From NCBI GenBank assembly GCA_021731405.1, contig JAKFXN010000003.1, positions 44,676 through 108,675 of the forward strand: a stretch of 64,000 nucleotides of DNA, written 5' to 3'. The first letter of the stretch is position 1. Every line of letters starts with the position of its first letter. Below the pieces are notes generated by a model, which did no database searches, was not told where the DNA came from, and worked only from the letters and a program-made list of their open reading frames with translations. Both the position numbers and the translations under genes were made by a program. Source of the DNA: Candidatus Parcubacteria bacterium (GTDB lineage: Bacteria; Patescibacteriota; Minisyncoccia; Phycocordibacterales; UBA918). Below are positions 1 through 64,000 of this stretch, piece after piece.

Positions 1-426
1 AAAGATGAAATGATTCACACTCTGCCTGAAGCTTTACAAAGTGCGTATGTAACTCTCGGTGAAGCCGCTAGTGTCATAGTGCCCTTTAAGGTAGATTTCC
101 AAATTTCTCTTGACGCTATCTCTTCAGAGTTGCTTCGAGCACAGCGACAATGTAGTCCGTTTGGTCTTGCTAACCCAAAACCGCTGTATCTTATTTCAAA
201 CGTATTGCCTAAAGAAGTGGTTTCTTTTGGAAAAGCTAAAGAGCATACAAAACTCACGTTTGCGACTACTGGCATTGCCAAAGAAGCAATTGCTTTTTTT
301 CGGACACCAGAACAATTTTCAATTTTGCCGACGACGGAAACTACTGTTTCTTTACTAGTACACCTCGAAGAAAGCTTTTTTATGAATCGTCTACAAACCA
401 GACTGCGGATTGTTGAAATTATCTAA
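1..426 (+). CDS. recJ: C-terminal fragment of RecJ-like single-stranded-DNA exonuclease (5' end outside window)
   Basis: Open frame 1 from window start; motif PFGLANPKP matches the RecJ C-terminal PFGxGNPxP region. Confidence 0.5.
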   Translation, partial: KDEMIHTLPEALQSAYVTLGEAASVIVPFKVDFQISLDAISSELLRAQRQCSPFGLANPKPLYLISNVLPKEVVSFGKAKEHTKLTFATTGIAKEAIAFFRTPEQFSILPTTETTVSLLVHLEESFFMNRLQTRLRIVEII

Positions 427-447
427 CTTCGTCATTTAGCTGATTTT

Positions 448-885
448 TTGCTACACTCAGCTTATATGGAGACAATTATTGCCTATACTGCTGGTGGTTC
501 GCGAGGAAACCCTGGACCCTCTGCTTCTGGGGTATATATCACAACCAGTACTGGAGAGGTGGTGCGTGAAGTAAAAGAAGCTATTGGTAACGCCACCAAC
601 AATTTTGCCGAATACTACGGCGTCATGCTCGCGCTACAAACACTTAAGCAACTATACGGAAAAAAGAGTAATGAGATGCAATTTGAAATTAGGCTTGATA
701 GTGAATTAGTTAAAAAGCAGTTAAGTAATGAGTACCAAATTAAAGAACCAGGGCTCGTCCCGATGTTTATTGAAATCCATAACATGCGCGTGGAGAGTTT
801 TCCTCACATCTTTTTTACCTACATTTCAAGAGAGAATAATAAAGAAGCAGACAGGCTGGCCAATGAAGCTCTTGGCGATAAGTAG
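448..885 (+). CDS. rnhA: Ribonuclease HI
   Basis: IAYTAGGSRGNPGPSASG (RNase H DGG/GNPGP signature) near N-terminus; likely true start at METIIAY (466). Confidence 0.8.
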   Translation: MLHSAYMETIIAYTAGGSRGNPGPSASGVYITTSTGEVVREVKEAIGNATNNFAEYYGVMLALQTLKQLYGKKSNEMQFEIRLDSELVKKQLSNEYQIKEPGLVPMFIEIHNMRVESFPHIFFTYISRENNKEADRLANEALGDK

Positions 886-956
886 ACTCACAACTTTTTA
901 AACTAATCTGTAGTTTTAACTAGGAGAGATAGTTTGTACCTTATAAGGAGTAGAGT

Positions 957-1223
957 ATGCTACAAAAAGCAATATTAGTTCCCGCCCTTTCATCAGAAGA
1001 ACGACAACAAAAAATGTTTTCCGTCCTCCAGTCTGCTCAAGATTTTAATTTTGCTCAAGCCAGTTTAGTAGAGATACAAAGACTGCACGAGTGTTTATGT
1101 GAAGCGGTTGAACTAGGTGAAGCTTCTTCATGGAATAACCAGTTTGTCCTAGCAGAACTAAAATCATGGCGTCTGGCGTGCTGCTGTCGCATTGAAGCGA
1201 AAGAAGCTCTATCCAAAACCTAA
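957..1223 (+). CDS. hypothetical protein (88 aa)
   Basis: ORF followed by hairpin terminator ~1224-1258; no recognisable motif. Confidence 0.35.
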   Translation: MLQKAILVPALSSEERQQKMFSVLQSAQDFNFAQASLVEIQRLHECLCEAVELGEASSWNNQFVLAELKSWRLACCCRIEAKEALSKT

Positions 1224-1343
1224 AGGTCGCAAACACACGTTTGTGGCCTTTATTCCGTCTTTAGAATAGTTGACAAATTGAATATTCATAGTACTATCTT
1301 TTTCAGAAGCACACCCATTGGTGTTGTAAAACAAGGAGATTTC

Positions 1344-1592
1344 ATGGGTAAACCCTCAAACCAACAGCTGGCATCGCTCGTTGACCAGGCCAGCCATTTG
1401 TTGGCAAGAAACCGTTTGGAGCCAGCGACTCTTGATGAAGTCAAGGCGTTGCGCAAAAAGCTGCATCAGGTGGTTGACGATCTGACGGTGAAAGAACCAT
1501 ACAATCGTCACTTGGACATGCTTAAACGCTTCAAGGTTGCACTGAAAACTCGCGAGATGGAGCTAAAAAAAGAGACAGCTACTGAAAGCTGA
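1344..1592 (+). CDS. hypothetical small protein (82 aa)
   Basis: AAGGAG RBS 6 nt upstream of ATG 1344; TTGACA-17-TACTAT-like promoter ~1270-1300; terminator 1610-1640. Confidence 0.5.
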   Translation: MGKPSNQQLASLVDQASHLLARNRLEPATLDEVKALRKKLHQVVDDLTVKEPYNRHLDMLKRFKVALKTREMELKKETATES

Positions 1593-1688
1593 CAAGCGCA
1601 AAAGGCACACAAAAACCACGACTAGCAATCGTGGTTTTGTTATTTTAGGGGGTAGTGATTGCTATACTAAAAGAGTAAGTGTCCTGCG

Positions 1689-3311
1689 ATGAACATAGCG
1701 TACTTTTACGTTGCGACAATAAGTTTCTTTACCGGTGTTTTCATAACAACGTTTTACCCACTGTCGCTGCCTACCATCACATGGCTTATCGGCATTGGGG
1801 TAGTACTTACCCTCATTTTTGCAAAGCAAGCAAAAGCGAGAAATGTCCTCCCGACATTATTTCTTTGTAGTATTGCGATTATATTTTTTGCGCTTGGTGC
1901 GCTTCGAGTTGAGATTTCTGAATGGAGTTTTTCTAAAAACATTTTAGCTGAAAAAGTTGGAGAAAAAGTTTTGCTTGAAGGTGTAGTGGTGAGAGAGCCA
2001 GATGTGCGTGAGCGAACGACGCAGATTACTGTTAAGACAGGAGAAGATAAAGTACTTGTTAGTGTCGACAGGTTCCATGCCGTTGAGTACGGTGATCAGA
2101 TAATTGTATCTGGTACCCTCACAATTCCTGAGACATTTGAAACCGACCTGGGCCGCTCTTTTAACTACGCTACGTATTTAAAAGCAAAAGGCATTTTGTA
2201 TCAGATACCATTTGCTGATGTGCAGATTACTAGGAAAGGGAAAGGCAATTATGTTGTTTCAAAGCTACTTACCTTTAAACAAACATTCCTTACACAGATT
2301 GAGGTTTATTTAGCTGAACCAGCAGCTGGTCTAGGTAAAGGGCTACTTTTGGGGGTCAAAGAAGGTCTAGGAGAGGATTTAGAGTCAGCCTTTCGTAAGA
2401 CTGGGATTATCCATATTGTTGTTCTCTCGGGATACAACATTATGCTCGTGGTTATTTTTGTGATGGCAATTTTAGGTTATTTCTTTTCTAAAAAGATAAG
2501 TGTATTTTTTGGCGTCTTGGGAATCATCGCCTTTGCGCTCATGGTCGGACTATCTTCGACTGTAGTTCGGGCAAGTATCATGGCCTGTCTACTTCTTATG
2601 ACGCAGGTCACCAGTCGCACATATTTGGTAGTCAGGGGACTTGTTCTCGCTGCCTTAATTATGGTTGTACTAAACCCATATTTAATTGCCTATGACATTG
2701 GTTTTCAACTTTCATTTTTAGCTACCTTAGGACTCATTTTCATTACTCCTCACTTTGCTCGTTTATGTGCACGTGTGACTGAAGTAGCTGGAGTACGTTC
2801 TTTCTTGGTGGCTACACTGGGAACACAACTCGCTGTCTTGCCATTACTCCTGTATCAGATTGGAGAACTTTCTATTGTCTCTGTTTTGGTAAATGTGCTC
2901 GTACTTCCAATGGTACCTGTGGCTATGCTCTTAACATTTTGTACGGGTACGCTAGGGTATATCTCAGTCACATTAGCCAGCCTAGCTTCATACCCAACTT
3001 TTCTCTCTTTGTCATACATAACAAAAACAGCTGAGATGTTTGCTGAGCTTCCATTTGCATCGGTGGTAGTGCCACCGTTTCCGTTTTGGGTAGTGGTACT
3101 CGCGTACGCGTTAATGATTTATGTCTTATATAAAAAATATGAACCGATACTCATGGGTAATGTAGGGGAACTGCATGAGCACCTTCTTACTCAAAAGAAA
3201 ATCTCAGATGATATTAATGAAACACTCGCTGGTTGGACTATTGAAGAGGAATTTGATCTGCCACTTCAAAAAGAAACAGTTGTCACAAGGACAACTGTTT
3301 CTAAAGAATAG
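1689..3311 (+). CDS. comEC: ComEC/Rec2 competence protein, N-terminal DUF4131 + competence channel domain (no MBL domain)
   Basis: Polytopic membrane protein; GIIHIVVLSGYNIM matches ComEC competence domain HLLAISGLH region. Confidence 0.75.
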   Translation: MNIAYFYVATISFFTGVFITTFYPLSLPTITWLIGIGVVLTLIFAKQAKARNVLPTLFLCSIAIIFFALGALRVEISEWSFSKNILAEKVGEKVLLEGVVVREPDVRERTTQITVKTGEDKVLVSVDRFHAVEYGDQIIVSGTLTIPETFETDLGRSFNYATYLKAKGILYQIPFADVQITRKGKGNYVVSKLLTFKQTFLTQIEVYLAEPAAGLGKGLLLGVKEGLGEDLESAFRKTGIIHIVVLSGYNIMLVVIFVMAILGYFFSKKISVFFGVLGIIAFALMVGLSSTVVRASIMACLLLMTQVTSRTYLVVRGLVLAALIMVVLNPYLIAYDIGFQLSFLATLGLIFITPHFARLCARVTEVAGVRSFLVATLGTQLAVLPLLLYQIGELSIVSVLVNVLVLPMVPVAMLLTFCTGTLGYISVTLASLASYPTFLSLSYITKTAEMFAELPFASVVVPPFPFWVVVLAYALMIYVLYKKYEPILMGNVGELHEHLLTQKKISDDINETLAGWTIEEEFDLPLQKETVVTRTTVSKE

Positions 3312-3330
3312 AGGGCTCTTCTCATCTTAC

Positions 3331-3909
3331 CTAAGCTACTCGCGCTGCCACTACTTCCCAATTAAGGTTTTGGAAAAAAGCGTCAATATAATTTTTCTTT
3401 TTACTTGGTGGAACATCAAGCATGTATGAGTGTTCCCACATATCAAGGGCAAGTACAATATCCAGATCAGCCAACTGACCTAAGTGCTGTTCATCCACCC
3501 AGGTTTGTACAAGCTGGTTTGTTTTTCGATCAATATAAAGTATGGCCCAGCCTACGCCACGGGTGAGCGCAATACGCAAAAAGCTCTCGTGCCACGCTTC
3601 AACACTACCCCAGCCACTTACAATAAGTTCCTTCAAGGTTCCTTCGGGAAGGGTTTTTGCCCCGCCTTCAAATTGTGCAAAGTAGTATTCGTGGTTTCGC
3701 ATCCCGCCAAACTCAAAGCCAAAGCGTCGCTGCATTTCAGAAATAGCATACGCGTTGTTTTCCATATCATGAGAAAAAGCAGCAATTTTGTCTTGGATAA
3801 GGTTTACGTGTTTAACATAGCCGTTATAAAGACCAAGGTGTTCTTCAATAGTAGATTTTGAAATTCCTGCCAGTTCAGGAATCTCGAATGTTTTTGGAGT
3901 GTAGTACAT
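3331..3909 (-). CDS. sodA: Fe/Mn superoxide dismutase
   Basis: DMWEHSY motif and overall SOD_Fe N/C domain layout, 192 aa. Confidence 0.9.
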   Translation of the reverse strand: MYYTPKTFEIPELAGISKSTIEEHLGLYNGYVKHVNLIQDKIAAFSHDMENNAYAISEMQRRFGFEFGGMRNHEYYFAQFEGGAKTLPEGTLKELIVSGWGSVEAWHESFLRIALTRGVGWAILYIDRKTNQLVQTWVDEQHLGQLADLDIVLALDMWEHSYMLDVPPSKKKNYIDAFFQNLNWEVVAARVA

Positions 3910-3986
3910 AGAGAATATTAAAACAATAACGTATGTAGTATACCAGAAAGTTAAAAGACGGGAGATTTTTTCGCTATACTATACGA

Positions 3987-4874
3987 GTGTCCCTCTCTAC
4001 ATTTTCCATTAGAATCGTAACTATTATTTTTTTGATACTGGTCATTATTTTCTCAACCGCTTCGCAACTTGTTTCGTCTTCAGTCTTACCAGCTGCTCTT
4101 GGTGAAGTAGATGGATTACTCACGGTGGCTTTTCTTGATGTTGGACAAGGAGATGCTATTTTTATCGAAACGCCAGACGGTGCGCAAGTACTCATTGATG
4201 GTGGTCCGGACGGTAGTGTGGTGCGTGAACTGTCAAAGCACATGCCATTTTTTGACCGAACGCTGGATGTAGTTTTGGCCACTCATTCAGACAAAGATCA
4301 TATCGGAGGGCTTATTGAAGTGTTAGAGCGGTATGAAGTAGAGACCATCATTAGAACAGAAAATAAAAATGATACCGAGGTCGCGGCTTTGTTTGATACA
4401 TTTCAAAATACAGAAGATGCAGCGGTTCATTTTGCGCGAGGTGGGCAGCTACTTCAGTTGGGTGCTTCAACTACATTACTCATCTTGTCGCCTGAAGGGG
4501 ATCCTACTGATTGGGAAAGTAACACCGCCTCAATCGTGGCGCAACTTCAGTATGGTGAGAGCACGTTTATGCTCACTGGAGACGCTGGGGTAAATATTGA
4601 AGAGTATCTTTCACAAACATATGGAGAGTTACTGCAGAGCGATGTCTTGAAGCTCGGGCATCATGGTTCGCGTACTTCAAGTGGAGAGATGTTTTTAGAC
4701 ACAGTGTCTCCACAATATGGAATAGTTTCAGCCGCGGCAGATAACAGTTATGGGCACCCACACCGTGAAGTGGTGGAAAATCTTAACGACCGCGGAATAG
4801 AAATGCTTGAAACTGCGAGTGTTGGAACGGTTGTATTTAAAAGTGATGGACGAAACGTATGGAGAGAGGAATAA
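3987..4874 (+). CDS. ComEC-type metallo-beta-lactamase domain protein (separate ORF, N-terminal TM anchor)
   Basis: VAFLDVGQGDAIFIETPDG, HSDKDHIGG, KLGHHGSRTSS = ComEC C-terminal MBL signature. Confidence 0.75.
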   Translation: MSLSTFSIRIVTIIFLILVIIFSTASQLVSSSVLPAALGEVDGLLTVAFLDVGQGDAIFIETPDGAQVLIDGGPDGSVVRELSKHMPFFDRTLDVVLATHSDKDHIGGLIEVLERYEVETIIRTENKNDTEVAALFDTFQNTEDAAVHFARGGQLLQLGASTTLLILSPEGDPTDWESNTASIVAQLQYGESTFMLTGDAGVNIEEYLSQTYGELLQSDVLKLGHHGSRTSSGEMFLDTVSPQYGIVSAAADNSYGHPHREVVENLNDRGIEMLETASVGTVVFKSDGRNVWREE

Positions 4875-4913
4875 TAAAAAAAGCCCGACACCAATTGGTG
4901 TCGGGCTTTTTTA
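4875..4913. terminator. bidirectional rho-independent terminator
   Basis: aaaaaaagcccgacacc-aatt-ggtgtcgggctttttt perfect hairpin between convergent genes. Confidence 0.85.
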
Positions 4914-5156
4914 TTAGACGAGCTTTGCTTCTCTGAGAGTCTTGTAGGCACCGTTCTTTGCGATAGTACGTAGTCCTTTGGTTGAAACCTTGAGAGTCAC
5001 TGACTTTCCGAGTTCCGCTACATAAATACGCTTCTTTTGAAGGTTTGGTGCTCGTTTTGTTTTTCCAGAAGGATTAAACTGAGTTGCACGGGTACGATTA
5101 CTGTACTTTCCGCCCACTTGAGTCTTCTTACCGGTAATGTCGCATTGTTTTGCCAT
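4914..5156 (-). CDS. rpmB: 50S ribosomal protein L28
   Basis: MAKQCDITGKKTQVGGKYSNRTRATQ...PNLQKKRI = L28 consensus. Confidence 0.9.
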   Translation of the reverse strand: MAKQCDITGKKTQVGGKYSNRTRATQFNPSGKTKRAPNLQKKRIYVAELGKSVTLKVSTKGLRTIAKNGAYKTLREAKLV

Positions 5157-5221
5157 ATCGTTGATTTAAGTCCCGCTATACTAGCATGCATACTTGATAT
5201 TGCAAGCTTTCGTAAGTACTA

Positions 5222-5866
5222 TTGGCTCATATGGATCCATTTCAAATTGCTATGATCGTTGCCCTCATCTTCTCGGTGGTTATTCACGAGATGGCACATG
5301 GGTACGCTGCCAACTGGCTGGGTGACCCTACTGCCCGTTTACAGGGTCGTCTTTCAGCGAACCCGCTCGTCCACATCGACCCACTAATGTCAGTTATCTT
5401 GCCTGGATTACTGGTTCTTACTGGTTCACCAATCCTCTTTGGGGCGGCCAAGCCTGTTCCGTACAACCCTTATAACTTCACAAATCAAAAGTGGGGGGAG
5501 GCAATAGTAGCTGCCGCTGGCCCAGCTGCCAATGTCTTCATTGCCCTTGTTTTTGCTATTTTGATTCGCTTATCAGATTTATTGCAGCTTTCTGACACCT
5601 TTATTCAGCTTGCGATCAGCATCATTTTCCTCAATATTTTCCTCGCTTTCTTCAATCTTGTACCAATCCCACCGCTTGATGGGTCAAAGATTCTGCCAAA
5701 GTTCCTTCCGTTTGGTTTGGCTATGAAATACAGCCAATTTCGCCATTTTATGGAGCAAAACATCGCTCTCTCTTTCGGTATCGTGATTATTGCTTTTGTC
5801 CTCTTCCTTGGCGAGCCACTGGCTGTCCTCACTCGTACCATCACTATGCTATTTATAGGAGGGTAG
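5222..5866 (+). CDS. M50 family (site-2 protease-like) membrane metalloprotease
   Basis: HEMAHG zinc motif in TM helix, [13 protein letters not shown] (LDG motif). Confidence 0.8.
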
Positions 5867-5921
5867 GACTTCTCCATTTGGGTTGCAAAAAAAGCTAGAT
5901 ATAGTATTGTACTCGGGCTTT

Positions 5922-6332
5922 ATGGCAACAATACAACAATTAACAAGAAAGAAGCGAGTCGACCCGGTACGAAAGAGTAAGACTGGTGCGTTGCATTCTG
6001 GATTTAACAAAATCGAGAATCATCCAAACTACTATAACTCTCCGTTTAAACGTGGCGTATGTACTCGCGTGACCACTAAGACTCCGCGAAAGCCGAACTC
6101 TGCGATTCGAAAGATTGCTCGAGTTCGTCTAAGTAACGGACAAGAAATCACTGCGTACATTCCTGGTATCAAGCACAGCTTGCAGGAACACTCAGTGGTA
6201 CTTGTACGAGGTGGACGCGTGAAGGACATCGGTGTTCAATACACTATTGTCCGTGGTAAGTACGACGCGACTGGAGTTGCTGAGCGACGAATGGGACGGT
6301 CTCGTTACGGAGCCAAGAAACCCAAGGCTTAG
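5922..6332 (+). CDS. rpsL: 30S ribosomal protein S12
   Basis: [12 protein letters not shown]...[19 protein letters not shown]...RGGRVKD; ORF track starts 39 nt earlier, true start probably at MATIQQL. Confidence 0.95.
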
Positions 6333-6630
6333 TCCAAAAAATTAATTTCTAACGCTATCTACTTTGTTGTGACGTCACTTTTGTCGGTCACGGTAGGATA
6401 TCTACCGCTTCCTCCAAAAGTTAGTCACGCCTCGTAGCTAACGTCATTAATTAATTTTTAAAAAGACGATTACAAATAGTTTATATTCGCTACAGATAAC
6501 GGCCGCGATTCAAGTTGAAAGACTTCGGAATCAAATTATGCGAAGAATGAAGAATGTCATAACACTCCTCATTCTTAATATATGTGTAGCAACACAGAAG
6601 TTATTAAGAAAGTATTTAAGAAAATAAGTC

Positions 6631-7101
6631 ATGCGACGACCAATTAAGAAGCGTCCAGTCGTCAATCCTGACGTGATATACAAGTCAGTTGACGTTGAGC
6701 GACTCATCAACTACATCATGCTCCGCGGTCAAAAAGAGACTGCGCGCAAGATTGTCTACGCAGCGTTTGAAGAAATCAAGAATGCTAAGGAGGCACAAGA
6801 TCCACTAGAAGTGTTCAACACAGCCGTACGAAACGCTGGTCCAATGATGGAAGTTCGCTCACGTCGTGTGGGTGGAGCAAACTATCAGGTCCCACGAGAA
6901 GTGCGTCCAGAGCGCCGAATGGCTCTCGCTCTCCGTTGGATTATTGCAGGAGCACGTGGTCAGAAGGGAGTGCCTATGCACAAAGCTCTAGCCGCTGAGC
7001 TCAAGCTTGCAGCTAAGGAGGAAGGAAATGCTGTGAAGAAGAAGGAAGATACGCACAAGATGGCTGAGGCCAACCGCGCGTTTGCTCACTTCGCTTGGTA
7101 A
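6631..7101 (+). CDS. rpsG: 30S ribosomal protein S7
   Basis: 156 aa, S7 fold motifs (RLINYIMLRGQKETARKIVY... RRVGGANYQVP). Confidence 0.95.
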   Translation: MRRPIKKRPVVNPDVIYKSVDVERLINYIMLRGQKETARKIVYAAFEEIKNAKEAQDPLEVFNTAVRNAGPMMEVRSRRVGGANYQVPREVRPERRMALALRWIIAGARGQKGVPMHKALAAELKLAAKEEGNAVKKKEDTHKMAEANRAFAHFAW

Positions 7102-7134
7102 TTCCATTTTGAACGAGTTACTTCGTTAGGTACA

Positions 7135-7182
7135 CAAAAAAGCCGCTCGACGTACATCTAGGTACGCCTCGCGGCTTTTTTG
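7135..7182 (+). terminator. rho-independent terminator after rpsG
   Basis: aaaaaagccgctcg...cgcggcttttttg hairpin + T-run. Confidence 0.6.
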
Positions 7183-7240
7183 CTACCTGCCTCGTACTTC
7201 ATTTCAAAATGGAATTACCAAAGATGGTTAATATAGATAT

Positions 7241-7280
7241 AGAAAAGCCGTACATACTTTCGTATGTACGGCTTTTGTTG
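7241..7280 (-). terminator. terminator downstream of minus-strand gene 7290-7922
   Basis: agccgtacatac-tttc-gtatgtacggct perfect hairpin flanked by A/T runs. Confidence 0.8.
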
Positions 7281-7289
7281 AACTTGTTC

Positions 7290-7922
7290 TTATGCCTCGA
7301 TGCTCATCCCTGTCGCGTCAGGGAAAAGTGAAGGCACGTTGTATGCCGAAATTTTTGGCATCGGCCTGACGCAATTGGCTATTGCCTCGAGTCGCGAAAT
7401 GTCATTTCCGTGATTTTCAATTGAGGAACCGCCGATGTCGTTTTGCAATTTCTGGGCAAGTTCCGCCTTCTCTTTCTTGATGAGTCCATGACATATCTCA
7501 TACACAGTCTCGGCTACCTTTGAGGGAAGATTCCGGAGATGCTCCTCGTTGTCCAGGCCTTCAGCACGAAGATGTTTAAGGTATGCCTCAATGAGGCGCA
7601 CTTTTTCCTCTTGAGCTTCTTCGTCGACCACAGCAGCGAGGAGACGGTAAAGAGCGGCTTCATAGCGGGCTTTGTCGTTGATTAAGCTGTTCACATGTTT
7701 GGGATTCACGTCGGTGAACAGTATGTGACAAAACCACATGAATAAACCGAACAGAAAAATTACTTGCACGATTCCCCAAGTGGCAGCTGGAAAATCACCG
7801 GTCACAGACTGGTAAACCGCGAGACCGCAGTAAGCGAGGAACAAAACCATCGCTATCCACCGATTCTTCACAAATGGTTGGAGGAGGCCTTCGGGGGAGC
7901 GGTAGGGGTATCTGGACATCAC
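7290..7922 (-). CDS. hypothetical membrane-anchored protein (2 N-terminal TM helices + cytoplasmic helical domain)
   Basis: 210-aa ORF with own terminator; no family recognised. Confidence 0.45.
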   Translation of the reverse strand: MMSRYPYRSPEGLLQPFVKNRWIAMVLFLAYCGLAVYQSVTGDFPAATWGIVQVIFLFGLFMWFCHILFTDVNPKHVNSLINDKARYEAALYRLLAAVVDEEAQEEKVRLIEAYLKHLRAEGLDNEEHLRNLPSKVAETVYEICHGLIKKEKAELAQKLQNDIGGSSIENHGNDISRLEAIANCVRPMPKISAYNVPSLFPDATGMSIEA

Positions 7923-8046
7923 GTTCTCCTAAAAGAGTTGTTTACAAAGGACTAGGCTGAAGCTATAGAACTACAGATACCCTTATGTGTCAATAAATAT
8001 AGAGCTTTCCGATGCGTGATACAATAGATATTATTTAGGTAATGTT

Positions 8047-8364
8047 GTGTGTATGGAAAAGTTTTCAGGTATTGAAGGAGAGACAACAACGTACAATCGC
8101 GAGGCAGTACAGATGATGGCTATGGAAGAAGCTCTTGATCGTCTCGAAGAGAGATTTCCGGGAGTAATCAGTATGCCAACAGCCGAAAAAATCCCCGTTC
8201 TTAAAGAATTAATTACCGAGTTAGGTGCTACAGTAGAAGGGACAGACATTCCACTTCACAATGAGCATCGGCATGTCGTTGAGTCGCTCGCTCGGCTCTT
8301 GCGAGTAGAAGAGTCACGACTAGAATTTGAGTCAGTCTTAGCTCGTCACCCAGAACTCGCCTAA
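8047..8364 (+). CDS. hypothetical acidic protein (105 aa)
   Basis: ORF only; no motif recognised. Confidence 0.35.
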   Translation: MCMEKFSGIEGETTTYNREAVQMMAMEEALDRLEERFPGVISMPTAEKIPVLKELITELGATVEGTDIPLHNEHRHVVESLARLLRVEESRLEFESVLARHPELA

Positions 8365-8387
8365 CCTTACTAGCCCATCTCGTTCTT

Positions 8388-9461
8388 TTGTTCCTCATGT
8401 CCTCATTTGATTTTGATGTAGAAATCGCCAAGCATCTCGACGTGGTGCGTTCACTCCAGAAACCATCTGGTGTCTTTACCGCCTCTGCCCACGACGTAAA
8501 GACTGGCTACGACAAGGCGTGGCTCCGTGACATCTATTTTATGACACTTGGTTTTTTGGAGACAGGAGAACTTTCCGTGGTACAAAAAGCGGCCAAGGCT
8601 CTCCTTACCATGTTTGTGAAGCATAAGGATAAAATCAATTGGGCTATCCAAAATAAGCCACACGAAGCCTGGCAGTACATCCATGCCCGCTTTAATCCCG
8701 AAACCTTTGAAGAGTATTGGGAAGAATGGGGGAATAGTCAGAATGATGCCGTGGGTGAAGTTTTAAATATTTTAGTTGAGCTTGAGCTGCGAGGTGCAAG
8801 TGTGATTGAAACAGACGAAGAGCGTGAAATGGTACAGAAAATAATTGATTATTTGGTCTCGGTAGAATACTGGCAGGACGAAGACAACGGTATTTGGGAA
8901 GAGAACATGGAAGTCCATGCTTCATCAATTGGTTCATGTGTGGCGGCTCTGAAGAAAGCCAAACAGCTCTCGTGGCTTCAGGTTCCGGATGATGCTATAG
9001 CAATGGGTGAGCAGGCTCTGCGTGCTCTCTTGCCGCGGGAGTCAAAAAATAAGTTTGCGGACTTGGCACTCCTTTCTCTCATCTATCCGTTTGCGGTTAC
9101 TACTGAAGAAGAGACGACAGAAATTTTACGCAATGTTGAGTATCACCTGACGCGCGATAAGGGCGTGATTCGCTACAAACTTGATCGTTACTATAATGAA
9201 AACGACGATGGCTATAGTGAAGAAGCAGAGTGGTGTTTTGGATTATCGTGGCTGGCAATTATATATGCAGAGCGTGGCGATACAGACAAAGCCTTTTACT
9301 ACTTACGCCAAGCAGAGAAGACGGTCACCAAAGAAGGGTTGGTGCCAGAGCTGTACTATTCACACACTAATACCCCAAACGGCAATACGCCGCTTGGTTG
9401 GTCAGAGAGTATGTATGTCGTTGCTATGAAGAAAGTGAAGGACTTAAAGGTAGGTGCGTAA
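8388..9461 (+). CDS. glycoside hydrolase family 15-like (glucoamylase/glucodextranase-related) protein
   Basis: KAWLRDIYF and DNGIWEE motifs typical of GH15 (alpha/alpha)6 barrel enzymes. Confidence 0.5.
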   Translation: MFLMSSFDFDVEIAKHLDVVRSLQKPSGVFTASAHDVKTGYDKAWLRDIYFMTLGFLETGELSVVQKAAKALLTMFVKHKDKINWAIQNKPHEAWQYIHARFNPETFEEYWEEWGNSQNDAVGEVLNILVELELRGASVIETDEEREMVQKIIDYLVSVEYWQDEDNGIWEENMEVHASSIGSCVAALKKAKQLSWLQVPDDAIAMGEQALRALLPRESKNKFADLALLSLIYPFAVTTEEETTEILRNVEYHLTRDKGVIRYKLDRYYNENDDGYSEEAEWCFGLSWLAIIYAERGDTDKAFYYLRQAEKTVTKEGLVPELYYSHTNTPNGNTPLGWSESMYVVAMKKVKDLKVGA

Positions 9462-9512
9462 CAAAAAGACGGAGACGCCATCTGGGTCTTTTTGTTTTGT
9501 TATACTGTATAC

Positions 9513-10091
9513 ATGATAAGAGCAATATATATTTTGATAGCTATCGCTGTTGTTGCCGGACTCGCACAACTTCTTATTCCTAAAACCGAAGCGCCTGTCA
9601 CAGAAGAGGGGGCTGTTGCGTGTACGATGGATGCCATGATGTGTCCGGACGGTTCATATGTAGGGCGAAGTGGTCCTAATTGCGAGTTTGTGTGTCCTGC
9701 GGCACCCGAAGTTCCAGCGGACATCCAAGCTCATATTGATGAGAAGGCAGATTTCATTGTCTTATCTTCTCCTGTGCCAAATGGTGTTGTTTCAAATCCA
9801 CTCATGCTTAGTGGACAAGCCCGGGGCTACTGGTATTTTGAAGCCAGTTTCCCAATTACCATCACTAACTGGGACGGGCTGATTATTGGTGAAGGATATG
9901 CAACCGCCGATGGCGATTGGATGACTGAAGAGTTTGTACCGTTTACAGCCACGATAGAGTTTGAGAATCCATACGTAGAAGGGCAGCCAGACTTTATGAA
10001 GCGCGGATTTCTTATTTTGAAAAAGGATAATCCATCTGGTTTACCAGAAAACGATAACGCTCTTGAAATACCCATCTATTTTGCACCGTAA
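9513..10091 (+). CDS. secreted/anchored Gmad2 immunoglobulin-like domain protein
   Basis: N-terminal TM/signal, Cys cluster, YWYFEASFPITITNWDG resembles Gmad2 (GerMN-associated) Ig-like domain. Confidence 0.45.
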   Translation: MIRAIYILIAIAVVAGLAQLLIPKTEAPVTEEGAVACTMDAMMCPDGSYVGRSGPNCEFVCPAAPEVPADIQAHIDEKADFIVLSSPVPNGVVSNPLMLSGQARGYWYFEASFPITITNWDGLIIGEGYATADGDWMTEEFVPFTATIEFENPYVEGQPDFMKRGFLILKKDNPSGLPENDNALEIPIYFAP

Positions 10092-10145
10092 ACAGCATTC
10101 TTGATATAATAGTAGTGAGTTAATTACCAAGCTAACCAAAATCAT

Positions 10146-10214
10146 ATGGCCAAAGGAAATGACATGCGAAAGGAGAAGAAGAAGCCAAAGAAGGATAAGG
10201 AAGTAAAGAAATAA
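10146..10214 (+). CDS. candidate 22-aa lysine-rich mini-ORF (MAKGNDMRKEKKKPKKDKEVKK) or purine-rich sRNA
   Basis: Preceded by extended -10 tgaTATAAT (10104-10112) and followed immediately by a perfect terminator; no clear SD. Confidence 0.25.
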   Translation: MAKGNDMRKEKKKPKKDKEVKK

Positions 10215-10246
10215 ATAAAGCGGTCCATATGGACCGCTTTATTTAT
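10213..10246. terminator. bidirectional terminator
   Basis: aaataaagcggtccatatggaccgctttattt perfect palindrome hairpin. Confidence 0.85.
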
Positions 10247-10623
10247 TTCTTTTTTAAGATACTTCCGATGTCAGCCGGGGAGTAGTTCTCGCCTTTGGTG
10301 GCTTTGTACTCATTATATTCTTTGCTCATATTAGACCGGTGCACTTCAGCAAATATCTCTGGCATTAGATCTTGTAAGCCGTGTTCGAGGATGCTGCCAT
10401 AGGTAGCGTAGAGAATATCGGCCAATTCTTTGGCAATATTTTCAAGGTCTCCTTTCTCGACCCCTTCTTGATACTCTTCCACTTCTTCTGCCATTAGGCG
10501 GTGTCTGAAGTTAGTGCGGTCTTGTGGAATTAGGGTCGGTGTTTTAAGGACCGGACTACCAAATTTTTTGTGAAATTCTGCAACTAAAGAGAGTTCTTTA
10601 TTCATGTTGGTATTATGAAACAT
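10243..10623 (-). CDS. MazG-like nucleotide pyrophosphohydrolase domain protein
   Basis: EELADILYATYG...EHGLQDLMPEIFAEV matches MazG/HisE-type all-alpha NTP-PPase; likely start MNKELSL (10605). Confidence 0.6.
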   Translation of the reverse strand: MFHNTNMNKELSLVAEFHKKFGSPVLKTPTLIPQDRTNFRHRLMAEEVEEYQEGVEKGDLENIAKELADILYATYGSILEHGLQDLMPEIFAEVHRSNMSKEYNEYKATKGENYSPADIGSILKKK

Positions 10624-10661
10624 ATTTCATATTCTAGCAAAATAGTGTATGGTACTGTCCT

Positions 10662-12140
10662 ATGTCACGAAGTGATGGAATTATTGTCTTTAAAGATGTG
10701 TCGTATGAGTACGATGCCACTCGGCCTATTTTGCGTGAGGCGAACTTTGTGGTGCGCCGCGGTGCAAAACTAACGCTGATGGGTCAAAACGGTGCTGGGA
10801 AAAGTACTATCTTCTCACTTATTACCAAAGACCGTCACCCTGATGAAGGGGATATCAATCTTGAGCCACGTACCACTATTGCTATCTCTCGCCAGATTAT
10901 TCCGCGCGCTGAACTGACACTCACCGTCCGTGAATTCTTTGAGAAGTGTTTCTCTGAGAAGGTGTACGACATCGATCCTAAAATTGATGCGGTGCTTGAA
11001 GTGGTAAATCTTACCCCGACCGAGAAGCAGCGTGAGACATTCAAAGAACGTATCGTTGGGAGTTTTTCTGGTGGACAACAAGCCAGGCTTCTTCTTGCGC
11101 AAGCGCTCATTCAAAATCCAGATGTACTTCTTCTAGATGAGCCAACCAACAATCTTGATGTGGCGGGTATTGCGCATCTCACTGCGTTTCTCAAAGAGTA
11201 CCCAAAGACAGTACTGGTGATTTCTCATGATGCAGAGTTCCTAAACTCGTTTACTCAAGGGGTTTTGTATCTCAATACGCAAAAGCGACAAGTCGAACAG
11301 TACAATGGAAACTACCATGCAGTAGTAAAAGATATTGCGGCCCAGGTAGAAAAAGAGCAACGCGAAAACGCTCGCCTTGCCAAGCAAATTCAAGCCGACA
11401 AAGACAAGATTAACTACTTTGCTAACAAGGGAGGAAAGATGCGTCTGGTGGCTAAGCGTATGCGTGATGAAATTGAAGAGGCGGAAGACAACAAAGTAGA
11501 TGTTCGAAAAGAGGATAAAACCATCCGTCCATTTACCATCGAGCCTCATGAAGATGTTCCGCTTGAAGTGGTGCGACTTTCTTCTGTGACGGTGATTAAA
11601 AATCACGAACCAAAAGAAGTAGAAGTAGAAGTAGTGCTCAAACGCGGCATGCACCTACAAATCATTGGCCCAAACGGTATTGGCAAGACTACTCTCCTTG
11701 AGAAGCTGGCGTCAGGACACGCCAAAGGTGAGCACGTGGCTCCAGGGGTAAAGATTGGCTACTACCGTCAAGACTTCTCTAACCTTGAATTTGATAAGAC
11801 GGTACATGAAACACTCATGGACTCAATGCAGCGTAAGGTGGAAGAAGAGATGCGCAGTATCGCCGCTGGCTTCCTGCTCTTCGGAGATGTAATGAAAACA
11901 AAAGTTGGCAACCTTTCTGAAGGACAGAAGGGTTTAGTTGCCTTCGCGAAGCTTTCAATGGAACGCCCAGGACTTTTGATTCTTGACGAACCAACCAACC
12001 ACATTAACTTCCGTCATATCCCAGTGATTGCCAAAGCGCTTCATGACTACAAGGGAGCGATGATTCTCGTTTCCCACGTTCCAGACTTTGTAGAACAGAT
12101 CCATATCGACGAAGTGCTCGACCTTGCCAAGAAGCGATAA
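10662..12140 (+). CDS. ABC-F family ATPase (two ABC cassettes, no TMD)
   Basis: Walker A GQNGAGKST and GPNGIGKTT, signature LSGGQQARL / LSEGQKGLV, charged inter-domain linker. Confidence 0.85.
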   Translation: MSRSDGIIVFKDVSYEYDATRPILREANFVVRRGAKLTLMGQNGAGKSTIFSLITKDRHPDEGDINLEPRTTIAISRQIIPRAELTLTVREFFEKCFSEKVYDIDPKIDAVLEVVNLTPTEKQRETFKERIVGSFSGGQQARLLLAQALIQNPDVLLLDEPTNNLDVAGIAHLTAFLKEYPKTVLVISHDAEFLNSFTQGVLYLNTQKRQVEQYNGNYHAVVKDIAAQVEKEQRENARLAKQIQADKDKINYFANKGGKMRLVAKRMRDEIEEAEDNKVDVRKEDKTIRPFTIEPHEDVPLEVVRLSSVTVIKNHEPKEVEVEVVLKRGMHLQIIGPNGIGKTTLLEKLASGHAKGEHVAPGVKIGYYRQDFSNLEFDKTVHETLMDSMQRKVEEEMRSIAAGFLLFGDVMKTKVGNLSEGQKGLVAFAKLSMERPGLLILDEPTNHINFRHIPVIAKALHDYKGAMILVSHVPDFVEQIHIDEVLDLAKKR

Positions 12141-12157
12141 TAAAACCAGACTAAAAT

Positions 12158-12200
12158 AAAAAAGGCCCCAGTACCTATTTAGGGTACAGGGGCTTTTGGC
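12158..12200 (+). terminator. terminator after ABC-F gene
   Basis: aaaaaaggccccagtaccta-ttta-gggtacaggggcttttgg. Confidence 0.7.
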
Positions 12201-12434
12201 GTCAGGCCTTATTCTCGCCTTTAACCACGAGGAGTGCGAGTACACTCATGATGACAGCCACGAGATTGGGTAGCCATACAAGTGCAAACAGAAGGGAAAG
12301 GAACTCTTTCCACGTGTTGCGAAAAGACGGCATGCCGAAGTAGGTGGCGAAGGACGCGTAAATCACCATGGTGATGACCGAAAGTCCGAGTGCTATCCAG
12401 GCCCTCCGCTAAACAGAGGTAAATTAAGCTTAGT

Positions 12435-13274
12435 TTAGGTATTTTTGATGCTCAAGCGAGCTTCGCGGATTTGCTGTTTCCAGAGTGGCTGCATGATAAA
12501 AAGGAAGATAGTGAGGATAATCAATCCTGAAATAGCAATTGAGTAATAGAGGTTGGCTTCATCAGAGAAGCCGTTCCAGATAGAAAGAATACCAAACCCG
12601 CCAATGACTGATAGTTCAAGATATTTTCCAATAATGGTAAAGCGGGTCACAGAGACTGGGTTTTTGAAGTTTCGGTTGCGTAAGAAGTAAGCAAGGAAGA
12701 GGGCGAGTTCTGCCACTACTGCGACCACAAGTCCGGCGATAGCAAAAGAGAAGACTACTTCCCAGGTACTCCAGTTACCCGCAGTGGCCTGTGCAGCTTT
12801 GGCTGGACCACTCCAAAGCGCATCCCAACTTACCGCGAGGACGGTAATAAACAGGCGAGAGTCTTCTTCCTTGAAACCAAACTTTTTACCAATCCAGTCT
12901 GATATACCAAATATTGGTTCAACCCCAGCAGACTCACAAATAACTTCATATACAAATAGGGTAACGAGCACAAAGCCGATAACACCAAGGATGATCTGTG
13001 CAACCGGCAGGGAAGTTGAAAGTGCCCAGAACATAAAATAACCCAAAGCTGGGAATGAGACATGGGTAATAACCACTGGGATAGTCCAGGTTTTCCACGA
13101 GAGGGCTTTATCACGGTATTTGGCAATAGTGGCGATAAATACATCCATTCCCACTCCAATTCCCATCAGGATACTTGGGATAAGAAACCCAGTTATTCCA
13201 ATAGCAGCCGCATCGCCAAGAAAAGAAGCGAAGTAGCCGATGATGGCAATGTAAAACAGGCGTAAATAATTCAT
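12435..13274 (-). CDS. polytopic membrane protein, DUF204 (MntP/YtaF)-like two-repeat architecture
   Basis: GVGMDVFIATIAKY and later LAVSWDALWSG resemble the duplicated SMDAFA/SLDAMA motifs of MntP/YtaF. Confidence 0.4.
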   Translation of the reverse strand: MNYLRLFYIAIIGYFASFLGDAAAIGITGFLIPSILMGIGVGMDVFIATIAKYRDKALSWKTWTIPVVITHVSFPALGYFMFWALSTSLPVAQIILGVIGFVLVTLFVYEVICESAGVEPIFGISDWIGKKFGFKEEDSRLFITVLAVSWDALWSGPAKAAQATAGNWSTWEVVFSFAIAGLVVAVVAELALFLAYFLRNRNFKNPVSVTRFTIIGKYLELSVIGGFGILSIWNGFSDEANLYYSIAISGLIILTIFLFIMQPLWKQQIREARLSIKNT

Positions 13275-13324
13275 GGCTTAATTATATAATATTAAATTTT
13301 AACGCCTTGAGGTTAGTCACTTTG

Positions 13325-13364
13325 AAAAAAGCGTGACAACCCTTTTGGGTTGTCACGCTTTTCG
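13325..13364. terminator. bidirectional terminator
   Basis: aagcgtgacaaccc-tttt-gggttgtcacgctt perfect hairpin. Confidence 0.85.
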
Positions 13365-13365
13365 T

Positions 13366-13746
13366 TTAAAAATTCTTTCCATCCACCTTCTTAATTTCAA
13401 GTGCGTCGGTATCGAGGTCGTGAATACAGTTGAGGTTTATCGCCACCATGTCACCGCTTTGCGCAAATGATTGTACGCCACAGGTTTTGCAAAACACATG
13501 ATCAATTTGTTTTTTATTAAAATGATATGTCGTTAGTGCATCCTCTCCGCTTTTAAGCGTAAACTGTGTTTTTGGTACAAACGTTAAGAGCATTCCCTTA
13601 CGTTTGCAATGACTACAGTTGCAGGTCATTCCTTCAGTAAAATCTGCTTCTACCTCATATGTCACCGCTCCGCAGTGACAGCTTCCTTGATATGTTTTCA
13701 TGTGAAAAGTATACGCCTTGTGCGTATAGTTGCATATTCTTATCAA
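13366..13746 (-). CDS. GFA (glutathione-dependent formaldehyde-activating / CENP-V) family zinc protein
   Basis: GSCHCGAV...CNCSHC...CKTCG cysteine pattern of GFA domain; probable start MKTYQGSCHCG (13701). Confidence 0.7.
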   Translation of the reverse strand: MIRICNYTHKAYTFHMKTYQGSCHCGAVTYEVEADFTEGMTCNCSHCKRKGMLLTFVPKTQFTLKSGEDALTTYHFNKKQIDHVFCKTCGVQSFAQSGDMVAINLNCIHDLDTDALEIKKVDGKNF

Positions 13747-13763
13747 CCCGTCACAATAGTGGT

Positions 13764-14906
13764 ATGTCGAAACACCAAAAGACGGAGAAACAATTTTTGC
13801 TTAAAGATATGCTCTTTAATGCAAAAAAAGTAGCTAAGCTGGCCAAAGAAATTAAAGCAGTTTACCCCGACTTCAAGCGGTCAGCCTTTGAGAAAAAAGT
13901 TGTTTCAGCGTTTCCCGAAGAAGAGCTCATGGAACGAATTGCCAATATCCGAGATACACTACGCGAATTTTTGCCCAGTGATTACAAAAATGCATTGACG
14001 ATTATTTTGCGTGCCTTACCGCCTGAGTTGGATCATGAAAAAGAAGACAATGATTTTGGTGATTTTATCTATGCACCGTACTCATACTTTGTGGCTAAGT
14101 ATGGTTCTCGTCCCGAGTGTGTTGATATTTCACTTAAAGCGCTTGAAGAGATTACTAAACGTTTTTCAGCGGAAGCTTCACTTCGAGACTTTATAAATGC
14201 TTTTCCAGATAAGACCATGCGGGCAGCAACAGCTTGGACTCGACACAAAAACTACCATGTGCGTAGACTGGCCAGTGAAGGAACCAGACCAAATCTGCCT
14301 TGGGCAAAAAAGATACACACAACGCCTGAAATGATGCTGCCGCTTTTAGATAAGCTCTATAGTGATAAGACGCGGTACGTGACCCGTTCAGTCGCTAACC
14401 ACTTAAATGACATCTCTAAAACAAACCCCGCACTTGTCGTTGCTACTTTGAAGCGTTGGCAGAAAGAAGGGAAGCAAACGGCTTCTGAACTTACGTTTAT
14501 TACTAAGCATGCGCTTCGTACTGCCGTGAAGAAAGGAGATACAGAAGCCCTTAAGCTTTTGGGCTTTGAAAGTCCCGCAGTTGAACTCTTTAATTTGGCA
14601 CTCCTACCTATGCGGGTGAAGGTCGGTGGAGCACTCACGTTTACGTTTACCGTTGAGTCTGTCGCTTCAAAAGAACAAACAGTGCTTATTGATTATCTTA
14701 TTCATTTTAAGAAAGCGAATGGCACATTATCACCAAAAGTATTTAAACTCACTACTGCTAAACTTTCTTCTGCTCAATCGCTCACTTTAAAAAAAGTACA
14801 CCAACTAAAGCCCATGACCACTCGAACGCTCTATTCAGGGGAACACATGCTCGAGATACAAATAAACGGTCAAAGTTTTGGTAAGCATATATTCATTTTA
14901 GTCTAG
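13764..14906 (+). CDS. DNA alkylation repair enzyme (AlkC/AlkD-like HEAT-repeat glycosylase family)
   Basis: WTRHKNYHVRRLASEGTRPNLPWAKK matches the PF08713 DNA_alkylation motif; ORF track start at 13659 overlaps the antisense GFA gene, so the internal ATG 13764 is preferred. Confidence 0.6.
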   Translation: MSKHQKTEKQFLLKDMLFNAKKVAKLAKEIKAVYPDFKRSAFEKKVVSAFPEEELMERIANIRDTLREFLPSDYKNALTIILRALPPELDHEKEDNDFGDFIYAPYSYFVAKYGSRPECVDISLKALEEITKRFSAEASLRDFINAFPDKTMRAATAWTRHKNYHVRRLASEGTRPNLPWAKKIHTTPEMMLPLLDKLYSDKTRYVTRSVANHLNDISKTNPALVVATLKRWQKEGKQTASELTFITKHALRTAVKKGDTEALKLLGFESPAVELFNLALLPMRVKVGGALTFTFTVESVASKEQTVLIDYLIHFKKANGTLSPKVFKLTTAKLSSAQSLTLKKVHQLKPMTTRTLYSGEHMLEIQINGQSFGKHIFILV

Positions 14907-14909
14907 GTT

Positions 14910-15212
14910 ATGAAAAGAAATAGCTACAGCATGACTGAGCAGGTATATCTCTATCCGGGAGAATCTGCCAATTGGCATTTTGTACCAATCACAAAAAAGA
15001 TTGGACAGGAAATAAGAACTACCTACGGCAAGTCAGCGCGTGGTTTTGGAGCGGTAAAGGTAGAGGTGACTATTGGTGGCACGGTATGGCAGACCTCCAT
15101 GTTTCCCGACAAGTATTCAGGGAGTTACATCCTTCCAATCAAAGCAGCGGTACGGAAAAAAGAAGAGATTGAGGCAGGAGAAAAGATTACCTACACTATA
15201 AAACTCATTTAG
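14910..15212 (+). CDS. DUF1905 domain protein
   Basis: ANWHFVPI...RGFGAVKVEVTIGGTVWQTSMFPDKYSGSYILPIKAAVRKK matches the DUF1905 pattern. Confidence 0.55.
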   Translation: MKRNSYSMTEQVYLYPGESANWHFVPITKKIGQEIRTTYGKSARGFGAVKVEVTIGGTVWQTSMFPDKYSGSYILPIKAAVRKKEEIEAGEKITYTIKLI

Positions 15213-17272
15213 ACTTTCTTTGGTAGTTTTGCCGCTACGTGTGAAGCTATAAAGATAATAACCGAGAAAATAATAAATCTAGTATCGATAGCATCAGCAG
15301 TGATGCCATTTTTTATAAACTCCTCGACACTGATCGCTGCGCCAATCGCGACAAAGGTGGCTATACCAAGAAGCGTGCCAACAATTGTCGCTAGGATGAA
15401 GGGAGTAAAAGGGACCCGTACTAGACCCGCGCCATAGTTAACGACATCATACGGAAAAAATGTGAGCCGCATCGTGAGTATGGCCATAAAAGGATTCTTT
15501 TGAAGGAGCTCAATTGAACCCTTCAAGAGTCCAGTGTTTTTGGTGTTTGTACTGAAAAATCTTCCAACCGTGTATGCTAAAGTAGCCGAAAAATTCGCTC
15601 CAATAATGGTGTAGAGAATTCCCCATAAGCCAAAGAAAACACCGGAGAGGATAGTGAGAGCTGTGCCTGGAAAAAAAGTTAGTGGGCGAATTGTGTACGC
15701 GAGAATGTATAAGAGCGGCCCCCAAGCAGTACTCGTGATAAAAGTGAACAGGCTAAGGGCTATTTCACTAAAAGAAAGTCCGCTTACTACTTTTACTTGA
15801 TACAGCCACAAGAGCGCACCTATCCAGATACTAGCGGCACATATTTTTGGAGCTGCTTTCTTACCAAGATTTAAAAGGTCTTCTTTAAGCGAAGCAATTT
15901 GGGTAGCCAGAAAATAATCACCCGCTTTTTTGAGAATGAGTGAATAGGTAGGGTAGGCAAAAATAGTTGAGCGAAGACGATAGAGTGAAATGTTATTTTC
16001 CATCGCGAGCGTGAGGGTGCTTATGAGCTCACCTGCTCGCGGGCCGACAATGTGCGCCCCGAGGATTGTGCCGGATAGTCGCTTAGCAATAATGATTAAA
16101 AGACCAGACGTATCGTCATCAGTTCGAGCACGGTCATTAGCAGCAAAGGAAACTTCAATCCGACGCACTGATTTTTCGCTGTACTGCTCTTGTGCCTCCT
16201 CCCATGACAGTCCTACCTGCGCGATTTCTGGCTCGGTGTAGGTGACTTTAGGGATAGCCTTCTCTTTTACAGAAATGAGTCCCTTGCTGGCAATGTGGGT
16301 AACTACTTGTCTGCCGATATCGTCTGCGACGTGGGTGAACTTCATACGGGCCGAAACGTCTCCAAGAGCATAGATGTCTTTGTTGGTTGTTCGCCAGTTT
16401 CCATCAATCGTGATGCCGAAGGGAGTTGTCTTAACGCCTACGGTATCTAGGCCGCGAGGAATATTTGCTACGCGTCCGACAGCAATAAGTACTTTATCAA
16501 AAGTGACCACCTCAGTTTTTAGTACCGCGCCAGTTTCATTTTTTAGTTCAATCAGAGCATTTTGGCCGGTTACTTTTTTTACCTCAGCATTATTGAGAAT
16601 AGTTATGCCAATATCCAGGAATATTTTTGTAATGATTGAGCTCACTGCTTCATCTTCGAGTTTTGCAAAGCGAGAGTGATTATTGATGAGAGTTACTTGA
16701 CTACCAAGCAGGGCGAGCGCTTGCCCCATTTCCATTCCAATCGGTCCAGCGCCAATAATGAGCGTGCGAGCAGGAATCTCAGTTTGTGAAAATAAATTTT
16801 GGTTAGTGAGAATACGGTCGGTATGTAATCCTTCAATAGGTAGCTGGCGAGGGCTTGAGCCTGTGGCAATAATGGCCTTTTTAAAGTGATAGGTCGTTTC
16901 CCCAACCCGAATCACGCGCTTTCCTGTAAAAACAGCCTCTCCCATCACGACTGTGATACCGAGCTTGGCAAAATGGTCTGCCGTTTCATCAGCTAAGATT
17001 TCTTGTATCTTGGTCGCAACGTACGAAAAAGCTTTTTGGCGGTACTGTTCATTTTTTTCAGTGAGACCTGAGATTTTTGCCGCAAGGGCGTATTGTTTGG
17101 CATGATGAAGGAGAGCTTTACTTGGGATACATCCCGAGTTTGTACATTCTCCGCCGATATGTTCTCTTTCTACCAAAAGTACTTTCTTTCCCACTTTGGT
17201 GAGACCAACTGCTGTAGTGAGTCCACCTGAGCCTGCTCCGATGACGACCGCATCAAATGTATGTGCTTGCAT
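15209..17272 (-). CDS. fusion protein: class-I pyridine nucleotide-disulfide oxidoreductase (dihydrolipoamide dehydrogenase/mercuric reductase-like) + C-terminal DedA/TVP38 membrane domain
   Basis: N-term GAGSGG FAD motif and redox-active GGECTNSGCIPSK disulfide, second GAGPIGME NAD motif, dimerisation region; last ~220 aa are a DedA-type TM domain. Confidence 0.75.
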   Translation of the reverse strand: MQAHTFDAVVIGAGSGGLTTAVGLTKVGKKVLLVEREHIGGECTNSGCIPSKALLHHAKQYALAAKISGLTEKNEQYRQKAFSYVATKIQEILADETADHFAKLGITVVMGEAVFTGKRVIRVGETTYHFKKAIIATGSSPRQLPIEGLHTDRILTNQNLFSQTEIPARTLIIGAGPIGMEMGQALALLGSQVTLINNHSRFAKLEDEAVSSIITKIFLDIGITILNNAEVKKVTGQNALIELKNETGAVLKTEVVTFDKVLIAVGRVANIPRGLDTVGVKTTPFGITIDGNWRTTNKDIYALGDVSARMKFTHVADDIGRQVVTHIASKGLISVKEKAIPKVTYTEPEIAQVGLSWEEAQEQYSEKSVRRIEVSFAANDRARTDDDTSGLLIIIAKRLSGTILGAHIVGPRAGELISTLTLAMENNISLYRLRSTIFAYPTYSLILKKAGDYFLATQIASLKEDLLNLGKKAAPKICAASIWIGALLWLYQVKVVSGLSFSEIALSLFTFITSTAWGPLLYILAYTIRPLTFFPGTALTILSGVFFGLWGILYTIIGANFSATLAYTVGRFFSTNTKNTGLLKGSIELLQKNPFMAILTMRLTFFPYDVVNYGAGLVRVPFTPFILATIVGTLLGIATFVAIGAAISVEEFIKNGITADAIDTRFIIFSVIIFIASHVAAKLPKKV

Positions 17273-17522
17273 ATCGGTCTATAATAGCAAAGTAATTAAT
17301 GTAAAGTAAGCTTTACATACAGGACTTTGGTGATACGTAATTTCTAAAACTAGAAGCGGGCGAGCGGGTAGGCTGTCGTGTTGCTGATTGCCAGTAAATA
17401 CCGTATAGTATCGGCGTTAAGCCTTAATCGGCTTTTTTCTTTTCTCCAAGCCCTTTTTTGGGACGCCTTGATGAAAGGAGTATCACATTATTAAATACAT
17501 ATATAAGTAAGTAGAACAATTT

Positions 17523-19700
17523 ATGGCACGAGAATTTCCAGTAGATCGCATGCGAAACTTCGGTATCGTAGCGCACGTAGATGCGGGTAAAACCACGACT
17601 TCAGAGCGGGTACTTTTCTATACTGGCATGAGTCACAAGATTGGTGAGGTGCACGATGGTGCTACTGTCACTGACTGGATGGAACAGGAACGAGAACGAG
17701 GTATTACTATTACAGCGGCGGCTATTTCATGTAACTGGTCTAAGACTGACGTACTTGATCGAAAGGACAAGTCACAGATGTACAGCTTCAACATTATCGA
17801 CACTCCAGGCCACATCGACTTTACCGCTGAAGTAAAGCGTTCAATGCGTGTGCTCGACGGTGCTGTCGTGGTATTTGACTCGGTAGCGGGTGTAGAACCA
17901 CAATCAGAAACTAACTGGGGTTATGCTGACGAAGCTGGTGTGCCACGTATTTGTTTCATCAACAAGATGGACCGACTCGGCGCTTCTTTTGAAAAATCAT
18001 ACCAGTCAATTCTCGACCGTCTTTCTAAGAAAGCAGTTCGAATCCAACTTCCATGGGGTGCTGAAGACCAATTCCAAGGAGTGGTTGACCTGCTTCGCAT
18101 GAAGGCTTTCGTCTTTGAAGGTGAAATGGGTACTCTTGTTAAACAAGTAGAGATTCCAGAAGAGCTCAAGGCAGATGCTGAAAAGTATCGAGCAGAGCTC
18201 ATTGAACGGGTGGTTGAACATGATGATACTCTCATGGAAGCCTACCTCTCTGGAACTCTCCCAACCGACGAACAACTAAAAACCACTCTCCGAAAGGCAG
18301 TGCTTGCAAACCAACTCTTCCCAGTTATGACTGGATCTGCGCTTAAGAACATTGGTGTACAGCTTGTGCTCGATGGTGTAGTTGATTACCTGCCAGCACC
18401 AACAGACCTTCCACCAATTAAGGGTATCAACCCTAAAGATGAAACTGACATCACTCGTCTTCCAGACGACAATCAGCCATTTTGTGCGCTTGCCTTCAAA
18501 CTTCAGACTGACCCATTTGTGGGACAACTTACCTTCTTCCGCGTGTACTCAGGAGTAGTTAAGGCTGGTAGTTACATCTACAACTCAACTACTGGAGAAA
18601 AGGAACGATTAGGCCGTATTGTACGACTCCAAGCAGACAAGCGAACAGAAATTGAAGAAGTGTACGCTGGAGAAATTGCTGCCGGAGTAGGGCTCAAAGA
18701 AGTAAAGACTTCACACACACTTTGTGATGAAGCAAACCCAATTATCCTCGAACAAATTAAATTCCCAGAGCCAGTGGTGGCGCTACGCGTAGAACCAAAG
18801 ACTAAGGGTGACCAAGAACGTATGGGTGTTGCTTTGAAGAAGCTATCTGATGAAGATCCAACTTTCAAGGTTTCAACTGACGAAGAGACTATGGAAACAA
18901 TTATCGCTGGTATGGGAGAACTTCACTTGGAAATTCTCGTCGACCGAATGAAGCGTGAGTTTAACGTAGAAGCTAACGTTGGTGCTCCACAAGTAGCGTA
19001 CCGAGAAACAATTCAACGAGAAGCTGAAGCTGAATACAAGTACGTAAAGCAGTCAGGAGGTCGTGGACAGTATGGTCACGTGAAGATTCGTATCCGTCCA
19101 ATGAAGCCGCTAGAACTTGCTGAAGGAAAGTCACTTGCTAAGAACATTACCCGTGAAGACCATTACGAATTCATCAACAGTATCAAGGGAGGAGTAATTC
19201 CAGGAGAATTTATTCCAGCTGTTATGAAGGGATGTAAAGAAGCAATGGCACGAGGATTTGTGGCTGGATACAAGATGGAAGACGTTTCAGTAGAGCTTTT
19301 TGACGGTTCATTCCATGATGTTGACTCTTCAGAAATTGCTTTCAAACTCGCTGCTATCTATGCGTTTAAGGAAGCTGCAGCTAAGGCTGGAGCGGTTCTC
19401 CTTGAACCAGTGATGAAGGTTGAAGTTCGTACTCCAGAACAATTCATGGGTGACGTAAACGGAAACATTTCAAGTAAACGAGGACAAGTAGAGGGTATGG
19501 ATGATATCGGAGATAAGAAGGTGATTACTGCTAAGGTTCCACTTTCAGAAATGTTTGGTTACACCAACATGCTCCGTTCTATGACTCAAGGTCGTGCTTC
19601 AATGATGATGGAATTCCATCATTATGACGTGGTTCCGCCAAACGTTGCTAATGAGATCAAGAAGACGAGAGGTGTGAAGGATGTGAATGAAGAAGCGTAG
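17523..19700 (+). CDS. fusA: elongation factor G (725 aa)
   Basis: [16 protein letters not shown]-domain, full five-domain EF-G length. Confidence 0.95.
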
Positions 19701-19720
19701 TTTTCTACCTTCTCTGATCC

Positions 19721-19753
19721 AAAAAGCCCAGCACGTACGTGCTGGGCTTTTTG
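19721..19753 (+). terminator. terminator after fusA
   Basis: aaaaagcccagcacgtacgtgctgggctttttg. Confidence 0.85.
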
Positions 19754-19860
19754 TATGTATTTTCTTTGAAATTAATATTTTCTGTGGTATAAAACGGTGG
19801 GCAATTCGTTGTCCAAAACAGGTCTAAGTTCTTTCAATCATATACTACCGAGGAGTTTTC

Positions 19861-20355
19861 GTGAAAAACGAAGATAACAAATTTTCGGCCCTGTGCCCGT
19901 GCGATATGGGTGCTTCGTGGACAGGGTTCAACTGGGCAAAGTACCCAGGGGGTGTTCAAGTGAGCTTTGCTCTGACCGACGGCAGGCGACTGCTGCTGGT
20001 CAAGCCGACTCGCTGGAACTATGTGATGATGCAGCTGCCTCTGGAGAAGACAGGCAGCCTCGATGGGGTTCTGGCAAAGATGTACACCGAGCTGCGAAAG
20101 GTCGGCATCGCGGTGTCTGGTGTCGGCAAACCAACCGTTCAGCAGGTGCTCGAAAAGACCGGTATTTTCAATGTTTTGGTGGTGGTGCCGTATGCCCAAG
20201 TCTCGGGATCGGCTGCTTCGATGGAATGTGTCGATTCGGCACTGATGTTGCGCGGCTTTTGGGTCTCGAACCCCATGGCCACGTTTGTGCCGCGGCTGCT
20301 CGGTTGGGGTGACGCACACGAGATGCCTGAAGAACAGGTTCTGCAGGCGGCCTAA
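19861..20355 (+). CDS. GC-rich orphan ORF (164 aa, GTG start) of unknown function, compositionally foreign
   Basis: GC ~55-60% vs ~35-44% flanks; strong GC3 bias in this frame; AGGAG 6 nt upstream of GTG; two terminators downstream. Confidence 0.55.
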   Translation: MKNEDNKFSALCPCDMGASWTGFNWAKYPGGVQVSFALTDGRRLLLVKPTRWNYVMMQLPLEKTGSLDGVLAKMYTELRKVGIAVSGVGKPTVQQVLEKTGIFNVLVVVPYAQVSGSAASMECVDSALMLRGFWVSNPMATFVPRLLGWGDAHEMPEEQVLQAA

Positions 20356-20380
20356 TTCCCTGAAGGGGAAATAGCCGAAT

Positions 20381-20466
20381 AAAGCGCATGGACAAAGTCC
20401 GTGCGCTTTTTAATTTGCTTGCATAAACCAAAAAAGCCCGTGAACGCCAGTTCACGGGCTTTTGCT
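20381..20466 (+). terminator. tandem terminators after GC-rich ORF
   Basis: gcgcatggac-aaa-gtccgtgcgcttttt and agcccgtgaac-gcca-gttcacgggcttttg. Confidence 0.75.
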
Positions 20467-20710
20467 TATCAAAGTACTATTTTAAGCCTTCTTTTAACTT
20501 CTTGTTTGAACTTGCAAAAGTTTTCGACTCTGGTACTATTGCCGAACCGCACACAGATTATGTCTGTGCGTGGAGCGAACATAGTATTGCTCTTTCACAC
20601 GTTTCGAGTGTTCATTCTCAGCGCGATTGTTCTCGCCGCTTAGAATGTACGCTCGGACATAGCTTTTTAGTAGCTGTGTGCGGATTATTAAAATAGTATC
20701 TTTCATTAAT

Positions 20711-21904
20711 ATGGCAGAAACATTTGATCGTTCAAAGCCGCACATTAACGTAGGAACCATTGGTCACGTTGACCATGGTAAGACCACGCTTACAGCTGCG
20801 ATTCTTACAGTACTTAACCAAAGAGGTGGTGGTTATAGTGCTACAACAAAGGGCGTTGACGAAATCGACAAGGCCCCAGAAGAAAAAGCACGAGGTATTA
20901 CTATTTCTCTCTCACACTCTGAGTACGAAACTCCAACTCGACACTACGCACACATCGATGCGCCAGGTCACGCGGACTACATTAAGAACATGATTACTGG
21001 TGCTGCACAGATGGACGGTGCTGTACTCGTGGTTGCTGCTACAGACGGTGCGATGCCACAAACACGTGAGCACGTTCTTCTTGCTAAGCAAGTTGGTGTA
21101 CCTAACATCATTGTTTTCCTTAACAAGTGCGACATGGTCGACGATGAGGAAATGATTATGCTCGTGGAAGAGGAACTTCGAGAACTTCTTACTAAGAACG
21201 GCTTTGACGGTGCTAACGCTCCAGTCATCAAGGGTTCTGGTCTACAAGCGCTTGAAAATCCAACTTCAGAATGGGGAGACAAGATTATTGAGCTTGCAAA
21301 CGCAATGGACTCATACTTCCCAACACCAGTTCGAGATCTCGACAAGCCTTTCCTTATGCCAATTGAAGACATTTTCTCAATTGAAGGACGCGGTACTGTA
21401 GTTACAGGTCGTGTAGAACGAGGTGCTGTTAAGGTTGGAGAAGATGTTGAAATCGTTGGTATCAAGGATACTGCGGTGACTACTGTTACAGGAGTTGAAA
21501 TGTTCAACAAGCAACTCGACCGAGCACAAGCTGGAGACAACGCCGGTATTCTACTGCGAGGTACTAAGAAGGAAGACGTACACCGAGGACAGGTTCTTGC
21601 TAAGAAGGGTTCAGTAACTCCACACACAGAATTTGAAGCTGAAGTATACGTACTTTCAAAAGATGAAGGAGGTCGTCACACACCATTCTTCTCTGGTTAC
21701 AAGCCACAGTTCTATATTCGAACAACTGACGTTACCGGAGACGTAACACTCTCTGAAGGAGTTGAAATGATTATGCCAGGTGATACAGCAACCTTTAAGG
21801 TAAAGCTTGTAGCTCCAGTTGCACTTGAAGATCAACAAAACTTTGCGATTCGCGAAGGAGGTAAGACAGTTGGTGCGGGTGTTGTAACAAAGATTGTTGC
21901 CTAA
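20711..21904 (+). CDS. tuf: elongation factor Tu
   Basis: [27 protein letters not shown]; ORF track start 20678 is upstream of the conserved N-terminus. Confidence 0.95.
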
Positions 21905-21934
21905 CCTTATTCACCTCACGGTAACTTACACACT

Positions 21935-22312
21935 ATGGCCACAGATACTACAAAAAAAGAGACCAAAGCCAAAGAAGCAAAAGCTCCAAAGGCTGCTTCA
22001 GGCGAAATTAATAAACTTCGTATTCGCGTCCGTGCTTACGAGCACAAGATTCTTGATGCGAGTATCAAGCAAATTATTGACACTGCACTTCGCTTTGACG
22101 CGAAGGTAGTTGGTCCGATCCCACTTCCGACTGAAATCAAAAAGTATACAGTCAATCGTTCGACGTTCGTTTATAAAGATGCGCGAGAACAATTCGAGAT
22201 GCGAATGCATAAGCGAGTAGTTGATATTCTTAACCCAGGACCAAAGGTAGTAGAGGCTCTAACGAACCTCTCGCTCCCGTCTGGAGTAAATATTGATGTA
22301 AAGATGATGTAG
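21935..22312 (+). CDS. rpsJ: 30S ribosomal protein S10 with ~23-aa Lys-rich N-terminal extension
   Basis: KLRIRVRAYEHKILD...GPIPLPT...VNRSTFVYKDAREQFEMRMHKR. Confidence 0.9.
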   Translation: MATDTTKKETKAKEAKAPKAASGEINKLRIRVRAYEHKILDASIKQIIDTALRFDAKVVGPIPLPTEIKKYTVNRSTFVYKDAREQFEMRMHKRVVDILNPGPKVVEALTNLSLPSGVNIDVKMM

Positions 22313-22326
22313 TATCATCCGCCATT

Positions 22327-22364
22327 AAAACAAAAACCCACTCATTTGAGTGGGTTTTTGTTTT
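22327..22364. terminator. bidirectional terminator after rpsJ
   Basis: aaaacaaaaacccactca-tttg-agtgggtttttgtttt perfect mirror hairpin. Confidence 0.85.
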
Positions 22365-22752
22365 AACCAGGAGAACGTCGCCTATTTTTTGCGATAAACT
22401 CGTATATTTTCTCGCCTAAAATGTTTATTCCGGGCAGGTAGAGAAGTAGTGCAAACGGGGCAGTAAGTGGTAGCTTTAATCCAATTTTTCTGACTGCCTT
22501 AAAACCCCTATAAACAGTACCGTTTCTATCAATAAGATGAATTTCAGAAAGCAGGGAGTTTAGGTTTGAGATTTCTGCTGGGATTTGAGAAAGGGATTTT
22601 TCGTCGTAAACGTTAACTGTTTTAATAACCCCAAACCAGTCTAGTGAAACAATAATATTTCTAGCTCGACCACAGGAGAGACATAGTCCATCATAAAGTA
22701 CGTATGAGTAGGGCATCAACCTCATCATAGCTCTCAAGTACACTGTAGGCAA
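22363..22752 (-). CDS. DCC1-like thiol-disulfide oxidoreductase (DUF393) family protein
   Basis: YVLYDGLCLSCGR = VLFDGxCxLC signature of DUF393/DCC. Confidence 0.65.
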   Translation of the reverse strand: MPTVYLRAMMRLMPYSYVLYDGLCLSCGRARNIIVSLDWFGVIKTVNVYDEKSLSQIPAEISNLNSLLSEIHLIDRNGTVYRGFKAVRKIGLKLPLTAPFALLLYLPGINILGEKIYEFIAKNRRRSPG

Positions 22753-22761
22753 TTCATAAAA

Positions 22762-23571
22762 TTGAGTATTTCTGTCCTGTACAATATACGTACTATGAGC
22801 GATGAGTCGATTGTCACCCCAACAAAAAAATCAAAATTTCTGAAACTGGCACTGCTTGTCATCAGTTTGTTCTGGGTGATTGTTATAGTAGCGTTCCTTT
22901 TTCCTCAGACTCAATATCGAGCCGGAAACATTTTTTTTGGAGAAGTGCCAGCTCTCTATAATCTGACAATCGCTCAGGTACTTTTTACCCATGCTTCTTA
23001 TCCAATTATAGGGGCAGCGCCACAGTTTGCCCACTATCAATTATCTCGTACCTACTTTATTAAAGGAGAATTGTACACTTCATTATTTGAGGCAAAAAAA
23101 GAATTAGAGCTGTACCCGCAAAATAAAAGGACCTATTACATTTTAGGTTTAACGTACGGGTACCTCGGTCAGGAAGAAGAAGCAATTGAGGCTTTTTCAA
23201 GTTTTATCGAGGCTTATCCAGAATCATGGGCGGCTCGCAACGACAAGGCTTGGTTACAGTTTAGGATTGGTGATATAGAAGGGGCGCTTCTGACCATGGC
23301 ACCGGTGACACACCTAGAAAATCCCTGGGTATTAAATACCTACGGAACGCTCCTTCTTAATTCAGATAGGTTACTTGAGGCGAAAGAGGTTTTTTTACAT
23401 GCTGAAGCCGTTGTCCAAAAAATTACCGCTGATGACTGGGGGAGCGCCTATCCTGGTAACGATCCACGGATCTATGAAACAGGTTTAACGGGAATGCGGA
23501 CTTCAATTGAAGAAAATCTACAGATTGTTGAAGACCGCTTATTATCCCCAAACAAGGAGAGCTCAGAGTAG
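22762..23571 (+). CDS. membrane-anchored TPR-repeat protein
   Basis: N-terminal TM helix, TPR-like LGLTYGYLGQEEEAIEAF repeats. Confidence 0.45.
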   Translation: MSISVLYNIRTMSDESIVTPTKKSKFLKLALLVISLFWVIVIVAFLFPQTQYRAGNIFFGEVPALYNLTIAQVLFTHASYPIIGAAPQFAHYQLSRTYFIKGELYTSLFEAKKELELYPQNKRTYYILGLTYGYLGQEEEAIEAFSSFIEAYPESWAARNDKAWLQFRIGDIEGALLTMAPVTHLENPWVLNTYGTLLLNSDRLLEAKEVFLHAEAVVQKITADDWGSAYPGNDPRIYETGLTGMRTSIEENLQIVEDRLLSPNKESSE

Positions 23572-23633
23572 GCCTCTGCTGACGCGTGGTATTATTGAGT
23601 TAGATTATTTTAATTCTTTTTATCATTTTATCT

Positions 23634-24971
23634 ATGAATAACTCATTTTTCCTACAAAAAGTACTTGAGTCATCTCTCCCTCGGCTACTTCTGGCCCTAT
23701 TTCTTCTCCCTGTCGTCCTGATAGCTTTATTTTTTGTTACCGCTGAACAAAATCCACATGCAGCAGAGCTTGCTTTTGCTGAACGCTCGATTGATAAAGA
23801 CATTATCGGCTCTGTGGTCCCGGCCAGCTGTGAAAGTGCTCCGCCGACTAACCATTTTGCAGGAGATTGTGCTGTTCCGCCCACTCCCTCTACGATTACT
23901 GTAGCTTGTGGGGTCCCGGTTAGTCCAGCTGGTCCAAAGACAATTAGTTGGCCAGCTTCAGCACGTGCATCATACTATATGGTTCGTCTTGATTATGTTG
24001 GCGACCCAGCTCCGTACCTAGTACAAAATGATAATTATGGAGCTACTTCATTTACCTTTACCCCTACTCTTGATACCAACTACACAACGTGGGTGCATGC
24101 TTGTAACGTCAGTGGATGTTCAGCTCACCAAGCGGTTAATTTTAATTGCCCATCTCCAGTTGTGGTAGGCATAAGTGCCTCACCATCTCAAGTTGATGCT
24201 GGAAATTCAACTACTATCAACTGGAACGTTACTGGCGCAACGAGCTGCACGGCTTCTGGTGGATGGTTGGGCGCGAAGACGGCTGGATCTGATTCAGAAA
24301 ACTTTAATCCAACCGCTAATACTACCTACACTCTGACCTGTACTGGCCCTGGAGGGACAGTCTCAAATTCCGCTACAGTCCTTGTTCCTTCTGGATATAT
24401 AACTGGCACAAATTGTACGATTCCAACCGGAGCATCTAGTTGTGATGTAAATATTATTTGGCAGTCATACAACTTCTTTTCTACGAGCGAAGTTTTGCAA
24501 GGCGATATCCAGTTTAGCTCCGACACTGTAAATGCTGGAACAGTACGCTCAATTAACCCAAATGACGCAGTCTTCACACTACGGGATAGTGGTGGGTCTT
24601 TTGTCACTACCTACAGCGCCTCGGTAAGTTGTGCTGCTAACAGTGTCTGGACCGGAGTGGGAGGTAGTTGCGTGCCATTACCTGAAATCGATATCACTGC
24701 TGATCCAAACGTGATTCGCAGTGGTGCAACTGCTCCGCTTGAGATTGAGATTGACGCTGGTTATGAGCTTACTTGTACTCTAAACGACGGTGGTGCTTCA
24801 CAAGTGTTTACTCACGATGGTACCCCTTCATCACAGACTTACAGCCGAACAACTCGTCCGCTCAACTCAGCCCAGGTAGTAAGTGTCAGCTGTGTTTCGC
24901 CAACGTATCCAGCAGTTAACGGCGACGCTGATGTACGGGTAAACGTCGTACCAACCATCCAAGAGATCTAA
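23634..24971 (+). CDS. secreted Cys-rich protein with tandem Ig-like beta-sandwich repeats
   Basis: Signal/TM anchor; repeated pattern W..C..SGGW.G......TTYTLTC.GPGG typical of extracellular Ig-like/PKD-like modules. Confidence 0.5.
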   Translation: MNNSFFLQKVLESSLPRLLLALFLLPVVLIALFFVTAEQNPHAAELAFAERSIDKDIIGSVVPASCESAPPTNHFAGDCAVPPTPSTITVACGVPVSPAGPKTISWPASARASYYMVRLDYVGDPAPYLVQNDNYGATSFTFTPTLDTNYTTWVHACNVSGCSAHQAVNFNCPSPVVVGISASPSQVDAGNSTTINWNVTGATSCTASGGWLGAKTAGSDSENFNPTANTTYTLTCTGPGGTVSNSATVLVPSGYITGTNCTIPTGASSCDVNIIWQSYNFFSTSEVLQGDIQFSSDTVNAGTVRSINPNDAVFTLRDSGGSFVTTYSASVSCAANSVWTGVGGSCVPLPEIDITADPNVIRSGATAPLEIEIDAGYELTCTLNDGGASQVFTHDGTPSSQTYSRTTRPLNSAQVVSVSCVSPTYPAVNGDADVRVNVVPTIQEI

Positions 24972-24985
24972 TTCTCATTGAGAAC

Positions 24986-25020
24986 CAAGCAAAAAGCCGC
25001 CTAAAGCGGCTTTTTGCTTG
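24986..25020 (+). terminator. terminator
   Basis: aaaaagccgc-ctaa-agcggcttttt. Confidence 0.8.
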
Positions 25021-25030
25021 GTTTAAATAC

Positions 25031-25058
25031 TTGCCAAACCCTGAAAAATCAGTATACT
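25031..25058 (+). promoter_or_regulatory. sigma70-like promoter for rplC operon
   Basis: TTGCCA-16nt-TATACT; followed by ~280-nt structured leader. Confidence 0.55.
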
Positions 25059-25341
25059 AACCCCAGTTTCTAAAGACCTACGTACAGCTGGTGTAAGCCA
25101 GCTAGACCAATGGGCACAAACCGCGCATCTATGCTTGGACCTTGTGTTCGCGTATATATGCGCGGTTTGTTGTATCGGTCCTCTTAGAACAAGGCTAAAT
25201 TTTGCAGCTGGCAAATTCCTTTGTCAAAACAGCAGATTTTTCCTCACTGTACTCTTGTACAGCTCAGTCAAAATCTTTGTTTTTCCTCGGACTTTTCTCA
25301 GCTTCAGTATTTAGCTAAATTATAAGTATAGTTCACACGTA

Positions 25342-25962
25342 ATGAAATTCATTATTGGAACCAAAGCTGGAATGACACAAGTTTTCGATGAAAACGGTGT
25401 CTGTACAGCAGCCACCATTCTCAAGGTGTCTACAGCCAAAGTTTCACAAGTAAAAAACGTTGAAACTGATGGATATGTTGCGGTACAAATCGCTACCGGT
25501 GAACAAAAAGAGCACCGAGTGGCAAAAGCTCAAAAAGGACATTTCGGCACAGGCGTACGCTTTGTGAAGGAGTTCCGTCCGAAGGTGGGAGATGAAGCAA
25601 CTCTAGATAGTATGGTAAAAGATACTACTTTTGACGCTTCAGTCTTTACTCCAGGAGATTTGATTGCTGTCTCAGCAATCTCAAAAGGTAAGGGCTTCCA
25701 AGGTGTAGTTAAGCGTCACGGCTTTGCTGGAGGACGTCGTACTCACGGACAGAAGCACTCTGAACGAGAACCAGGATCTATTGGAGCAACTGGTCTCAAT
25801 CGAGTTATGAAGGGTCAGCGTATGGCTGGTCGAATGGGATCTGATGCGATTACTATTAAGAACCTCCGTGTTCTTCAGGTAAATCCAACAGAGAACGTTC
25901 TTCTTGTTTCAGGCGCAATTCCAGGTCGGAAAGGAACATTAGTAGAGGTACGTGGTACCTAA
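25342..25962 (+). CDS. rplC: 50S ribosomal protein L3
   Basis: MKFIIGTKAGMTQVF..., 206 aa. Confidence 0.95.
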   Translation: MKFIIGTKAGMTQVFDENGVCTAATILKVSTAKVSQVKNVETDGYVAVQIATGEQKEHRVAKAQKGHFGTGVRFVKEFRPKVGDEATLDSMVKDTTFDASVFTPGDLIAVSAISKGKGFQGVVKRHGFAGGRRTHGQKHSEREPGSIGATGLNRVMKGQRMAGRMGSDAITIKNLRVLQVNPTENVLLVSGAIPGRKGTLVEVRGT

Positions 25963-25976
25963 GTTAGCATACATAT

Positions 25977-26660
25977 ATGGACTCAAAAATATATTCTCAT
26001 GAAGGGAATGAAGTCGGAAAGATCTCTCTTCCAGACGCTGTGTTCGGTCTCCCATGGAACGCTGACTTAGTGCACGAAGTGGTGATTGGTATGCAAGCAA
26101 ACGCTCGCGAATCATCAGCTCATACTAAGGGACGCGGTGATGTACGGGGAGGAGGAAAGAAGCCATGGAAGCAGAAGGGAACAGGACGAGCTCGTCACGG
26201 TTCAAGTCGTTCACCGATTTGGGTTGGTGGTGGAGTATCTCATGGACCAACGAGTGAAAAGAATTACTCTGTAAAGATAAACAAGAAAGTGCGCGCTAAG
26301 GCTTTGGCCGTAGTGCTCTCAAAGAAGTTTGTTGACGCAGAAATCATTTTTGTTGATTCACTCGCGCTTACAGAACCAAAGGCTGCTATGGGGAAGACTA
26401 TCCTTACAGCAATTGCAAAGGGGTCAGGTCAGACTCAGCTCGCTACCAAGCGAAAAAATGCTGCTGTCTTGGTACTTCCAAGTCGAAATGAAGCAATTGA
26501 AAAAAGTTTCCGTAATTTTGGAAATATTGAAGTAATGCAAGCAAAGGACATCAACCCAGTTGATCTTCTTACTTACAAGTATGTAGTGATGACTGAGCCA
26601 CAAAGTACGCTCGAAGTAATCGGAAAGCGTGTTACTGGAACAGTTGCTGCTGCTAAATAA
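25977..26660 (+). CDS. rplD: 50S ribosomal protein L4
   Basis: position after rplC, 227 aa, L4 fold motifs (KPWKQKGTGRARHGS). Confidence 0.95.
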   Translation: MDSKIYSHEGNEVGKISLPDAVFGLPWNADLVHEVVIGMQANARESSAHTKGRGDVRGGGKKPWKQKGTGRARHGSSRSPIWVGGGVSHGPTSEKNYSVKINKKVRAKALAVVLSKKFVDAEIIFVDSLALTEPKAAMGKTILTAIAKGSGQTQLATKRKNAAVLVLPSRNEAIEKSFRNFGNIEVMQAKDINPVDLLTYKYVVMTEPQSTLEVIGKRVTGTVAAAK

Positions 26661-26670
26661 TAATTAACGT

Positions 26671-27042
26671 ATGGCTCTCTTTAGTCGCAAGAAAAAAGCT
26701 GACGCTGAGCAAATTGCTCCAGCTGTTGGCAAAGTTGCCCCAAAGGCACTTTCCACCGACCGAGACCTGACCAGTGTAATCACTGGTCCACGTATCACTG
26801 AGAAGGCAGTAAGTTTAGGCGACAAGAATGTATACACATTCACTGTTCGTGCTAACGCTACAAAGTTCCTCATTGCTGATGCAGTAAAGGCTCTCTACGG
26901 TGTGACGCCGGTGAAAATAAACATCGTGAACAAAAAACCTGCTACTCGTCTTTCTGGATCACGCAACCGTATGGTGAAAGTGTCTGGTCAAAAAAAGGCG
27001 TATGTATATCTTAAAAAAGGTGACACAATTAATCTCGTCTAG
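26671..27042 (+). CDS. rplW: 50S ribosomal protein L23
   Basis: ITGPRITEKA...YTFTVRANATKFLIADAVKALYGVTPVKINIVN. Confidence 0.9.
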   Translation: MALFSRKKKADAEQIAPAVGKVAPKALSTDRDLTSVITGPRITEKAVSLGDKNVYTFTVRANATKFLIADAVKALYGVTPVKINIVNKKPATRLSGSRNRMVKVSGQKKAYVYLKKGDTINLV

Positions 27043-27045
27043 CCT

Positions 27046-27906
27046 ATGAAAAAGTATAAACCTACTTCTGCTGGCCGACGTGATGGATCGGTCATTGAGT
27101 ACAAGAAAAAACTAACATCAACAGCAAGTAAGCCACTTAAGTCTCTGACAGTTGGCAAGCGAAGTACTGGAGGACGAAACAGTTTTGGGCGTACAACTAA
27201 CCTCTACCGAGGTGGTGGTAACAAACAAACGTACCGTCTTGTGGACTTCAAATACGATAAGAAAAATATCCCAGCCCGAGTAGAAACAATTGAATACGAT
27301 CCAAATCGAACTGGATTTATTGCATTGCTTCTCTTTGCTGACGGAGAACGACGATACATTCTTGCTCCACAGACTCTCGCACAACATGACGAAGTGCTGG
27401 TATCTGAGACAGCTAAGATTAAACCAGGAAATCGTCTACCACTCAGCGCAATTCCAATTGGTACCTTTGTGTACAACATTGAAATCAAGCCAGGAGCAGG
27501 AGCAAAAATCGCTCGTTCTGCTGGTAACTACGCTGAAGTAGTGGCGCATGACAACGGATACACCCTTATCAAGATGCCTTCATCTGAAATTCGAAAAGTG
27601 ATTTCAACTAGTTGGGCATCAGTTGGAGCTGTATCAAACGAAGAAAATCGATTGGTTGACCTAGGTAAAGCTGGTCGAGCACGCCATCGAGGTCTTCGTC
27701 CAAAGAACCGTGGTTCTGCTCGAAACGCAGTAGACCACCCGCACGGAGGAGGAGAGGGTCGTTCACCACGTGGACACCGTCGCGCTCGTACCAAGCAAGG
27801 TCGTCCTACTGGAAAGGGGCAAAAGACTCGTTCACCAAAGAAGTACTCAAATGTCTTCATTGTAGAGCGACGAAAACCAGGCCGGTTGATGGGCGGTAAA
27901 AGGTAA
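27046..27906 (+). CDS. rplB: 50S ribosomal protein L2
   Basis: 286 aa, GRNSFGRTTNLYRGGG, HPHGGGEGR motifs. Confidence 0.95.
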   Translation: MKKYKPTSAGRRDGSVIEYKKKLTSTASKPLKSLTVGKRSTGGRNSFGRTTNLYRGGGNKQTYRLVDFKYDKKNIPARVETIEYDPNRTGFIALLLFADGERRYILAPQTLAQHDEVLVSETAKIKPGNRLPLSAIPIGTFVYNIEIKPGAGAKIARSAGNYAEVVAHDNGYTLIKMPSSEIRKVISTSWASVGAVSNEENRLVDLGKAGRARHRGLRPKNRGSARNAVDHPHGGGEGRSPRGHRRARTKQGRPTGKGQKTRSPKKYSNVFIVERRKPGRLMGGKR

Positions 27907-27945
27907 AACAAAAGACCTACGCGTTAAGCGTAGGTCTTTTGTTTT
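27905..27945. terminator. strong terminator immediately after rplB (operon break)
   Basis: aaaacaaaagacctacgc-gttaa-gcgtaggtcttttgtttt perfect hairpin overlapping stop codon. Confidence 0.85.
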
Positions 27946-27975
27946 AGTACTGTGTCTGCGCACAGTACATACCTT

Positions 27976-28036
27976 TTACCGAGTCGCAGGCATGTTTTCT
28001 TCTCTTTCCTATTACCGAAACGCAGACATGTTTTGC
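27976..28036 (+). repeat. two ~23-nt direct repeats (20/23 identical)
   Basis: ttaccgagtcgcaggcatgtttt / ttaccgaaacgcagacatgtttt, preceded by palindrome gtactgtg-tctgcg-cacagtac. Confidence 0.6.
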
Positions 28037-28114
28037 GACCCGTAGTATACAAAACAAAATATTTGTAATACAGTACGAGTAGCTAGTTTTCCTAACCAAA
28101 TTTTGGAGGTTCCC

Positions 28115-28357
28115 ATGGTATCTGAAAAAGCAGAAATTATGGCCTTGTTGAACGACCCTAAAACAGGATTGGTTCCACAGTTAGACCAGCTGTGTGAACA
28201 AATTAAGTCCATGAGAAAGGAATTGAATTATCAGAGTGACCGAATTCAAAGACTCGCAAATAGCCACCCCGCACACCAGTATGGTCAATCTGGTTTCAGC
28301 GACATGATGCGTGCTTGGCAAAGGACTACCAGTCCATGGACTTGCCAGTCGGAATGA
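28115..28357 (+). CDS. hypothetical small protein (80 aa)
   Basis: GGAGG 5 nt upstream of ATG; own terminator 28383-28409. Confidence 0.5.
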   Translation: MVSEKAEIMALLNDPKTGLVPQLDQLCEQIKSMRKELNYQSDRIQRLANSHPAHQYGQSGFSDMMRAWQRTTSPWTCQSE

Positions 28358-28412
28358 GCGTCCTAAGTGGTAAGAGTTGCTCAAAAGCCCCCGCAACGGG
28401 GGCTTTTTCATT

Positions 28413-28967
28413 TCAACAAATATTTGGCGCAATAACTTTCTTGGCTAGTGAAATGGTAGCGAGCATGAGTATTGCTAGTCCTATATATCCAACCTCGAGT
28501 CCTTGGTAGGGCAGAAATCCAAGAATAGATGAGAATCCAACGAGTCCAAGGAGTGTACTTAAAAGTGCCGTTCCACAAGCGGCACAGCCAACACCAAGAA
28601 GGGCAAAAAATAGCCCTATTCCACTATATAAGTTGGTTTTCATAAGTACTTTTGCACGGGTTGTAAAATAGGTGTATGCAAAAGCGAGGTTTATTCCGCT
28701 TAGTACTGAACCAAGAATAACCAAAATAAGACTTCCTAGCGTGAATGAACTTCCAATGTCAAAAAGGTAACTAAAAATAAGGGTAGTTTTTTCCACCCAA
28801 GAAAAGCTCAGCTTTGAAATACTAAGCAAAGTTTCGCTTTTTTCAACTAAAAGAATAGTAAGAAGAAAAAACAGGGTAGACCCCATAAGTACCATACGAC
28901 TGTCCTTTTTCTGGGCTACTACGCGAAGGCTTTTTAAGAAGGCTTTCATGTGTGTATAGTGTACCAA
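28413..28967 (-). CDS. polytopic membrane protein with intramembrane CAAC (CxxC) motif
   Basis: 4-5 TM helices; LLGVGCAACGTALLSTL inside a hydrophobic segment. Confidence 0.45.
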   Translation of the reverse strand: MVHYTHMKAFLKSLRVVAQKKDSRMVLMGSTLFFLLTILLVEKSETLLSISKLSFSWVEKTTLIFSYLFDIGSSFTLGSLILVILGSVLSGINLAFAYTYFTTRAKVLMKTNLYSGIGLFFALLGVGCAACGTALLSTLLGLVGFSSILGFLPYQGLEVGYIGLAILMLATISLAKKVIAPNIC

Positions 28968-29059
28968 CTATAAAAATAGGTACAATCAAAAACTAGTGGT
29001 CTAGTTTACTACAAAGCTGATAAAAAATATGAATATTTGTATAATAAGACGACTTTTGT

Positions 29060-29734
29060 ATGAAGAACGTACTTGTTATCGGAGGGTCATCGGGAATTGG
29101 TTATTCCTGTGTTTCGCTTTTTCATCAGAATAAGTGGAATGTCTTTGCGACGTATTTATCGCACAGCCGAGAAGGTGACAGGAGAGCTGTTTGGCAAAAG
29201 GTAGATATAACTGATAGTACACAAACTGATGTTTATCTAAACTCCTTACCAAAGCTAGATGCTGTTATTGTCTGCGCCGCAAAAAACAAAACTACAAAAC
29301 TAGAGGGAGTCTCTGCAGAAATTGAGGCAGTATTCAATACAAATCTTATTTCCCAAATACGGTTAATGGTTCCTCTGAAAGTGAAACTTAAAAAAAATTC
29401 ATCAATCATTTTTTTTGGTTCTATTACTGGACAGATTGGATCAGAACATCGAATTGCCTACAGTAGCTCTAAAGCTGCCATAACAGGACTGGTAAAGTCT
29501 TTGTCTCGTGAGCTTGCTCCGCATACTCGTGTGAATGCAATTTCTCCTGGGTATATAAAAACAAAACAATATAGCTTGAATAGTTCGATGAGTGATTCCG
29601 AGAGAACAAAAAAAATATTACTTAAGCGACTAGGAAGACCTGAGGAGGTTGCTGAGTTAGCTCTCTTTCTTTCCTCCGATACTGGGGGTTATATAAACGG
29701 ACAGATCATAAGTATTGATGGAGGTGTCATATAA
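29060..29734 (+). CDS. short-chain dehydrogenase/reductase (SDR)
   Basis: N-terminal VIGGSSGIGYS Rossmann motif, catalytic YSSSK (YxxxK). Confidence 0.85.
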   Translation: MKNVLVIGGSSGIGYSCVSLFHQNKWNVFATYLSHSREGDRRAVWQKVDITDSTQTDVYLNSLPKLDAVIVCAAKNKTTKLEGVSAEIEAVFNTNLISQIRLMVPLKVKLKKNSSIIFFGSITGQIGSEHRIAYSSSKAAITGLVKSLSRELAPHTRVNAISPGYIKTKQYSLNSSMSDSERTKKILLKRLGRPEEVAELALFLSSDTGGYINGQIISIDGGVI

Positions 29735-29736
29735 GT

Positions 29737-30405
29737 ATGCAGAAAAAAGACACTGCAATCATTGTGCTCGGAGGTGGAAAAGGGGAACGCTTTGGTTCAC
29801 TTAAACAGTTTACAAAAATTAAGGGAAAGACCCTTTTGTGTATTGTTGTTGATACACTGCTGGGATATAAGTTAAGTTCAACGCTAGTTCTGGTGGTTCC
29901 AAAAGACAATGTATCGGCTGCAGAGCAGCTGTATAAAAACAATTCTGAAGTTGTAGTGTTAGCTGGCGGGACAAGTCGCTTTGAGAGTACCAAGATAGCT
30001 TTGGATTACCTGCATGAAAAAAAATGTCAGTTCGTTTTTATTCATGATGCGGTACGACCATTTGTTCGAAAGGTAGACTTTCTAAGCCTGCACAAAGCAA
30101 TGGCAAAAGAGAATACCGAAGGCGCAGTATTATTTTTGCCAATAACTGACTCCGTTGTTTCTTCTGGGACTAAAAAAAATCAAATAGTACACCTTGATAA
30201 TACTAAATTGCGAGCTACCCAGACGCCACATCTTTATAAATACAAAACACTTGCTGCGACCTTTGCGTCAACTCGTAAGAAAGTAGAGAACGCAAAATTG
30301 ATGGAGTCTTCTGGGTACCAACTATCTTATGTACTAGGGTCACGTTTCAATATTAAAATTACGCATCAAATAGACATGCCGCTGTTTAAGTACTGGTCTC
30401 TATGA
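29737..30405 (+). CDS. IspD/TarI-like sugar-alcohol-phosphate cytidylyltransferase
   Basis: AIIVLGGGKGERFG...LKQF and IHDAVRP motifs of IspD/TarI family. Confidence 0.7.
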   Translation: MQKKDTAIIVLGGGKGERFGSLKQFTKIKGKTLLCIVVDTLLGYKLSSTLVLVVPKDNVSAAEQLYKNNSEVVVLAGGTSRFESTKIALDYLHEKKCQFVFIHDAVRPFVRKVDFLSLHKAMAKENTEGAVLFLPITDSVVSSGTKKNQIVHLDNTKLRATQTPHLYKYKTLAATFASTRKKVENAKLMESSGYQLSYVLGSRFNIKITHQIDMPLFKYWSL

Positions 30406-32465
30406 AAAAAATATCATTTATCGTTTATTATCCCTACCAGTGGTTTATTTATAAAAATGTTTACAATAAACTCGATCCAACTAAAAGAGAAATTATTGTC
30501 GATCTAGGCTTCCAGCCGCTGCTACAGAATAAAGATCTCGAACAAAGTATCGTTGCTTTACTGACTGAGAACAATGTCACATTTCGAACTTTACAGCATA
30601 TTGATTTTGTACGAGAGAAATACTTAGAAGATTTTTTCTCAAATGTTGAGGTCATTGTGTCTTGTTGGGAAGCCTCCTCGGTGGCGATTCCACAAACGGA
30701 GCATATTAAGAAAGTGGGTATGACCTATGGCATTGCCAAGGAACTAACGTTACTTCGGCCAACTCGTTCAATATACGACGTCATACTTGCTTACGGCGAG
30801 CGCGACAAGAAGCTGTTTGAGTTGATGACAAAATCCATTGCTATCGGTAACCCAAGAGCGGATGCGTTTTACCTAGGTGAAAAGCATGTCACGCCTGATA
30901 TCGCAGCTATTAATACTTTTATTGCCGGAGGCAAACCCTCAGTGTTATATGTACCAACACACGGTGACCTGAGCTCTCTCTCGACTATGAGGGAGACAAT
31001 AGCTAGTCTTGCTCCAAGGTATAACATAATAGTTAAACCCCATTACTACACACTGCGTGAAGACGCGGCTCTTGTCGGGAAGTACAGAGACATACCTGAG
31101 GTACTTGTAGTTGACGATACCGTCGATACCTTTGACGCCATAGCAGCTGTTGATGTTGTACTAAGTGACAATTCTAGTGTCATATTTGACGCTATGCAGG
31201 CAGGTAAGGATATCATCGTGTCTGACTTTTTGTCGCCACACTTCTTAGATACACTTCATAAAAATTTACGCTTTTCAAAGCGAGGACTCATTGGTGCTTC
31301 AACCTATTCAAAAAGTATTGAACAAGAAATTAAGGACAATGATTTAGTGGCTGTTATCAAAAAGCCTGAAGAGTTGGAAACTTTACTGAAAGATATTGCT
31401 GCCATCAATGCAAAATATACAACTAAGCAAGCAGAAATTGTGCGCGAAAATTTTGCTTATACGGACGGACATTCATCTGATAGAGCGGTGAAAATAATTA
31501 ATGAGGTATATGTTGAACCTCGCAATTACACTCCAGGAATTCTCCACCATGCGTATCAGGCGTTTGGAAACAGACTATACCGTACGCTTGTAAACAAAAA
31601 AGAAGAGGACGAAAGATTGAATGCTTCGGGCAAAGATCTGATTGTCTGGATTATTGCCACAACTAAGACCGAAGAAAAAGAGTTGCAGGCAACAGTATAT
31701 TCCGCCTTAGGGAATCCTACCGTCAGTCAGGTATATGTCAGCGGTTTTCCGCGGAAAATTTTCGGAGATAGTGAAAAAGTGCATGAGATGACCCATGATG
31801 AGGTATTAAAGGCTCTCTATGAGACCCTCTCTCTAGAAGCTGATCTTTGTATTACGACACCAAATACCTTACTTAAAAATCTCAGTGCTGCGACAGTATT
31901 TAAGCAAGTAAATGCCAAAGAAGCTTTGTTTTTTGCAGAAAATGGTAGCGCAAAACCATCTCAAGTGTCACAGACACTTGATGTAAGCCTCTTGCTAAAA
32001 AATGAAATATTGAACTACGAAACTGTTTGGCGGGATATATTGCTTGATGTTTCCTATGCTCAAGTTAAATCTTTAGAGAAGTGTGCCGTACTTATTGGGG
32101 TTGAAACACTGCGAGCGCAGCCGCGTATTGATTTCAAGAACATTTCTTTTGAACAGATAAGCGCCTATTGTATAGAAATATATCGTTTGCAGGCTATGCC
32201 TTTTTACGTGATGCCAAACTTCTTTCAAGTACATACAAACCCTGATCCTGAGAGGATGTTTAGTAAATTATCAAACCGTGCGATTTATCTAGAAAAAGAT
32301 GGGCTTAGTGTGTGGCAATGGGCTGATTTCAAGCCAGGTAAGTATATATGGAAATGTGTACGAGGTGATTTAAGGTATGCAAAGCTCCTTCGTCTTTTGC
32401 TGATTAAAGTATTCATTTACACAAAAGTACATTTGCACACAAAAGGTTATATTAAAAGGCTGTAG
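30402..32465 (+). CDS. TagF/TarL-like CDP-alditol phosphotransferase domain protein with ~280-aa C-terminal extension
   Basis: KPSVLYVPTHGD...IIVKPHYYT...VVLSDNSSVIFDAMQAGKDII resemble Glyphos_transf catalytic core; 4-nt overlap with upstream gene. Confidence 0.55.
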   Translation: MKKISFIVYYPYQWFIYKNVYNKLDPTKREIIVDLGFQPLLQNKDLEQSIVALLTENNVTFRTLQHIDFVREKYLEDFFSNVEVIVSCWEASSVAIPQTEHIKKVGMTYGIAKELTLLRPTRSIYDVILAYGERDKKLFELMTKSIAIGNPRADAFYLGEKHVTPDIAAINTFIAGGKPSVLYVPTHGDLSSLSTMRETIASLAPRYNIIVKPHYYTLREDAALVGKYRDIPEVLVVDDTVDTFDAIAAVDVVLSDNSSVIFDAMQAGKDIIVSDFLSPHFLDTLHKNLRFSKRGLIGASTYSKSIEQEIKDNDLVAVIKKPEELETLLKDIAAINAKYTTKQAEIVRENFAYTDGHSSDRAVKIINEVYVEPRNYTPGILHHAYQAFGNRLYRTLVNKKEEDERLNASGKDLIVWIIATTKTEEKELQATVYSALGNPTVSQVYVSGFPRKIFGDSEKVHEMTHDEVLKALYETLSLEADLCITTPNTLLKNLSAATVFKQVNAKEALFFAENGSAKPSQVSQTLDVSLLLKNEILNYETVWRDILLDVSYAQVKSLEKCAVLIGVETLRAQPRIDFKNISFEQISAYCIEIYRLQAMPFYVMPNFFQVHTNPDPERMFSKLSNRAIYLEKDGLSVWQWADFKPGKYIWKCVRGDLRYAKLLRLLLIKVFIYTKVHLHTKGYIKRL

Positions 32466-32489
32466 TTACCTTTTGGTATACTTATCTCT

Positions 32490-33359
32490 ATGTTAGAAAG
32501 TTGGTACGCAGCTCTCCTGAAATTTAAAACATATACATTACTTTGTTTTGATCTTATTAATGATCTCCGTCTGCATGTAATCTTTAACTATTTTCTCGTC
32601 GTTTCGTGGTTTTTGTATGCGTCTGGACTTTCGGCCTCTCGCTCGGTTAGTTACGCCGCGCTTATGGCTTGTTTGGCAGGGTTTAGCTATTTACTCAATC
32701 GCTATACAGACTATAGCTACGATGTGATTGTTGATAGAGGACTAGCAAAAGTATCTCCAAAAGTATATTTAGTATTGTCAGCTTGTTTTTTTGTTTGCGG
32801 ACTCGTTTTGGTCTATGTGTATCCTCAGTATCTTTTCCCAATTATATTGGGAACCTGTCTGGGGATTTTTTATAGTGTGAAGACGATTTTTAAATACCCG
32901 CTTAAGAATTATTTTGTAACAAAAAATTTATTTGCCGCTTTTTCAAAATACTTGGGCACTATGATTGGAGTGCTGCTGGTCATTCCGTTTTCCGAAGGCC
33001 TGCTTATTCGCAGTATTTCGATGTTTGCTTTTCATCTTATCTATGAAATTTTGTGGGACATACGTGACATTGAGTCTGATAGGGCTGGAAATGTTTCAAC
33101 TATTCCAAACAGATATGGCAAGACATTAGCTCTCGTTGTCTGTGTCTTAATATGGCTTATAAGCTTTCAGGCTCAATATTTTGTGGTAAACCATTCGGAA
33201 TACTTCTTTATAAAATATGCTGTTGTGTTATCGATTATATTTTCACTCATTTTTATTACAACGGTGCGCTGGTACCACGTGGCGATTTATATCCACATTG
33301 TTCTTTCACTCATTTTTATCAATAAAGAAGTTATTTTGTTTATACGAAGTCTCTTGTAA
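32490..33359 (+). CDS. UbiA-superfamily prenyl/phosphoribosyl transferase (membrane)
   Basis: LNRYTDYSYDVIVDRG = NxxxDxxxD Asp-rich motif in polytopic membrane protein. Confidence 0.6.
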   Translation: MLESWYAALLKFKTYTLLCFDLINDLRLHVIFNYFLVVSWFLYASGLSASRSVSYAALMACLAGFSYLLNRYTDYSYDVIVDRGLAKVSPKVYLVLSACFFVCGLVLVYVYPQYLFPIILGTCLGIFYSVKTIFKYPLKNYFVTKNLFAAFSKYLGTMIGVLLVIPFSEGLLIRSISMFAFHLIYEILWDIRDIESDRAGNVSTIPNRYGKTLALVVCVLIWLISFQAQYFVVNHSEYFFIKYAVVLSIIFSLIFITTVRWYHVAIYIHIVLSLIFINKEVILFIRSLL

Positions 33360-33362
33360 TCT

Positions 33363-33390
33363 TTGACATTTACAGATAGTAAGGTAGAAT
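33363..33390 (+). promoter_or_regulatory. sigma70-like promoter for GC-rich ORF
   Basis: TTGACA-16nt-TAGAAT. Confidence 0.45.
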
Positions 33391-33466
33391 ATAACCATCT
33401 TTTATAACACTTGGGGTAAGGTACCTTAGGTGGGGAATCATAAAAGAGTTCTTTTAGGAGATTTTC

Positions 33467-33949
33467 ATGAAGCGTCAATCTGCATGCAAAGGACTCTTTG
33501 CATCTCTCGCCATCTCGTTCCTGTGCCTCATCGGCACGTCCGCTTTCGCGCAGGAATCTGGTGTCAAGGCCGTTTCGACCAACAGCGATCCCATGGCACA
33601 AGTGGTGCTGACGGAAGCCGAGGTCCGCGCCCTCGTCACCGACAAGTCGGTCACTTGGGAAGCTGGCCAGTGGGGCCTCTGCCGGAATGACTTCAAGGCT
33701 GACGGTACGTTCACTTTCGAGTGCAACGGCAGCAACAACAAGTACTACGACACCGGCAAGTGGTACTTCAAGGACCACGAGTCCGAGCCTCGTCGCATGA
33801 TCTGTCGTGACTACGACAAGCAGAAAAAGGGGAGTTGTATGTCCATGGCCAGAAGTGAGGCTGGGGAGACCTTCTACTTCTTTGGGTTGTCCAAGAAAAA
33901 ACAAAATAAGGTCACTCGCGTCACCGAACTCGTGCAGGTTCCCATGTGA
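33467..33949 (+). CDS. GC-rich orphan ORF encoding secreted Cys-containing protein (160 aa)
   Basis: GC ~58%; signal peptide MKRQSACKGLFASLAISFLCLIGTSAFA|QE; AGGAG 6 nt before ATG; perfect terminator 33967-33995. Confidence 0.55.
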   Translation: MKRQSACKGLFASLAISFLCLIGTSAFAQESGVKAVSTNSDPMAQVVLTEAEVRALVTDKSVTWEAGQWGLCRNDFKADGTFTFECNGSNNKYYDTGKWYFKDHESEPRRMICRDYDKQKKGSCMSMARSEAGETFYFFGLSKKKQNKVTRVTELVQVPM

Positions 33950-33966
33950 ACAGGCTCGAGCCGAGC

Positions 33967-33995
33967 AAACCGCCAACCCAGTTGGCGGTTTTTTC
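33967..33995 (+). terminator. terminator
   Basis: aaaccgccaac-cca-gttggcggttttttc. Confidence 0.85.
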
Positions 33996-34033
33996 TTGTC
34001 CAAATTTGATGGTACACTGCGTCTAAGACAATT

Positions 34034-35272
34034 ATGAACTGGCTAGAAAAAATATTTCACCATTCAGAACTTTTTACCCAAAGAAGTATCCAAGCGCTAT
34101 ACGTCATCTTGTTTTTTGATCTTGTCTTTACGTTCAACAGCTGGACTTCACAAGGATACCTAACAGTACAAAGTGTAAAAGAAAATGACGCAATCTGCTG
34201 GCCATATTTTCAGAATTGTTTGGATCTGTATGTTTTTCAAGCCATACCGCAAGGCTATAGTTTGGGTATTCTGTACATGGTAATAGGAGGTTTCCTGTTT
34301 ACCTCGCTATATTTTTCCTACAGAGAAAAGTGGGACAAGGCACTGCTTTTTTTAGCAATACCAGCTCTGTTTAAGTTTTTGATGTTGTACGTGTTCTCCT
34401 ATCTGCCAATTGGTAATTACCATGTACTCGGATTGGTATTTGTACTCCTCCTCCTATTTGCTAAGCACAAATTATTCGCACTAAAGGTTGCAGTAACCGT
34501 TTTTTATTTTTGTGCTGCCGCCCTCAAAATTAACGCTGGCTATATTTCAGGCTCAATCTTTTCTTCCTTAGCGCTCGGCGTGCCAATTTTCCCGAATAGT
34601 TTGTTACCGTATTACGGCCTCGTCTTCATACTTATAGTTGTAGCGGTACCCTTTTTCCTCTGGTCGGCTGAATTACGAGTACGTATTATGGCTGTGAGTA
34701 TTTTGGCAGCGTTTCATGTGTATAGTATTACCCTCGTAGGGTTTCGTTTTGCGGCTCTTTGTATACCAATATTGTTTATACTTTTTATACTATCTGATTA
34801 TGAAAAATTCTCTTTCAAGAAAATACGGACAGATGTTTTTTCCTTCATTCTGATTAGTCTGATTATTTTAGGGCAAAGTCTACCTATTATAATTGCCGGT
34901 GATGAAAGAATCACCAGTGAAGGTGAAAAATACGGTTTTTATATGTATACCGCTAATCGACAGTGTATCAGAACGATAAATGTACATTACAAAGATGGCA
35001 CGAGCGCTGAAAATACCTACGAAGACAGAAAGGGGATGAGACGCTGTGACCCCTATGAAGATTGGTTCAGGATTCAGCAAGCGTGTAAGCAAGATACCGT
35101 TTCTCGAATAGAGTGGATTTTTAACGTAAGTATCAATGGGTCCTACTTCTATACTCTGGTTGATGTTCCAAATGCTTGTGTCATAACTGAATATAAGGCT
35201 TTTTCACACAATGACTGGCTAAAAACCGACATTCAAGATACGAGTCTTCCAGTATTAAAAAATAGTATTTAA
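34034..35272 (+). CDS. polytopic membrane protein (~8 TM) with C-terminal extracytoplasmic Cys-containing domain; possible membrane glycosyltransferase
   Basis: Hydropathy only; context next to UbiA/TagF genes. Confidence 0.4.
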   Translation: MNWLEKIFHHSELFTQRSIQALYVILFFDLVFTFNSWTSQGYLTVQSVKENDAICWPYFQNCLDLYVFQAIPQGYSLGILYMVIGGFLFTSLYFSYREKWDKALLFLAIPALFKFLMLYVFSYLPIGNYHVLGLVFVLLLLFAKHKLFALKVAVTVFYFCAAALKINAGYISGSIFSSLALGVPIFPNSLLPYYGLVFILIVVAVPFFLWSAELRVRIMAVSILAAFHVYSITLVGFRFAALCIPILFILFILSDYEKFSFKKIRTDVFSFILISLIILGQSLPIIIAGDERITSEGEKYGFYMYTANRQCIRTINVHYKDGTSAENTYEDRKGMRRCDPYEDWFRIQQACKQDTVSRIEWIFNVSINGSYFYTLVDVPNACVITEYKAFSHNDWLKTDIQDTSLPVLKNSI

Positions 35273-35328
35273 CTACATAAGTGCATAATTTTGCTATCCG
35301 CTAAAATCATTGTGATACCATTAAGGTA

Positions 35329-35598
35329 ATGATAAATAGTATTCCAAAGAAAATAGGGTATCTATTGCTAGCTTTAGCAGTAACTGCTTTAGGGTTTATT
35401 TTATCTCTAATTCCGGCGGGGCAAAAAGCGACCGCTGACGTAGCTATGACAAATGCCGACTATTGTGGCGTTGGTGGTCCTGGATACATGTCAGAATATT
35501 GTTATTCAATTGGATTTTATTATTACACTGACAGCGGTGGCGACGCTGCTGCTGCTTGCGGCGACGCCGCTGGAGCTGACTGTTGCTCTGCTAGTTGA
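35329..35598 (+). CDS. small secreted Cys/Gly/Tyr-rich peptide precursor (89 aa, 6 Cys in C-terminal 45 aa)
   Basis: N-terminal hydrophobic leader then DYCGVGGPGYMSEYCYSIGFYYYTDSGGDAAAACGDAAGADCCSAS. Confidence 0.5.
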   Translation: MINSIPKKIGYLLLALAVTALGFILSLIPAGQKATADVAMTNADYCGVGGPGYMSEYCYSIGFYYYTDSGGDAAAACGDAAGADCCSAS

Positions 35599-35617
35599 TT
35601 GTTCTAAAACTTAATAT

Positions 35618-36667
35618 ATGAAAAGCCCTGTTTTTATTGCCATTGTCCTCGTTCTAATAGCAGTTGTTGTCTTTGCGGCGAGATTGTTTCTTCTTGATCG
35701 AGAAATCACAATGCAAGCTGTGCCTCCTGCTCAAACCGAAGAAGGGAACAACGATGGTTTTGTAGATATTACTAAACAGGCAGTTGAGACAAACTCTGAT
35801 TTACAGGAAGGTATTCGACTTATAGAAAATGGTAGATTTGCCGACGCTCGAGTTTATTTACAAAAAGCGGTAGAAACAGAAACTGACCCAAATACCAAAT
35901 CAGTGGCTGACCTGACATTCGCAAGTACTTACTTTAGGGATAATCAGCCTGAGTTAGCCGCTGAAAACTTATTGCGTGTTGCCAACGAGCCATCGTATCC
36001 TAGCTCTACTCGTGCTTTTGCACTGACGACAATTGTGCAGCAGTATAATGCCACAAAAGACATCTCACTTCTCAAAGTCTTTGGAGACACTGAAGAATTT
36101 AACACCAGCTATTTACTACAGGGAGCACACAGACAAATCGTTACCCTCTTTCCAATGGGTCTGTCAGTCGCATACCTAGCAAGAATCGATATGGATAGAT
36201 TTGCGGATAAAGCTGAAATCACGTATCAAGAGGCAATTGAGAAGATTGACGCAGACATCATTTTTCAAAACAAGGGCCTAGAAAGTAATTATCTTGTACC
36301 GAATATAATGATTGCAAAAGCAAATCTGATGGCTAAAGCAGAAGGCCTTGGGTTTGAAGATCGGCGTGAAGTAATTAAAGCTTATAAAGACGCAATTACT
36401 ACCGCTAAAGAAAAGCTTCAGGCAACTACTGCTCAGTTTGCCATGCTCCAGTACATGAACTACTTGGGTAAAAATGTTGAAGAAAATACGGTACTTATCG
36501 ATGAAGCCCTCGCAATCTTTGAAGCAGAGAAACTAACTGAAATGGTCGTCAATCACTTGGGACGAGAAGAGGTTGTCTACGAGTGGCCAGGGATTATTGC
36601 TATTGCACGAGTAAATGAAGCATACGTTACATTCTTCTCCCAATATGTTCCAGTTCCCCAACAGTAA
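35618..36667 (+). CDS. membrane-anchored helical-repeat (TPR-like) protein
   Basis: N-terminal TM helix, alpha-helical repeats; no catalytic motif. Confidence 0.4.
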   Translation: MKSPVFIAIVLVLIAVVVFAARLFLLDREITMQAVPPAQTEEGNNDGFVDITKQAVETNSDLQEGIRLIENGRFADARVYLQKAVETETDPNTKSVADLTFASTYFRDNQPELAAENLLRVANEPSYPSSTRAFALTTIVQQYNATKDISLLKVFGDTEEFNTSYLLQGAHRQIVTLFPMGLSVAYLARIDMDRFADKAEITYQEAIEKIDADIIFQNKGLESNYLVPNIMIAKANLMAKAEGLGFEDRREVIKAYKDAITTAKEKLQATTAQFAMLQYMNYLGKNVEENTVLIDEALAIFEAEKLTEMVVNHLGREEVVYEWPGIIAIARVNEAYVTFFSQYVPVPQQ

Positions 36668-37184
36668 AGTGTACGCGCTTATTGCCCTAACTCTCGTTTT
36701 AGGGATATTAGTAGCGCTCAGTTTTCGTATTGTTCGCTATACAGACCTCTTGCCCCCACAGATAGTCGACATAAGCCCCGTTGAGGCGTATGAAAACATT
36801 CTTGGTAATCCCGAAAAATACATTCTCATAGATGTTCGCTCTGGTTCTGAGTACCAAAACGCCCACGCTACAGGTTCGGTAAACTTACCGATACATTATC
36901 TCTATGATGATATGCACGGTTTGCCTAATGAACTACGTGTTCCTGTACCAAAAAATACCGATCAGGAGATATACCTTTTATGTACTGGAGGTAGATTGGC
37001 GGGTGTAGCCTATGGATATCTTGAACACCATGGCTATCGAAACATTAAACGAATCGAAGGAGGTATTGCAAACTGGGCAAAAAGTGGGCTCCCGATTATA
37101 ACCAAGTCCCTCTTTTCTGGGACAGAAGTAGATTTTAATACTGCGACAGAGGGTGAGCTCGATAGACCGTATGTTCAAGAATAA
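36645..37184 (+). CDS. membrane-anchored rhodanese-domain sulfurtransferase
   Basis: ILIDVRSGSEYQNAH...LLCTGGRLAG (active-site Cys loop). Confidence 0.75.
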   Translation: MFQFPNSKVYALIALTLVLGILVALSFRIVRYTDLLPPQIVDISPVEAYENILGNPEKYILIDVRSGSEYQNAHATGSVNLPIHYLYDDMHGLPNELRVPVPKNTDQEIYLLCTGGRLAGVAYGYLEHHGYRNIKRIEGGIANWAKSGLPIITKSLFSGTEVDFNTATEGELDRPYVQE

Positions 37185-37884
37185 GGGCTTAATTCTTTTT
37201 CTCCTCGTCGTATTTTTTATAGGATCGGGTTTATTTCTTTATACAAATGAGGAAAGAGTACCAGAACAAGAAATAAACCTAAGTGAGACACTGACTATCC
37301 GTGAGAACGAACATTATCTTAGCTTTGCAGAGGATTCAGAATACACTGTTGTTGAATACCTAGACTTTGACTGCGTTTTTTGCAGGCGGTTACATCTGGA
37401 ATTAGACAAAGGAGGAGTCGATTATTCTAAAATTACCTATATCATCAGAAGTTTTCCAAGCACAGGCGTAGTCTTGTATTCAAAAAAAGCCTTAATTGCT
37501 GAATGTATATATGACCAAAGTGGAGACGCAGGGTACTTAGCCTTTATTGATTTGTACTTTAAGACCTGGGGTAATAAAAATGACCTTACTTGGGCAACTA
37601 AGATTGCGGAAAATCTTGTGACTGACAAGGACGCTTTATACAATTGTTTAGAAAACAACCAAGCAATAAAAGATACTATCAGTAGTAATTTTACGCTTGA
37701 TAGTATTGCTGGCGTTACGCAGACTCCTTCGTTTTATGTTTATAAAAACAATGTACTTGAACAAAAGTTTGTTGGACTTGGAGCAAAGACATACCGAAAC
37801 TTAATGAGGTATTACTCTCGAAATAGTAGGGGGTATTTAAATACCTGGACGACGCTCCCGCTTTTTGAAAATGTACGCCGATAA
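37171..37884 (+). CDS. DsbA-like thioredoxin-fold thiol:disulfide oxidoreductase (membrane anchored)
   Basis: N-terminal TM helix; LDFDCVFCRRLH CxxC active site. Confidence 0.7.
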   Translation: MFKNKGLILFLLVVFFIGSGLFLYTNEERVPEQEINLSETLTIRENEHYLSFAEDSEYTVVEYLDFDCVFCRRLHLELDKGGVDYSKITYIIRSFPSTGVVLYSKKALIAECIYDQSGDAGYLAFIDLYFKTWGNKNDLTWATKIAENLVTDKDALYNCLENNQAIKDTISSNFTLDSIAGVTQTPSFYVYKNNVLEQKFVGLGAKTYRNLMRYYSRNSRGYLNTWTTLPLFENVRR

Positions 37885-38157
37885 TTTTTTCTGCTCTCCA
37901 AGCGCATGAAATATATGGGGCGCAATATCTGGGTTGCAGTGCACTGCCACTTTTTGAACGCCTTGCCCTGATATCAAAAGTTCCATCCCAGCGTTAGTAA
38001 AAACAGCAGTGACCCTTCTCTTGCCGCTCTTGCTTTTTCCTTGCGTAATAATACCTGGTGAAACAAGAGTTACTCCAGGTATTTTTTCAAGGAGAACAAC
38101 TACTTCCTCGGCGGTCTCGGTCAGAGTTGAGTGGGTACCACCACGAATGTTCTTCAT
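37837..38157 (-). CDS. hypothetical protein (106 aa)
   Basis: ORF only. Confidence 0.35.
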   Translation of the reverse strand: MKNIRGGTHSTLTETAEEVVVLLEKIPGVTLVSPGIITQGKSKSGKRRVTAVFTNAGMELLISGQGVQKVAVHCNPDIAPHIFHALGEQKKLSAYIFKKRERRPGI

Positions 38158-38249
38158 TACTTAAGTGTAGCAAAAATGGACTGTCTTTGCTTATGTATTC
38201 CAGTTTAGCCCCTTAACCTTTTTCTTAACAAATGACATACTAGAGGGTA

Positions 38250-38846
38250 ATGGAAGACGATGTGCTATATGTAAATAGATGTAAAGCTGGTGACACAGAA
38301 GCTTTTGGCGTATTGTACGATCGGTACATAGATAAAATCTATCGATTTGTTTTTTATAAAACGTTTGTTAAAGAAGTGGCGGAAGATATCACAAGTGATG
38401 TATTTCATAAGGCACTGCAAAAGATTAATTCTTACGAAGCTGACAGGGGCGTATTTAGCGCTTGGATATATCGTATCGCCCGCAATAATGTGATTGATTA
38501 TTACCGCAGTCAGAAAGGAGACGTACCGCTTGAGGATGTATTTGACGTTGGGTTTGATGAACGTACTCCCGAATCGCTCGACGCCATTGCGGCCCTTGAT
38601 AAAGTGAATGTGTATCTTGAGACTTTGAGTAGTAAGCAGCGGGAGATCATCACCCTTCGGGTTTGGGAAGAGCTGCCTTACCTCGAAATTGCCGAGATTG
38701 TGGGCGGTACGGAAGATAGTGTAAAGATGGCTTTTTCTCGCAGTATCCGTGAATTGCGTGAAAAGTGTGGACCCATTTCACCCCTACTTCTCTTTGTGGC
38801 GGTTGGGTTTTCAGAGCAGGCGTTACTTTTTCATGATTTTACGTAA
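38250..38846 (+). CDS. ECF (extracytoplasmic function) RNA polymerase sigma factor
   Basis: sigma-70 region 2 (YDRYIDKIYRFVFYK...DITSDVF) and region 4 (LSSKQREIITLRVWEELPYLEIAEIVG). Confidence 0.85.
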   Translation: MEDDVLYVNRCKAGDTEAFGVLYDRYIDKIYRFVFYKTFVKEVAEDITSDVFHKALQKINSYEADRGVFSAWIYRIARNNVIDYYRSQKGDVPLEDVFDVGFDERTPESLDAIAALDKVNVYLETLSSKQREIITLRVWEELPYLEIAEIVGGTEDSVKMAFSRSIRELREKCGPISPLLLFVAVGFSEQALLFHDFT

Positions 38847-38856
38847 TACATAGTAT

Positions 38857-39648
38857 ATGAAGGATTCGCTTGAATTAATTATTAAAGACATCTATACCCT
38901 TGATCCGTCGCTCGTAGAGCAAGACGGTGAGGTACGGGCTTTGGTGAGTGCTCTTTCGGAGCAGAAACCAGTAGTCGTGATAGATGCTGCTTTTGTGCAA
39001 TCTTTGCGCGCTGACTTAGTGAAACCTGCTCGGGTGATGCCTGTTGTTGCCCCAACACCGTCAGCTTGGTGGATGGTATATGGAGCACCAGTTGGGGTTC
39101 TGGCACTCTTGCTGATTATGCTTATACCGAAGACGGAGCCTATGCGCAATGAAGTTCCAACCATTGCCCCTTCGCCAGTAAGAGAAGCAGATATGTATCT
39201 TGAGTCTTCGGATGGGGCGCAAGAGACTAAGCGTTCAGCTCCCGCCAGTGGCGCTGCCGAGTCAATGATGATGGAAGCAGATACTATGATGATGTCAGCT
39301 CCGGTGTCTGGAGACACCTTCCAAATCAGTACCCAAGCGCCTGGAGACACGGTCGTAGTAGACTTTGCCTCCCTTGAACAAGCGGGGTACTTAGTTATTC
39401 AAGCTTATACAGAAGAAGGTCCAGGAGAAATCCTTGGTACTAGTCCGCTCTTGGCTGCCGGTATGATAGAGCAGGTTCAAATTGTCTTGAATTTAACCAC
39501 AGAGCCTGACCAAACCTTCTTTGCGGTCCTATATCGAGACGATGGCGATGGGTTGTTCTCACTTGAAGCAGACATGATGGTCTATGACCAAAGTGGTACG
39601 GTACCGTTCTCACAAATGTTCTCAACTACACCGGCTCCACTCCCATAA
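38857..39648 (+). CDS. putative anti-sigma factor (single-pass membrane protein)
   Basis: Immediately downstream of ECF sigma, cytoplasmic N-term + one TM (WWMVYGAPVGVLALLLIMLI) + extracytoplasmic domain. Confidence 0.55.
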   Translation: MKDSLELIIKDIYTLDPSLVEQDGEVRALVSALSEQKPVVVIDAAFVQSLRADLVKPARVMPVVAPTPSAWWMVYGAPVGVLALLLIMLIPKTEPMRNEVPTIAPSPVREADMYLESSDGAQETKRSAPASGAAESMMMEADTMMMSAPVSGDTFQISTQAPGDTVVVDFASLEQAGYLVIQAYTEEGPGEILGTSPLLAAGMIEQVQIVLNLTTEPDQTFFAVLYRDDGDGLFSLEADMMVYDQSGTVPFSQMFSTTPAPLP

Positions 39649-39691
39649 TAGTGTTACCCTTAAGCTACAACTGCGTAGTACAAAAGAGGAA

Positions 39692-39729
39692 AGAAATTGC
39701 TTATGTCCTTGGGACATAAGCAATTTTCT
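39692..39729 (+). terminator. terminator
   Basis: aaattgcttatgtcc-ttgg-ggacataagcaatttt. Confidence 0.8.
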
Positions 39730-39771
39730 AAATGAGCATATTTTCTTAATAAAAATAATAGTAATAATCAT

Positions 39772-40785
39772 ATGGAATTTATCAAAAAGATTGATTGGAG
39801 TAAGCCAGGAATACAGCTCGCGTTTGTGGGTCTGTTTGGCGTATTCGCTTTTATAGTATTGTCGGGTACCAGTATTCAAAACCCAATGCCTTCATTCTCT
39901 AAGGACAGTGAAGAAGCGATGTATTATGGCGATGGCTATGCGGTTTCGTCAGATATGGGCATGGGATATGGACAAGAACTTTCTCTTCGTAATGTAGAAG
40001 GAAGCATCATGCCACCAATGCCAGATTTTGCCCCAGGCAATGACGCTGAAGCGTATGAGGTAAAGCAGTACTCAGCTACTATCGAAACTAGAAACCTAGA
40101 AGAGGATTGTTCTACTGTACGTTCACTCATGGAGCGCGAAGATGTTATCTTTCAAAATAAAAATGAATACGAACAAGGATGTTCATATAGTTTTAAGGTA
40201 GAGAAGGAGAGCGTTGAGGAAGTGCTAGCTATCTTAGAAGCGCTTGATCCAAAAGATCTTAGTGAAAACTCCTACACCATTAAGCGTGAAGTGGCTGATT
40301 ACACGGGAGAGATTGAAATTCTCGAGAAGAAGCTCGCTACGCTAGACCAGACTCTGACCCAATCGCTCGCCAGTTATGACACCCTAAGTGCACAAGCAAC
40401 TGCTCGAGGCGACGTAGCAACGCTCGCTCAGATTACTGAAAGTAAGATAACCCTTATTGAGCGCCTAACTATCACTCGTATTGATACTGTCGGACAACTC
40501 GATAGACTAGCTCGAGCGAAAGCTGAAGCGCTTGACCAGCTCGTGTACACAAACTTCTACGTAAATATTTACGAAAACACCTTCGTAAACGGTGAAGAGA
40601 TTAAGACTTCGTGGATAGAAGCGGTTAAAGAATTGGTGCGAGAGATCAACACCTTCGCACAAGAGGTAAGTCTTGGGTTTGTAGCACTCTTGTTTATGGT
40701 AGTGAAATATTCACTTTACGGTATCGTACTACTCTTTGTAGCTCGCTTTGCCTACTCATTCGCTCGAAAAGTCTGGACTTCATAG
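39772..40785 (+). CDS. DUF4349-like protein (N-terminal TM, coiled coil, C-terminal TM)
   Basis: Architecture and position next to ECF/anti-sigma pair. Confidence 0.45.
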   Translation: MEFIKKIDWSKPGIQLAFVGLFGVFAFIVLSGTSIQNPMPSFSKDSEEAMYYGDGYAVSSDMGMGYGQELSLRNVEGSIMPPMPDFAPGNDAEAYEVKQYSATIETRNLEEDCSTVRSLMEREDVIFQNKNEYEQGCSYSFKVEKESVEEVLAILEALDPKDLSENSYTIKREVADYTGEIEILEKKLATLDQTLTQSLASYDTLSAQATARGDVATLAQITESKITLIERLTITRIDTVGQLDRLARAKAEALDQLVYTNFYVNIYENTFVNGEEIKTSWIEAVKELVREINTFAQEVSLGFVALLFMVVKYSLYGIVLLFVARFAYSFARKVWTS

Positions 40786-40846
40786 TCAAATAGACCCAAT
40801 CGGTAAGATATTGCAGGATGCTCCGTCAACGTAAATAACAAACACT

Positions 40847-41059
40847 ATGTACGAAAAAGCTAAAACATTTACACTTTCAAAACCACTTCTCAAAAAGATA
40901 GTTGGTGGAGTGTTGGTGCTGATTGGCTTTGTGGCTCTTATCACGCCATTGACACCAGGAGCTATACTCTTCCTCTTCGTGGGCTTTGAGTTTCTTGGCC
41001 TCAGGTTTATGTTCCTCGACCGCCTTATTGGACGAAAACCAGCCTCTGCCTTAGAATAA
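40847..41059 (+). CDS. small membrane protein (70 aa, two TM)
   Basis: ORF + terminator 41088-41120. Confidence 0.45.
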   Translation: MYEKAKTFTLSKPLLKKIVGGVLVLIGFVALITPLTPGAILFLFVGFEFLGLRFMFLDRLIGRKPASALE

Positions 41060-41121
41060 TTGCAAAGGAGAACCCTAGGTAAAACGTAAAAGCCGCAAAT
41101 CCTATGGATTTGCGGCTTTTA

Positions 41122-41219
41122 CTATGCAAAATAAGACTCGATTGAGCATAATTATTGACTTTACTCATAAATTATGCTATTATACTAGCAGTACAGTCTC
41201 ATCCCGAGACTAAAGGAGT
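41122..41219 (+). repeat. copy A of 97-nt promoter-operator-RBS module
   Basis: 94/97 identical to 41508-41605; contains TTGACT-17-TATTAT, inverted repeat gcataattat/ataaattatgc around -35, hairpin agtctc-atccc-gagact, AAAGGAG SD. Confidence 0.9.
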
Positions 41220-41224
41220 TCGTC

Positions 41225-41440
41225 ATGTTGCACCCCGAAGCAAAAAACTTGCCCGCTACCAAGGAAGAAACACTCACAATGATCGAAATTGTGAAGTCGA
41301 CACTCGTTTTCGACAAGGAGGCTCTTGCAGATGCCGTCGATGAAGGTGACTACTACAAAATTCTGGAAGAGCAGCGCGAAGTCGCTGATTCCGAAAAGGA
41401 CCTCGCCGCGCTCGAAGCACATCTCTTGACCTTCCAGTGA
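41225..41440 (+). CDS. cassette A cargo: acidic 71-aa helical protein
   Basis: ATG 6 nt after SD of the repeat module; terminator 41447-41490. Confidence 0.55.
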   Translation: MLHPEAKNLPATKEETLTMIEIVKSTLVFDKEALADAVDEGDYYKILEEQREVADSEKDLAALEAHLLTFQ

Positions 41441-41507
41441 AAGATTTACCGCCTTTAAGACAAAACCTGTCTTCGGGCGGTTTTGTTTTGTCTAAAAGCA
41501 GCTCCTG

Positions 41508-41605
41508 CTATGCAAAATAAGACTCGATTGAGCATAATTATTGACTTTACCCATAAATTATGCTATTATATTAGCAGTACAGTCTCATTCCGAGACTAAA
41601 GGAGT
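41508..41605 (+). repeat. copy B of 97-nt promoter-operator-RBS module
   Basis: see copy A. Confidence 0.9.
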
Positions 41606-41609
41606 TCCC

Positions 41610-41900
41610 ATGAAATTTGTCCTGAACCTTGTTGCTGCCACCCTTGCTGCAATTGGCGCCATCACGCTGATTAATCTCGGTGTTGAAGGCTTCTCGAGAG
41701 AGAAAGCTATCGTCAAAACTGAAAAGTTCGAACCGTCCCGATATGTTCACAGAAATGGGCTTGATAAAGCACAGCTTCTCTGTGAAAAATATGGTGGCAT
41801 TCTCTCCATTGGAGGCATGTATATCCAAGATGGCGTGAGGTATGAGCTCATGTGTATGTATGGGAAGGAGATGACGTTTGAAATCTTGCTTTCAAAATGA
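41610..41900 (+). CDS. cassette B cargo: 96-aa secreted/anchored Cys-containing protein
   Basis: ATG 41610 right after module SD (ORF track offers upstream in-frame start 41541 inside the module); signal-like MKFVLNLVAATLAAIGAITL; terminator 41902-41940. Confidence 0.55.
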   Translation: MKFVLNLVAATLAAIGAITLINLGVEGFSREKAIVKTEKFEPSRYVHRNGLDKAQLLCEKYGGILSIGGMYIQDGVRYELMCMYGKEMTFEILLSK

Positions 41901-42153
41901 CCGCCTTCAGACAAGACTGTCTAAGGCGGTTTTGTTTTGTCTAAAAGACCCCAAAAGGTTGACTTTTCCTCACCATTTGGTACTGTAGGCGGGTTCCAAC
42001 CTCACGCGGGATTGAAGTGTCACCCGCACAAAAGTAGCAGAAGCACAGGTTATTAAGGGTTGGGAATCTCTGTTAAGGACGGCCGTTACCTTTCTTTACA
42101 AGAGATTCTCACAGAGGCGCCACAAGCGCTTATTTATTCGTTGTTAGAAAAAC

Positions 42154-42495
42154 ATGTCACGTTCACTCTATAAAGGACCATACATAGACGAAAAGCTACT
42201 GAAGAAGATCGCCGGCAAGAAAGCCGGAGAGAGTGTAGTCATCAAGACCTGGTCACGCGATAGTGTTATCGCTCCAGAAATGGTGGGATTCACATTTGGC
42301 GTACACAACGGTAAGGATCATATTCCAGTTACCGTCGCCGAAGAAATGGTAGGTCACCGATTAGGGGAGTTCTCTCCAACTAAGAAGTTCCACCGACACG
42401 GAGGAAAGATGCAGAAGGAACTAGAGCAGAAGAAGAAGGAAGCAGAAATCTCAGCCGCAAAAGCAGCTAAGACAACTTCAGCAACTAAGAAGTAG
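42154..42495 (+). CDS. rpsS: 30S ribosomal protein S19 with Lys-rich C-terminal extension
   Basis: [19 protein letters not shown]...[17 protein letters not shown]. Confidence 0.95.
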
Positions 42496-42507
42496 GGTAT
42501 ATACATT

Positions 42508-42831
42508 ATGAAAGCAATTCTAAAAAATTACCGCCAATCACCTCGAAAAGTCCGCTTAATTGCTGACGTTGTTCGCGGAAAGAAGGTAGGAGAAGCCCTC
42601 GCGATGTTGAAGTTTGTAGATAAGCGCGCATCAGGTCCATTTGCTAAGGTAGTTGAATCTGCACTTGCAAACGCTATCCACGCTGGAAAGCAACCTGAAC
42701 GTCTTTTCATCAAGAAAGTTTCAGTCGACAAAGGAACCATTATCAAGCGCTTTATGCCACGTGCCCGCGGTTCAGCATCACGTATTAACAAGCGAAATAG
42801 TCACATCTCAGTCGAACTCGGCGAGAAATAA
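42508..42831 (+). CDS. rplV: 50S ribosomal protein L22
   Basis: MKAILKNYRQSPRKVRLIADVVRGKKV. Confidence 0.9.
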   Translation: MKAILKNYRQSPRKVRLIADVVRGKKVGEALAMLKFVDKRASGPFAKVVESALANAIHAGKQPERLFIKKVSVDKGTIIKRFMPRARGSASRINKRNSHISVELGEK

Positions 42832-42836
42832 TACCT

Positions 42837-43553
42837 ATGACACACGTAGCACATCCATATGTACAGCGCATTGGTGTAAACCGCGACTGGAAGAGTCGAT
42901 GGTTCACAACTGATCCAAAGAAGTTCCGCGAGTACATTCGCGCAGACGCAGCAGTTCGAAAGCTTCTTGAAAAGAAACTTAAGGGAATGTCAGTTGATAC
43001 GGTAGAGATTGAACGAAGTCAAAAAGAACTTCGCATTATCGTAAAGACAGCACGACCAGGTCTCGTTATTGGCCGCAGTGGAGAAGGTGCAACCAAGCTC
43101 AAGAAAGAGATTGATATGCTCCTGCGAACACTTAAGCTCACTGACAAGGCAGAAATCAAGCTTGATGTTGAAGAAGTTCGTTCTCCAGAATCTAGTGCCA
43201 ACATCGTTGGTCAGATGATTGCCGAAGGACTTGAGAAGCGTCTTACTTTCCGTCGAGTGATGAAGCAAACTATTGAAAAAGTAATGGCTAACCGAGATGT
43301 AGAAGGAGTACGTATTATTCTTTCAGGTCGTCTTGGAGGAGCTGATATGGCTCGAAAAGAAGAACTAAAGAAAGGACGAATCCCACTACAAACCCTACGC
43401 GCTGATATTGATTTTGCACGAGTAACGGCTCGTCTCCCATACGGCGCAATTGGTATCAAGGTTTGGATCTATCGAGGACAAGTGTTTGCAGACCGAAAAG
43501 CTAACCCAGCTGAGGCCGCACCACGAACACCACGACCTACTCGCAACGCATAA
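42837..43553 (+). CDS. rpsC: 30S ribosomal protein S3
   Basis: HPYVQRIGVNRDWKSRWF, KH domain, 238 aa. Confidence 0.95.
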   Translation: MTHVAHPYVQRIGVNRDWKSRWFTTDPKKFREYIRADAAVRKLLEKKLKGMSVDTVEIERSQKELRIIVKTARPGLVIGRSGEGATKLKKEIDMLLRTLKLTDKAEIKLDVEEVRSPESSANIVGQMIAEGLEKRLTFRRVMKQTIEKVMANRDVEGVRIILSGRLGGADMARKEELKKGRIPLQTLRADIDFARVTARLPYGAIGIKVWIYRGQVFADRKANPAEAAPRTPRPTRNA

Positions 43554-43563
43554 TTGAATCAGT

Positions 43564-43998
43564 ATGTTATTTCCTAAAAAAGTAAAACACCGAAAGTGGC
43601 AAAATGGCCGAATGAGTGAAGAAAAGCGTTCTACGCCAGACACTCGAGGCATCACTGTGTCTTTTGGTTCATATGGACTAAAAGCTACCTCAGCTTCACG
43701 AGTACGTTCAAACCAAATCGAAGCGGCTCGTCGAGTAATCTCAAGAACACTCGGTAAGACTGGAAAAATTTGGATTCGTATTTTCCCAGACAGACCAATT
43801 ACAAAGAAAGCTGCTGAACTACCGATGGGTAAAGGAAAAGGAGATCCAGATCACTTCGTATTTGAAGTGAAGCCAGGAAGAATTATCTTTGAGGTAGAAG
43901 GAGTCACAGAAGATTTGGCGAAAGAAGCTTTCCGTAAGGCTACTGCTAAGCTTCCATTAAAAGGTAACCTCGTGCGTCGTGAAGACACACGCGCGTAA
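43564..43998 (+). CDS. rplP: 50S ribosomal protein L16
   Basis: MLFPKKVKHRKWQNGRM, 144 aa. Confidence 0.95.
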   Translation: MLFPKKVKHRKWQNGRMSEEKRSTPDTRGITVSFGSYGLKATSASRVRSNQIEAARRVISRTLGKTGKIWIRIFPDRPITKKAAELPMGKGKGDPDHFVFEVKPGRIIFEVEGVTEDLAKEAFRKATAKLPLKGNLVRREDTRA

Positions 43999-44010
43999 TA
44001 TTCTAGCTAT

Positions 44011-44211
44011 ATGACAAACATGTCAGAAATCAGAAAGAAAACTGAAGCCGAACTCGTAGAGTTGGTGAACACCACTCGGGAGACACTTCGTGCTGAACGT
44101 TTCAAGGATAAGTTCAGCCGAAAGGCGAGCGTTATCACTGGTGCAAAGCGAGAAATTGCCCGCGCGCTTACACTGCTCTCAGCACGACGAAATAATAAAG
44201 ACGCACAATAA
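44011..44211 (+). CDS. rpmC: 50S ribosomal protein L29
   Basis: 66 aa, position between rplP and rpsQ. Confidence 0.9.
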   Translation: MTNMSEIRKKTEAELVELVNTTRETLRAERFKDKFSRKASVITGAKREIARALTLLSARRNNKDAQ

Positions 44212-44213
44212 GT

Positions 44214-44474
44214 ATGACAACTGAAAACACAACAGTATCAAGCCGTCGTACCCTTCGTGGAACTGTGATCGCTTCAAAAATGCAAGACACTATTACGGTA
44301 GCAGTCGAGCGATACGTGAAGCATCCAAAGTACAAGAAGTTTATGCGCCGCACGAAAAAATTCTTGGTACATGACGCAGGCAACACAGCAAAGGTCGGAG
44401 CAGTAGTAGACATAAGGGAGATTCGCCCAATGTCAAAGCGAAAGCATTTTGAGCTAGTAATCAACACAAAATAG
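44214..44474 (+). CDS. rpsQ: 30S ribosomal protein S17
   Basis: RRTLRGTVIASKMQDTITVAVERYVKHPKYKK. Confidence 0.95.
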   Translation: MTTENTTVSSRRTLRGTVIASKMQDTITVAVERYVKHPKYKKFMRRTKKFLVHDAGNTAKVGAVVDIREIRPMSKRKHFELVINTK

Positions 44475-44475
44475 T

Positions 44476-44847
44476 ATGATTCAGCCACAAACAATAGTGA
44501 AAATCACTGACAACTCTGGCGCTAAAGTCGGACGAGTATTTAAGGTGCTCGGCGGCTCTAAGAAGCGTTATGCAGAGTTAGGAGAGATGGTGGTATTGTC
44601 AGTACAAACAGCAGAGCCACGAAAGCAAGTGAAGAAGAAGGACGTGGTATACGGTGTAGTAGTACGACAACGAAAGCCGTTTCGACGAAAGGATGGATCG
44701 TACGTCAGTTTTGACGACAATGCAGTAGTGCTTATTGATAAAGCAAAGAAGGAGCCTCGCGCAAACCGCGTCTTTGGTCCGATTCCGCGTGAAATCTCTG
44801 AAGCTGGTTATCAGAAAATAGTTTCATTGGCGCCAGAAGTGGTGTAA
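44476..44847 (+). CDS. rplN: 50S ribosomal protein L14
   Basis: MIQPQTIVKITDNSGAK. Confidence 0.95.
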   Translation: MIQPQTIVKITDNSGAKVGRVFKVLGGSKKRYAELGEMVVLSVQTAEPRKQVKKKDVVYGVVVRQRKPFRRKDGSYVSFDDNAVVLIDKAKKEPRANRVFGPIPREISEAGYQKIVSLAPEVV

Positions 44848-44869
44848 TGAGACAACTAACTATTTCACT

Positions 44870-45181
44870 ATGAAAATCAGAAAAGGAGACACCGTACAGG
44901 TAACTACTGGAAAAGATAAAGGCAAGAAGGGGACAGTCCTTGTTGTTCTTGCTAAGTCAGAACAAGTAGTAGTAGAGGGGCTTAATATTGCAAAGCGACA
45001 CCAGAAGAGTAAGCGAACTCGTTCACAAGGTCAGATTATTGAAAAGAGTGCACCAATCCACGTATCAAACGTTTCTCTTCTTGAAGGGGACAAGCCGGTA
45101 CGAGTAGGGTACGCCTTTGAAGGCGAAGGCGACAAGCGAAAGAAGGTTCGCGTCGCTCGTCCTAGTGGTAAGAAATTATAA
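44870..45181 (+). CDS. rplX: 50S ribosomal protein L24
   Basis: MKIRKGDTVQVTTGKDKGKKGTVL. Confidence 0.95.
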   Translation: MKIRKGDTVQVTTGKDKGKKGTVLVVLAKSEQVVVEGLNIAKRHQKSKRTRSQGQIIEKSAPIHVSNVSLLEGDKPVRVGYAFEGEGDKRKKVRVARPSGKKL

Positions 45182-45185
45182 TAGT

Positions 45186-45719
45186 ATGGAAACGACAATA
45201 ACTCGACTCGGGAGCGTCTATACAGCACTCAAAAGTGACTTCGGTTACAAGAATGTGATGCAGGCCCCGAAGTTAGAAAAGATAGTGATTTCAGTTGGTA
45301 CTGGTCGCGTTCAAGATAAGGCAAAGATTGCTCTTATCCAAGATCGTCTCGCTCGTATCACTGGTCAAAAAGCCTCAGCTCGTCCAGCTAAGCAATCAAT
45401 CGCTTCATTCAAGCTTCGTGAAGGAGATATCGTAGGATATCAAATCACGCTGCGAGGTAAGCGTATGATTCACTTCATGGACAAGCTCACTCACATTGCT
45501 CTACCGCAAACTCGCGACTTTCGTGGGCTTAAGGTCTCAGCAATTGATGAAATGGGTAACTACACTATGGGTATCAAAGAACACTCTATTTTCCCAGAAT
45601 GTGGTGACGAAGACACCAAAGATGTATTTTCATTTGCAGTTACACTGGTAACTACAGCGAAAACAAAGCCGGAAGCAGAAGCTTTCTTGCGTCACATCGG
45701 CGTTCCGCTTCAAAAATAA
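45186..45719 (+). CDS. rplE: 50S ribosomal protein L5
   Basis: METTITRLGSVYTALKSDFGYKNVMQAPKLEKIVISVGTG; ORF track start 45117 overlaps rplX. Confidence 0.95.
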   Translation: METTITRLGSVYTALKSDFGYKNVMQAPKLEKIVISVGTGRVQDKAKIALIQDRLARITGQKASARPAKQSIASFKLREGDIVGYQITLRGKRMIHFMDKLTHIALPQTRDFRGLKVSAIDEMGNYTMGIKEHSIFPECGDEDTKDVFSFAVTLVTTAKTKPEAEAFLRHIGVPLQK

Positions 45720-45997
45720 GCTCTGCTTATTTTTAGAAAGCAAAGAGTTTTGCTTTCGGAAGAGGAACGAGACGGAGACATGTTTGGCTATGACTAATGC
45801 CAAACAGTCGAGTCCGGGGTGAGGAAGAGTCAAAACTCTTCCGCAAGACTTCTTGAGATATTTGAAGAATGAAAATATCCAAGAAGTGGACAGCTTCTGT
45901 AAGAAGGAAGTTCTTAGTGAGCGCAGCGAACTTAGAAACTTGACCCTACCTTTGCAGAAACCAGCTGAAGCTAAGTAACCTTAGTAAAGCAAAACAA

Positions 45998-46031
45998 CAA
46001 AACCCCGCGCCTCAGGCGCGGGGTTTTGTTG
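45998..46031 (+). terminator. terminator
   Basis: aaaaccccgcgcc-tca-ggcgcggggttttgttg. Confidence 0.85.
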
Positions 46032-46098
46032 TTGACATAGCAAAGATAAGTTGGTTTTATAAGTAAGGAACCTGTCCTTACTAACTTCTGGAGGTGTT

Positions 46099-46428
46099 AT
46101 GCCTAAAATCACTGACGATCACGCAAAGGCAGGCGGGCATTCAGCTGCCGCGTCAAAAGCGAATGCTTTTTCGACTCCACCCAAGCGAGATGAGGCGCTT
46201 ACTGAGCGGATTTTGCTTAGTGGCGGCGGCTACAAGGTGGTGTTTCCTCCCGACTGGCACAAGAAAAATGGCCGCAAAGGGGGAGAAGAAACGCTGTCTT
46301 CAGCTGAAAGTGGTGCGCCTCGGTTTAAATTGGGTGACCACCCACTTGATGTTGATGTGCTTACGCGACTCAATTTTCTTCCTGTTCACCGTCATGGCTT
46401 TGCAAAAGACAAAAAACAGCGCTCTTAG
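46099..46428 (+). CDS. GC-shifted orphan ORF (109 aa, basic, unknown function)
   Basis: GC ~52% vs ~42% neighbours; GGAGG 5 nt before ATG; perfect terminator 46427-46465; alternative-frame ORF 46094-46468 in track is considered spurious. Confidence 0.5.
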   Translation: MPKITDDHAKAGGHSAAASKANAFSTPPKRDEALTERILLSGGGYKVVFPPDWHKKNGRKGGEETLSSAESGAPRFKLGDHPLDVDVLTRLNFLPVHRHGFAKDKKQRS

Positions 46429-46465
46429 ACAAACACTCGCTTCGGCGAGTGTTTCTTTTTGTTTG
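46427..46465 (+). terminator. terminator
   Basis: aaacactcgc-ttcg-gcgagtgtttctttttgtttg. Confidence 0.85.
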
Positions 46466-46645
46466 TAAGTAAAGGTAAAGCAGTTTCTCTTGACTTTAAG
46501 CCATTTTTTGGTACTCTTGCGGGCAAGGCGAGGCACTTAGAAATCTCAAAATATCTTAGTGTCCGCTGCTTGGCCGTAGGCTAGGCGATTATCAGGGGAT
46601 GAGTTGCGAATAACTACGCAATACCATCTCATAAAACACATATTT

Positions 46646-46831
46646 GTGGCACGTAAATCAGTAATACTGCGCTCAGTGCGCGAACCAAAGTATGCTTGCC
46701 AAGTCGTAAGACGCTGCAAGCTGTGTGCTCGAAAGCGAGGATATATGCGAGACTTTGATCTCTGCCGTATCTGTTTCCGCGAACTAGCACATGAAGGACA
46801 TATACCAGGAATAAAGAAATCATCATGGTAG
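46646..46831 (+). CDS. rpsZ: 30S ribosomal protein S14 type Z (zinc-binding, 61 aa; GTG start)
   Basis: MARKSVILRSVREPKYAC...CKLCARKRGYMRDFDLCRICFRELAHEGHIPGIKKSSW matches the S14Z consensus; ORF track TTG at 46604 is less likely. Confidence 0.85.
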   Translation: MARKSVILRSVREPKYACQVVRRCKLCARKRGYMRDFDLCRICFRELAHEGHIPGIKKSSW

Positions 46832-47223
46832 GCGATACAATTGGCGATTTCATTATCCGTTTGAAGAACGCAGGTATGGTTGGAAAGAAAGAAGTTTCTC
46901 TTCCATACTCAAAGCTCCGTCACGCAATTGCTGACAAGCTCGTTCTCGCTGGATACATCGAAAAAGCAGAGCAACAAGGAAAGAAGGATAAGGTTCAAAA
47001 GACACTTGCGGTAACCCTTAAGTACGAAGCTGGAAAGCATCGTATCAACGGTGTGAAGCGTGTTTCAAAGCCAGGACGTCGTTTGTACACAAAGGTCGCA
47101 GATATTCATCGAGTTAAGTTTGGTAACGGGCACATGATCCTTTCTACACCAGCTGGCATCCTCACCAATGAGGAAGCGCGAGCGCAAAATGTAGGTGGAG
47201 AGCAGCTCTTTATCATTTGGTAA
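46825..47223 (+). CDS. rpsH: 30S ribosomal protein S8
   Basis: DTIGDFIIRLKNAGMVGKK. Confidence 0.95.
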   Translation: MVGDTIGDFIIRLKNAGMVGKKEVSLPYSKLRHAIADKLVLAGYIEKAEQQGKKDKVQKTLAVTLKYEAGKHRINGVKRVSKPGRRLYTKVADIHRVKFGNGHMILSTPAGILTNEEARAQNVGGEQLFIIW

Positions 47224-47224
47224 T

Positions 47225-47755
47225 ATGAGTCGTTTAGGAAAACAACCAGTAACAATTCCAGCCGGCGTCACTGTTACTTTTGAAGACGGACTACTTACAG
47301 TAGTTGGTCCAAAAGGAACACTGACCCGTGTCATTAAATCAGATGTGGCTATTCTCGTTGCTGACGGTCAAGTAACTTTGACTCCAGGAACTACTCCAGA
47401 CGCACCAGCGCTTTGGGGAACATATGCAGCCCATGTTCGAAACATGATTAAGGGAGTTACTGAAGGATTTACCAAGATTTTGGAAATCGAAGGAGTTGGT
47501 TACCGTGCAGAGCTTAAGGGTACAAACCTAACACTCAGTGTTGGATTTTCACACCCAGTTCTACTTGAAGTACCAGCCGGTATTACCGCATTGGTAGAAA
47601 AGAGTGTGGTGACGCTCACTGGTGCCGACAAAGATTTGCTCGGTCAGTTTGCTGCTAACGTTCGAAAGGTAAAGAAGCCAGAACCATACAAGGGTAAGGG
47701 TATTCGTTACCGAGGAGAGTTTATTATTCGCAAACAAGGTAAGAAGGCTGCGTAG
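47225..47755 (+). CDS. rplF: 50S ribosomal protein L6
   Basis: MSRLGKQPVTIPAGVTVTFEDG. Confidence 0.95.
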   Translation: MSRLGKQPVTIPAGVTVTFEDGLLTVVGPKGTLTRVIKSDVAILVADGQVTLTPGTTPDAPALWGTYAAHVRNMIKGVTEGFTKILEIEGVGYRAELKGTNLTLSVGFSHPVLLEVPAGITALVEKSVVTLTGADKDLLGQFAANVRKVKKPEPYKGKGIRYRGEFIIRKQGKKAA

Positions 47756-47776
47756 GCCCGTAATTCGAATTGAAAT

Positions 47777-48127
47777 ATGGAAAAAACACAGTACAAATCA
47801 ACTAAACGAGTTGCTCGACACAATCGTATTCGAGCAAAAGTTTCAGGTACCGCTACGCGACCTCGTCTTGCTATCTTTCGTAGTAACCGCTTCGTGTATG
47901 CGCAGCTTATTGACGATGTGGCAGGGAAGACTCTTGCAGCGGTAGATACAAGGTCTCAAAAGGGAGGAACACTTAGTGAACGTTCAGCTGCAGTCGGGAC
48001 AGAAATGGCCAAGAAGGCAGTTGCCGCTGGGGTTACAGAAGTAGTCTTTGACCGCGGTGGATTCCGTTACCAGGGTACTATCGCAGCTTTGGCTGACGGT
48101 GCCCGAAGTGGTGGACTTAAGTTCTAA
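47777..48127 (+). CDS. rplR: 50S ribosomal protein L18
   Basis: RHNRIRAKVSGTATRPRLAIFRSNRFVYAQLIDD. Confidence 0.95.
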   Translation: MEKTQYKSTKRVARHNRIRAKVSGTATRPRLAIFRSNRFVYAQLIDDVAGKTLAAVDTRSQKGGTLSERSAAVGTEMAKKAVAAGVTEVVFDRGGFRYQGTIAALADGARSGGLKF

Positions 48128-48192
48128 GGAAAGTTTATTTAAAAGCAGTTAGAAGGTAGTGAAGCATTCGCTACCTTCATAAGAAAATAATA

Positions 48193-48849
48193 ATGTCAGA
48201 AACAAAACAGCAGGAAGCTACAACTGGCGTAACGCCAGAGCCAGAAGTGTCGACAGCGACACCTTCTACCGATGCACCCGCTGTGTCTGAATCAGGAGCA
48301 GCTGCGGGAGCAGCAGGAGCAACTGACGGACGCGGTCGCGGAACACGAAGTCAGGGGGGGAATGATCGGCGAAATCAACGACGTCCACGTCGTGGTGGTC
48401 GTCCAGAACGAGTTCGACCTGAATTCGACCAGAAGATTATCTCTATCCGTCGCGTAACTCGTGTTATGGCCGGAGGCCGTCGTTTCAGTTTCTCAGTTGC
48501 CATGGTGATTGGAGATAGACGTGGAAAGGTAGGTGTTGGTATTGGAAAGGCTGGTGATACACAACTTGCGATTGAAAAGGCCGTCCGTGATGCAAAGAAG
48601 CACATGATCACTGTTTCAATGAACAAGGAAGGTCACTTGCCACACGATGTTCACACCAAGTACGCTTCAAGTGAAGTAATGATGATGCCAGCACCAGGTC
48701 GTGGACTTGTGGCCGGTTCATCTGTACGTACCGTACTTGAACACGCTGGAGTAAAAGACGTTACTGCAAAGATTTTCTCTCGCAGTAAGAACAAACTTAA
48801 TAATGCCCGCGCTGCCGTCGAAGCGCTTAAACTTCTAAAGAAAAACTAG
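48193..48849 (+). CDS. rpsE: 30S ribosomal protein S5 with ~75-aa low-complexity N-terminal extension
   Basis: IISIRRVTRVMAGGRRFSFSVAMVIGDRRGKVGVGIGKA. Confidence 0.9.
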   Translation: MSETKQQEATTGVTPEPEVSTATPSTDAPAVSESGAAAGAAGATDGRGRGTRSQGGNDRRNQRRPRRGGRPERVRPEFDQKIISIRRVTRVMAGGRRFSFSVAMVIGDRRGKVGVGIGKAGDTQLAIEKAVRDAKKHMITVSMNKEGHLPHDVHTKYASSEVMMMPAPGRGLVAGSSVRTVLEHAGVKDVTAKIFSRSKNKLNNARAAVEALKLLKKN

Positions 48850-48850
48850 T

Positions 48851-49303
48851 ATGCAGCTACATGAACTAAAACCAACTGCTGTCAAAAAGACAGCAAAGCG
48901 CATCGGTCGCGGTGGTAAGCGTGGTAAGACATCTGGTCGTGGAGGAAAGGGTCAGACAGCTCGAACGGGTAACAGTACTCGTCCAGAAATGCGAGACTTC
49001 ATCAAGAAGCTTCCAAAGCTTCGTGGTCACGGTGTAAACCGTTCACGAACTGTAAACGGCGAACGTGTGCTTGCAGTAGCAGTTAACCTCAACAAAATTG
49101 AGGTAGCGTACACTGCTGGTGAAACTGTGTCTCCAAAGACATTGGTACTTAAGGGTGTTATCAGCTCAGTTGCAAAACGAGCACCATTGGTAAAAATCCT
49201 CGCTACTGGCGAAATTACTAAGAAACTGACTATTGAGGGATGCCAGGTTTCAAAGTCTGCTCAAGCTAAAATTGAGCAAGCTGGCGGAACGGTCTCAAAA
49301 TAG
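48851..49303 (+). CDS. rplO: 50S ribosomal protein L15 (no rpmD between rpsE and rplO)
   Basis: MQLHELKPTAVKKTAKRIGRGGKRGKTSGRGGKGQ. Confidence 0.95.
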   Translation: MQLHELKPTAVKKTAKRIGRGGKRGKTSGRGGKGQTARTGNSTRPEMRDFIKKLPKLRGHGVNRSRTVNGERVLAVAVNLNKIEVAYTAGETVSPKTLVLKGVISSVAKRAPLVKILATGEITKKLTIEGCQVSKSAQAKIEQAGGTVSK

Positions 49304-49309
49304 GTAGTA

Positions 49310-50593
49310 TTGAGTCACTATATGCAAAAATTCTTTCACAAGCTGACTCTTATCTTCACTGAACCGGCGATTCGAAACCGTATCCTCTTTGTACTCGGGG
49401 CTCTCGTTATTTTCCGATTGCTCGCTACAATTCCGATTCCGGGAGTAGATCAGACCGTTCTTCAACAATTCTTTAGTAACAACCAATTCCTCGGACTACT
49501 CAACATTTTCTCAGGGGGTGGACTCGCTAATCTTTCGATTGTGATGCTTGGTGTAGGGCCGTTCATTACGGCTTCTATCATCATGCAGCTCATGACCGTG
49601 ATGTCGAGTAGACTAAAGACGATGTATACCGAAGACGGTGAAGCGGGAAGAGCTAAATTTACTCAGTACGGACGAATGCTCACACTTCCACTCGCGATTC
49701 TACAAGGGTTTGGTTTCCTTACCTTACTGCAGAGTCAGGGTGTTATCACGGGGCTTTCAACCTTTGAGTTTATTGTAAACGTTGTACTGATTGTAGCTGG
49801 ATCAATCCTACTGATGTGGATTGGAGAGCTCGTAACAGAATACGGTATTGGTAATGGTGTTTCTATCCTTATCTTCGCCGGAATCGTGGCCACTCTTCCA
49901 GCAACCCTCAGTCAGCTCCTCTTTACGTTTGACGCCTCACAACTTCCGTTGTATATCGGATTTGCGTTTGTAGCACTCGCTATCATTTACGCAGTTATCA
50001 TTATGACTGAAGCAGAGCGTCCAGTGCCGATTACGTATGCAAAGCAAAGTCGGGGGACAACTACCTATGGTGGAAGTTCTTCATACTTGCCACTCCGCCT
50101 TAATCAGGCTGGTGTGATTCCAATCATCTTTGCTCTCTCTATTCTTTTGCTGCCACAGATGGTCCTCAATATCCTTACGGCCTTTGATTTACCATGGGTA
50201 GCAGGAGCAAATGAGACGGTAACAGCTCTCTTGAGTAACCAGGTTCTCTACGGAGCCGTGTACTTCACGCTCGTATTCCTCTTTACCTTCTTCTATACCG
50301 CGGTAACATTTGACCCAGATGCAATTGCAAAGAACTTGCAGCGAAATGGAGCGTTTATTCCAGGTATTAGACCAGGAGCACACACTTCAGAGTATCTTGG
50401 TAGTCTCATCACCCGTTTGACGCTTGTGGGTGCGGGTTTCCTTGGACTCATTGCGGTCTTACCGATTGGTATGCAAATAGCAACCGGTATTGCCGCTCTG
50501 GCAATCGGAGGAACAGCGGTACTAATTGTGGTGTCAGTGGTGCTTGATTTGATACGACGTATCGACGCACAGCTTTCACTCCGCGAGTACTAA
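49310..50593 (+). CDS. secY: preprotein translocase SecY
   Basis: 427 aa, 10 TM, position after rplO. Confidence 0.95.
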   Translation: MSHYMQKFFHKLTLIFTEPAIRNRILFVLGALVIFRLLATIPIPGVDQTVLQQFFSNNQFLGLLNIFSGGGLANLSIVMLGVGPFITASIIMQLMTVMSSRLKTMYTEDGEAGRAKFTQYGRMLTLPLAILQGFGFLTLLQSQGVITGLSTFEFIVNVVLIVAGSILLMWIGELVTEYGIGNGVSILIFAGIVATLPATLSQLLFTFDASQLPLYIGFAFVALAIIYAVIIMTEAERPVPITYAKQSRGTTTYGGSSSYLPLRLNQAGVIPIIFALSILLLPQMVLNILTAFDLPWVAGANETVTALLSNQVLYGAVYFTLVFLFTFFYTAVTFDPDAIAKNLQRNGAFIPGIRPGAHTSEYLGSLITRLTLVGAGFLGLIAVLPIGMQIATGIAALAIGGTAVLIVVSVVLDLIRRIDAQLSLREY

Positions 50594-50718
50594 AATTTTA
50601 GTAAAATCATTGCATCTGCTTCGTTAAGCTTCGGTAAAATATTCCTCATCGTACGTCTTGTACGACTCAAAATATTTTCCTTGCTTGGCCTCGCATCTAC
50701 AATAATTTTTCAAAAATT

Positions 50719-50759
50719 AAACAAAAAGCGCGGTCCCTAGGGACCGCGCTTTTTGTTTG
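50719..50759. terminator. bidirectional terminator after secY
   Basis: aaacaaaaagcgcggtccc-ta-gggaccgcgctttttgtttg. Confidence 0.85.
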
Positions 50760-50893
50760 CCTGACTTAAATTTTGAAAACCACTACGGGCAAGCAGATAC
50801 GCGAAGCTTAAGAAAAAAGACCCGAGACGTACTAATCGTACGACGAGGGTCTTTTTTCGTAAGGCGACAAAGTAGCTGCTGTTCGTAGTGGTT

Positions 50894-51538
50894 TTAATAT
50901 TGGTTCTTGAAAGAAAAGCCCAAAGGTACCGAACTCGTCTCGCGCTTCCAGGTTGTGGTCTTAAGCCAACGGCGGTAGGTATCAAAGATAGTAAGCGCTA
51001 CAGTTTGAGGGCTGTGACGAGAGGTGTCGATAACAAGGTCAAAGTGTTCTGAGTTGTATGGATCAACACCGTAAAGGTTCTTAAAACGGCCCTGTTCTGT
51101 CTCCATGCGACTTTGCACCTGCTTAGCTACCAAATCAAGTGAATCAGCTAATTCTCCGCCTTTGGTGCGCATGTTGTTGCTCATGGCGTCTTTAAAGATA
51201 CGAACAGTCGCTACCTGCATATTAAGGTCCAAGTACACCTTAAAAGATTCAGGTATCCAATAAAAGCCGAGGCGAGAGTCAATAACAATGTCATTTTTGG
51301 TGCGAAGATTACGCAAAAAGGTGTCTATCTTCTCATCAAGGGCGTGGTCGTCCACAGCCTGTTTGTTGTATTCAGCTAGGGTGAGGTGTTCGCGCGCGAG
51401 CATATTTCGAACCATGTCTCCAGAAGAGTAGCGGGTGTAGTTTAAGAGCTCCGCTACCTTATCTGCGGTCGAAGATTTACCACTACCTGGTTTGCCAGAA
51501 ATAGTAATAATGTGCTTTTTTTCCATACCCTGTAGCAT
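50894..51538 (-). CDS. cytidylate kinase-like (d)NMP kinase
   Basis: ITISGKPGSGKSS P-loop, ~210 aa NMP-kinase fold; antisense to flanking operon. Confidence 0.55.
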   Translation of the reverse strand: MLQGMEKKHIITISGKPGSGKSSTADKVAELLNYTRYSSGDMVRNMLAREHLTLAEYNKQAVDDHALDEKIDTFLRNLRTKNDIVIDSRLGFYWIPESFKVYLDLNMQVATVRIFKDAMSNNMRTKGGELADSLDLVAKQVQSRMETEQGRFKNLYGVDPYNSEHFDLVIDTSRHSPQTVALTIFDTYRRWLKTTTWKRETSSVPLGFSFKNQY

Positions 51539-51586
51539 AGCATATTGGTTGCGCGCGCTAGTAAAAACTGTTACCCTCGTATCGAT

Positions 51587-52156
51587 ATGGACTATAAGAC
51601 AAAATTTCAGAGTATCGTACTGATGGGCAAGATAGCGTCAGGTAAAGGTACACAAGCAAACGCAATTTTGAGCCACTTTGGTGGTGTGATGTATTCAAAC
51701 GGAAATAAGGTGCGCGAGACAGCCCAGATGCCGTCAGTGTTTGGAAAGAAGATGAAAGAGATGTATGAAGGCGGATATCTTATTCCAGAATGGATTGCCT
51801 CGTACTGGATGACGCACGCCCTTGTGAGTCAGTTTGAGCAAGAGCGAGTGGTGTTTGAGGCGGTGGCCAAAAAACCAAATGAAGCGGAGTTATTTCACGA
51901 AATACACGAATGGATTGGCCGACCGTACGTAGTCTTTAATCTAGAGATTAGCGATGAAGAAGTCCGTTCTCGCAGCGCTGCTCGAGCTCGGGATGTCGTG
52001 GATGCTCCAAAGTCAGTTGAGAAGCGCTTAGAGGAATACCATACGTACACGGAGCGTTCAGTTGAATTTTTCCGCAAGCAAGGTACGCTCATAGATATCG
52101 ACGGCAGTGCCAGTCCTGAAGTAGTACAAGAAAAAATCTTTACGTACCTTATTTAA
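51587..52156 (+). CDS. divergent adenylate kinase-family paralogue
   Basis: IVLMGKIASGKGTQANAI (degenerate P-loop), NMP-binding and short LID regions. Confidence 0.5.
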   Translation: MDYKTKFQSIVLMGKIASGKGTQANAILSHFGGVMYSNGNKVRETAQMPSVFGKKMKEMYEGGYLIPEWIASYWMTHALVSQFEQERVVFEAVAKKPNEAELFHEIHEWIGRPYVVFNLEISDEEVRSRSAARARDVVDAPKSVEKRLEEYHTYTERSVEFFRKQGTLIDIDGSASPEVVQEKIFTYLI

Positions 52157-52174
52157 TTTTTTACAGTAGGCGTT

Positions 52175-52774
52175 ATGCAAAATCCGTACACAGTTATATT
52201 TATCGGTCCACAGGGAAGTGGAAAAGGAACTCAGATTGAGAAGCTTAAAACCGTGCTTGAGGCGAGTGATGAACGTAGACGAGTGGTAGACATCCAGACC
52301 GGACGTCGCTTCCGTTCGCTCGCTGCCAAGCAAGAAACCTTTGCGGAAGATAAGGTGGCAGAGACCCTTAATGTCGGTTCTTTGCAGCCAGACTTTTTAT
52401 CTGCGGTGTTGTGGGGTCAGGCGATGGTTGACCAGCTTGATCCGAAGAGTCATCTTCTTATCGACGGTTTCCCGCGCACGGTAGCTCAGATTCCGGATCT
52501 GGAAGACGCCTTTCATTTTTTTGAGCGTGGACAGGTTGAGGTAATGAACCTCGTGACCCCAGAAGAGGTGGTGCGTGCACGTATGCAAGGCCGTGCTCGA
52601 GCTGACGATACGGTAGAGTCTATTGAAGAGCGTTTGCGTTGGTATCGTGAAGATACGCTCCCTGTGGTTGAGTATTATCGTACTCGCGCTAACACGATTG
52701 TGCACAATATCGATGGAACTGATACGATTGATGGAGTACACGAACAAATCCTTAAAGCTCTTAAACTACATTAA
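52175..52774 (+). CDS. adk: adenylate kinase (short-LID type)
   Basis: IFIGPQGSGKGTQ, LIDGFPRT, 199 aa, position before map. Confidence 0.9.
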   Translation: MQNPYTVIFIGPQGSGKGTQIEKLKTVLEASDERRRVVDIQTGRRFRSLAAKQETFAEDKVAETLNVGSLQPDFLSAVLWGQAMVDQLDPKSHLLIDGFPRTVAQIPDLEDAFHFFERGQVEVMNLVTPEEVVRARMQGRARADDTVESIEERLRWYREDTLPVVEYYRTRANTIVHNIDGTDTIDGVHEQILKALKLH

Positions 52775-52776
52775 TT

Positions 52777-53547
52777 ATGATTACCAAAAAAACACCAGAA
52801 GAAATTGAAATCCTTAAAGAAGGGGGTGCTATTTTGGCTAAGATCTTAAAAGAGTTGGCTAAGGAAGCGGTTCCTGGTAATACCACACTAGATATCGACG
52901 ACCGAGCCATGGAGCTCGTTGAAGATTTTGGTGTTGAACCAGCGCTTCTCGGCTATCACCCTAGTTTTGCTGAGTATCCTTTTCCAGCGTCTGTCTGTGT
53001 GTCAGTCAACGACTGTGTGCAGCATGGTATTCCTGATGACACTATTACTCTCAAAGAAGGAGATGTGGTCAATATAGACATGGTCATTGGCTATAAAGGG
53101 TTTGTGGTCGATTCTGGCATCACTGTTGGCGTTGGACAGATTTCGGATGAAGCGAAGAAGCTACTGGCGGTCACACAAGAAGCACTCGCTCATGGTATTA
53201 AGGCAGCAAAGCCAGGCAATCATATTGGCGACATAAGTGCCGCTATCCAAACATTTGTAGAAGGCCGTGGACTCTCAGTCGTTGAGGTCTTGTGCGGGCA
53301 CGGTGTCGGATACCAAGTACACGAAGAGCCAACTATTCCCAACTTTGGTAGAGCGGGCACAGGACCGCTGATTGAGGTCGGACATGTGTATGCCATTGAG
53401 CCAATTGTAAATCTCGGCAAAAAAGACGTCTATTTTGACGATGAAGGGGACGGATATAGTGTTTATACCAAAGACAAGTCTTGGTCAGCTCATTTTGAGC
53501 ATACTGTAGCGATTACACCCCAAGGAGCAGTAATACTCACTAAATAG
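52777..53547 (+). CDS. map: methionine aminopeptidase type I
   Basis: 256 aa, pita-bread fold motifs (VCHGIPDD-like CVQHGIPDD, metal ligands D/H/E). Confidence 0.9.
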   Translation: MITKKTPEEIEILKEGGAILAKILKELAKEAVPGNTTLDIDDRAMELVEDFGVEPALLGYHPSFAEYPFPASVCVSVNDCVQHGIPDDTITLKEGDVVNIDMVIGYKGFVVDSGITVGVGQISDEAKKLLAVTQEALAHGIKAAKPGNHIGDISAAIQTFVEGRGLSVVEVLCGHGVGYQVHEEPTIPNFGRAGTGPLIEVGHVYAIEPIVNLGKKDVYFDDEGDGYSVYTKDKSWSAHFEHTVAITPQGAVILTK

Positions 53548-53607
53548 ATAAAAGCCTTGAATAAAGCGCTTCTAAACGCTATACTGCGGCATACGTAATA
53601 ATTCCAT

Positions 53608-54213
53608 ATGAAAAAATACCCACACCAAGAACGAACTTTTGTTATTCTAAAGCCTGATACCGTACAGCGCAGTCTTATTGGCGAAGTCATTAAGCGCTTT
53701 GAGAAGACTGGTCTTAAATGCACAGCGATGAAGATGTTTGTGCCAGATGAGGAACGACTAATTCAGCACTACAACAAGAGTGATGAATGGTTCCTTAAGA
53801 AGGGAACAAACGTCGTCAACGACTTGATGGCCCAAGGCCTGCCAATTGATAAAGAGCCAATGGAATACGGGAAAGACATTATCCGCACCATTGTAAAATA
53901 CATGACAGCTGCTCCAGTTATTGCTATGGTTTGGGAAGGTAATCAGGCAGTAAATGTAGTTACTAAGATTGTTGGTACTACTGAGCCAGCTACGTCAGAT
54001 GTAGGTACACTCCGCGGCGATTACACTATCGATTCATATGGACACGCTTCGTTTGAAAATCGGGCCGTTCGAAACCTCGTACACTGCTCTGATGCAGTCT
54101 CAGAAGCTGAACGAGAAATTGCTATCTGGTTTAAAGAAGACGATGTTATGAAGTACAGTACTGCTCAAGAACGAATCATGTACGACGTAAATCTCGACGG
54201 TTCAGCTGAATAA
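53608..54213 (+). CDS. ndk: nucleoside diphosphate kinase (long form, ~200 aa)
   Basis: ERTFVILKPDTVQRSLIGEVIKRFEKTGLKCTAMK, catalytic His region NLVHCSD. Confidence 0.85.
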   Translation: MKKYPHQERTFVILKPDTVQRSLIGEVIKRFEKTGLKCTAMKMFVPDEERLIQHYNKSDEWFLKKGTNVVNDLMAQGLPIDKEPMEYGKDIIRTIVKYMTAAPVIAMVWEGNQAVNVVTKIVGTTEPATSDVGTLRGDYTIDSYGHASFENRAVRNLVHCSDAVSEAEREIAIWFKEDDVMKYSTAQERIMYDVNLDGSAE

Positions 54214-54221
54214 TAAAAATA

Positions 54222-54257
54222 ACAAAAAAGCCAGTCATAGGACTGGCTTTTTTGTTA
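54222..54257 (+). terminator. terminator after ndk
   Basis: aaaaaagccagtc-atag-gactggcttttttgtt. Confidence 0.85.
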
Positions 54258-54545
54258 TCACTCGTCAACTTATTTTTTCCATGTATACTTACAGATGGAA
54301 CCACATTTACGTATGTTCCCTTTAAACTATTGTTCAGGGCTGCCGGAATTCGTAGAAGAATATGAGAACCCTTTGGGATTTCAGACCTCGACTAGATATG
54401 GTGCCCACCTGGTCTTTTTCCAGGAACATACGTTGGTGGTTCCCTTTGAAACGGCGTCTTCTTTAGAAGGCGCTTTTTCATATCTTTTAATTTTTGGAAA
54501 TTTTTTTGTTGTGTAATGGAATGTTTGTGATTAAACTAAATACAA

Positions 54546-55133
54546 ATGAGTAATAGAATTAAATTAATATACGACAAACTATATAAAGATAACCCGACCA
54601 TTTTTGGGGAGGGGAGCTTAGTGTTTTTAAAAAGTGTTTTAGAGAAGAATATAATGAAGCAGGGTCGAGCGCTCGATATTGGGGCTGGTGAGGGTCGGAC
54701 AAGTGCTTATTTAGCTAGCGTCGGTTTTGTTGTTGATGCGGTTGATTTATCAGACGAAGCATTTAAGTCTGTTGAGTCAGATAAAAACATTTTTCTTCAC
54801 CATATCTCAATAACTGATTTTGAAATCAAGTACACATACAGCTTAGTTAATATAGCTTTGGTGATTCATCATATACCAAAAGAGAGCATGTTTTCAGTTA
54901 TAAAAAACCTGCAGCAAAATACTGAGAAAGAAGGTATTCATTTGTATAGACTATTTACTACTAACAGCACATTTTATAAGCAGTCTGAAGGTAGAGGATA
55001 CTACGATGATTTTAAGAATCTGAATGAATTATATGATGGTTGGGAGATTGTTTTTGATGAAGCATTTATTGGAAAAGCGTCGACTCAAGATGTACAAAAC
55101 GAAGTGAGACAAGTGGCTTTTAGGAAGAAGTAG
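54546..55133 (+). CDS. class I SAM-dependent methyltransferase (TehB-like)
   Basis: ALDIGAGEGRTSAYLA motif I; very AT-rich gene. Confidence 0.65.
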   Translation: MSNRIKLIYDKLYKDNPTIFGEGSLVFLKSVLEKNIMKQGRALDIGAGEGRTSAYLASVGFVVDAVDLSDEAFKSVESDKNIFLHHISITDFEIKYTYSLVNIALVIHHIPKESMFSVIKNLQQNTEKEGIHLYRLFTTNSTFYKQSEGRGYYDDFKNLNELYDGWEIVFDEAFIGKASTQDVQNEVRQVAFRKK

Positions 55134-55182
55134 TCGTGGAGTAGAGCATTTTGACTCTCTCAGCTAAGGTACAATAAAGTAC

Positions 55183-56544
55183 ATGAAAACAACCTTAGGC
55201 TTTTACGGCGGAGTCGGATCAGTTACTGGTGCTAACTTTATGCTTGATACCGGGAAGGTGGCTATATTAGTCGACTGCGGTCTTATTCAGGGAGATAAGT
55301 TTGCTGCGACATTAAACTCAGTTCCGTTTGTCTATAACCCAGCTGAAGTTGATGTGCTCCTAGTGACCCATGCCCATGCCGATCATATCGGCCGAATCCC
55401 TAAGCTCGTGAAGGATGGTTTTAAAGGTCCCATCTACAGCACCACCGCTACCAAAGAACTTTCGCAGACCATGCTCCACGATGCACTTAAGGTGATGGAG
55501 TACGAAGCGCAGCGCTATGGTTATGAACCTCTCTATCAAGTAGAAGATATCGCCACCGCGATGGCCAACTGGAAGACAGTTGAATACGAAGAACGGTTTA
55601 GTCCTGGAGATGATATCGAAGCGTGGTACACGGACGCTGGGCATATTCTTGGCTCGGGCATGATTCATCTCACTCGTAACGGAAAGAAGGTAGTCTTTAC
55701 CGGTGATATCGGGAATGTGCCGCAACCACTCTTAAGCGCACCAGTGATACCAAAAGACTATGACTACATGGTGATGGAGAGTGTATATGGGGACCGACTG
55801 CACGAGCAGGTAGCCGAACGCACGGCACTTCTGCGTTCTTATATTGAAGAGACGCAACAGAAGAACGGTACACTTATTATCCCTGCTTTTTCTCTCGAGC
55901 GCACCCAAGCATTACTATTTGAAATTAATAATCTCATTGAAAGAGGGGAGATAAAGCCATTGCCAGTATTTCTAGATTCTCCGCTCGCAATTACTGTTAC
56001 CAATGTGTATCGAAGCTTTACCCGTTACTTACGTCCTGATGTACAAGCGCAGATAGAAGGGGGAGATGATATTTTTGATTTTAGTGGTCTTAAGTTTACG
56101 AGTACTACCTCTGAGTCGCAGGCTATCAAAGCGCAGAAAGGGGCAAAGATTATCATTGCTGGCTCAGGTATGAGTCACGGTGGTCGCATTAGACGACACG
56201 AAAAAGAATACCTTGATGACAAATCAACAATATTACTCTTGGTTGGTTATCAGTCAGTCGGCAGTATTGGCCGGGTTCTCCAGGATGGCGCCAAGACCGT
56301 CATGATTGATGGTGATAAGGTAAAGGTGCGGGCGAAGATTGCCATGATTCGTGGCTTCTCAGGACATGCTGATAGAGACCAACTTATCAATTTGGTAGCG
56401 GGCGGTGCAGACAAAGCCAAAGGCATCTTTGTGGTAATGGGGGAGGAACGTTCTTCGCTCTTCTTGACCCAGCGCCTCCGAGACTATCTGAACCTCAATG
56501 CCATTGCTCCCGAACCAAACCAAGAAGTGGAAATTGATTTTTAG
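55183..56544 (+). CDS. beta-CASP/MBL-fold RNA-metabolising metallo-hydrolase (RNase J / CPSF-like)
   Basis: LVTHAHADHIG (HxHxDH), beta-CASP layout, C-terminal RNA-specificity region. Confidence 0.75.
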   Translation: MKTTLGFYGGVGSVTGANFMLDTGKVAILVDCGLIQGDKFAATLNSVPFVYNPAEVDVLLVTHAHADHIGRIPKLVKDGFKGPIYSTTATKELSQTMLHDALKVMEYEAQRYGYEPLYQVEDIATAMANWKTVEYEERFSPGDDIEAWYTDAGHILGSGMIHLTRNGKKVVFTGDIGNVPQPLLSAPVIPKDYDYMVMESVYGDRLHEQVAERTALLRSYIEETQQKNGTLIIPAFSLERTQALLFEINNLIERGEIKPLPVFLDSPLAITVTNVYRSFTRYLRPDVQAQIEGGDDIFDFSGLKFTSTTSESQAIKAQKGAKIIIAGSGMSHGGRIRRHEKEYLDDKSTILLLVGYQSVGSIGRVLQDGAKTVMIDGDKVKVRAKIAMIRGFSGHADRDQLINLVAGGADKAKGIFVVMGEERSSLFLTQRLRDYLNLNAIAPEPNQEVEIDF

Positions 56545-56580
56545 CTTTTTGTTGAAAGGTATCAAAAACAATAAGCGGTC

Positions 56581-56608
56581 TTTTATGTATCATTAATGAT
56601 ACATAAAA
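56581..56608. promoter_or_regulatory. perfect 28-bp palindrome TTTTATGTATCATT|AATGATACATAAAA
   Basis: Exact inverted repeat seen in sequence between RNase-J-like gene and rplT terminator. Confidence 0.6.
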
Positions 56609-56689
56609 GATACGGGTTAGAGTCTATGTAGAGATATGTCCATTCTGCTTTGCAATATGATTTGTTTCTATGACCATAATAATACAAAT

Positions 56690-56723
56690 AAAAAAACCGC
56701 ACCCCTAGGGGTGCGGTTTTTTT
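56690..56723. terminator. bidirectional terminator (end of infC-rpmI-rplT operon)
   Basis: aaaaaaaccgcaccccta-ggggtgcggttttttt. Confidence 0.85.
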
Positions 56724-56737
56724 AAAAGTATTACGTA

Positions 56738-57082
56738 TTACTTTGTGCTTTCTACCAATCGAGCAAACGCTTCTGGTCGGTCTTTTGCTAGTGTAGCGAG
56801 AACCTTTCGGTCGAGCTCAATGTTCTTAGTCTTAAGAGTATTGATGAATCGACTGTACTTGAGTCCAAAGCCCATGAGAGCGGCGTTGATTCGAACGGTC
56901 CAGAGACGACGGAAGTCGTTCTTCTTGTCCTTTCGGTGAGCGAAAGCGTAGAGTTGTGCGTGATAAATCGCTTCTCGAGCTACTCGCTTCTTCTTTGATC
57001 GTTGGAGTCGGTATCCTTTAACCTCGTCGAGGATGTTACGACGACGCTTTTGCGCCATCAATCCTCCTTTTACACGTGCCAT
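56738..57082 (-). CDS. rplT: 50S ribosomal protein L20
   Basis: MARVKGGLMAQKRRRNILDEVKGYRL... Confidence 0.95.
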   Translation of the reverse strand: MARVKGGLMAQKRRRNILDEVKGYRLQRSKKKRVAREAIYHAQLYAFAHRKDKKNDFRRLWTVRINAALMGFGLKYSRFINTLKTKNIELDRKVLATLAKDRPEAFARLVESTK

Positions 57083-57115
57083 ATGTTATTGATTATTGAA
57101 ATTACTGATAATGGA

Positions 57116-57307
57116 CTAAGCACCGGTCTTTGGAAGAAAGCGGCGGGTAATACGCTTGCTGAGGGTAAGAAGCTGAGTTCGCTTGCGGCGAAGTCGCTGT
57201 TGTCCAGTCTGGCGAGCATTGAAGTGGTTCTGTCCAGCCTTGCGAGCAACCAGCTTGCCATTCTTTGTTACCTTGATGCGCTTTGAAAATGATTTATTTG
57301 TCTTCAT
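57116..57307 (-). CDS. rpmI: 50S ribosomal protein L35
   Basis: MKTNKSFSKRIKVTKNGKLVARKAGQNHFNARQ; ORF track start 57343 extends upstream of the conserved Met. Confidence 0.85.
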   Translation of the reverse strand: MKTNKSFSKRIKVTKNGKLVARKAGQNHFNARQTGQQRLRRKRTQLLTLSKRITRRFLPKTGA

Positions 57308-57384
57308 AATTAATGTTACTAGGCTCCCGCCGAAGTGCCGCAACTATAGCGTATACGGGCGTCTCTGTCAAAATTTTCGAGGGC

Positions 57385-58059
57385 CTAAATCATGCCTCCT
57401 GCGAGGAGGTCATCTAGGTCTTTCTTCTTGCTCTTTTGGCCTGGGGTAGAAACGGGCTTTTCAGCTGGTATTTCAACCACCTCATGCTTTTTAGGCATTT
57501 TGGCTGTATAGGTACCTTTACTGCCCGGAATACGCTCCAAAGTGATGGTAAAGCCCTTAGGACTGCGTTTTATCTCATCAGCTATCTTATATTCGGTCGG
57601 AATAACCCGAAGAAAGCGGTCTAGGCGCTCCTTAAGAAACGCCTCTTCCATGTACTTGTATCGTCCCCAAAGGAACAAGTCTACCTTTACGCGGTGTCCC
57701 TCTTCGAGCCATTCAGCAGTGCGACGAGCCTTGAGTTGTTGGTCATGGTCACCAGTTCCGATCTTTACCTGCACGTTCTTGGTCTCGGTCACGTGCGACT
57801 TTGCTTTCATTTCACTCGCTTTTCGGCCAGCTTGGTAGCGGAACTTACCAAAGTCCATAATCTTCGCCACCGGCGGCTTCGCCTTAGGTGAGATTTCAAT
57901 CAAGTCGAGGTTAAACGACTCCGCTGCCTTAAGGGCATCAGCGATAGTGAGGAGACCAAGGTTTTCACCTTCTGGTCCAACCACACGAAGCTCTGTCGCC
58001 TTGATAGCGTGATTGATACGAGTCTTAATATTGGTTTGGCTTGAATAGTTCTTTAACAA
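57385..58059 (-). CDS. infC: translation initiation factor IF-3 with Lys-rich C-terminal extension
   Basis: RINHAIKATELRVVGPEGENLGLLTIADALKAAESFNLDLIEI. Confidence 0.9.
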   Translation of the reverse strand: MLKNYSSQTNIKTRINHAIKATELRVVGPEGENLGLLTIADALKAAESFNLDLIEISPKAKPPVAKIMDFGKFRYQAGRKASEMKAKSHVTETKNVQVKIGTGDHDQQLKARRTAEWLEEGHRVKVDLFLWGRYKYMEEAFLKERLDRFLRVIPTEYKIADEIKRSPKGFTITLERIPGSKGTYTAKMPKKHEVVEIPAEKPVSTPGQKSKKKDLDDLLAGGMI

Positions 58060-58222
58060 GAAAATGGTGCTTATGTGATAAAAGTCGGCTCGGTCTTAGT
58101 TGAGTGATGCCTGTGAACCTCGTAGAGATACGAGGCTTCCAACGTTTGGCAACTATTGGTACCAAGAATTTACCATATTGCTGGCTTTTAGCAACTACAA
58201 TGAAGTGCTTTTTCTGGGGTAT

Positions 58223-59683
58223 TTACCCGTTTAGGTACTGCAAAGCGACTTTTTGGTACACTTCTTTTTTAGCCGGATCCATTTTGGCCAACAGTCTTGG
58301 CATCATTGAGAGGCGGTGGTTTGAGAGAAAGAAATGTTGTTGGTCATTGATGAAGTTCCAATACAAGCTCGTCCATACTTCCTCCCAGTTCCCAGTGGGA
58401 AAGTCAGACATTTTTTTGAGATAGTTGCTACCACTAATATATGGCTTGGTGGCAAAGAGTCCGCCATCAGCAAACTGGCTCATGCCATAGACGTTTGGCA
58501 CCATTACCCAATCATAGGCGTCTACATACATTGCCATAAACCACCGGTAGACTTGGTCGGGGTCAGTTTTTGAGAGAAGCATGAAGTTCCCGAGCACCAT
58601 CAGTCTATCGATATGGTGATTGTACCCATATTTGAGAGCCTTAGTAATGGCGGTATCAATGGGGAAGATGTTGGTTGTGCCAGTCCAAAAACTAGGTGGT
58701 AGTGAGCGTTTGTGTTTAAAGAAATTTGTACTACGCATCTTTCGTCCATCTACCGCGTAGGCGGCGCGAATAAACTCGCGCCAGCCTAGTATCTGGCGCA
58801 CAAAACCCTCAAGTGAGTTCATGGGGACGTCATGCTTTTGTGCGTAGGTGATTGCTTCATTGATAACTTCAGTTGGGTTTAAGAGTCCGATATTGAGGAG
58901 GGGAGAGATGGCTGAGTGAAATAGTCGTACCTGTGAAGTCACTAGGGCATCTTCATATGGTCCAAATTGTGAAAAGCGGGTTTCTAGAAAATCAACCAAG
59001 AACAGCTTAGCGTCTTTCCGTGTATAGGGTATCCAAACATTTGGTACTCCATAGTGCTCACCTGGAAGCTCAGTCAGCCACGCTTGTGCGGCAGCGACCC
59101 GCTCGTCTTTGATGAAAGTAATGTCTACGGGAATCTCAACAGTCTTTGGCATCTTCTGTCTATTCTCATCATCAAAGCTCCATTTGCCACCGCGTGGCGT
59201 ACCGTCAATTTCAAGCAATATCTTATAATCTTGGCGCAGTGTTTTATAAAAGCGAGCCATCAGACGCCCTGATTTCTGGTAACGCTCAGCAAAATCAGAC
59301 TTAAGTATAAAAAGTTCAGAGGGATAGAAGGTACGAGTAATCCCGAATTGAGCCGAGTAGAGTTCAATTCGTTGTTCGAGCCAATCGTCAGTAGTATCAG
59401 CGCAGTGTATTTCAGTTATTCCGTCAGCGGCTAATTTTTTGAAGACAGCCTCTGTTGTAGTGTATTCACGAACATCAAAATATCTGACCGTAAACCCAGA
59501 CGCCTCGAGTTCTTGCTTGTATGCCTGAAGCGAGAGACGGTGGAGCAGAAGTTTTTGACGATGGACAAGAAATTCAGTGAGGAACAAAGATTCTTCTACG
59601 AGATATACAGGGTGTGCTAGGTTAAAACCAGCGAAGGTTGTTTCGTATAGTTGATGGGGGTAGATAAGAGTCGCAGAAGACAT
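58223..59683 (-). CDS. cryptochrome/photolyase-related protein (COG3046 / FeS-BCP (6-4) photolyase-like)
   Basis: 486 aa; GWREFIR and C-terminal YISGSNY-type region characteristic of the photolyase-related family. Confidence 0.6.
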   Translation of the reverse strand: MSSATLIYPHQLYETTFAGFNLAHPVYLVEESLFLTEFLVHRQKLLLHRLSLQAYKQELEASGFTVRYFDVREYTTTEAVFKKLAADGITEIHCADTTDDWLEQRIELYSAQFGITRTFYPSELFILKSDFAERYQKSGRLMARFYKTLRQDYKILLEIDGTPRGGKWSFDDENRQKMPKTVEIPVDITFIKDERVAAAQAWLTELPGEHYGVPNVWIPYTRKDAKLFLVDFLETRFSQFGPYEDALVTSQVRLFHSAISPLLNIGLLNPTEVINEAITYAQKHDVPMNSLEGFVRQILGWREFIRAAYAVDGRKMRSTNFFKHKRSLPPSFWTGTTNIFPIDTAITKALKYGYNHHIDRLMVLGNFMLLSKTDPDQVYRWFMAMYVDAYDWVMVPNVYGMSQFADGGLFATKPYISGSNYLKKMSDFPTGNWEEVWTSLYWNFINDQQHFFLSNHRLSMMPRLLAKMDPAKKEVYQKVALQYLNG

Positions 59684-59704
59684 TGATACTTTATACTAGC
59701 AGAT

Positions 59705-59845
59705 ATGGCTACAAAAGAAACGAAGCTCTGCCTCGCGTGCAAAAAGCCGTTTTCAAATAGAAAATCTTGGAAGCTTCGAAACCAGTGGGAGCAAGTACTG
59801 TACTGCAGTACCCGCTGCAAAAACGGCAAAAGTAAAACAGTCTAA
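59705..59845 (+). CDS. unannotated 46-aa DUF2256-like C4 zinc-ribbon protein
   Basis: MATKETKLCLACKKPFSNRKSWKLRNQWEQVLYCSTRCKNGKSKTV: CxxC...CxxRC spacing and the usual photolyase-adjacent position of DUF2256; below the ORF-track length cut-off. Confidence 0.55.
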   Translation: MATKETKLCLACKKPFSNRKSWKLRNQWEQVLYCSTRCKNGKSKTV

Positions 59846-60690
59846 TTCCGTGGCGGTAGGGGAATGAAGTAACTTGTCTTCCTCATATAGGCACGGTACT
59901 CCTCGCCGTACTTTTCAATAAAAATATTTTCGAGCATTGGACCCGTGACCTTGGTAACAATATAAGTAATCAGAAGCGGGCTCAAAAGAGCTAGTGGTCC
60001 ATAAGGAAGAGGCAATACAATAAGAGCCAGTCCCCACCAGATCAGTGTTTCACCAAAATAATTTGGTCGGCGGCTATATCTGAAGAGTCCTGTCACCATA
60101 AGATTGTTTGGTTCAGTCCCCGCTTTTTTGCGTGCAATAAAACTATCCAGTTGGTAGTCAGCGGTACTTTCAATAGTAAGACCAAGCAAAAAGACCAAGA
60201 GACCGAGATACAAAAACGTCTCATTTACCGCAGGCGCTCCCAGACTAATAATGAACGGGAGTGAAACAATAACAATAATCACGCCTTGCAGGATATTGAT
60301 CTGGAGATAACTGCGAAGCAAAAAGTACCACTGGCCCTTTTGGCTCCACGCAGTTCGCCAAGCAGCATATCGAGCATCTTCTGGCATCCCATGATTCTTT
60401 TTGTATATGCGGAAGCCAAGTCGTAGTGACCAGAGTGCTATAGCAGCCAAAATATAGAGAGAAACAGTTGACCTGCTGCCAATGATAATAAAAGTGCTCA
60501 AACTAGCTGCGAGGAAAAGTGGCCCGTAGGCAATGTCCATGATGCTGTTGTCTTTTTTTAGTAGTGCCAATAGAAAAACGCCGGTTACTAGGGCGAGTAA
60601 AACTCCACTAAAAATACTGATGTTGAAAAGAAATGATTCCATAGTTATAGAAATAGTGTACCATCTGTTACAATAATCTTGATATGCCAA
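59842..60690 (-). CDS. DUF1295 / steroid 5-alpha-reductase-like membrane protein
   Basis: GLFRYSRRPNYFGE motif in polytopic membrane protein; likely start MESFLFN (60642). Confidence 0.6.
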   Translation of the reverse strand: MAYQDYCNRWYTISITMESFLFNISIFSGVLLALVTGVFLLALLKKDNSIMDIAYGPLFLAASLSTFIIIGSRSTVSLYILAAIALWSLRLGFRIYKKNHGMPEDARYAAWRTAWSQKGQWYFLLRSYLQINILQGVIIVIVSLPFIISLGAPAVNETFLYLGLLVFLLGLTIESTADYQLDSFIARKKAGTEPNNLMVTGLFRYSRRPNYFGETLIWWGLALIVLPLPYGPLALLSPLLITYIVTKVTGPMLENIFIEKYGEEYRAYMRKTSYFIPLPPRN

Positions 60691-61286
60691 AAGTCAGTAC
60701 CGAGACAACTGAGGCTCCAAAACGTGCTCCTCGCAAGCGCGCCGTTCGTCGAGTAGTTTCAAGTGACGATGCTCCAGTACGGAGAACACGCGTGACTGCA
60801 CCAGCAAGAGAAGCTGTTGAGACTGCTTCAGTCCGCCGCGCCCCTACGAGAATGGTTAGTACCGAGCGCAAAAATCGTAACAAGCTTTATGCCAGTCTTG
60901 CGGTTACTGTTTTTATAGCAGGCGCAGCAACTTGGATCGGGGTGTCTGATGCCGGAGTGATTGATGTGGACGCACGTATTACTGAAATGAATGAACGAGC
61001 TGCACAAAACGCCAGCGAAAATCAAACTGACCAAAACGGTGAAACGCGCAGTGTTGAGATTCCTGTCCAAAATACTCCGCCGGTGGTACCAGTCTCTAGT
61101 TTACGAGGACGGGGAGTGGGTACTGCTGCAGTAGAACAGCCCGCCCCAGTTGTGGACGAATCAGCTACAACCACCGAAGAAACAACTGACGCCGCTGCTG
61201 AAGAAGGTGAGGCACCAGTAGAGGAAACAGCGAGTGAAGAAGTACCAGCTGAAGGAGAAAGTGCAGAAGCGACACTGGCACAATAA
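60684..61286 (+). CDS. low-complexity, GC-shifted protein with basic N-terminus, one TM and acidic Glu/Thr/Ala-rich tail
   Basis: Composition only; terminator 61300-61330. Confidence 0.4.
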   Translation: MPKVSTETTEAPKRAPRKRAVRRVVSSDDAPVRRTRVTAPAREAVETASVRRAPTRMVSTERKNRNKLYASLAVTVFIAGAATWIGVSDAGVIDVDARITEMNERAAQNASENQTDQNGETRSVEIPVQNTPPVVPVSSLRGRGVGTAAVEQPAPVVDESATTTEETTDAAAEEGEAPVEETASEEVPAEGESAEATLAQ

Positions 61287-61299
61287 AATAGTAGTACAT

Positions 61300-61330
61300 A
61301 AAAAAGCGGTGCTTAAGCACCGTTTTTTTT
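61300..61330. terminator. bidirectional terminator
   Basis: aaaaaagcggtgcttaagcaccgtttttttt. Confidence 0.85.
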
Positions 61331-61721
61331 ATTTCCGCTTCTCACTACACTTCTCACAGCCGCAGCCATCTTTACCAATAAGGTCATCGAAGTACATTTT
61401 TCCGTAGTCATAGGTAAGTTCTTCTCCTACCTTTATATTACGTTTTGCAAAAATAAAGATATGCTCTTCCTTTTCGTCTAGTTCAGGGTAACAGTTTGGC
61501 CGACAGGAGTGGTTAAGGTAACGTGCTTTGTTTTCTCGACCCTTGCCGTCTATTGTCCAATTGTCATTAAGTTCAAAGAGATATTTTCCACCACGACGAT
61601 TGGCTTCTTCTTCAGTAATTTTTTCACCAGTGTATTCAATCACGAGGTCACCTTTCTTAAATGTCTCTCCGGCAAACAAACCAAGACCGCTACTACTTTT
61701 TTTAACTGTGACATTTTTCAT
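61329..61721 (-). CDS. SET-domain protein (putative protein-lysine methyltransferase)
   Basis: NHSCRPNC, ELTYDYG and C-terminal Cys cluster CGCEKC (post-SET) motifs. Confidence 0.8.
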   Translation of the reverse strand: MKNVTVKKSSSGLGLFAGETFKKGDLVIEYTGEKITEEEANRRGGKYLFELNDNWTIDGKGRENKARYLNHSCRPNCYPELDEKEEHIFIFAKRNIKVGEELTYDYGKMYFDDLIGKDGCGCEKCSEKRK

Positions 61722-61801
61722 CGTACCAGTATAACGAATAAAATTTTGTTTTGAACAGCAAGCTGAGGGAAAGTTTCTGTAAATTTTGTTACCATAGCAA
61801 T

Positions 61802-64000
61802 ATATGAATCAGTCCCTTTCCAAGTTCATTCGAGCGGCAGACTATTTGTCTGCCGCTCAAATTTATCTACGCGATAATTTTTTACTAACTGAGCCGCTGA
61901 AGCCAGAGCATATCAAGCCACGCTTGCTCGGTCACTGGGGCACCTGTCCTGGTGTTAACTTCACCTACGCTCATCTCAATCGCGCAATTATTGAGCATGA
62001 TCTTGATATGATGTTTGTCCTTGGGCCAGGCCATGGTTTCCCAGCAGTGCAGTCAAATCTATTTTTGGAGGGTACGCTTTCAAAATATTACCAGAATATT
62101 TCTCGTGACAAAAACGGTATTGCTGACATGTCCAAGCTATTTAGCTGGCCGTATGGTTTCCCGAGTCACAGTAACCCAGAAGCTCCTGGAGTGATTCTTG
62201 AAGGTGGGGAGCTGGGGTATGCGCTCGCTACCTCCTATGGAGCAGTACTTGATAACCCGAGTCTGATCGTCTCTTGTCTCATCGGTGACGGAGAAGCGGA
62301 GACTGGGCCAACCGCCACTGCGTGGCACCTGAGCAAGCTTGTTGATCCTGGGAAAAATGGCGCGGTGTTGCCAATCCTTCATCTCAATGGCTACAAGATT
62401 TCTGGGCCAACATTATATGGTCGAATGAACAACGACGAGCTCAGATCCCTCTTTATTGGCTACGGGTACGACCCAATTTTTGTGGATGCCTATGAAGGAG
62501 ATGACGTGCATGATCAAATGCGAGCGGCACTTGATAAAGCAGTGACTGACATTCGCTTTACCCAGCACTGCGCGCGTGAGATGACTCTCAAAGAGAACCC
62601 TCGTTGGCCGATGATTATTTTGCGTACCCCAAAAGGGTGGCACAGTATCAAACAGATCCGCGAAAAGAGAATCGAAGATAATCACTATTCTCACCAAGTA
62701 ATTGCCGAAGGCGCTGTCCATAATGAGGAAGAATTTCGTCTACTTGAAGAGTGGCTTCGCTCATACCGCTTTGAAGAGCTTTTTGACGGTGAGAAATTCG
62801 ACCAAGACATCGAATCTCTGGTTCCTCGACTAGATAGACGCATGGGTGATAATCCTCGGGCACATGGTGGTTCAACCTATCGTGCACTCAAGCTACCTGA
62901 CCTACAAAACTATAGTACTTCTGCCACCTGCAATCTTGACGACCCTATTTGTGGGGAAGTGAGTAGTATGGAGAAGATTGGTGAGTATCTCCGCGACATT
63001 ATGCGCATGAATGAAGACGAGAGAAATATTCGCCTCTTTTCACCAGATGAAACGTACTCCAACAAACTACAGGCTGTCTTTGAATACACTAAGCGGACGT
63101 TTGTATGGCCGCATCGAGAATGGGATAAGGACCTTGCTTGGGACGGGAGAGTAATGGAAATGCTTTCTGAACATAGTCTCCAGGGTCTTATTCAGGGGTA
63201 CATACTTACTGGCCGTCACGGTCTGTTTGTTTCCTATGAAGCTTTTGTGCAAATTGTAGCCAGTATGGCCGATCAATACGCAAAATTCTTAAAAATTGCC
63301 CGTGAGGTTCCTTGGCGAGGAACTATCTCATCATTGAACTATATTTTGACTTCAACTGGTTGGCGCCAAGAGCATAATGGTTTCTCTCATCAGAACCCAG
63401 GCTTCATAGATGGCGTGCTTCAGCGACAAGGATGCTTCACAAATGTGTATTTTCCAGCTGATGCCAACATTGCGCTGGCTACCTTTCATAAGATGATGAG
63501 TTCTACTCGTGAAATCAACGTGATGGTGTGCGAGAAGAGGCCGCTACCAATTTGGCGTACGCTTGAAGAAGCAGAAAAAGATGTGCGTGACGGACTATCA
63601 ATTTGGAACTTTGCGAGTGATGAAGACCCACACATTGTTATTGCTTCAGCCGGTGACTATCCAACACAAGAAGCATTGGCGGCAGTGAGTATTATTCGCA
63701 CCAAATTGCCTGAGCTCAGGATTCGTTTTGTGAACATCACTTCATTATCTGCGCTCGGAATGGGTAACTCTGAGTGTCGCGTGTTAGCACATGATTTTGC
63801 TGAATATTTCACAAAAGACAAACCAATCATCATCAACTTCCACGGCTACCCACAAACGATGAAGCAGGTGTTGTTTGATTATGGGTGTGATTCTAAACGG
63901 GTGAGTATTCATGGATATGAGGAGGTTGGCTCAACTACCACTGCCTTTGATATGATGGTTCGCAATCGTGTTGACCGGTACCATCTTGCTATGGAGGCGT
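61802..64000 (+). CDS. xfp: xylulose-5-phosphate/fructose-6-phosphate phosphoketolase (3' end outside window)
   Basis: LGHWGTCPG, EGGELGYAL, GDGEAETG TPP-binding motifs; frame open to window end, so absent from the complete-ORF track. Confidence 0.9.

Follow-up and report, generated by a model that had tools for sequence, protein, structure and literature searches.

Between a UbiA-like gene and the gene of a 412-aa polytopic membrane protein of Candidatus Parcubacteria lies a short GC-rich block (33361-33995; positions are those of the window, the whole stretch of 64,000 nucleotides that was analyzed) encoding a predicted exported protein of 160 amino acids. The original prediction took this block for a self-contained cassette that had entered the genome from the same foreign source as a second compositional outlier, located between fusA and tuf. 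The question raised by the locus is whether such a gene is a recent insert or a long-resident one whose composition is kept in place. We hold with moderate confidence that the gene encodes an envelope protein, has been inherited vertically, is probably strongly expressed and has a maintained GC content, and that it is not a recent insert.

The transcription unit and its product

The coding sequence of the 160-aa precursor (33467..33949, + strand; dN/dS 0.20 vs. lineage L007) is flanked, as had been described, by a gene of the UbiA family (PF01040, 1.7e-15) and by the 412-aa protein gene. Upstream of it a sigma-70-type promoter was located where the original prediction had seen one (33363..33390, + strand), consisting of TTGACA (33363-33368), a 16-nt spacer and TAGAAT (33385-33390), with 11 of 12 matches to the consensus. 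The match alone is not significant, being no rarer than chance: two sites of this quality are present on the two strands of the 64-kb window and about two are expected. Of the six other lineages for which the upstream region is available, five retain the -35 sequence TTGACA (L007/L001, L004, L005, L012, L008), and L010 has TTGACT instead. The Shine-Dalgarno sequence AGGAG (33456..33460, + strand), also noted before, lies 6 nt 5' of the ATG and has AGGAG, GAGGA or AAGGAG as its counterparts in the orthologs. Downstream follows the strong intrinsic terminator that had been claimed (33967..33997, + strand), an 11-bp stem with a 3-nt loop (AAACCGCCAAC-CCA-GUUGGCGGUUU) and then a U run; a strong hairpin and U run were found 3' of all orthologs having downstream sequence. 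As judged from its own promoter and its own terminator, both conserved in orthologs, the gene is an independent, monocistronic transcription unit. That part of the original prediction which described a self-contained unit for a small, exported, Cys-containing protein of no established family is thus supported.

The precursor starts with MKRQSACK-GLFASLAISFLCLIGTS-AFA, followed by QE, and shows by inspection the n/h/c layout of a signal-peptidase-I substrate: a positive n-region, a hydrophobic h-region and AXA at -3/-1, with no lipobox. The Sec signal peptide, as first proposed, would comprise codons 1-28 (33467-33550, + strand) with cleavage between AFA and QE, leaving a mature part of 132 aa; the orthologs retain a counterpart of the site (...FAQE or ...SAQD). 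The precursor contains six Cys (positions 7, 20, 72, 86, 113 and 124), four of which (C72, C86, C113 and C124) are in the mature part, where five had been counted. These four are invariant in the orthologs; Cys20 is not conserved and lies outside any lipobox. In the mature part there are 13 K, 7 R, 8 D and 10 E (pI 8.35). The orthologs, which span 27-86% identity, all have the signal peptide and the four Cys.

In the source record another protein is annotated at this place, namely a 238-aa product of an antisense ORF (33287..34003, - strand). Its exact sequence, but not that of the 160-aa protein, was found in an NCBI-derived collection, on the source contig (173,530 bp); the annotation of L007 likewise calls the antisense ORF, which was picked in two of three assemblies. 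That the antisense ORF is the real gene and the 160-aa ORF its shadow is extremely improbable, even though it is the longer of the two, is called in two public annotations and is open in the window, L007, L001 and L003. The antisense frame, which is codon-aligned, stays open because the sense gene is without TTA, CTA and TCA codons, and it does so automatically once these are missing. It overlaps the terminator, leader and promoter of the sense gene as well as 73 nt of the UbiA gene, and in L004, L005, L012 and L008 it is interrupted by 1-10 stops, whereas the sense frame remains open. The protein read from the sense frame carries a signal peptide and invariant Cys, and it has a confidently predicted fold and homologs down to 27% identity. 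The conservation pattern thus already refutes the antisense reading, and by the same comparative evidence the 160-aa gene on the + strand is real, because of its dN/dS of 0.20, the invariant signal peptide and Cys of its product and the lack of conservation of the antisense ORF.

The statement that the protein belongs to no recognisable family was nearly right. The sole family match is to Pfam DUF995 (PF06191), with 19.9 bits (E 6.7e-4) against a gathering cutoff of 20, and the alignment of profile positions 13-76 of 140 with residues 30-104 leaves most of the profile uncovered, so that by profile search the protein falls marginally outside the family. DUF995 matches weakly in four of eight members of the 160-aa family (best E 5.7e-4) and Pfam Triabin, also weakly, in two of eight. 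Searches of NCBIfam and PHROGs with the 160-aa protein and with the ORF between fusA and tuf gave no match, and PDB sequences searched with the family profile gave noise only (E > 0.9). The DUF995 proteins, small signal-peptide proteins of unknown function, share with the 160-aa family the size (about 140-160 aa) and the N-terminal signal peptide. They differ in that the score is under the cutoff with about half of the profile covered, in that the exhaustive sequence search of 1.84 billion proteins recovered no DUF995 protein, and in that the 160-aa family alone has the four-Cys pattern and a Patescibacteria host.

An AF2 model of the protein (core pLDDT 87-94) predicts one helix and about nine antiparallel strands. 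This architecture, in an exported and probably disulfide-containing protein, is reminiscent of calycins and lipocalins, for which the bacterial Blc may be cited. The top Foldseek matches in the PDB were lipocalins/calycins, namely Bla g 4 (3EBK), tick histamine-binding proteins, TP0435 and YxeF; with BFVD included, the top matches were lipocalins, lipocalin-like lipoproteins and MoaF-like domains, those in BFVD being similarly weak. Even the best PDB match, that to Bla g 4 (probability 0.82, E 0.55, TM 0.41), is non-significant, as are all others (E at least 0.06, TM 0.3-0.4, 7-15% identity). The model differs from lipocalins in that its helix is N-terminal to the barrel, and the lipocalin sequence motifs are not evident. 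The protein may be regarded as the member of an orphan family with weak lipocalin-like fold matches.

Synteny and distribution of the family

The order UbiA-like gene, 160-aa gene, 412-aa gene is identical in L001, L002 and L007 (86% identity) and in L004 (58%). At L005/L006 (40% identity) the gene is located 3' of a glycerophosphotransferase gene and 5' of a 412-like gene. A foreign insertion, as first proposed, is at odds with this syntenic position in AT-rich relatives, which the original prediction had itself named as grounds for refutation; the locus GC is 40% in L007/L001, 39.5% in L004 and 38% in L005/L006. More distant members, L012 (32% identity), L008 (hmmsearch 5e-16) and L010 (hhalign 91.6%), have a divergent TPR gene as neighbor and a 412 homolog within 5 kb. 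Thus every family member with enough flank is found 0-5 kb from a gene of the 412 family, with one copy per locus.

The gene of the 412-aa protein (34034-35272, + strand), which has a CWPxFxxC motif and matches no Pfam family even at E <= 10, is the first of a conserved module of five genes (34034..37884, + strand). It is followed by the genes of an 89-aa TM peptide with a Gly/Asp/Cys-rich tail (35329-35598), a 349-aa TPR-like protein (35618-36667), a TM-rhodanese (36615-37184) and a TM Thioredoxin_4/DsbA-like protein (37153-37884). The module reaches the Kaiserbacteria, there without the 160-aa gene, and the 160-aa family is absent at other Paceibacteria loci that carry the 412-aa gene. A borderline candidate from Kaiserbacteria (L029, 11725-12237; hmmsearch E 0.024) was discarded because hhalign gave it a probability of 19% over only 17 columns.

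An exhaustive search of 1.84 billion representative proteins yielded six matches at E <= 0.001, of which four are small proteins of the same type (136-158 aa). The other two, long repeat proteins of 1,426 and 1,998 aa in which the similarity comes from short stretches that recur, are probably spurious, and no homolog outside the clade was found among these 1.84 billion proteins. When one genome per GTDB species and the JGI metagenomes were scanned with an alignment of the family (A3), patterns matched but none encoded a relative; a wider alignment (A2) was without any stretch conserved enough for scanning. Comparison of the loci has shown the gene to be vertically inherited and confined to one narrow CPR/Patescibacteria (Paceibacteria-like) group, because it occupies the same slot across lineages and the searches just described brought up no homologs elsewhere.

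Base composition and synonymous constraint

The GC content is lower than the approximately 58% given originally: it is 51.8% for the block 33361-33995, 55.1% for the coding sequence and 55.8% for 33480-33995, with a peak of 64% in one 100-nt window. When the window is divided into 483-nt stretches (mean GC 0.439, sd 0.035), the coding sequence is nevertheless among the two richest in GC. Its GC of 0.551 compares with 0.36-0.38 in the flanks, and none of the other ORFs, 79 in all, reaches its GC3 of 0.727 (mean 0.414, sd 0.084). It is atypical in base composition as well as in codon usage. Further GC3 outliers at 46094-46468, 62137-62382 and 62413-62721 were set aside, their translations looking non-coding or out-of-frame.

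The second outlier, a 164-aa ORF between fusA and tuf (19861..20355, + strand; GC3 0.67), encodes no signal peptide, is clade-restricted and is syntenic in a relative at 60% identity. What the original prediction called a shared compositional signature holds for the high GC3 but not for the codons, third positions being rich in C in the 160-aa gene (C3 0.44, G3 0.29) and rich in G in the ORF between fusA and tuf (C3 0.26, G3 0.42). The codon choices of the two correlate with r = 0.49, as compared with 0.07 and 0.37 for each of them with host genes, and the EF-Tu-like use of C-ending two-fold codons is confined to the 160-aa gene.

These data bear on a recent horizontal insertion, by which a foreign GC-rich cassette from a source shared with the ORF between fusA and tuf would have come to lie between the UbiA-like and the 412-aa genes. 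The two genes are indeed the top compositional outliers of the window, with GC and GC3 far above the flanks, their codon choices agree better with each other than either does with host genes, and the cassette brings its own promoter and terminator; in these respects, and in encoding an orphan protein, the locus resembles an acquired genomic islet. It differs from an islet in its synteny over deep divergence: the gene is found in the same slot, down to 40% identity, in relatives whose flanking genes are synonymously saturated (dS 1-2). There are neither mobility genes nor meaningful flanking direct repeats at the locus, plasmids (tblastn) and phages (blastn) gave no match, no homolog outside the clade was recovered as a possible donor, the synonymous sites appear constrained, and the two outliers prefer different third bases. 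A recent insertion is very unlikely and, going by gene order, is already contradicted. The common foreign origin proposed for both ORFs finds no backing either, since both are syntenic in relatives and donor, phage, plasmid and repeats were not found.

The GC richness is shared by the family. Its genes have a GC of 0.38-0.55 as compared with 0.23-0.44 in their flanks, and GC3 is above that of the flanks in every lineage, the excess over background ranging from +0.35 in the lineage of the window to about +0.1 in L008. Relative to L007 the dS of the 160-aa gene is 0.355, that of 12 neighbours about 0.48-2.0 (UbiA gene 1.75, 412-aa gene 1.93), and the dN of the cassette (0.07) equals that of the neighbours. 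Inside the gene, synonymous divergence is lower over the folded domain (dS 0.20) than over signal peptide and linker (dS 0.69; Fisher p = 0.003). Synonymous third-position changes polarised with L003 were 5 GC-to-AT, 5 AT-to-GC and 5 GC-to-GC at 15 sites. We infer that the gene family maintains its GC richness, because its synonymous sites diverge three to five times more slowly than those of most neighbours and show no net drift toward AT.

Another reading is an ancient acquisition: a GC-rich donor, such as a DUF995-bearing bacterium, could have passed the gene to the ancestor of the clade, with the GC excess as a fading relic of slow and uneven amelioration. The DUF995 similarity in half of the members, albeit weak, points in this direction, the different GC3 excesses look like different stages of amelioration, and the family is missing from the other Paceibacteria loci with the 412-aa gene. 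A single shared date is hard to reconcile with the lineage that retains a GC3 of 0.72 although its neighbour dS is 1-2. Neutral decay toward a GC3 of 0.37 predicts a ratio of GC-to-AT to AT-to-GC changes of about 4.4:1 as compared with the observed 5:5 (binomial p = 0.024, 15 sites), and neutral decay under AT-biased mutation would make the synonymous divergence higher than in the neighbours, whereas it is lower. The protein, GTDB-species and metagenome searches brought up nothing that resembles a donor. We consider an ancient acquisition unlikely.

The low dS could alternatively mean that the cassette was recently exchanged among lineages. At such a recombination hotspot repeated exchange between related lineages would make the cassette look young and GC-biased gene conversion would raise GC3. 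The identity to L007 is indeed mosaic (95% in the leader, 77% in 33500-33650, 96-99% in 33650-33800 and 70-87% in the flanks), some 130 nt of core DNA are almost unchanged even in L003 (72% protein identity), and folded domain and signal peptide plus linker differ in dS by a factor of 3.5. But the conserved stretches coincide with the functional parts (leader, folded core and terminator), as constraint predicts, and with a dN equal to that of the neighbours a recent exchange would have to be followed by an unusually fast protein clock. The GC excess is found also in distant lineages too diverged for recombination, and a single copy per locus leaves no paralog for conversion. A hotspot is quite unlikely, and we continue with a vertically inherited gene of maintained composition.

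The cause of the GC richness is most likely selection at the level of mRNA or translation for strong, stable expression. The fraction of C-ending two-fold codons in the 160-aa gene is 0.83, which ranks second among 56 genes (EF-Tu 0.74). Ordinary translational selection cannot explain most of the GC excess, because those genes of the genome that are clearly highly expressed have four-fold codons ending in A or T: their GC at these sites is 0.15-0.30 vs. 0.70 in the 160-aa gene. Selected mRNA structure within the coding sequence was considered and dismissed, folding being no better than that of shuffles (z = -0.45).

The leader RNA and the proposed mode of expression

Between promoter and Shine-Dalgarno sequence there is a 54-nt leader, structured in the region 33398..33447 (+ strand) by two stems found in an RNAalifold consensus and a covariance model. 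Stem P1 pairs 33398-33405 (UCUUUUAU) with 33440-33447 (AUAAAAGA) and is invariant in sequence across lineages. It encloses hairpin P2 (33409-33417 with 33423-33431, closed by C33408-G33432), which covaries, and, 3' of P2, an unpaired, purine-rich junction GGGAAUC (33433-33439). The consensus has 18 pairs, nine of them with compensatory (double-sided) changes among 8 leaders from 5 lineages only; 93% of cells are paired as compared with 43-57% in slid controls, and the observed covariation was reached by none of 500 shuffles. The covariance model (R1) scored 53-83 bits, solely upstream of family members, in the 572 kb scanned, and Rfam gave no match for the leader at gathering or at E <= 10. 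Judged by its covariation, the leader is a conserved, locus-specific and previously undescribed cis-acting structured RNA. It begins 7 nt past the -10 box in the window, and in all lineages P1 starts 6-9 nt downstream of this box, which would place the leader at or beside the 5' end of the transcript.

A scan of metagenome contigs for a sequence pattern of the leader gave 85 matches, all with at most 31 bits (true ones at least 53) and no family ORF nearby, which were taken as chance. An alternative fold occluding the Shine-Dalgarno sequence is part of the window's MFE structure but not conserved in L004, L012 and L008. A known riboswitch or Rfam cis-regulator was discarded on the same ground and for lack of an Rfam match.

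In Bacillus subtilis a 5' stem-loop together with ribosome binding reportedly stabilises the aprE mRNA (Hambraeus 2002, as cited in PMC3997798). The leader of the 160-aa gene resembles the aprE type in having a stable stem few nucleotides from the presumed 5' end, a strong Shine-Dalgarno sequence and a gene for an exported protein. It differs in that an invariant outer stem encloses a covarying hairpin and a purine-rich junction, which exceeds the needs of a generic protective hairpin, and in that its motif is not in Rfam.

Our proposal is as follows. The gene would be transcribed alone from the near-consensus sigma-70 promoter to give an mRNA with a two-stem leader, a strong Shine-Dalgarno sequence and, at its end, a strong intrinsic terminator. 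The 5'-terminal stem-loop could block 5'-end-dependent decay, the Shine-Dalgarno sequence could load ribosomes, the C-ending two-fold codons would match those of EF-Tu, and the GC-rich four-fold sites would leave few AU-rich cleavage sites. From the sequence we infer that the 160-aa gene is strongly expressed. The precursor would be exported via Sec and cut after AFA to a basic protein of roughly 15 kDa, whose four invariant Cys probably form two disulfides; the adjacent membrane-anchored DsbA-like protein could form both. The mature protein is predicted to fold into a helix and a small antiparallel beta-barrel of the calycin/lipocalin type, and its gene has been passed down vertically in the clade beside the conserved envelope module. 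The weakest step of the proposal is the function: the protein may be a ligand- or lipid-binding or a structural envelope protein acting with the 412-aa module.

A bolder version, to which we give little credence, sees in the cassette a dedicated expression device. Its leader would do more than protect the mRNA: on a signal or the binding of a factor it would control translation or decay. The gene would have been GC-recoded to produce an abundant exported calycin-like protein, with which these lipid-auxotrophic ultra-small bacteria could take up hydrophobic molecules, or envelope precursors linked to polyprenyl, on the outer side of the membrane. The GC recoding of the 160-aa gene and of the ORF between fusA and tuf would then be a general strategy by which AT-rich CPR genomes escape AU-directed RNases.

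What looks like a textbook foreign insert would thus be a long-resident gene with its composition held in place, and composition-based island calls in streamlined CPR genomes can mislead. The public proteomes of these organisms lack the exported 160-aa protein because gene callers chose the longer antisense ORF that GC3-rich coding had opened, and other GC-shifted small genes are probably hidden by similar strand errors. The leader is a small, well-defined candidate cis-regulatory RNA in a phylum with almost no characterised RNA regulation. Finally, a clade-specific exported family that is physically linked to a widely conserved envelope module of the Paceibacteria may provide a handle on that module.

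Layout, composition and coding strand of the block

Between a UbiA-family gene (PF01040), preceded by genes for an SDR, an IspD-like cytidylyltransferase and a CDP-glycerol glycerophosphotransferase-domain protein, and the gene for a 412-aa polytopic protein of no family lies a block (33361-33995) in which every predicted feature is present on the plus strand: a promoter-like site TTGACA-16-TAGAAT (33363-33390), AGGAG 6 nt upstream of the ATG, a 160-aa ORF (33467-33949) and a hairpin with an 11-bp stem and a 3-nt loop followed by a T run (33967-33991). About 2 promoter matches of such quality are expected by chance per 64 kb; the site is credible because it is conserved, not because of the quality of the match. 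The original prediction of a self-contained secreted-protein cassette was right and its compositional anomaly is real, with minor numerical errors: GC is 51.8% in the block and 55.1% in the CDS (100-nt peak 64%) rather than about 58%, and the mature protein has 4 Cys (the precursor 6) rather than 5. The block and the ORF between fusA and tuf are the two most GC-rich stretches in the window, and the GC3 of the gene (0.727) is the highest among 79 ORFs (mean 0.414, sd 0.084). The contrast is exaggerated by the local background, since the envelope/glycopolymer region (28400-38400) is AT-shifted (GC 0.36-0.42 vs mostly 0.44-0.48 elsewhere in the window).

A 238-aa ORF in the codon-aligned antisense frame (33287-34003, minus strand) spans the whole block. 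The absence of TTA, CTA and TCA codons from the sense gene is all that keeps it open; in less GC-rich orthologs it contains 1-10 stops, whereas the sense frame is open throughout and encodes a protein with a signal peptide and invariant residues that is under purifying selection (dN/dS 0.20). We therefore rejected the antisense ORF as a real gene. For the 173,530-bp source contig the NCBI-derived protein collection contains the exact antisense protein and lacks the 160-aa protein, the annotation of the closest relative (GCA_040384005.1) gives a 187-aa antisense product (locus L007, 5342-5905, minus strand), and the true gene is called only in GCA_040384045.1. Wrong-strand calls of this kind are likely to be made systematically where a GC3-rich gene lies in an AT-rich genome.

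Relatives, neighbourhood and origin of the gene

A word-indexed search of 5.8 billion proteins yielded 2 relatives (86% and 72% identity), and HMMER, run exhaustively over 1.84 billion cluster representatives, gave 6 matches at E <= 0.001, four of them small proteins of the same type (73, 58, 40 and 32% identity). The other two (1,426 and 1,998 aa) are long repeat proteins that match via repeated short stretches and are probably spurious. The family HMM also matched (5e-16) a 164-aa protein in L008/L009, with a divergent TPR gene on one side and a DCC1-like/412-like pair on the other, and hhalign matched (91.6%) the 136-aa protein that occupies the equivalent place in L010. Gene order is identical to that of the window in L001, L002 and L007 (UbiA-like, gene, 412-aa); the gene lies between a UbiA-like gene and the start of a 412-like gene in L004, behind a glycerophosphotransferase and a 285-aa gene and ahead of the start of a 412-like gene in L005/L006, and between a TPR gene (minus strand) and a 412-like gene in L012/L013.

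Homologs of the 412-aa protein (30-39% identity) occur in many MAGs of Paceibacteria, Kaiserbacteria and other 'Patescibacteria', a spread that places the host as a deep lineage of this group; none of these 32 loci has the small protein. The distribution of the family and the arrangement of neighbours across loci mark the gene as specific to the clade and inherited vertically, an accessory to a conserved envelope neighbourhood made up of the 412-aa protein, a small TM peptide whose tail is rich in Gly, Asp and Cys, a TPR-like protein and two further TM proteins, a rhodanese and a DsbA-like one.

The first three, the TPR-like protein having about 350 aa, form a module recurring from the window lineage to Kaiserbacteria (window 34034-36667, plus strand; L029 7941-10924; L008 6001-8718; L010 4691-7215). 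None has a Pfam or NCBIfam family; the 412-aa protein carries a CWPxFxxC motif, and its C-terminal domain is rich in Cys. In L010 the module adjoins a YcaO gene, a hint of peptide modification. Farther downstream, a 337-aa protein without Pfam match (39772-40785, plus strand; L007 11753-12766) is 97.9% identical between orthologs; with dN/dS 0.024 at dS 0.48 its gene is the most conserved in the block compared with L007, and it may be an abundant structural protein.

A foreign origin had been proposed for the cassette; its syntenic position is kept in AT-rich relatives, the outcome that the proposal itself had set as its refutation. There are no flanking repeats of note and no phage or plasmid matches to the cassette, and neither the 1.84 billion representatives nor family-pattern scans of one genome per GTDB species and of JGI metagenomes gave a homolog outside the clade. 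In every ortholog GC exceeds that of its own flanks (L007, 0.54 vs 0.37-0.38; L004, 0.49 vs 0.24-0.37; L005, 0.48 vs 0.36-0.39; L012, 0.42 vs 0.27-0.43; L008, 0.38 vs 0.23-0.34; L010, 0.49 vs 0.31-0.36). When the window is compared with L007, synonymous sites in the neighbouring genes are close to saturation or past it (dS 0.48-2.0 over 12 genes; UbiA-like gene 1.75, 412-aa gene 1.93), and the gene itself, at an ordinary dN (0.07), has a dS of 0.355. Its dS is 0.69 in signal peptide and linker vs 0.20 in the folded domain (Fisher p = 0.003), and nucleotide identity to L007 climbs to 95% in the leader and to 96-99% at 33650-33800. Polarised with L003, the synonymous third-position changes fall evenly into GC-to-AT, AT-to-GC and G/C swaps (5 each), vs a GC-to-AT excess of about 4.4:1 expected under neutral decay to the genomic GC3 of 0.37 (binomial p = 0.024 in a small test). 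The family-wide GC excess, the low dS and the balanced changes fit a maintained composition better than a fading foreign signature. An ancient acquisition of the gene is unlikely, and recurrent exchange of the cassette between lineages we consider somewhat less probable still.

A common foreign donor had been suggested for this gene and the fusA|tuf ORF (19861-20355, plus strand; 164 aa, GC3 0.67), a stand-alone unit between terminators with a CPC motif near the N-terminus and no signal peptide, which the source annotation (P0018) starts later (149 aa). This ORF is a clade-restricted orphan with relatives at 60-77% identity only. Both genes are GC3-rich and their codon choices correlate (r = 0.49), but the one is C3-rich (0.44) and the other G3-rich (0.42), and only the former shares with EF-Tu, EF-G and ribosomal proteins the use of C-ending two-fold codons (0.83, rank 2 of 56). 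The differing preference and the syntenic ortholog downstream of fusA in L046 (GC3 0.61 vs 0.42 for fusA) tell against a common donor; a common cause could be selection on certain stand-alone genes of the lineage, or a biased process that affects them.

Between the fusA|tuf ORF and tuf, a stretch of 150-180 nt (20510-20690, plus strand) is about 92% identical to its counterpart in L046 (4540-4720). Preceded by a promoter-like site TTGCAA-17-TACTAT, it forms a very stable fold (-61.2 kcal/mol, z = -6.1) that CCGCACACAG/CUGUGUGCGG closes as terminal stem, and it matches nothing in Rfam; it is a candidate for a structured leader of tuf or for a small RNA. An Rfam scan of the whole window (1-64000) at gathering thresholds returned zero families and no tRNA, despite the fusA-tuf and ribosomal-protein regions.

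Leader RNA and gene product

A 5' leader starting 6-9 nt past the -10 box is common to all orthologs other than the L010 protein. In order, it comprises a CUUUUAU that never varies, a hairpin whose sequence does, a purine-rich GGNRAAY junction and, at its end, AUAAAAG or, alternatively, UAGAAG pairing by G-U wobbles. RNAalifold predicted an outer stem (P1) and an inner hairpin (P2) with 18 pairs, 9 of them with compensatory changes; 93% of the cells in the alignment pair (slid controls 43-57%), and none of 500 shuffles reached the observed covariation. The wobbles in P1 favour RNA pairing over a DNA palindrome. In 572 kb of related sequence the covariance model matched only ahead of family genes, and Rfam gave no match; matches of a pattern scan in metagenomes were dismissed as chance. 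In the simplest reading the leader would protect the mRNA by its 5'-terminal stem, in concert with the strong SD, in the manner of the aprE leader of B. subtilis (cited in PMC3997798). The invariance of P1 and junction leaves room for a specific regulatory factor.

AlphaFold2, run on a six-sequence alignment, predicted with confidence a core (pLDDT 87-94 for residues 50-130), with one helix and about 9 strands. Foldseek against PDB and BFVD found weak matches only (E >= 0.06), the plausible ones mostly lipocalins, calycin-like lipoproteins and MoaF-like barrels; Pfam DUF995 scored 19.9 bits, just below the cutoff of 20, over half of its profile, and two family members match Triabin faintly. 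In all members with a complete domain the four Cys are invariant (L008 retains the first pair only). At a distance of 3 kb downstream is the gene for a membrane-anchored Thioredoxin_4 protein, and in L010 there is a DsbB gene as well. From the predicted core, the weak fold matches, the Cys and these neighbours we infer a small exported barrel stabilised by disulfides; that it binds a ligand or acts in the envelope is conjecture.

How strongly the gene is expressed, how stable its mRNA is and what its product does are likewise matters of inference. New are an orphan exported protein family and a conserved leader RNA, together with GC-rich coding that appears to be maintained, and synonymous divergence suppressed, in an AT-rich CPR genome, at a gene whose wrong strand is systematically annotated.

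What the first reader, a model, noticed from the sequence alone, without database searches (positions are those of the whole stretch)
35329..37884. Cys-rich secreted peptide co-located with TPR membrane protein, rhodanese and DsbA-like oxidoreductase
The 89-aa ORF has an N-terminal hydrophobic leader and a C-terminal ~50-aa Gly/Ala/Asp/Tyr-rich core with six cysteines (DYCGVGG...EYCYSIGFYYY...AACGDAAGADCCSAS). It is followed, with overlapping or short intergenic junctions, by a TPR-like membrane protein, a membrane-anchored rhodanese and a membrane-anchored CxxC thioredoxin-fold protein. This is the expected gene set for export and oxidative folding or sulfur modification of a disulfide-rich peptide, i.e. 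a bacteriocin- or RiPP-like product. An ECF sigma/anti-sigma pair sits immediately downstream. No known bacteriocin family is recognisable from the core sequence.
Basis: partly seen in the sequence, partly recalled or inferred. Interest (0 to 1): 0.7.

Follow-up and report, generated by a model that had tools for sequence, protein, structure and literature searches.

The report
Conserved exported cysteine-peptide maturation operon
The small cysteine-containing peptide gene is real and belongs to a previously undescribed gene cassette, widespread in the tiny Patescibacteria (CPR) bacteria, that pairs an exported acidic peptide with a membrane-anchored TPR protein, a rhodanese and a DsbA-like oxidase, here also with a membrane enzyme shaped like the human vitamin K-dependent carboxylase.

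Summary

The peptide is a real gene. It is kept with all five Cys in six related contigs, and dN/dS against the closest relative is 0.24.

The peptide, TPR protein, rhodanese and DsbA-like genes form a conserved cassette across Patescibacteria:
- Among loci picked by the rhodanese alone, 27 of 27 contigs of at least 6 kb carry the TPR gene and 17 carry the DsbA-like gene.
- A small ORF sits just upstream of the TPR gene. It has a signal or anchor helix, an AxA|D[VA]P site, and an acidic Gly/Asp/Ser core, most often with two C-terminal Cys.
- In about 45% of these loci a TOMM-type YcaO (usually with a SagB dehydrogenase) lies nearby, often directly beside the peptide. None is found in this 64-kb window.

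My best reading is a YcaO-less, RiPP-like operon that matures a surface or secreted peptide outside the membrane. The steps would be Sec export, TPR docking, disulfide formation, and sulfur transfer or a redox relay. The peptide's function is unknown, and nothing supports calling it a bacteriocin. No family model or paper describes the cassette.

The parts
34034..35272 (+). 412-aa membrane protein with about nine helices and a C-terminal extracytoplasmic beta domain. It has the vitamin K-dependent gamma-carboxylase (HTTM superfamily) fold. Invariant residues are the CWPYFQxC motif (C55, C62), K146, K165, H228 and four C-terminal Cys.
35329..35598 (+). 89-aa precursor peptide. Residues 1-36 (35329-35436) form a Sec-type signal sequence ending in ATA. 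The predicted mature 53-aa acidic core (35437-35595) carries five conserved Cys: YCG[VI]GGxGYMxxYC...C-x7-CC.
   Evidence: ORF and Cys count. Homologues in L003, L089, L090, L004 and L091 keep all five Cys, and L006 keeps the C-x7-CC. Synonymous changes and an in-frame 21-nt indel separate it from L001. dN/dS is 0.24. No Pfam, NCBIfam or PDB match.
35618..36667 (+). 349-aa membrane-anchored, Cys-free TPR-solenoid protein (called 'f4' here). It is the obligatory partner gene of the peptide.
36645..37184 (+). Membrane-anchored single-domain rhodanese with an invariant active-site Cys (LLCTGGRLAG). An alternative upstream ATG lies at 36615.
   Evidence: Pfam PF00581, E 5e-14. Family alignment with the invariant Cys and the DVR motif. 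PDB relatives are rhodaneses and thiosulfate sulfurtransferases, including PspE, GlpE and YgaP.
37171..37884 (+). Membrane-anchored DsbA-like thioredoxin-fold protein (Thioredoxin_4) with a CVFC active site plus a second Cys pair. An alternative GTG start lies at 37153.
   Evidence: Pfam PF13462, E 6e-14. The CxxC is conserved across the family as CP[HYF]C, CNYC or CVFC. The closest solved relatives are DsbA-like proteins and ScsC.
38250..39648 (+). ECF sigma factor (38250-38846) and a DUF7282 membrane protein (38857-39648). They are lineage-specific neighbours and possible regulators, not part of the conserved cassette.
   Evidence: Pfam and NCBIfam hits. They are present beside the cassette only in L003 and L088, and absent in L004, L091, L090 and L006.
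22363..23571 (.). DCC1-like thiol-disulfide oxidoreductase (22363-22752, - strand) and a 269-aa TPR protein (22762-23571, + strand). In other genomes both families sit inside or next to the cassette; here they lie 12 kb away.
   Evidence: Pfam PF04134 at 2.8e-18 and TPR families. The f2TPR HMM matches at 6.7e-68. Co-occurrence in other loci.
32490..33359 (+). UbiA-family prenyltransferase two genes upstream of the carboxylase-like gene. Any link to the cassette is uncertain.
   Evidence: Pfam PF01040, E 1.7e-15. It is also near the cassette in L003, L001 and L006 but not elsewhere. It follows genes resembling those of teichoic acid synthesis.

Best explanation
Genes 34034-37884 form one operon. 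It is a YcaO-less variant of a cassette conserved across Patescibacteria that makes a small exported peptide and processes it outside the cytoplasmic membrane.

Proposed steps:
1. The 89-aa precursor is inserted or exported by Sec through its N-terminal helix. This is inferred from the sequence.
2. It is cut after ATA, leaving a 53-aa, net -7 peptide that starts with DV. This is inferred; AxA|D[VA]P is the one motif conserved across the whole family.
3. The membrane-anchored TPR protein holds the peptide or its leader at the membrane surface. This is inferred from obligatory gene pairing and the peptide-binding fold class.
4. The DsbA-like CxxC protein oxidises the Cys pairs. This is inferred from family and co-location.
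5. The rhodanese, whose catalytic Cys is invariant, either puts sulfane sulfur on a Cys (a persulfide or trisulfide; the odd fifth Cys is a candidate) or acts as a redox partner of the DsbA-like protein. This step is inferred and is the least certain.
6. The carboxylase-fold membrane protein upstream acts on the same exported peptide, or supplies quinone-linked redox power. This is inferred from strict adjacency in this lineage and from its fold.

In many relatives the same kind of peptide is first modified in the cytoplasm by a TOMM-type YcaO and a SagB dehydrogenase, so the family as a whole is RiPP-like. The end product is a short, very acidic, Cys-bearing peptide at or released from the cell surface. 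Its biological role (metal or cation binding, signalling, or antagonism) is not established.
For: The gene is real and under constraint:
- Six related contigs keep the peptide with all five Cys in the same position.
- dN/dS is 0.24, against 0.02-0.09 for the neighbouring genes.
- Differences from the closest relative include many synonymous changes and an in-frame indel.

Operon structure:
- The genes are separated by short gaps or overlaps, and there is no convincing internal terminator.

The module is conserved:
- In loci chosen by the upstream 412-aa gene, presence of the TPR gene predicts the rhodanese (12 of 13 rhodanese loci) and the DsbA-like gene (12 of 13), each at p=1e-5.
- In an independent set chosen by the rhodanese alone, 27 of 27 non-redundant loci of at least 6 kb have the TPR gene, 17 the DsbA-like gene and 15 a second TPR protein.
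- Gene orders recur as peptide-TPR-DsbA-rhodanese-TPR2 or rhodanese-peptide-TPR.

The peptide family:
- There are 71 non-redundant peptides with the same architecture.
- The cores are 33% Gly, 17% Asp, 15% Ser and 8% Cys.
- 67 of 71 have at least one Cys. The most common count is two, and where there are exactly two Cys the last one usually lies 0-4 residues from the C-terminus.

Protein identities:
- TPR fold.
- DsbA-like CxxC conserved across the family.
- Rhodanese catalytic Cys invariant.
- Carboxylase fold for the upstream protein.

The RiPP link:
- YcaO (best match TOMM_cyclo_SagD) and a SagB-family dehydrogenase (128 bits against a cutoff of 78) lie directly beside or around the peptide in L006, L092, L126, L116, L120, L130, L134, L027 and others.
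- Peptides within 3 kb of a YcaO or SagB gene carry more Cys (median 4 against 2, p=0.02).
Against: - No biochemical step has been shown.
- The window (64 kb) and its close relatives (about 10 kb on each side) have no YcaO or SagB gene, so the RiPP label rests on distant relatives.
- Sequence similarity between the window peptide and the distant peptides is marginal. A leader HMM ranks it first of 534 window ORFs, but only at E=0.045. The family link therefore rests on position and architecture.
- The TPR ectodomain is itself acidic (pI 4.6), so simple charge-based binding of the acidic core is not supported.
- In many family members the AxA site lies 15-45 residues beyond the helix. That is atypical for signal peptidase I, so cleavage may need another enzyme or may not happen at all.
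- The carboxylase-fold gene is within 8 kb in only 2 of 27 rhodanese-selected loci, so it is not a universal component.
- The counts are not corrected for phylogenetic relatedness or contig length.
Confidence: 0.55

Rival explanations
1. This is a bacterial vitamin K-carboxylase-like modification system. The 412-aa GGCX-fold enzyme carboxylates, or otherwise modifies, Asp/Glu residues of the exported acidic peptide. The N-terminal segment would act like a propeptide tether. The DsbA-like protein, rhodanese and DCC1-like protein would recycle the cofactor or the enzyme's Cys pairs, and the product would be a strongly cation-binding peptide.
For: - The full-length fold match is to GGCX only.
- GGCX substrates are secreted proteins with a propeptide plus a Glu-rich region, as the titles of the matched entries show.
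- The family's cores are acidic, at 17% Asp and 3% Glu with a median net charge of -7.
- The two genes are strictly adjacent in the window lineage.
- A bacterial HTTM enzyme, MloH, carboxylates an aspartyl residue, and HTTM-DCC1 fusions exist (paper 10.64898/2026.08.19.745780).
- A UbiA prenyltransferase lies nearby in the window, L003 and L006.
Against: - There is no sequence-level HTTM match, so conservation of the catalytic residues could not be checked.
- The enzyme is absent from most rhodanese-selected cassettes (2 of 27).
- In most of its own loci it is paired with a different 60-79-aa partner and a PRTase/beta-propeller protein rather than with this peptide.
- Patescibacteria are generally thought to lack quinones and an oxygen-dependent lifestyle (my own knowledge).
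- The UbiA gene follows teichoic-acid-like genes and may belong with them.
Confidence: 0.12
2. This is a general envelope thiol-redox (oxidative folding) system. The DsbA-like protein and the rhodanese serve many exported proteins, and the small Cys-pair peptide is a redox mediator or cofactor (a stand-in for DsbB/quinone) rather than an end product.
For: - The cassette is spread across a phylum and often sits by ribosomal operons, which suggests a housekeeping role.
- The modal peptide has just one Cys pair.
- DsbB is found near the cassette in only 2 loci and not in the window.
- Neighbouring proteins, including the 412-aa protein (six invariant Cys) and Cys-rich membrane proteins, would need disulfide formation.
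- The E. coli rhodanese PspE can drive disulfide formation when DsbA is missing (my own knowledge: Chng et al. 2012).
Against: - 19 of 71 peptide cores have no Cys or only one, so they cannot cycle as an intramolecular disulfide.
- The peptide is always paired with a Cys-free TPR protein.
- It is frequently embedded in YcaO/SagB operons, which is typical of a substrate rather than a cofactor.
- L006 and L034 carry the cassette together with DsbB.
Confidence: 0.15
3. This is a classical antimicrobial bacteriocin locus. The peptide would be a secreted disulfide-stabilised toxin aimed at competitors or hosts.
For: - It is a signal-peptide-bearing small peptide with conserved Cys.
- Relatives lie next to TOMM enzymes, and some TOMM/LAP products, such as microcin B17, are Gly-rich antibiotics (my own knowledge).
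- The peptide evolves faster than its neighbours.
Against: - No immunity gene, ABC exporter or C39 peptidase is found within about 10 kb.
- The cores are highly acidic, low-complexity and largely non-amphipathic.
- The cassette is conserved across many Patescibacteria classes rather than being sporadic.
- No known bacteriocin family matches.
Confidence: 0.1
4. The peptide is a sulfur-carrier arm. It would stay membrane-anchored and use its flexible Gly-rich C-terminal Cys as a swinging arm, in the manner of SoxY's GGCGG tail, loaded with sulfane sulfur by the rhodanese.
For: - The rhodanese is the most tightly linked enzyme (27 of 27 loci with the TPR/peptide pair).
- Where a core has exactly two Cys, the last one usually lies 0-4 residues from the C-terminus, in a Gly-rich context.
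- The rhodanese catalytic Cys is invariant.
Against: - No sulfur-oxidation or sulfur-reduction genes are nearby.
- Four family members lack Cys entirely.
- The link to YcaO/SagB is not explained.
Confidence: 0.05
5. The 89-aa ORF is a chance open frame and only the larger genes are real.
For: The ORF is short, its C-terminus is low-complexity, and it matches no database family.
Against: - It is conserved in position, frame and all five Cys down to about 45% identity of the neighbouring genes.
- dN/dS is 0.24 and the indel against the closest relative is in frame.
- Analogous ORFs lie upstream of dozens of TPR-family (f4) genes in other genomes: 50 of the 71 family peptides are within 400 nt of one.
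Confidence: 0.02

Closest known systems
TOMM / linear azol(in)e peptide (LAP) RiPP clusters (YcaO cyclodehydratase + SagB dehydrogenase + Cys/Ser/Gly-rich precursor, e.g. microcin B17, streptolysin S)
   Same: - The precursor is small and ribosomally made, with an N-terminal non-core part and a Gly/Ser/Cys-rich core.
- In many relatives the equivalent peptide gene lies directly beside YcaO (best match SagD family) and a SagB-family dehydrogenase.
- Peptides in YcaO-linked loci carry more Cys.
   Different: - The window has no YcaO or SagB gene within 64 kb.
- The 'leader' is a hydrophobic Sec-type signal or anchor rather than a soluble leader.
- The invariable partners are extracytoplasmic proteins (TPR, rhodanese, DsbA-like) that are not part of known LAP clusters.
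- The cores are strongly acidic.
Bacillus subtilis SdpABC (cannibalism toxin SDP maturation)
   Same: - A signal-peptide-bearing precursor is exported and then processed outside the membrane, with the help of a multi-pass membrane protein (SdpB) that, to my knowledge, belongs to the HTTM superfamily.
- The mature product is a small peptide, which to my knowledge contains Cys (PMC6818787).
   Different: - There is no SdpA homologue and no SdpI/SdpR immunity pair.
- SDP is hydrophobic and membrane-active, whereas this core is acidic and Gly-rich.
- The 412-aa protein matches no SdpB or HTTM sequence model.
- SdpABC has no rhodanese, DsbA or TPR genes.
[quoted passage not shown]
   Same: - The upstream 412-aa protein has the whole GGCX architecture, with a TM bundle plus an extracytoplasmic beta domain.
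- GGCX acts on secretory-pathway substrates that have a tethering propeptide and an acid-rich region.
- HTTM proteins occur in RiPP clusters (PMC9927463).
- One bacterial HTTM enzyme carboxylates Asp.
   Different: - Sequence identity is only 12-14%, and no Pfam HTTM hit is found.
- Catalytic residues are unverified.
- No VKOR is present.
- The enzyme is not universally linked to the peptide cassette.
DsbA/DsbB oxidative folding and rhodanese PspE
   Same: - The protein is a membrane-anchored DsbA-like CxxC protein, with 4 Cys as in alpha-proteobacterial DsbAs.
- It sits beside an extracytoplasmic single-Cys rhodanese related to PspE, GlpE and YgaP.
   Different: - No DsbB or VKOR is found in the window.
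- The two genes are fixed in an operon with one particular small peptide and a TPR protein, which is not known for the housekeeping Dsb systems.

Membership tests
TOMM / LAP RiPP biosynthetic cluster | A YcaO-family cyclodehydratase in the cluster | tested here: not met
   An HMM built from 29 YcaO proteins of related loci finds none among all ORFs of at least 35 aa in the 64-kb window. L003 and L004 have none within about 10 kb. It is met in distant relatives.
TOMM / LAP RiPP biosynthetic cluster | A SagB-type FMN dehydrogenase | tested here: not met
   No hit in the window. Relatives have a TIGR03605 SagB-family protein at 128 bits against a cutoff of 78.
TOMM / LAP RiPP biosynthetic cluster | A precursor whose core is rich in Cys/Ser/Thr next to Gly | tested here: met
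   The window core has 5 Cys, 5 Ser, 2 Thr and 8 Gly in 53 aa. The family's cores are 33% Gly, 15% Ser and 8% Cys.
Class II / double-glycine-leader bacteriocins | A GG-type leader plus an ABC exporter with a C39 peptidase, and an immunity gene | tested here: not met
   The leader is a hydrophobic Sec-type signal ending in ATA. No ABC, C39 or immunity genes lie in the flanks. The only ABC protein in the window lies 23 kb away, is an ATPase duplication without TM domains, and is unrelated.
SdpABC-type toxin maturation | An SdpB-family (HTTM) membrane protein, SdpA, and a signal-peptide-bearing precursor | tested here: inconclusive
   An HTTM/GGCX fold is present, as is a signal-bearing precursor. 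No NCBIfam or Pfam SdpB/HTTM hit is found, and no SdpA-like gene.
HTTM / vitamin K-dependent carboxylase superfamily (412-aa protein) | The GGCX-like TM bundle plus lumenal domain | tested here: met
HTTM / vitamin K-dependent carboxylase superfamily (412-aa protein) | Sequence membership (Pfam PF05090) and a conserved catalytic Lys and quinone pocket | tested here: not met
   No Pfam or NCBIfam hit. hhalign against a true PF05090 protein from L008 gives probability 0.2. No PDB sequence hit. Invariant K146, K165 and H228 exist, but their equivalence to GGCX K218 could not be tested.
DsbA-like oxidoreductase (Thioredoxin_4) | A thioredoxin fold with a CxxC active site, located outside the cytoplasm | tested here: met
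   PF13462 at 6e-14. The CxxC is conserved in all family members. The protein has an N-terminal TM anchor. The nearest solved relatives are DsbA-like. The presence of a DsbB partner was not established.
Rhodanese sulfurtransferase | A rhodanese domain with a catalytic Cys in the active-site loop | tested here: met
   PF00581 at 5e-14. The Cys in L[IL]C[ST]GGR is invariant across 12 sequences. PDB relatives are sulfurtransferases. Activity cannot be tested with these tools.
TPR repeat proteins (349-aa protein) | A tandem helix-turn-helix TPR solenoid | tested here: met

The most novel reading that the evidence does not exclude
Patescibacteria may use a vitamin K-carboxylase-fold membrane enzyme together with an extracytoplasmic rhodanese and DsbA-like pair to modify the acidic residues and C-terminal cysteines of a Sec-exported mini-peptide. 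That would be a bacterial 'Gla-like' or persulfide-bearing surface peptide, and a new class of RiPP matured outside the membrane. It might serve cation or metal capture, or host attachment, in these epibiotic bacteria.
Probability: 0.12. Interest if true: 0.9.

Novelty: new variant of a known kind. Interest (0 to 1): 0.66.

Why it matters
Patescibacteria (CPR) make up a large share of bacterial diversity. They have tiny genomes, live on other cells, and most of their conserved genes of unknown function concern the cell surface.

This work defines a recurrent cassette that no Pfam or NCBIfam model, source annotation or paper in the searched library describes. It consists of a signal-bearing acidic Gly/Asp/Ser peptide with C-terminal Cys, a dedicated TPR anchor protein, a rhodanese and a DsbA-like protein. 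It is often joined to YcaO/SagB enzymes and sometimes to a vitamin K-carboxylase-fold enzyme.

If the peptide is matured outside the membrane, that would extend RiPP biology to a Sec-exported, periplasm-style maturation route. It would also give a testable function to bacterial GGCX-like proteins and to exported rhodaneses.

The operon has only five genes and could be tested directly by heterologous expression and mass spectrometry.

Tried and rejected
- Known-family search for the peptide. Pfam, NCBIfam and PDB sequence searches all returned nothing. The 5.8-billion-protein search found only the peptide itself and one 69%-identical relative.
- Sequence-level HTTM test of the 412-aa protein. 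Pfam, NCBIfam, a PDB profile search and hhalign against a true HTTM protein were all negative. Only the fold comparison was informative.
- AFDB50 fold search. The library was unavailable.
- Leader HMM from distant peptides. The hit to the window peptide is only marginal (E 0.045), so I do not claim sequence homology between the window peptide and the wider family.
- Charge complementarity between the TPR protein and the peptide. Rejected, because both are acidic.
- DsbB as the missing oxidase. It was found near the cassette only in L006 and L034 and not in the window, so this was uninformative.
- ECF sigma/anti-sigma as part of the system. Rejected as a conserved component.
- Rfam scan of the window. 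No RNA families were found.
- Literature searches. The term combinations HTTM+YcaO; Patescibacteria+YcaO; CPR+rhodanese+DsbA; SagB/YcaO/signal peptide/rhodanese; and Saccharibacteria+cyclodehydratase found no description of this cassette.
- Source names for the proteins. None are given.
- The small 60-79-aa partner ORF that normally follows the 412-aa gene family. It is absent in the window lineage and unrelated to the Cys peptide.

Full report
**What is in the sequence.**

- The 89-aa ORF (35329-35598) reads MINSIPKKIGYLLLALAVTALGFILSLIPAGQKATA|DVAMTNADYCGVGGPGYMSEYCYSIGFYYYTDSGGDAAAACGDAAGADCCSAS. It has a basic N-terminus, a roughly 21-residue hydrophobic helix, a canonical AxA site and a 53-residue acidic tail with pI 4.05 and net charge -7. 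It has five cysteines, not six.
- The next two genes are a membrane-anchored rhodanese (PF00581, 5e-14) and a membrane-anchored Thioredoxin_4 / DsbA-like protein with a CVFC motif (PF13462, 6e-14).
- The gene junctions are a 19-nt gap followed by two overlaps. No convincing terminator lies inside 34034-37884.
- Rfam finds nothing in the window.

A 412-aa protein with about nine TM helices is encoded at 34034-35272, 56 nt upstream of the peptide. It has no Pfam, NCBIfam or PDB sequence match.

- An alignment of ten homologues shows an invariant extracytoplasmic CWPYFQxC motif, invariant K146, K165 and H228, and four invariant Cys in a C-terminal beta domain.
- In Foldseek the top 15 hits are all GGCX structures, at E 2.5e-8 to 1e-6 and TMq 0.55-0.62. 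Nothing else is significant.
- It is therefore a highly divergent HTTM/GGCX-fold protein. Membership of the sequence family was tested and not met, and the catalytic residues could not be checked.

**The peptide is a real, conserved gene.** The big protein database holds only the peptide itself and one 69%-identical relative. Looking up the contexts of homologues of the neighbouring genes recovered the peptide in five further lineages. All of those down to about 45% identity of the neighbouring genes keep the same five Cys and the motif [DT]YCGI[GA]GxGYM[ST]xYC[TY]GxG[FY]...C-x7/8-CC. L006 (26% identity of the TPR gene, 51% of the 412-aa gene) keeps only ACEGAAPEGCC.

Against the closest relative the DNA differs by many synonymous changes (TGT/TGC, TAT/TAC) and by an in-frame 21-nt indel. 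dN/dS is 0.24, compared with 0.02-0.09 for the neighbours. This indicates purifying selection on the peptide, though more relaxed than on the enzymes.

**The cassette is conserved far beyond this lineage.** A scan of species-representative genomes with the 412-aa family gave 79 loci. Nearly all are Patescibacteria, with some Bdellovibrio-, Micavibrio- and Rickettsiales-like MAGs, at 39% identity or less.

I clustered all ORFs of these loci and searched them with HMMs. The TPR family ('f4'; an HMM built from the distant members matches the window protein at 7.9e-15) co-occurs as follows:

| Partner | Co-occurrence with f4 | p |
|---|---|---|
| Rhodanese | 12 of 13 rhodanese loci | 1e-5 |
| DsbA-like gene | 12 of 13 | 1e-5 |
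| PRTase/beta-propeller protein | 28 of 31 f4 loci | 8e-7 |
| Second TPR protein | 24 of 31 | 1e-7 |
| YcaO | 16 of 31 | 0.003 |

As an independent test I scanned metagenome contigs with the rhodanese family alone. Among 27 non-redundant loci of at least 6 kb:

| Gene family | Loci (of 27) |
|---|---|
| TPR (f4) | 27 |
| DsbA-like | 17 |
| Second TPR protein | 15 |
| PRTase/beta-propeller | 13 |
| YcaO | 12 |
| SagB-like | 9 |
| 412-aa carboxylase-like | 2 |

The recurrent gene orders are peptide-TPR-DsbA-rhodanese-TPR2 and rhodanese-peptide-TPR. The counts are not corrected for relatedness or contig length.

**A peptide family defined by position and architecture.** Directly upstream of f4 genes (a gap of -3 to about 70 nt) lies a small ORF with three parts: a basic N-terminus plus a TM helix, an A-x-A-[DE]-[VA]-P motif (AHADVP, AHADAP and ASADVP are the commonest), and an acidic low-complexity core.

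- A simple test for a TM helix plus the motif is passed by 28 of 110 ORFs upstream of f4, against 21 of 15,011 other small ORFs. Most of those 21 are visibly the same kind of peptide.
- Seventy-one non-redundant members have cores with a median length of 36 aa and a median net charge of -7. The composition is 33% Gly, 17% Asp, 15% Ser, 9% Ala and 8% Cys.
- Cys counts are 0 (4 peptides), 1 (15), 2 (23) and 3 or more (29). In the two-Cys cores the last Cys is usually 0-4 residues from the C-terminus, as in DCDDGDCN, DDCDSDSDCE and SDCEGGGDEGC.
- The window's ACGDAAGADCCSAS fits this pattern. Its N-terminal YCG...YC module is specific to its own lineage.
- A leader HMM built only from distant members ranks the window peptide first among 534 window ORFs, but at E=0.045. 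The family link therefore rests on synteny and architecture, not on sequence statistics.

**Link to RiPP enzymes.** The YcaO proteins in these loci match the TOMM SagD-type model best, although below its cutoff. The 240-aa gene that usually follows them is a SagB-family dehydrogenase (TIGR03605, 128 bits against a cutoff of 78).

The YcaO gene is frequently the immediate neighbour of the peptide. It is either divergent from it (L126, L116, L120, L134, L027, L043, L055) or in the same operon (L006, L130, L092). Peptides within 3 kb of a YcaO or SagB gene carry more Cys (median 4 against 2, p=0.02).

The window has no YcaO, SagB-like or PRTase/beta-propeller gene in 64 kb. L003 and L004 have none within about 10 kb. 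The window locus is therefore a YcaO-less variant. Whether a YcaO is encoded elsewhere in the genome is unknown.

**Most likely mechanism.**

- Shown: the gene set, its conservation, the folds, the invariant catalytic Cys and CxxC, and the signal-like N-terminus.
- Inferred:
  1. Sec export and cleavage at ATA|D.
  2. Docking on the TPR anchor.
  3. Disulfide formation by the DsbA-like protein.
  4. A rhodanese step, either sulfane-sulfur loading of a Cys or a redox relay.
  5. In this lineage, action of the carboxylase-fold enzyme on the same exported substrate, or in quinone-linked redox.
- Points against the simple picture:
  - The TPR ectodomain is itself acidic (pI 4.6).
  - In many relatives the AxA site lies far from the helix.
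  - The carboxylase-like gene is not universal.

**Rival readings.** The main rivals are:

- a true GGCX-like carboxylation of the acidic core, with MloH as a bacterial precedent and HTTM proteins known in linaridin clusters;
- a general oxidative-folding system with the peptide as a redox mediator;
- a classical bacteriocin;
- a SoxY-like sulfur-carrier arm.

The bacteriocin label lacks any positive evidence. There is no immunity gene or exporter, the core is acidic, and the cassette is distributed across a whole phylum.

**Comparison with known systems.**

- The locus works most like a RiPP pathway, and its relatives contain TOMM enzymes. The window locus fails the defining TOMM features (no YcaO, no SagB), so it should not be filed as a LAP cluster.
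- It resembles SdpABC in having a signal-bearing precursor matured outside the cell with an HTTM-type membrane protein (PMC6818787). It lacks SdpA and SdpI/R, and the product is chemically different.
- The DsbA-like protein and the rhodanese pass the membership tests for their families.
- No Pfam or NCBIfam model, source name or paper in the searched library describes the peptide, the f4 protein or the cassette.
- A narrow f4 profile finds only 77 representative clusters among 1.84 billion proteins.

**Verdict.** The finding is real and more interesting than an isolated oddity. It is a member of a conserved, undescribed Patescibacteria cassette for an exported acidic Cys peptide, here coupled to a vitamin K-carboxylase-fold enzyme. 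The details (six Cys, disulfide-rich, bacteriocin, sigma factor linkage) are not supported.

Noticed in passing
window 33467-33949 (+), with promoter-like site at 33363-33390 and terminator-like hairpin at 33967-33991: The 160-aa secreted-looking protein (weak DUF995 hit) sits in a 56% GC block inside a roughly 38% GC region. It has its own near-consensus promoter (11 of 12 matches) and a strong 11-bp-stem terminator. Its dS against the L003 orthologue is 0.36, compared with 1.4-2.0 for most of the adjacent genes. It looks like a self-contained, horizontally acquired gene cassette, and it is conserved in L001 and L003.
   Followed up: partly
window about 25342-43553; L003 1466-19173: The ribosomal protein cluster is split. 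L3-L4-L23-L2 (25342-27906) is separated from S19-L22-S3 (S3 at 42837-43553) by a roughly 14-kb insertion. The insertion carries teichoic-acid-like genes (SDR, IspD-like, Glyphos_transf), UbiA, the cassette studied here and the ECF sigma pair. Ribosomal L3/L4/L23/L2 genes are also found near the 412-aa gene family in 13 other loci.
   Followed up: partly
L010-L087 (for example L045 4595-6253, L069 8151-9812): A roughly 550-aa cytoplasmic fusion of an orotate-PRTase-like domain with a PQQ/BamB-like beta-propeller accompanies the carboxylase-fold gene in 47 of 82 loci, usually directly adjacent. Its function is unknown and it is absent from the window.
   Followed up: partly
L007 2905-3111, L008 10340-10528 and about 40 other loci: In most genomes the carboxylase-fold gene is followed by a conserved 60-79-aa ORF with a soluble N-terminus ('GLEGN...TL..LQ') and a C-terminal TM helix. 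It is sometimes fused to a second copy of the enzyme (L077, 608 aa). The window lineage lacks it and has the Cys peptide in that position instead.
   Followed up: partly
window 37837-38157 (-): A 106-aa DUF2103 ('predicted metal-binding protein') gene on the opposite strand overlaps the 3' end of the DsbA-like gene by about 48 nt. It is conserved in L003 and L088.
   Followed up: no
window 15209-17272 (-): A 687-aa fusion of a pyridine-nucleotide-disulfide oxidoreductase (glutathione/mercuric reductase-like) with a C-terminal VTT/DedA membrane domain. This is an unusual architecture and another thiol-redox protein in the same window.
   Followed up: no
L048 16429-16905 (-), L156 6668-7003, L159 3151-3489, L147 1148-1513: Extreme members of the peptide family have 9-22 Cys in Gly/Cys/Ser repeats (for example GCGCCGCDGGGGGCCGCGGG). 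They resemble heterocycloanthracin-type TOMM precursors or metallothioneins. The L048 peptide lies next to a 1074-aa YcaO fusion.
   Followed up: no
L004 8639-9829, L091 4660-5850, L069 4951-6165: A roughly 400-aa protein combines an N-terminal multi-TM region with a C-terminal DCC1-like thiol-disulfide oxidoreductase domain. In L004 and L091 it sits directly upstream of the carboxylase-fold gene, and in L069 two genes from the peptide. It recalls the HTTM-DCC1 fusions described in bioRxiv 10.64898/2026.08.19.745780.
   Followed up: no

Follow-up and report, generated by a model that had tools for sequence, protein, structure and literature searches.

A lineage-specific array of small-gene cassettes with variable cargo beside rpsS in one Patescibacteria lineage

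Two adjacent small genes of a Patescibacteria genome carry nearly the same 5' module and the same terminator tail around unrelated coding sequences, which raises the question of whether they are a diverged duplication or neighbours in an array of cassettes. The window, that is the whole stretch of 64,000 nucleotides, was analysed together with the corresponding loci of related genomes, and the features of the locus are collected in Table 1. The two units are members of a real, lineage-specific and variable array of small genes in one Patescibacteria (CPR) lineage; the comparison established how the cassettes are built, that this anatomy is conserved and shows covariation, and that their number, order and content vary among the relatives. 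The main explanation, to which a probability of about 0.6 was assigned, is that the two units are neighbours in an array of autonomous, insulated expression cassettes for small genes, specific to this lineage and reshuffled through the homology of the conserved ends.

Table 1. Coordinates of the features of the two cassettes and of the slot that holds them
Feature	Position	Strand	Evidence
Left slot anchor: terminator hairpin of the upstream PGPGW-like 70-aa gene (gene 40847-41059)	41086..41122	+	17-bp perfect inverted repeat
Cassette 1 upstream element CTATGCAAAATAAGACT, ~17 nt 5' of the -35	41122..41138	+	consensus CTATGCAAAATAAGGCT
Cassette 1 inverted repeat AGCATAATTATTGA / TCATAAATTATGCT across the -35, putative operator	41145..41178	.	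single-strand fold z = -4.2
Cassette 1 predicted promoter: TTGACT 41155-41160, 17-nt spacer, TG 41175-41176, TATTAT 41178-41183	41155..41183	+	10/12 consensus matches
Cassette 1 leader hairpin AGTCTC-ATCCC-GAGACT (41195-41211), directly followed by SD AAAGGAG (41212-41218)	41195..41218	+	fold
Cargo 1: 71-aa acidic (pI 4.4) helical protein, orphan	41225..41440	+	ORF, codon usage, predicted fold
Terminator 1: nested hairpin ACCGCC..AGACA-loop-TGTCT..GGCGGT (41448-41481), U-tract, shared tail	41448..41498	+	-20 kcal/mol, z = -3.2
Cassette 2 upstream element	41508..41524	+	repeat and cassette alignment
Cassette 2 inverted repeat across the -35	41531..41564	.	repeat search and cassette comparison
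Cassette 2 predicted promoter: TTGACT-17-TATTAT, extended -10 TG	41541..41569	+	10/12 consensus matches
Cassette 2 leader hairpin (41581-41597) and SD AAAGGAG (41598-41604)	41581..41604	+	fold, covariation
Cargo 2: 96-aa membrane-anchored protein, lineage-specific A/B family	41610..41900	+	ORF, TM prediction
Terminator 2: hairpin (41899-31, overlaps with stop codon), then U-tract and shared tail	41899..41947	+	-22 kcal/mol, z = -5.4
Right slot anchor: rpsS promoter TTGACTTTTCC..TGGTACTGT (41959-41986) and structured rpsS leader	41959..42153	+	

Both units occupy a fixed slot, which extends from the terminator of the PGPGW-like gene on the left to the rpsS promoter on the right and is placed within a split ribosomal-protein cluster. 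The left-anchor terminator is kept at the same place in six of the related loci (L001, L005, L006, L010, L050 and L056). On the right, the rpsS promoter and leader region showed 98.8% identity between the window and L001, and the leader contains a conserved hairpin with compensatory pairs as well as a terminator-like hairpin. Literature searches returned no description of the locus or of the assembly.

The shared 5' module was recovered as a direct repeat of 110 nt with 94% identity (41112-41221 against 41498-41607), and blastn gave 97% identity over 100 nt. In shuffled sequence 0 chance matches are expected for the module and tail patterns. This near-identical module and the near-consensus promoter within it, both put forward in the preliminary description, were thus borne out, and a TG at -15/-14 was present in both promoters. 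The only TTGACT promoters with an extended -10 in the 64-kb window are those of the two cassettes and of rpsS. Copies of the module in the window were limited to these two, and across 508 kb of related sequence inspected the full modules were confined to the rpsS slot, so that a dispersed module is not supported within the sequence covered; further copies may lie elsewhere in these genomes. No match to a strict 34-nt module pattern turned up in a scan of a genome collection, outside which the source genome and that of L001 apparently lie. The looser promoter-only pattern gave 27 matches in the same kind of scan, all of them unrelated promoters of Patescibacteria, Clostridia or Eubacteriales that have no leader hairpin, which marks the core promoter motif as generic.

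The leader was found to fold as had been predicted, with AGTCTC-N5-GAGACT paired in both cassettes and the SD AAAGGAG left free. Over 14 cassettes, 98.6% of the cells were paired, compensatory or double changes were seen in two of the five pairs and G-U pairs were tolerated. The covariation score was reached in 0 of 500 shuffles, and the slid controls dropped to 22-49% paired. The evidence for a structured RNA element upheld by compensatory substitutions is moderate, given a short stem of 5 bp and the relatedness of the sequences. The Rfam search gave nothing at the gathering threshold and nothing beyond noise at E values up to 10. Stem-loops at the 5' end stabilise certain highly expressed mRNAs, such as E. 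coli ompA and the B. subtilis aprE and ermC leaders. The cassette hairpin resembles these in being short, stable, covarying, near the predicted 5' end and directly 5' of a strong SD, and it may likewise act as a stabiliser. Only a few nucleotides would separate it from the transcript's 5' end, where it would protect the mRNA and keep the SD exposed; we infer promoter strength, transcription start and this stabilising role from consensus and position. A beta-CASP/RNase J-like gene is also present in the window (55183-56544), and its link to the leader hairpin is speculative.

At their 3' ends both units carry a rho-independent terminator, that is a stable GC-rich hairpin and a U-tract after the stop codon, which is kept in 16 cassettes. 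Terminator 1 matched a terminator HMM and was aligned with the 15 other cassette terminators, and terminator 2 is identical to its counterpart in L001 at 47/47 nt. The common tail described earlier was confirmed, as 23 nt (GGCGGTTTTGTTTTGTCTAAAAG) are identical at 41476-41498 and 41925-41947. The two terminators belong to different subtypes, and a compensated change of CC/GG to TT/AA was observed between the terminator types.

The loci of the relatives were found through the proteins neighbouring the cassettes. At the same slot the relatives hold 0-3 cassettes built on the same scaffold, in the order upstream element, TTGAC/extended -10 promoter, 5' hairpin, SD, small ORF and strong terminator, and their cargos comprise at least seven types in differing order. 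The scaffold is carried by 8 distinct relatives, and 16 non-redundant cassettes were collected, window included: two in the window, one each in L001 and L007, two each in L005, L010 and L050, and three each in L006 and L056. L048 holds at least one divergent unit, and more distant relatives showed no cassettes in the slot. The cargo order is A-B in L005, C-B-A in L056 and C-A-D in L006, the letters denoting cargo families. All cassettes of the relatives point the same way, and none lacks a promoter of its own. Among the 16 aligned cassettes the upstream element is kept in most module types and is weak or absent in L007_c1 and L010_c2.

The cargos of the array are nearly all small membrane-anchored proteins; those of family C have 43-46 aa. 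Cargo 2 has an N-terminal TM helix and two Cys, and its family, A/B, is characterised by two invariant Cys and a small ectodomain of alpha + 3-strand beta type. Homology searching with cargo 2 returned a self match only, its homologues being found at the loci of the relatives. Structure prediction, which had been proposed for both cargos, gave for cargo 2 a small alpha+beta domain of generic type that matched no toxin, and for cargo 1 three helices (AF2, pLDDT 81). Foldseek gave no match with E below 0.7 for cargo 1, and a search of 5.8 billion proteins gave its self match alone. A phmmer match of cargo 1 to a repeat protein, the only one besides self among 1.84 billion representatives, was rejected as spurious. 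The searches of Pfam, PADLOC, PHROGs and NCBIfam returned no matches for cargo 1 and nothing significant for the seven cargo types. Cargo 1 is a real, host-adapted gene; its codon-usage score in frame was 0.344, compared to 0.279 +/- 0.11 for host genes, and the other five frames scored negative.

The two units lie side by side in one orientation and on the same scaffold, families A, B and F elsewhere in the array are genuine paralogues with two invariant Cys, and full modules occur at this locus only; these observations would suit a plain tandem duplication of a small gene with its promoter and terminator, after which the coding part diverged, leaving the cargos as diverged paralogues. However, no similarity was detected between cargo 1 and cargo 2 at the DNA level or in any reading frame, as the preliminary description had held, and cargo 1 shares nothing in any frame with any of the other cargos. 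Its DNA scored no higher against the other cargos than shuffles did, and the comparison of its six frames with the family profile was negative. The latter result also led to the rejection of cargo 1 as a frameshift or overprint of the A/B family. The modules remain 94-97% identical while the cargos are unrelated, and point divergence would not erase a coding sequence and yet spare 100 nt of flanking non-coding DNA. The different subtypes of terminators 1 and 2 also stand against duplication, which is considered very unlikely.

The claim of a cassette array in place of ordinary duplication held in part. It is supported by the lack of relationship of cargo 1 to all other cargos and by the variable content of the relatives, but the modules mostly co-diverge with their cargo. 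In the module identity matrix the modules track the cargo family, and identity between modules with different cargos in one genome amounts to 50-66%, except for the window pair, which reaches 91% in that matrix. Cassette 1 of the window is the only true case of the same module with swapped cargo, and it shares with cassette 2 the states aagAct and gtaCag, which are missing in L001 and in most other modules. One mosaic was found, L005_c1, whose upstream half is of type I and whose core is of type II. The co-divergence of module and cargo in most cassettes is explained equally well by old paralogy with purifying selection on regulatory DNA and without frequent exchange. For cargo B, the coding sequences of the window and L001 have about 51% DNA identity, compared to 99% for the terminator and rpsS leader and 80-99% for the flanking genes. 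The window protein is 52% identical to that of L005 and 41% to that of L001, while its rpsS leader is 91% identical to L005 against 98.8% to L001. This discordance between cargo and flanks reads as a signature of recombination.

Conserved ends around variable cargo, the variation of cassette number and order among relatives and the imperfect palindrome within the 5' module could be expected from a site-specific cassette system, integron-like or similar to the mycoplasma vsp/vpma shufflons, whose conserved ends serve as the sites of a dedicated recombinase. The array does resemble integron arrays in its linear, small, mostly single-ORF units with hairpin-forming conserved boundaries, unrelated cargo and strain-variable content. 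The integron-like reading of the preliminary description was nevertheless not supported. The Pfam search of essentially all ORFs of at least 100 aa in the 64-kb window revealed no integrase, recombinase or transposase domain, and none was found among the called genes of the 20-kb loci of L001 and L005. IntI and attI are missing from the array, inspection by eye revealed no R''/L''/L'/R' organisation of the attC type, and the aligned cassette terminators, read in the same way, contain no GTTRRRY core. At their 3' ends the cassettes have GC-rich hairpins with a U-tract behind them, which are intrinsic terminators rather than attC. Each unit has its own promoter in place of a common Pc, the divergence of the scaffolds is gradual and follows the cargo family, unlike uniform sites, and the array is fixed beside rpsS. 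The scaffold motifs had no matches in viral contigs; this result and the absence of mobile-element genes in the window also led to the rejection of a phage or mobile origin.

With the vsp locus of M. bovis and the vpma locus of M. agalactiae the array shares a reduced genome, a multigene organisation and surface or membrane products (PMC2268961). The trait of a conserved 5' UTR beside unrelated coding regions was also found, the similarity of the cargos being at noise level. The vpma genes depend on a single promoter, and Xer1, a tyrosine recombinase located next to them, inverts DNA at sites in the 5' UTRs and thereby switches the gene that is expressed (PMC2268961). In contrast, each cassette described here has its promoter and terminator, no recombinase is near it in the window, and no lipobox or signal peptide is common to the families. 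The cassettes are all co-oriented, so that no inversions are present among them. A site-specific system is accordingly regarded as scarcely credible.

The small, acidic, helical and cytoplasmic nature of cargo 1, the export of the Cys-containing cargo 2 and the adjacency of the two genes under near-identical promoters, which would give co-regulation, would suit a functional pair in which cargo 2 is a secreted or membrane effector and cargo 1 its immunity or antitoxin protein. This pairing is not conserved, as relatives have homologues of cargo 2 without cargo 1, and the protein collection from which cargo 1 was absent includes other proteins of the L001 contig. A terminator of -20 kcal/mol lies between the two genes, no antisense promoter was found, and neither the family searches nor the generic fold of cargo 2 gave a toxin, immunity or defence match. 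The effector/immunity-like character proposed earlier was hence not upheld, and such a pair is highly improbable. Polymorphic toxin/immunity arrays have in common with this locus tandem, variable small ORFs whose identity falls sharply between strains as compared to the conserved flanks; they differ in that no toxin domain, upstream large delivery protein or immunity match is seen here, and in that the cassettes are predicted to be transcribed independently.

Type I toxin loci such as ldr, ibs/sib and zor/orz consist of tandem genes for small hydrophobic peptides. The present locus resembles them in its tandem small membrane peptides, conserved promoters, structured 5' UTRs, own terminators and intergenic position, and the family C cargos of the relatives are similar to type I toxin peptides. 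In the window, however, one cargo is an ectodomain protein of 96 aa and the other is acidic and soluble; they are not copies of one toxin, nor are they hydrophobic peptides of less than 60 aa. No promoter-like site was detected on the minus strand in 40000-43000, and no Rfam antitoxin match rose above noise.

In the main explanation, that of insulated cassettes reshuffled through their ends, each cassette would be a complete transcription unit whose ORF usually encodes a membrane-anchored or secreted protein. The strong intrinsic terminator would keep transcription from running on into the following unit and the ribosomal operon, and expression would be high and largely constitutive. The promoter-leader repeats of ~110 nt and the terminator repeats of ~45 nt may act as homology arms; cargos would be gained, lost, exchanged or put in a new order there through unequal crossing-over, gene conversion and allele replacement. 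DNA uptake is plausible, since a gene for the competence protein ComEC lies at 1689-3311 of the window. Cassette 1 is probably recent: its B-type module would derive from cassette 2, by copying or conversion since the divergence from the closest relative, and would now drive a genome-specific orphan ORF. A bolder reading regards the promoter-leader and terminator blocks as portable homology arms forming a recombinase-free analogue of an integron, driven by RecA and transformation, by which a CPR lineage swaps, stacks and creates highly expressed genes for small envelope proteins beside the ribosomal operon; cargo 1 would have been born or captured on a fresh module copy, and the palindrome and upstream element would form an array-wide control site. 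This is rather unlikely as it stands.

Most Patescibacteria have yet to be cultured; their genomes are tiny, and an attached life on host cells is generally assumed for them. To our knowledge almost none of their small, fast-changing envelope proteins have been characterised, and proteins that are small, abundant and fast-changing in the envelope are prime candidates for interaction with hosts or phages. The locus offers a compact, well-delimited set of such genes, namely a family with a two-Cys alpha+beta ectodomain, several membrane peptides and one orphan, and the expression signals of these small genes are unusually clear. It also gives a natural example of a copied expression module driving an unrelated or new ORF, which bears on the origin of orphan genes. 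The scaffold of promoter, 5' hairpin, SD and terminator could serve as an expression cassette for CPR genetics. If the exchange by homology is true, the array would represent a recombinase-free route to cassette diversity.

The inverted repeat around the -35, noticed earlier, was found to have arms of 14 nt with 86% complementarity (41145-41158 and 41165-41178 in cassette 1) and perfect outer arms of 9 nt (AGCATAATT/AATTATGCT). It is strong in 6/16 cassettes and absent or weak in the other 10/16, including all C-family and type II modules. The palindrome may be a regulator site, and an addition compatible with the main explanation is that it is an operator by which the subset of cassettes forms a small regulon of one dimeric repressor; this is put forward tentatively, as a possibility. 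In its favour, the z-score of the arms in Table 1 was obtained against shuffles, the palindrome recurs with four cargo types (B, D, F and the orphan), and at one position a compensatory change was seen, A:A in the window clade against T:T in L006c3, L050c2 and L056c2. Both the -35 and the extended -10 overlap with it, and this is a classic position for repression. The occurrence in six cassettes of four cargo types hints at regulation, against constitutive expression. On the other hand, the dyad is missing or weak in the majority of the cassettes, and its right arm, ATAAAT(T)ATGCT, is the spacer and extended -10 motif of 27 unrelated Patescibacteria promoters, so that promoter constraints explain half of the symmetry. 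The positions are all A/T-rich, where symmetry easily arises. No HTH regulator was found near the array and no candidate regulator among the Pfam-scanned ORFs of the window; an ECF sigma/anti-sigma pair is present, and its promoters look different. Beside the 34-bp palindrome, CTATGCAAAATAAGRCT is a second candidate target for protein binding.

The two adjacent cassettes (c1 and c2) were found to share a 5' promoter-leader module and an identical 3' tail, and zero chance matches to these patterns were expected from shuffled sequences. In both modules the promoter was TTGACT-17-TATTAT preceded by TG, the 14-nt arms of an inverted repeat flanked the -35, and the end of a 6-bp hairpin (AGUCUC/GAGACU) abutted the Shine-Dalgarno (SD) sequence AAAGGAG. 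The nested-hairpin terminators were strong (-20 and -22 kcal/mol; z = -3.2 and -5.4). The ORFs enclosed by these conserved ends encode 71 aa (c1, cargo 1) and 96 aa (c2, cargo 2), and similarity between them was absent as DNA and in every frame compared. The preliminary description of paired cassettes was accurate. A count of module copies in the 64-kb window gave two only.

The genomic setting was analysed from gene order and protein identity. S12 and ComEC were 81% and 48% identical to those of the MAG "Patescibacteria group bacterium H41-bin044_1", with the same gene order. The L15 gene directly follows S5, the L30 gene being absent between them, and S5-L15 without L30 is a CPR trait; the window comes from a Patescibacteria (CPR) genome. 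After L3-L4-L23-L2 the ribosomal-protein cluster is broken for about 14 kb by unrelated genes of cell-envelope, redox and ECF-sigma type. Among these are SDR, IspD, glycerophosphotransferase, UbiA, rhodanese, thioredoxin, the ECF sigma factor with its DUF7282 partner, and genes for a DUF4349-like protein and the PGPGW-like protein of 70 aa; both cassettes come next. On their 3' side a third promoter of the TTGACT/extended -10 kind is followed by a structured leader, then by rpsS-rplV-rpsC and onward; promoters of such quality in the window are these three only (c1, c2 and rpsS). S10 and L3 are also apart, with genes for a TPR protein and for a 445-aa protein lacking a family match between them. 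The L2-S19 insert varies in size and content in relatives (L005, L015), and the block from the ECF sigma factor to the PGPGW-like gene is syntenic with the cassette slot in many of them.

Features of the window and of three related loci (window coordinates unless a locus is named)
Feature	Position	Detail
Fragmented S10 operon	21935-42154	
S10	21935-22312	
L3	25342	
L2	ends 27906	
ECF sigma factor	38250-38846	directly upstream of cassette slot
DUF7282 membrane protein	38857-39648	probably the anti-sigma partner
DUF4349-like coiled-coil membrane protein	39772-40785	
PGPGW-like peptide	40847-41059	
Direct repeat (5' module)	41112-41221 and 41498-41607	110 nt, 94% identity; blastn 97% over 100 nt
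Upstream element CTATGCAAAATAAGRCT	41122-41138 and 41508-41524	~17 nt 5' of -35
Identical 23-nt tail GGCGGTTTTGTTTTGTCTAAAAG	41476-41498 and 41925-41947	
rpsS sub-operon	41959-42153	own promoter TTGACTTTTCC..TGGTACTGT, ~165-nt leader
Long leader hairpin	~42061-42111	
Terminator-like hairpin GGCGCCACAAGCGCT plus TATTTATT	42115-42140	just 5' of rpsS start codon
S19 (rpsS)	42154	
spc insertion, L5-S14 interval	45720-46830	
spc insertion terminator	45999-46030	
spc insertion autonomous ORF	46099-46428	109 aa, family unknown
Terminator of that ORF	46432-46462	
spc insertion promoter TTGACTTTAAGCCATTTTTTGGTACTCT	46491-46518	same design as rpsS promoter
Family C peptide	L006 2714-2854	
Frameshifted family A cassette	L010 245-538	
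Additional cassette-type terminator	L056 9568-9605	~3.3 kb upstream of array

The same slot, between the terminator of the PGPGW-like gene and the rpsS promoter, was located in related genomes (L-numbered loci) through the neighbouring PGPGW-like protein and S19 and by one metagenome scan for a 35-mer of the rpsS leader, and cassettes were counted from the promoters, SD-ORFs and terminators mapped 5' of the rpsS promoter. Their number varied between related genomes. One cassette was present in the closest relative (L001/L002/L004; rpsS leader 98.8% identical) and in L007/L008/L011, two in the window, L005, L010/L012 and L050, three in L006 and L056, at least one divergent unit in L048, and none in more distant relatives. 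Alignment revealed a single scaffold common to all 16 non-redundant cassettes, in the order upstream element CTATGCAAAATAAGGCT, promoter of type I (TTGACTTTAC..ATAAATTATGCTATTAT) or type II (TTGATTTTTACGGAAAGTAGCCTACTAT), leader hairpin, SD, small ORF and terminator ACCGCCCC-AGAC-loop-GTCT-TCGGGCGG-TTTTGTTTTGTC. Lettered by family, the cargos run A-B in L005, C-B-A in L056 and C-A-D in L006. The slot thus holds differing numbers, orders and contents, in accordance with the earlier proposal of a cassette array with variable cargo.

The element CTATGCAAAATAAGRCT is kept in most cassette types of L001, L005, L006, L010, L050 and L056, palindrome-free ones included, and is weak or absent in L007_c1 and L010_c2; it could be an activator or UP-like site, or the mere edge of the duplicated unit. 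The additional terminator of L056 indicates that the terminator design is not exclusive to cassettes.

The history of the array was studied through module identities. Modules of one cargo family were 68-83% (C), 63-82% (A) and 77-88% (B) identical, whereas those of different cargos inside one genome were just 50-66% identical; modules normally track the cargo family, so most cassettes resemble paralogous units of old date. The window departs from this, as its c1 and c2 modules are 91% identical in gapped alignment (94-97% ungapped) with unrelated cargos. The c1 module is 90% identical to that of the L001 B cassette. Both window modules share the states aagAct and gtaCag, missing in L001 and most other modules, and the copy or conversion is accordingly placed later than the split from L001, whose sole cassette is B. 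Terminator 1 differs in subtype from terminator 2 and has a hybrid look. A second mosaic, L005_c1, joins a type I upstream half inside the -35 to a type II core. Against L001, the flanks are 80-99% and the terminator and rpsS leader 99% identical, while the cargo-B coding sequence falls with sharp edges to about 51% DNA identity (41% protein); the window's allele is nearer to the L005 allele (52%) than to the L001 one, though L005 is more distant by leader identities. The module copy, mosaic, sharp-edged drop, discordant allele and order changes are marks of the kind that unequal crossing-over, gene conversion and allele replacement leave, and from these sequence patterns we infer that such events had their breakpoints inside the conserved scaffolds. 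A ComEC gene is present, which makes it plausible that foreign alleles are taken up. On the favoured explanation the locus would be a lineage-specific array, adjoining rpsS, of insulated, strongly expressed genes for small, mostly envelope, proteins; homologous recombination at the conserved regulatory ends would remodel this array, and c1 would owe its expression module to a recent copying event, the module now driving an orphan gene.

An integron-like array had also been suggested. Integrase, recombinase and transposase genes were found neither among the window's ORFs of 100 aa or more nor in the gene calls for the loci of the relatives. The hairpins at the 3' ends are terminators, with no attC site seen in them by eye, and each cassette is served by a promoter of its own, so the array is not an integron. 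In the mycoplasma vpma/vsp loci, too, the 5' UTR is conserved and the coding regions are unrelated, but those loci use a single promoter, inversions and a Xer-type recombinase (PMC2268961), which are absent here. The locus is of a known kind, that of multigene loci whose expression regions are conserved and whose coding parts vary. The effector/immunity reading was not borne out, as no cargo matched defence, toxin or immunity families and homologues of cargo 2 occur in relatives without cargo 1. For a type I toxin-antitoxin system, neither an antisense promoter nor an Rfam match was found. The scaffold motifs were absent from the viral contigs searched.

The palindrome straddling the -35 had been taken to imply one common repressor. 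It is strong in six of the 16 cassettes (window c1 and c2, L001, L006_c3, L050_c2 and L056_c2), and no C-family or type II module has it. The six span four cargo types and one position is altered on both arms, which argues for some selection on symmetry. The right arm coincides with the spacer and extended -10 motif ATAAA(N)TATGCTATTAT, matched as a promoter-only pattern in 27 unrelated promoters, mostly of Patescibacteria, and a regulator gene was not identified. A shared repressor is a possibility, less likely than not, and is not implied by the palindrome. The pattern ATTGACTTT-N4-5-ATAAA(N)TATGCTAYTRT recurs before unrelated genes at 27 genome loci (L016-L042) of Saccharibacteria, Nomurabacteria, Paceibacteria, Kaiserbacteria, Yanofskybacteria and other MAGs, which suggests that a strong-promoter consensus is shared across the phylum, its A/T-rich spacer conserved and its extended -10 reading TGC.

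The leader stem was paired in 98.6% of cells across 14 cassettes, with compensatory double changes in two of its five pairs. Its covariation score was reached by no shuffle, and slid controls were only 22-49% paired. G-U pairs were tolerated, which points to RNA-level structure on the + strand. The terminator types are separated by a compensated CC..GG to TT..AA change. In the predicted fold some 4-6 nt separate the leader hairpin from the predicted start, and the SD stays free. Stabilising 5' hairpins of the ompA/aprE kind are known, and by analogy the leader hairpin may act as one.

Neither cargo had homologues beyond itself among 5.8 billion proteins, and cargo 1 had none among 1.84 billion representatives except a single spurious repeat-protein match. 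Cargo 2 belongs to B, which is homologous to A and F; in all three an N-terminal TM helix is joined by a variable linker to a small domain in which two Cys are invariant, and the whole family has just eight members among 5.8 billion proteins. AF2 on their alignment gave a helix and three-stranded sheet (pLDDT above 90), with Cys58 at the helix end and Cys82 at the end of strand 2. The remaining cargos in relatives are the family C membrane peptides (43-46 aa) and three singletons, the membrane proteins D, E and F (the last as a short relative). Cargo 1 is the sole soluble-looking cargo (pI 4.4; three predicted helices, pLDDT 81), with neither a fold nor a family match found. In frame, codons are used as is typical for host genes, the other five frames score negative, and the ORF exactly spans the SD-to-terminator space; on this basis it was accepted as a real gene. 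Family C comprises single-TM peptides (MRISYP...VAEVQ) that resemble type I toxin-like or small regulatory membrane peptides; they are always first in the array (also in L050 and L056), and their modules miss the left arm of the palindrome. The L010 family A cassette is frameshifted against its intact homologue P0031, with which it agrees in the N-terminal half but not in the C-terminal one, being either a pseudogene or an assembly error.

The outer stem of the long rpsS leader hairpin shows compensatory changes in relatives, and the invariant core of the leader partly reflects the 35-mer used to find them. From its sequence, the leader looks like an undescribed ribosomal-protein attenuator or leader; no Rfam match was obtained. 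A second, analogous insertion was observed inside the spc operon, where a leader containing ..TTAGTGTC.. stands ahead of S14/S8. This region is the other hot spot of divergence against L001 (28-42% identity).
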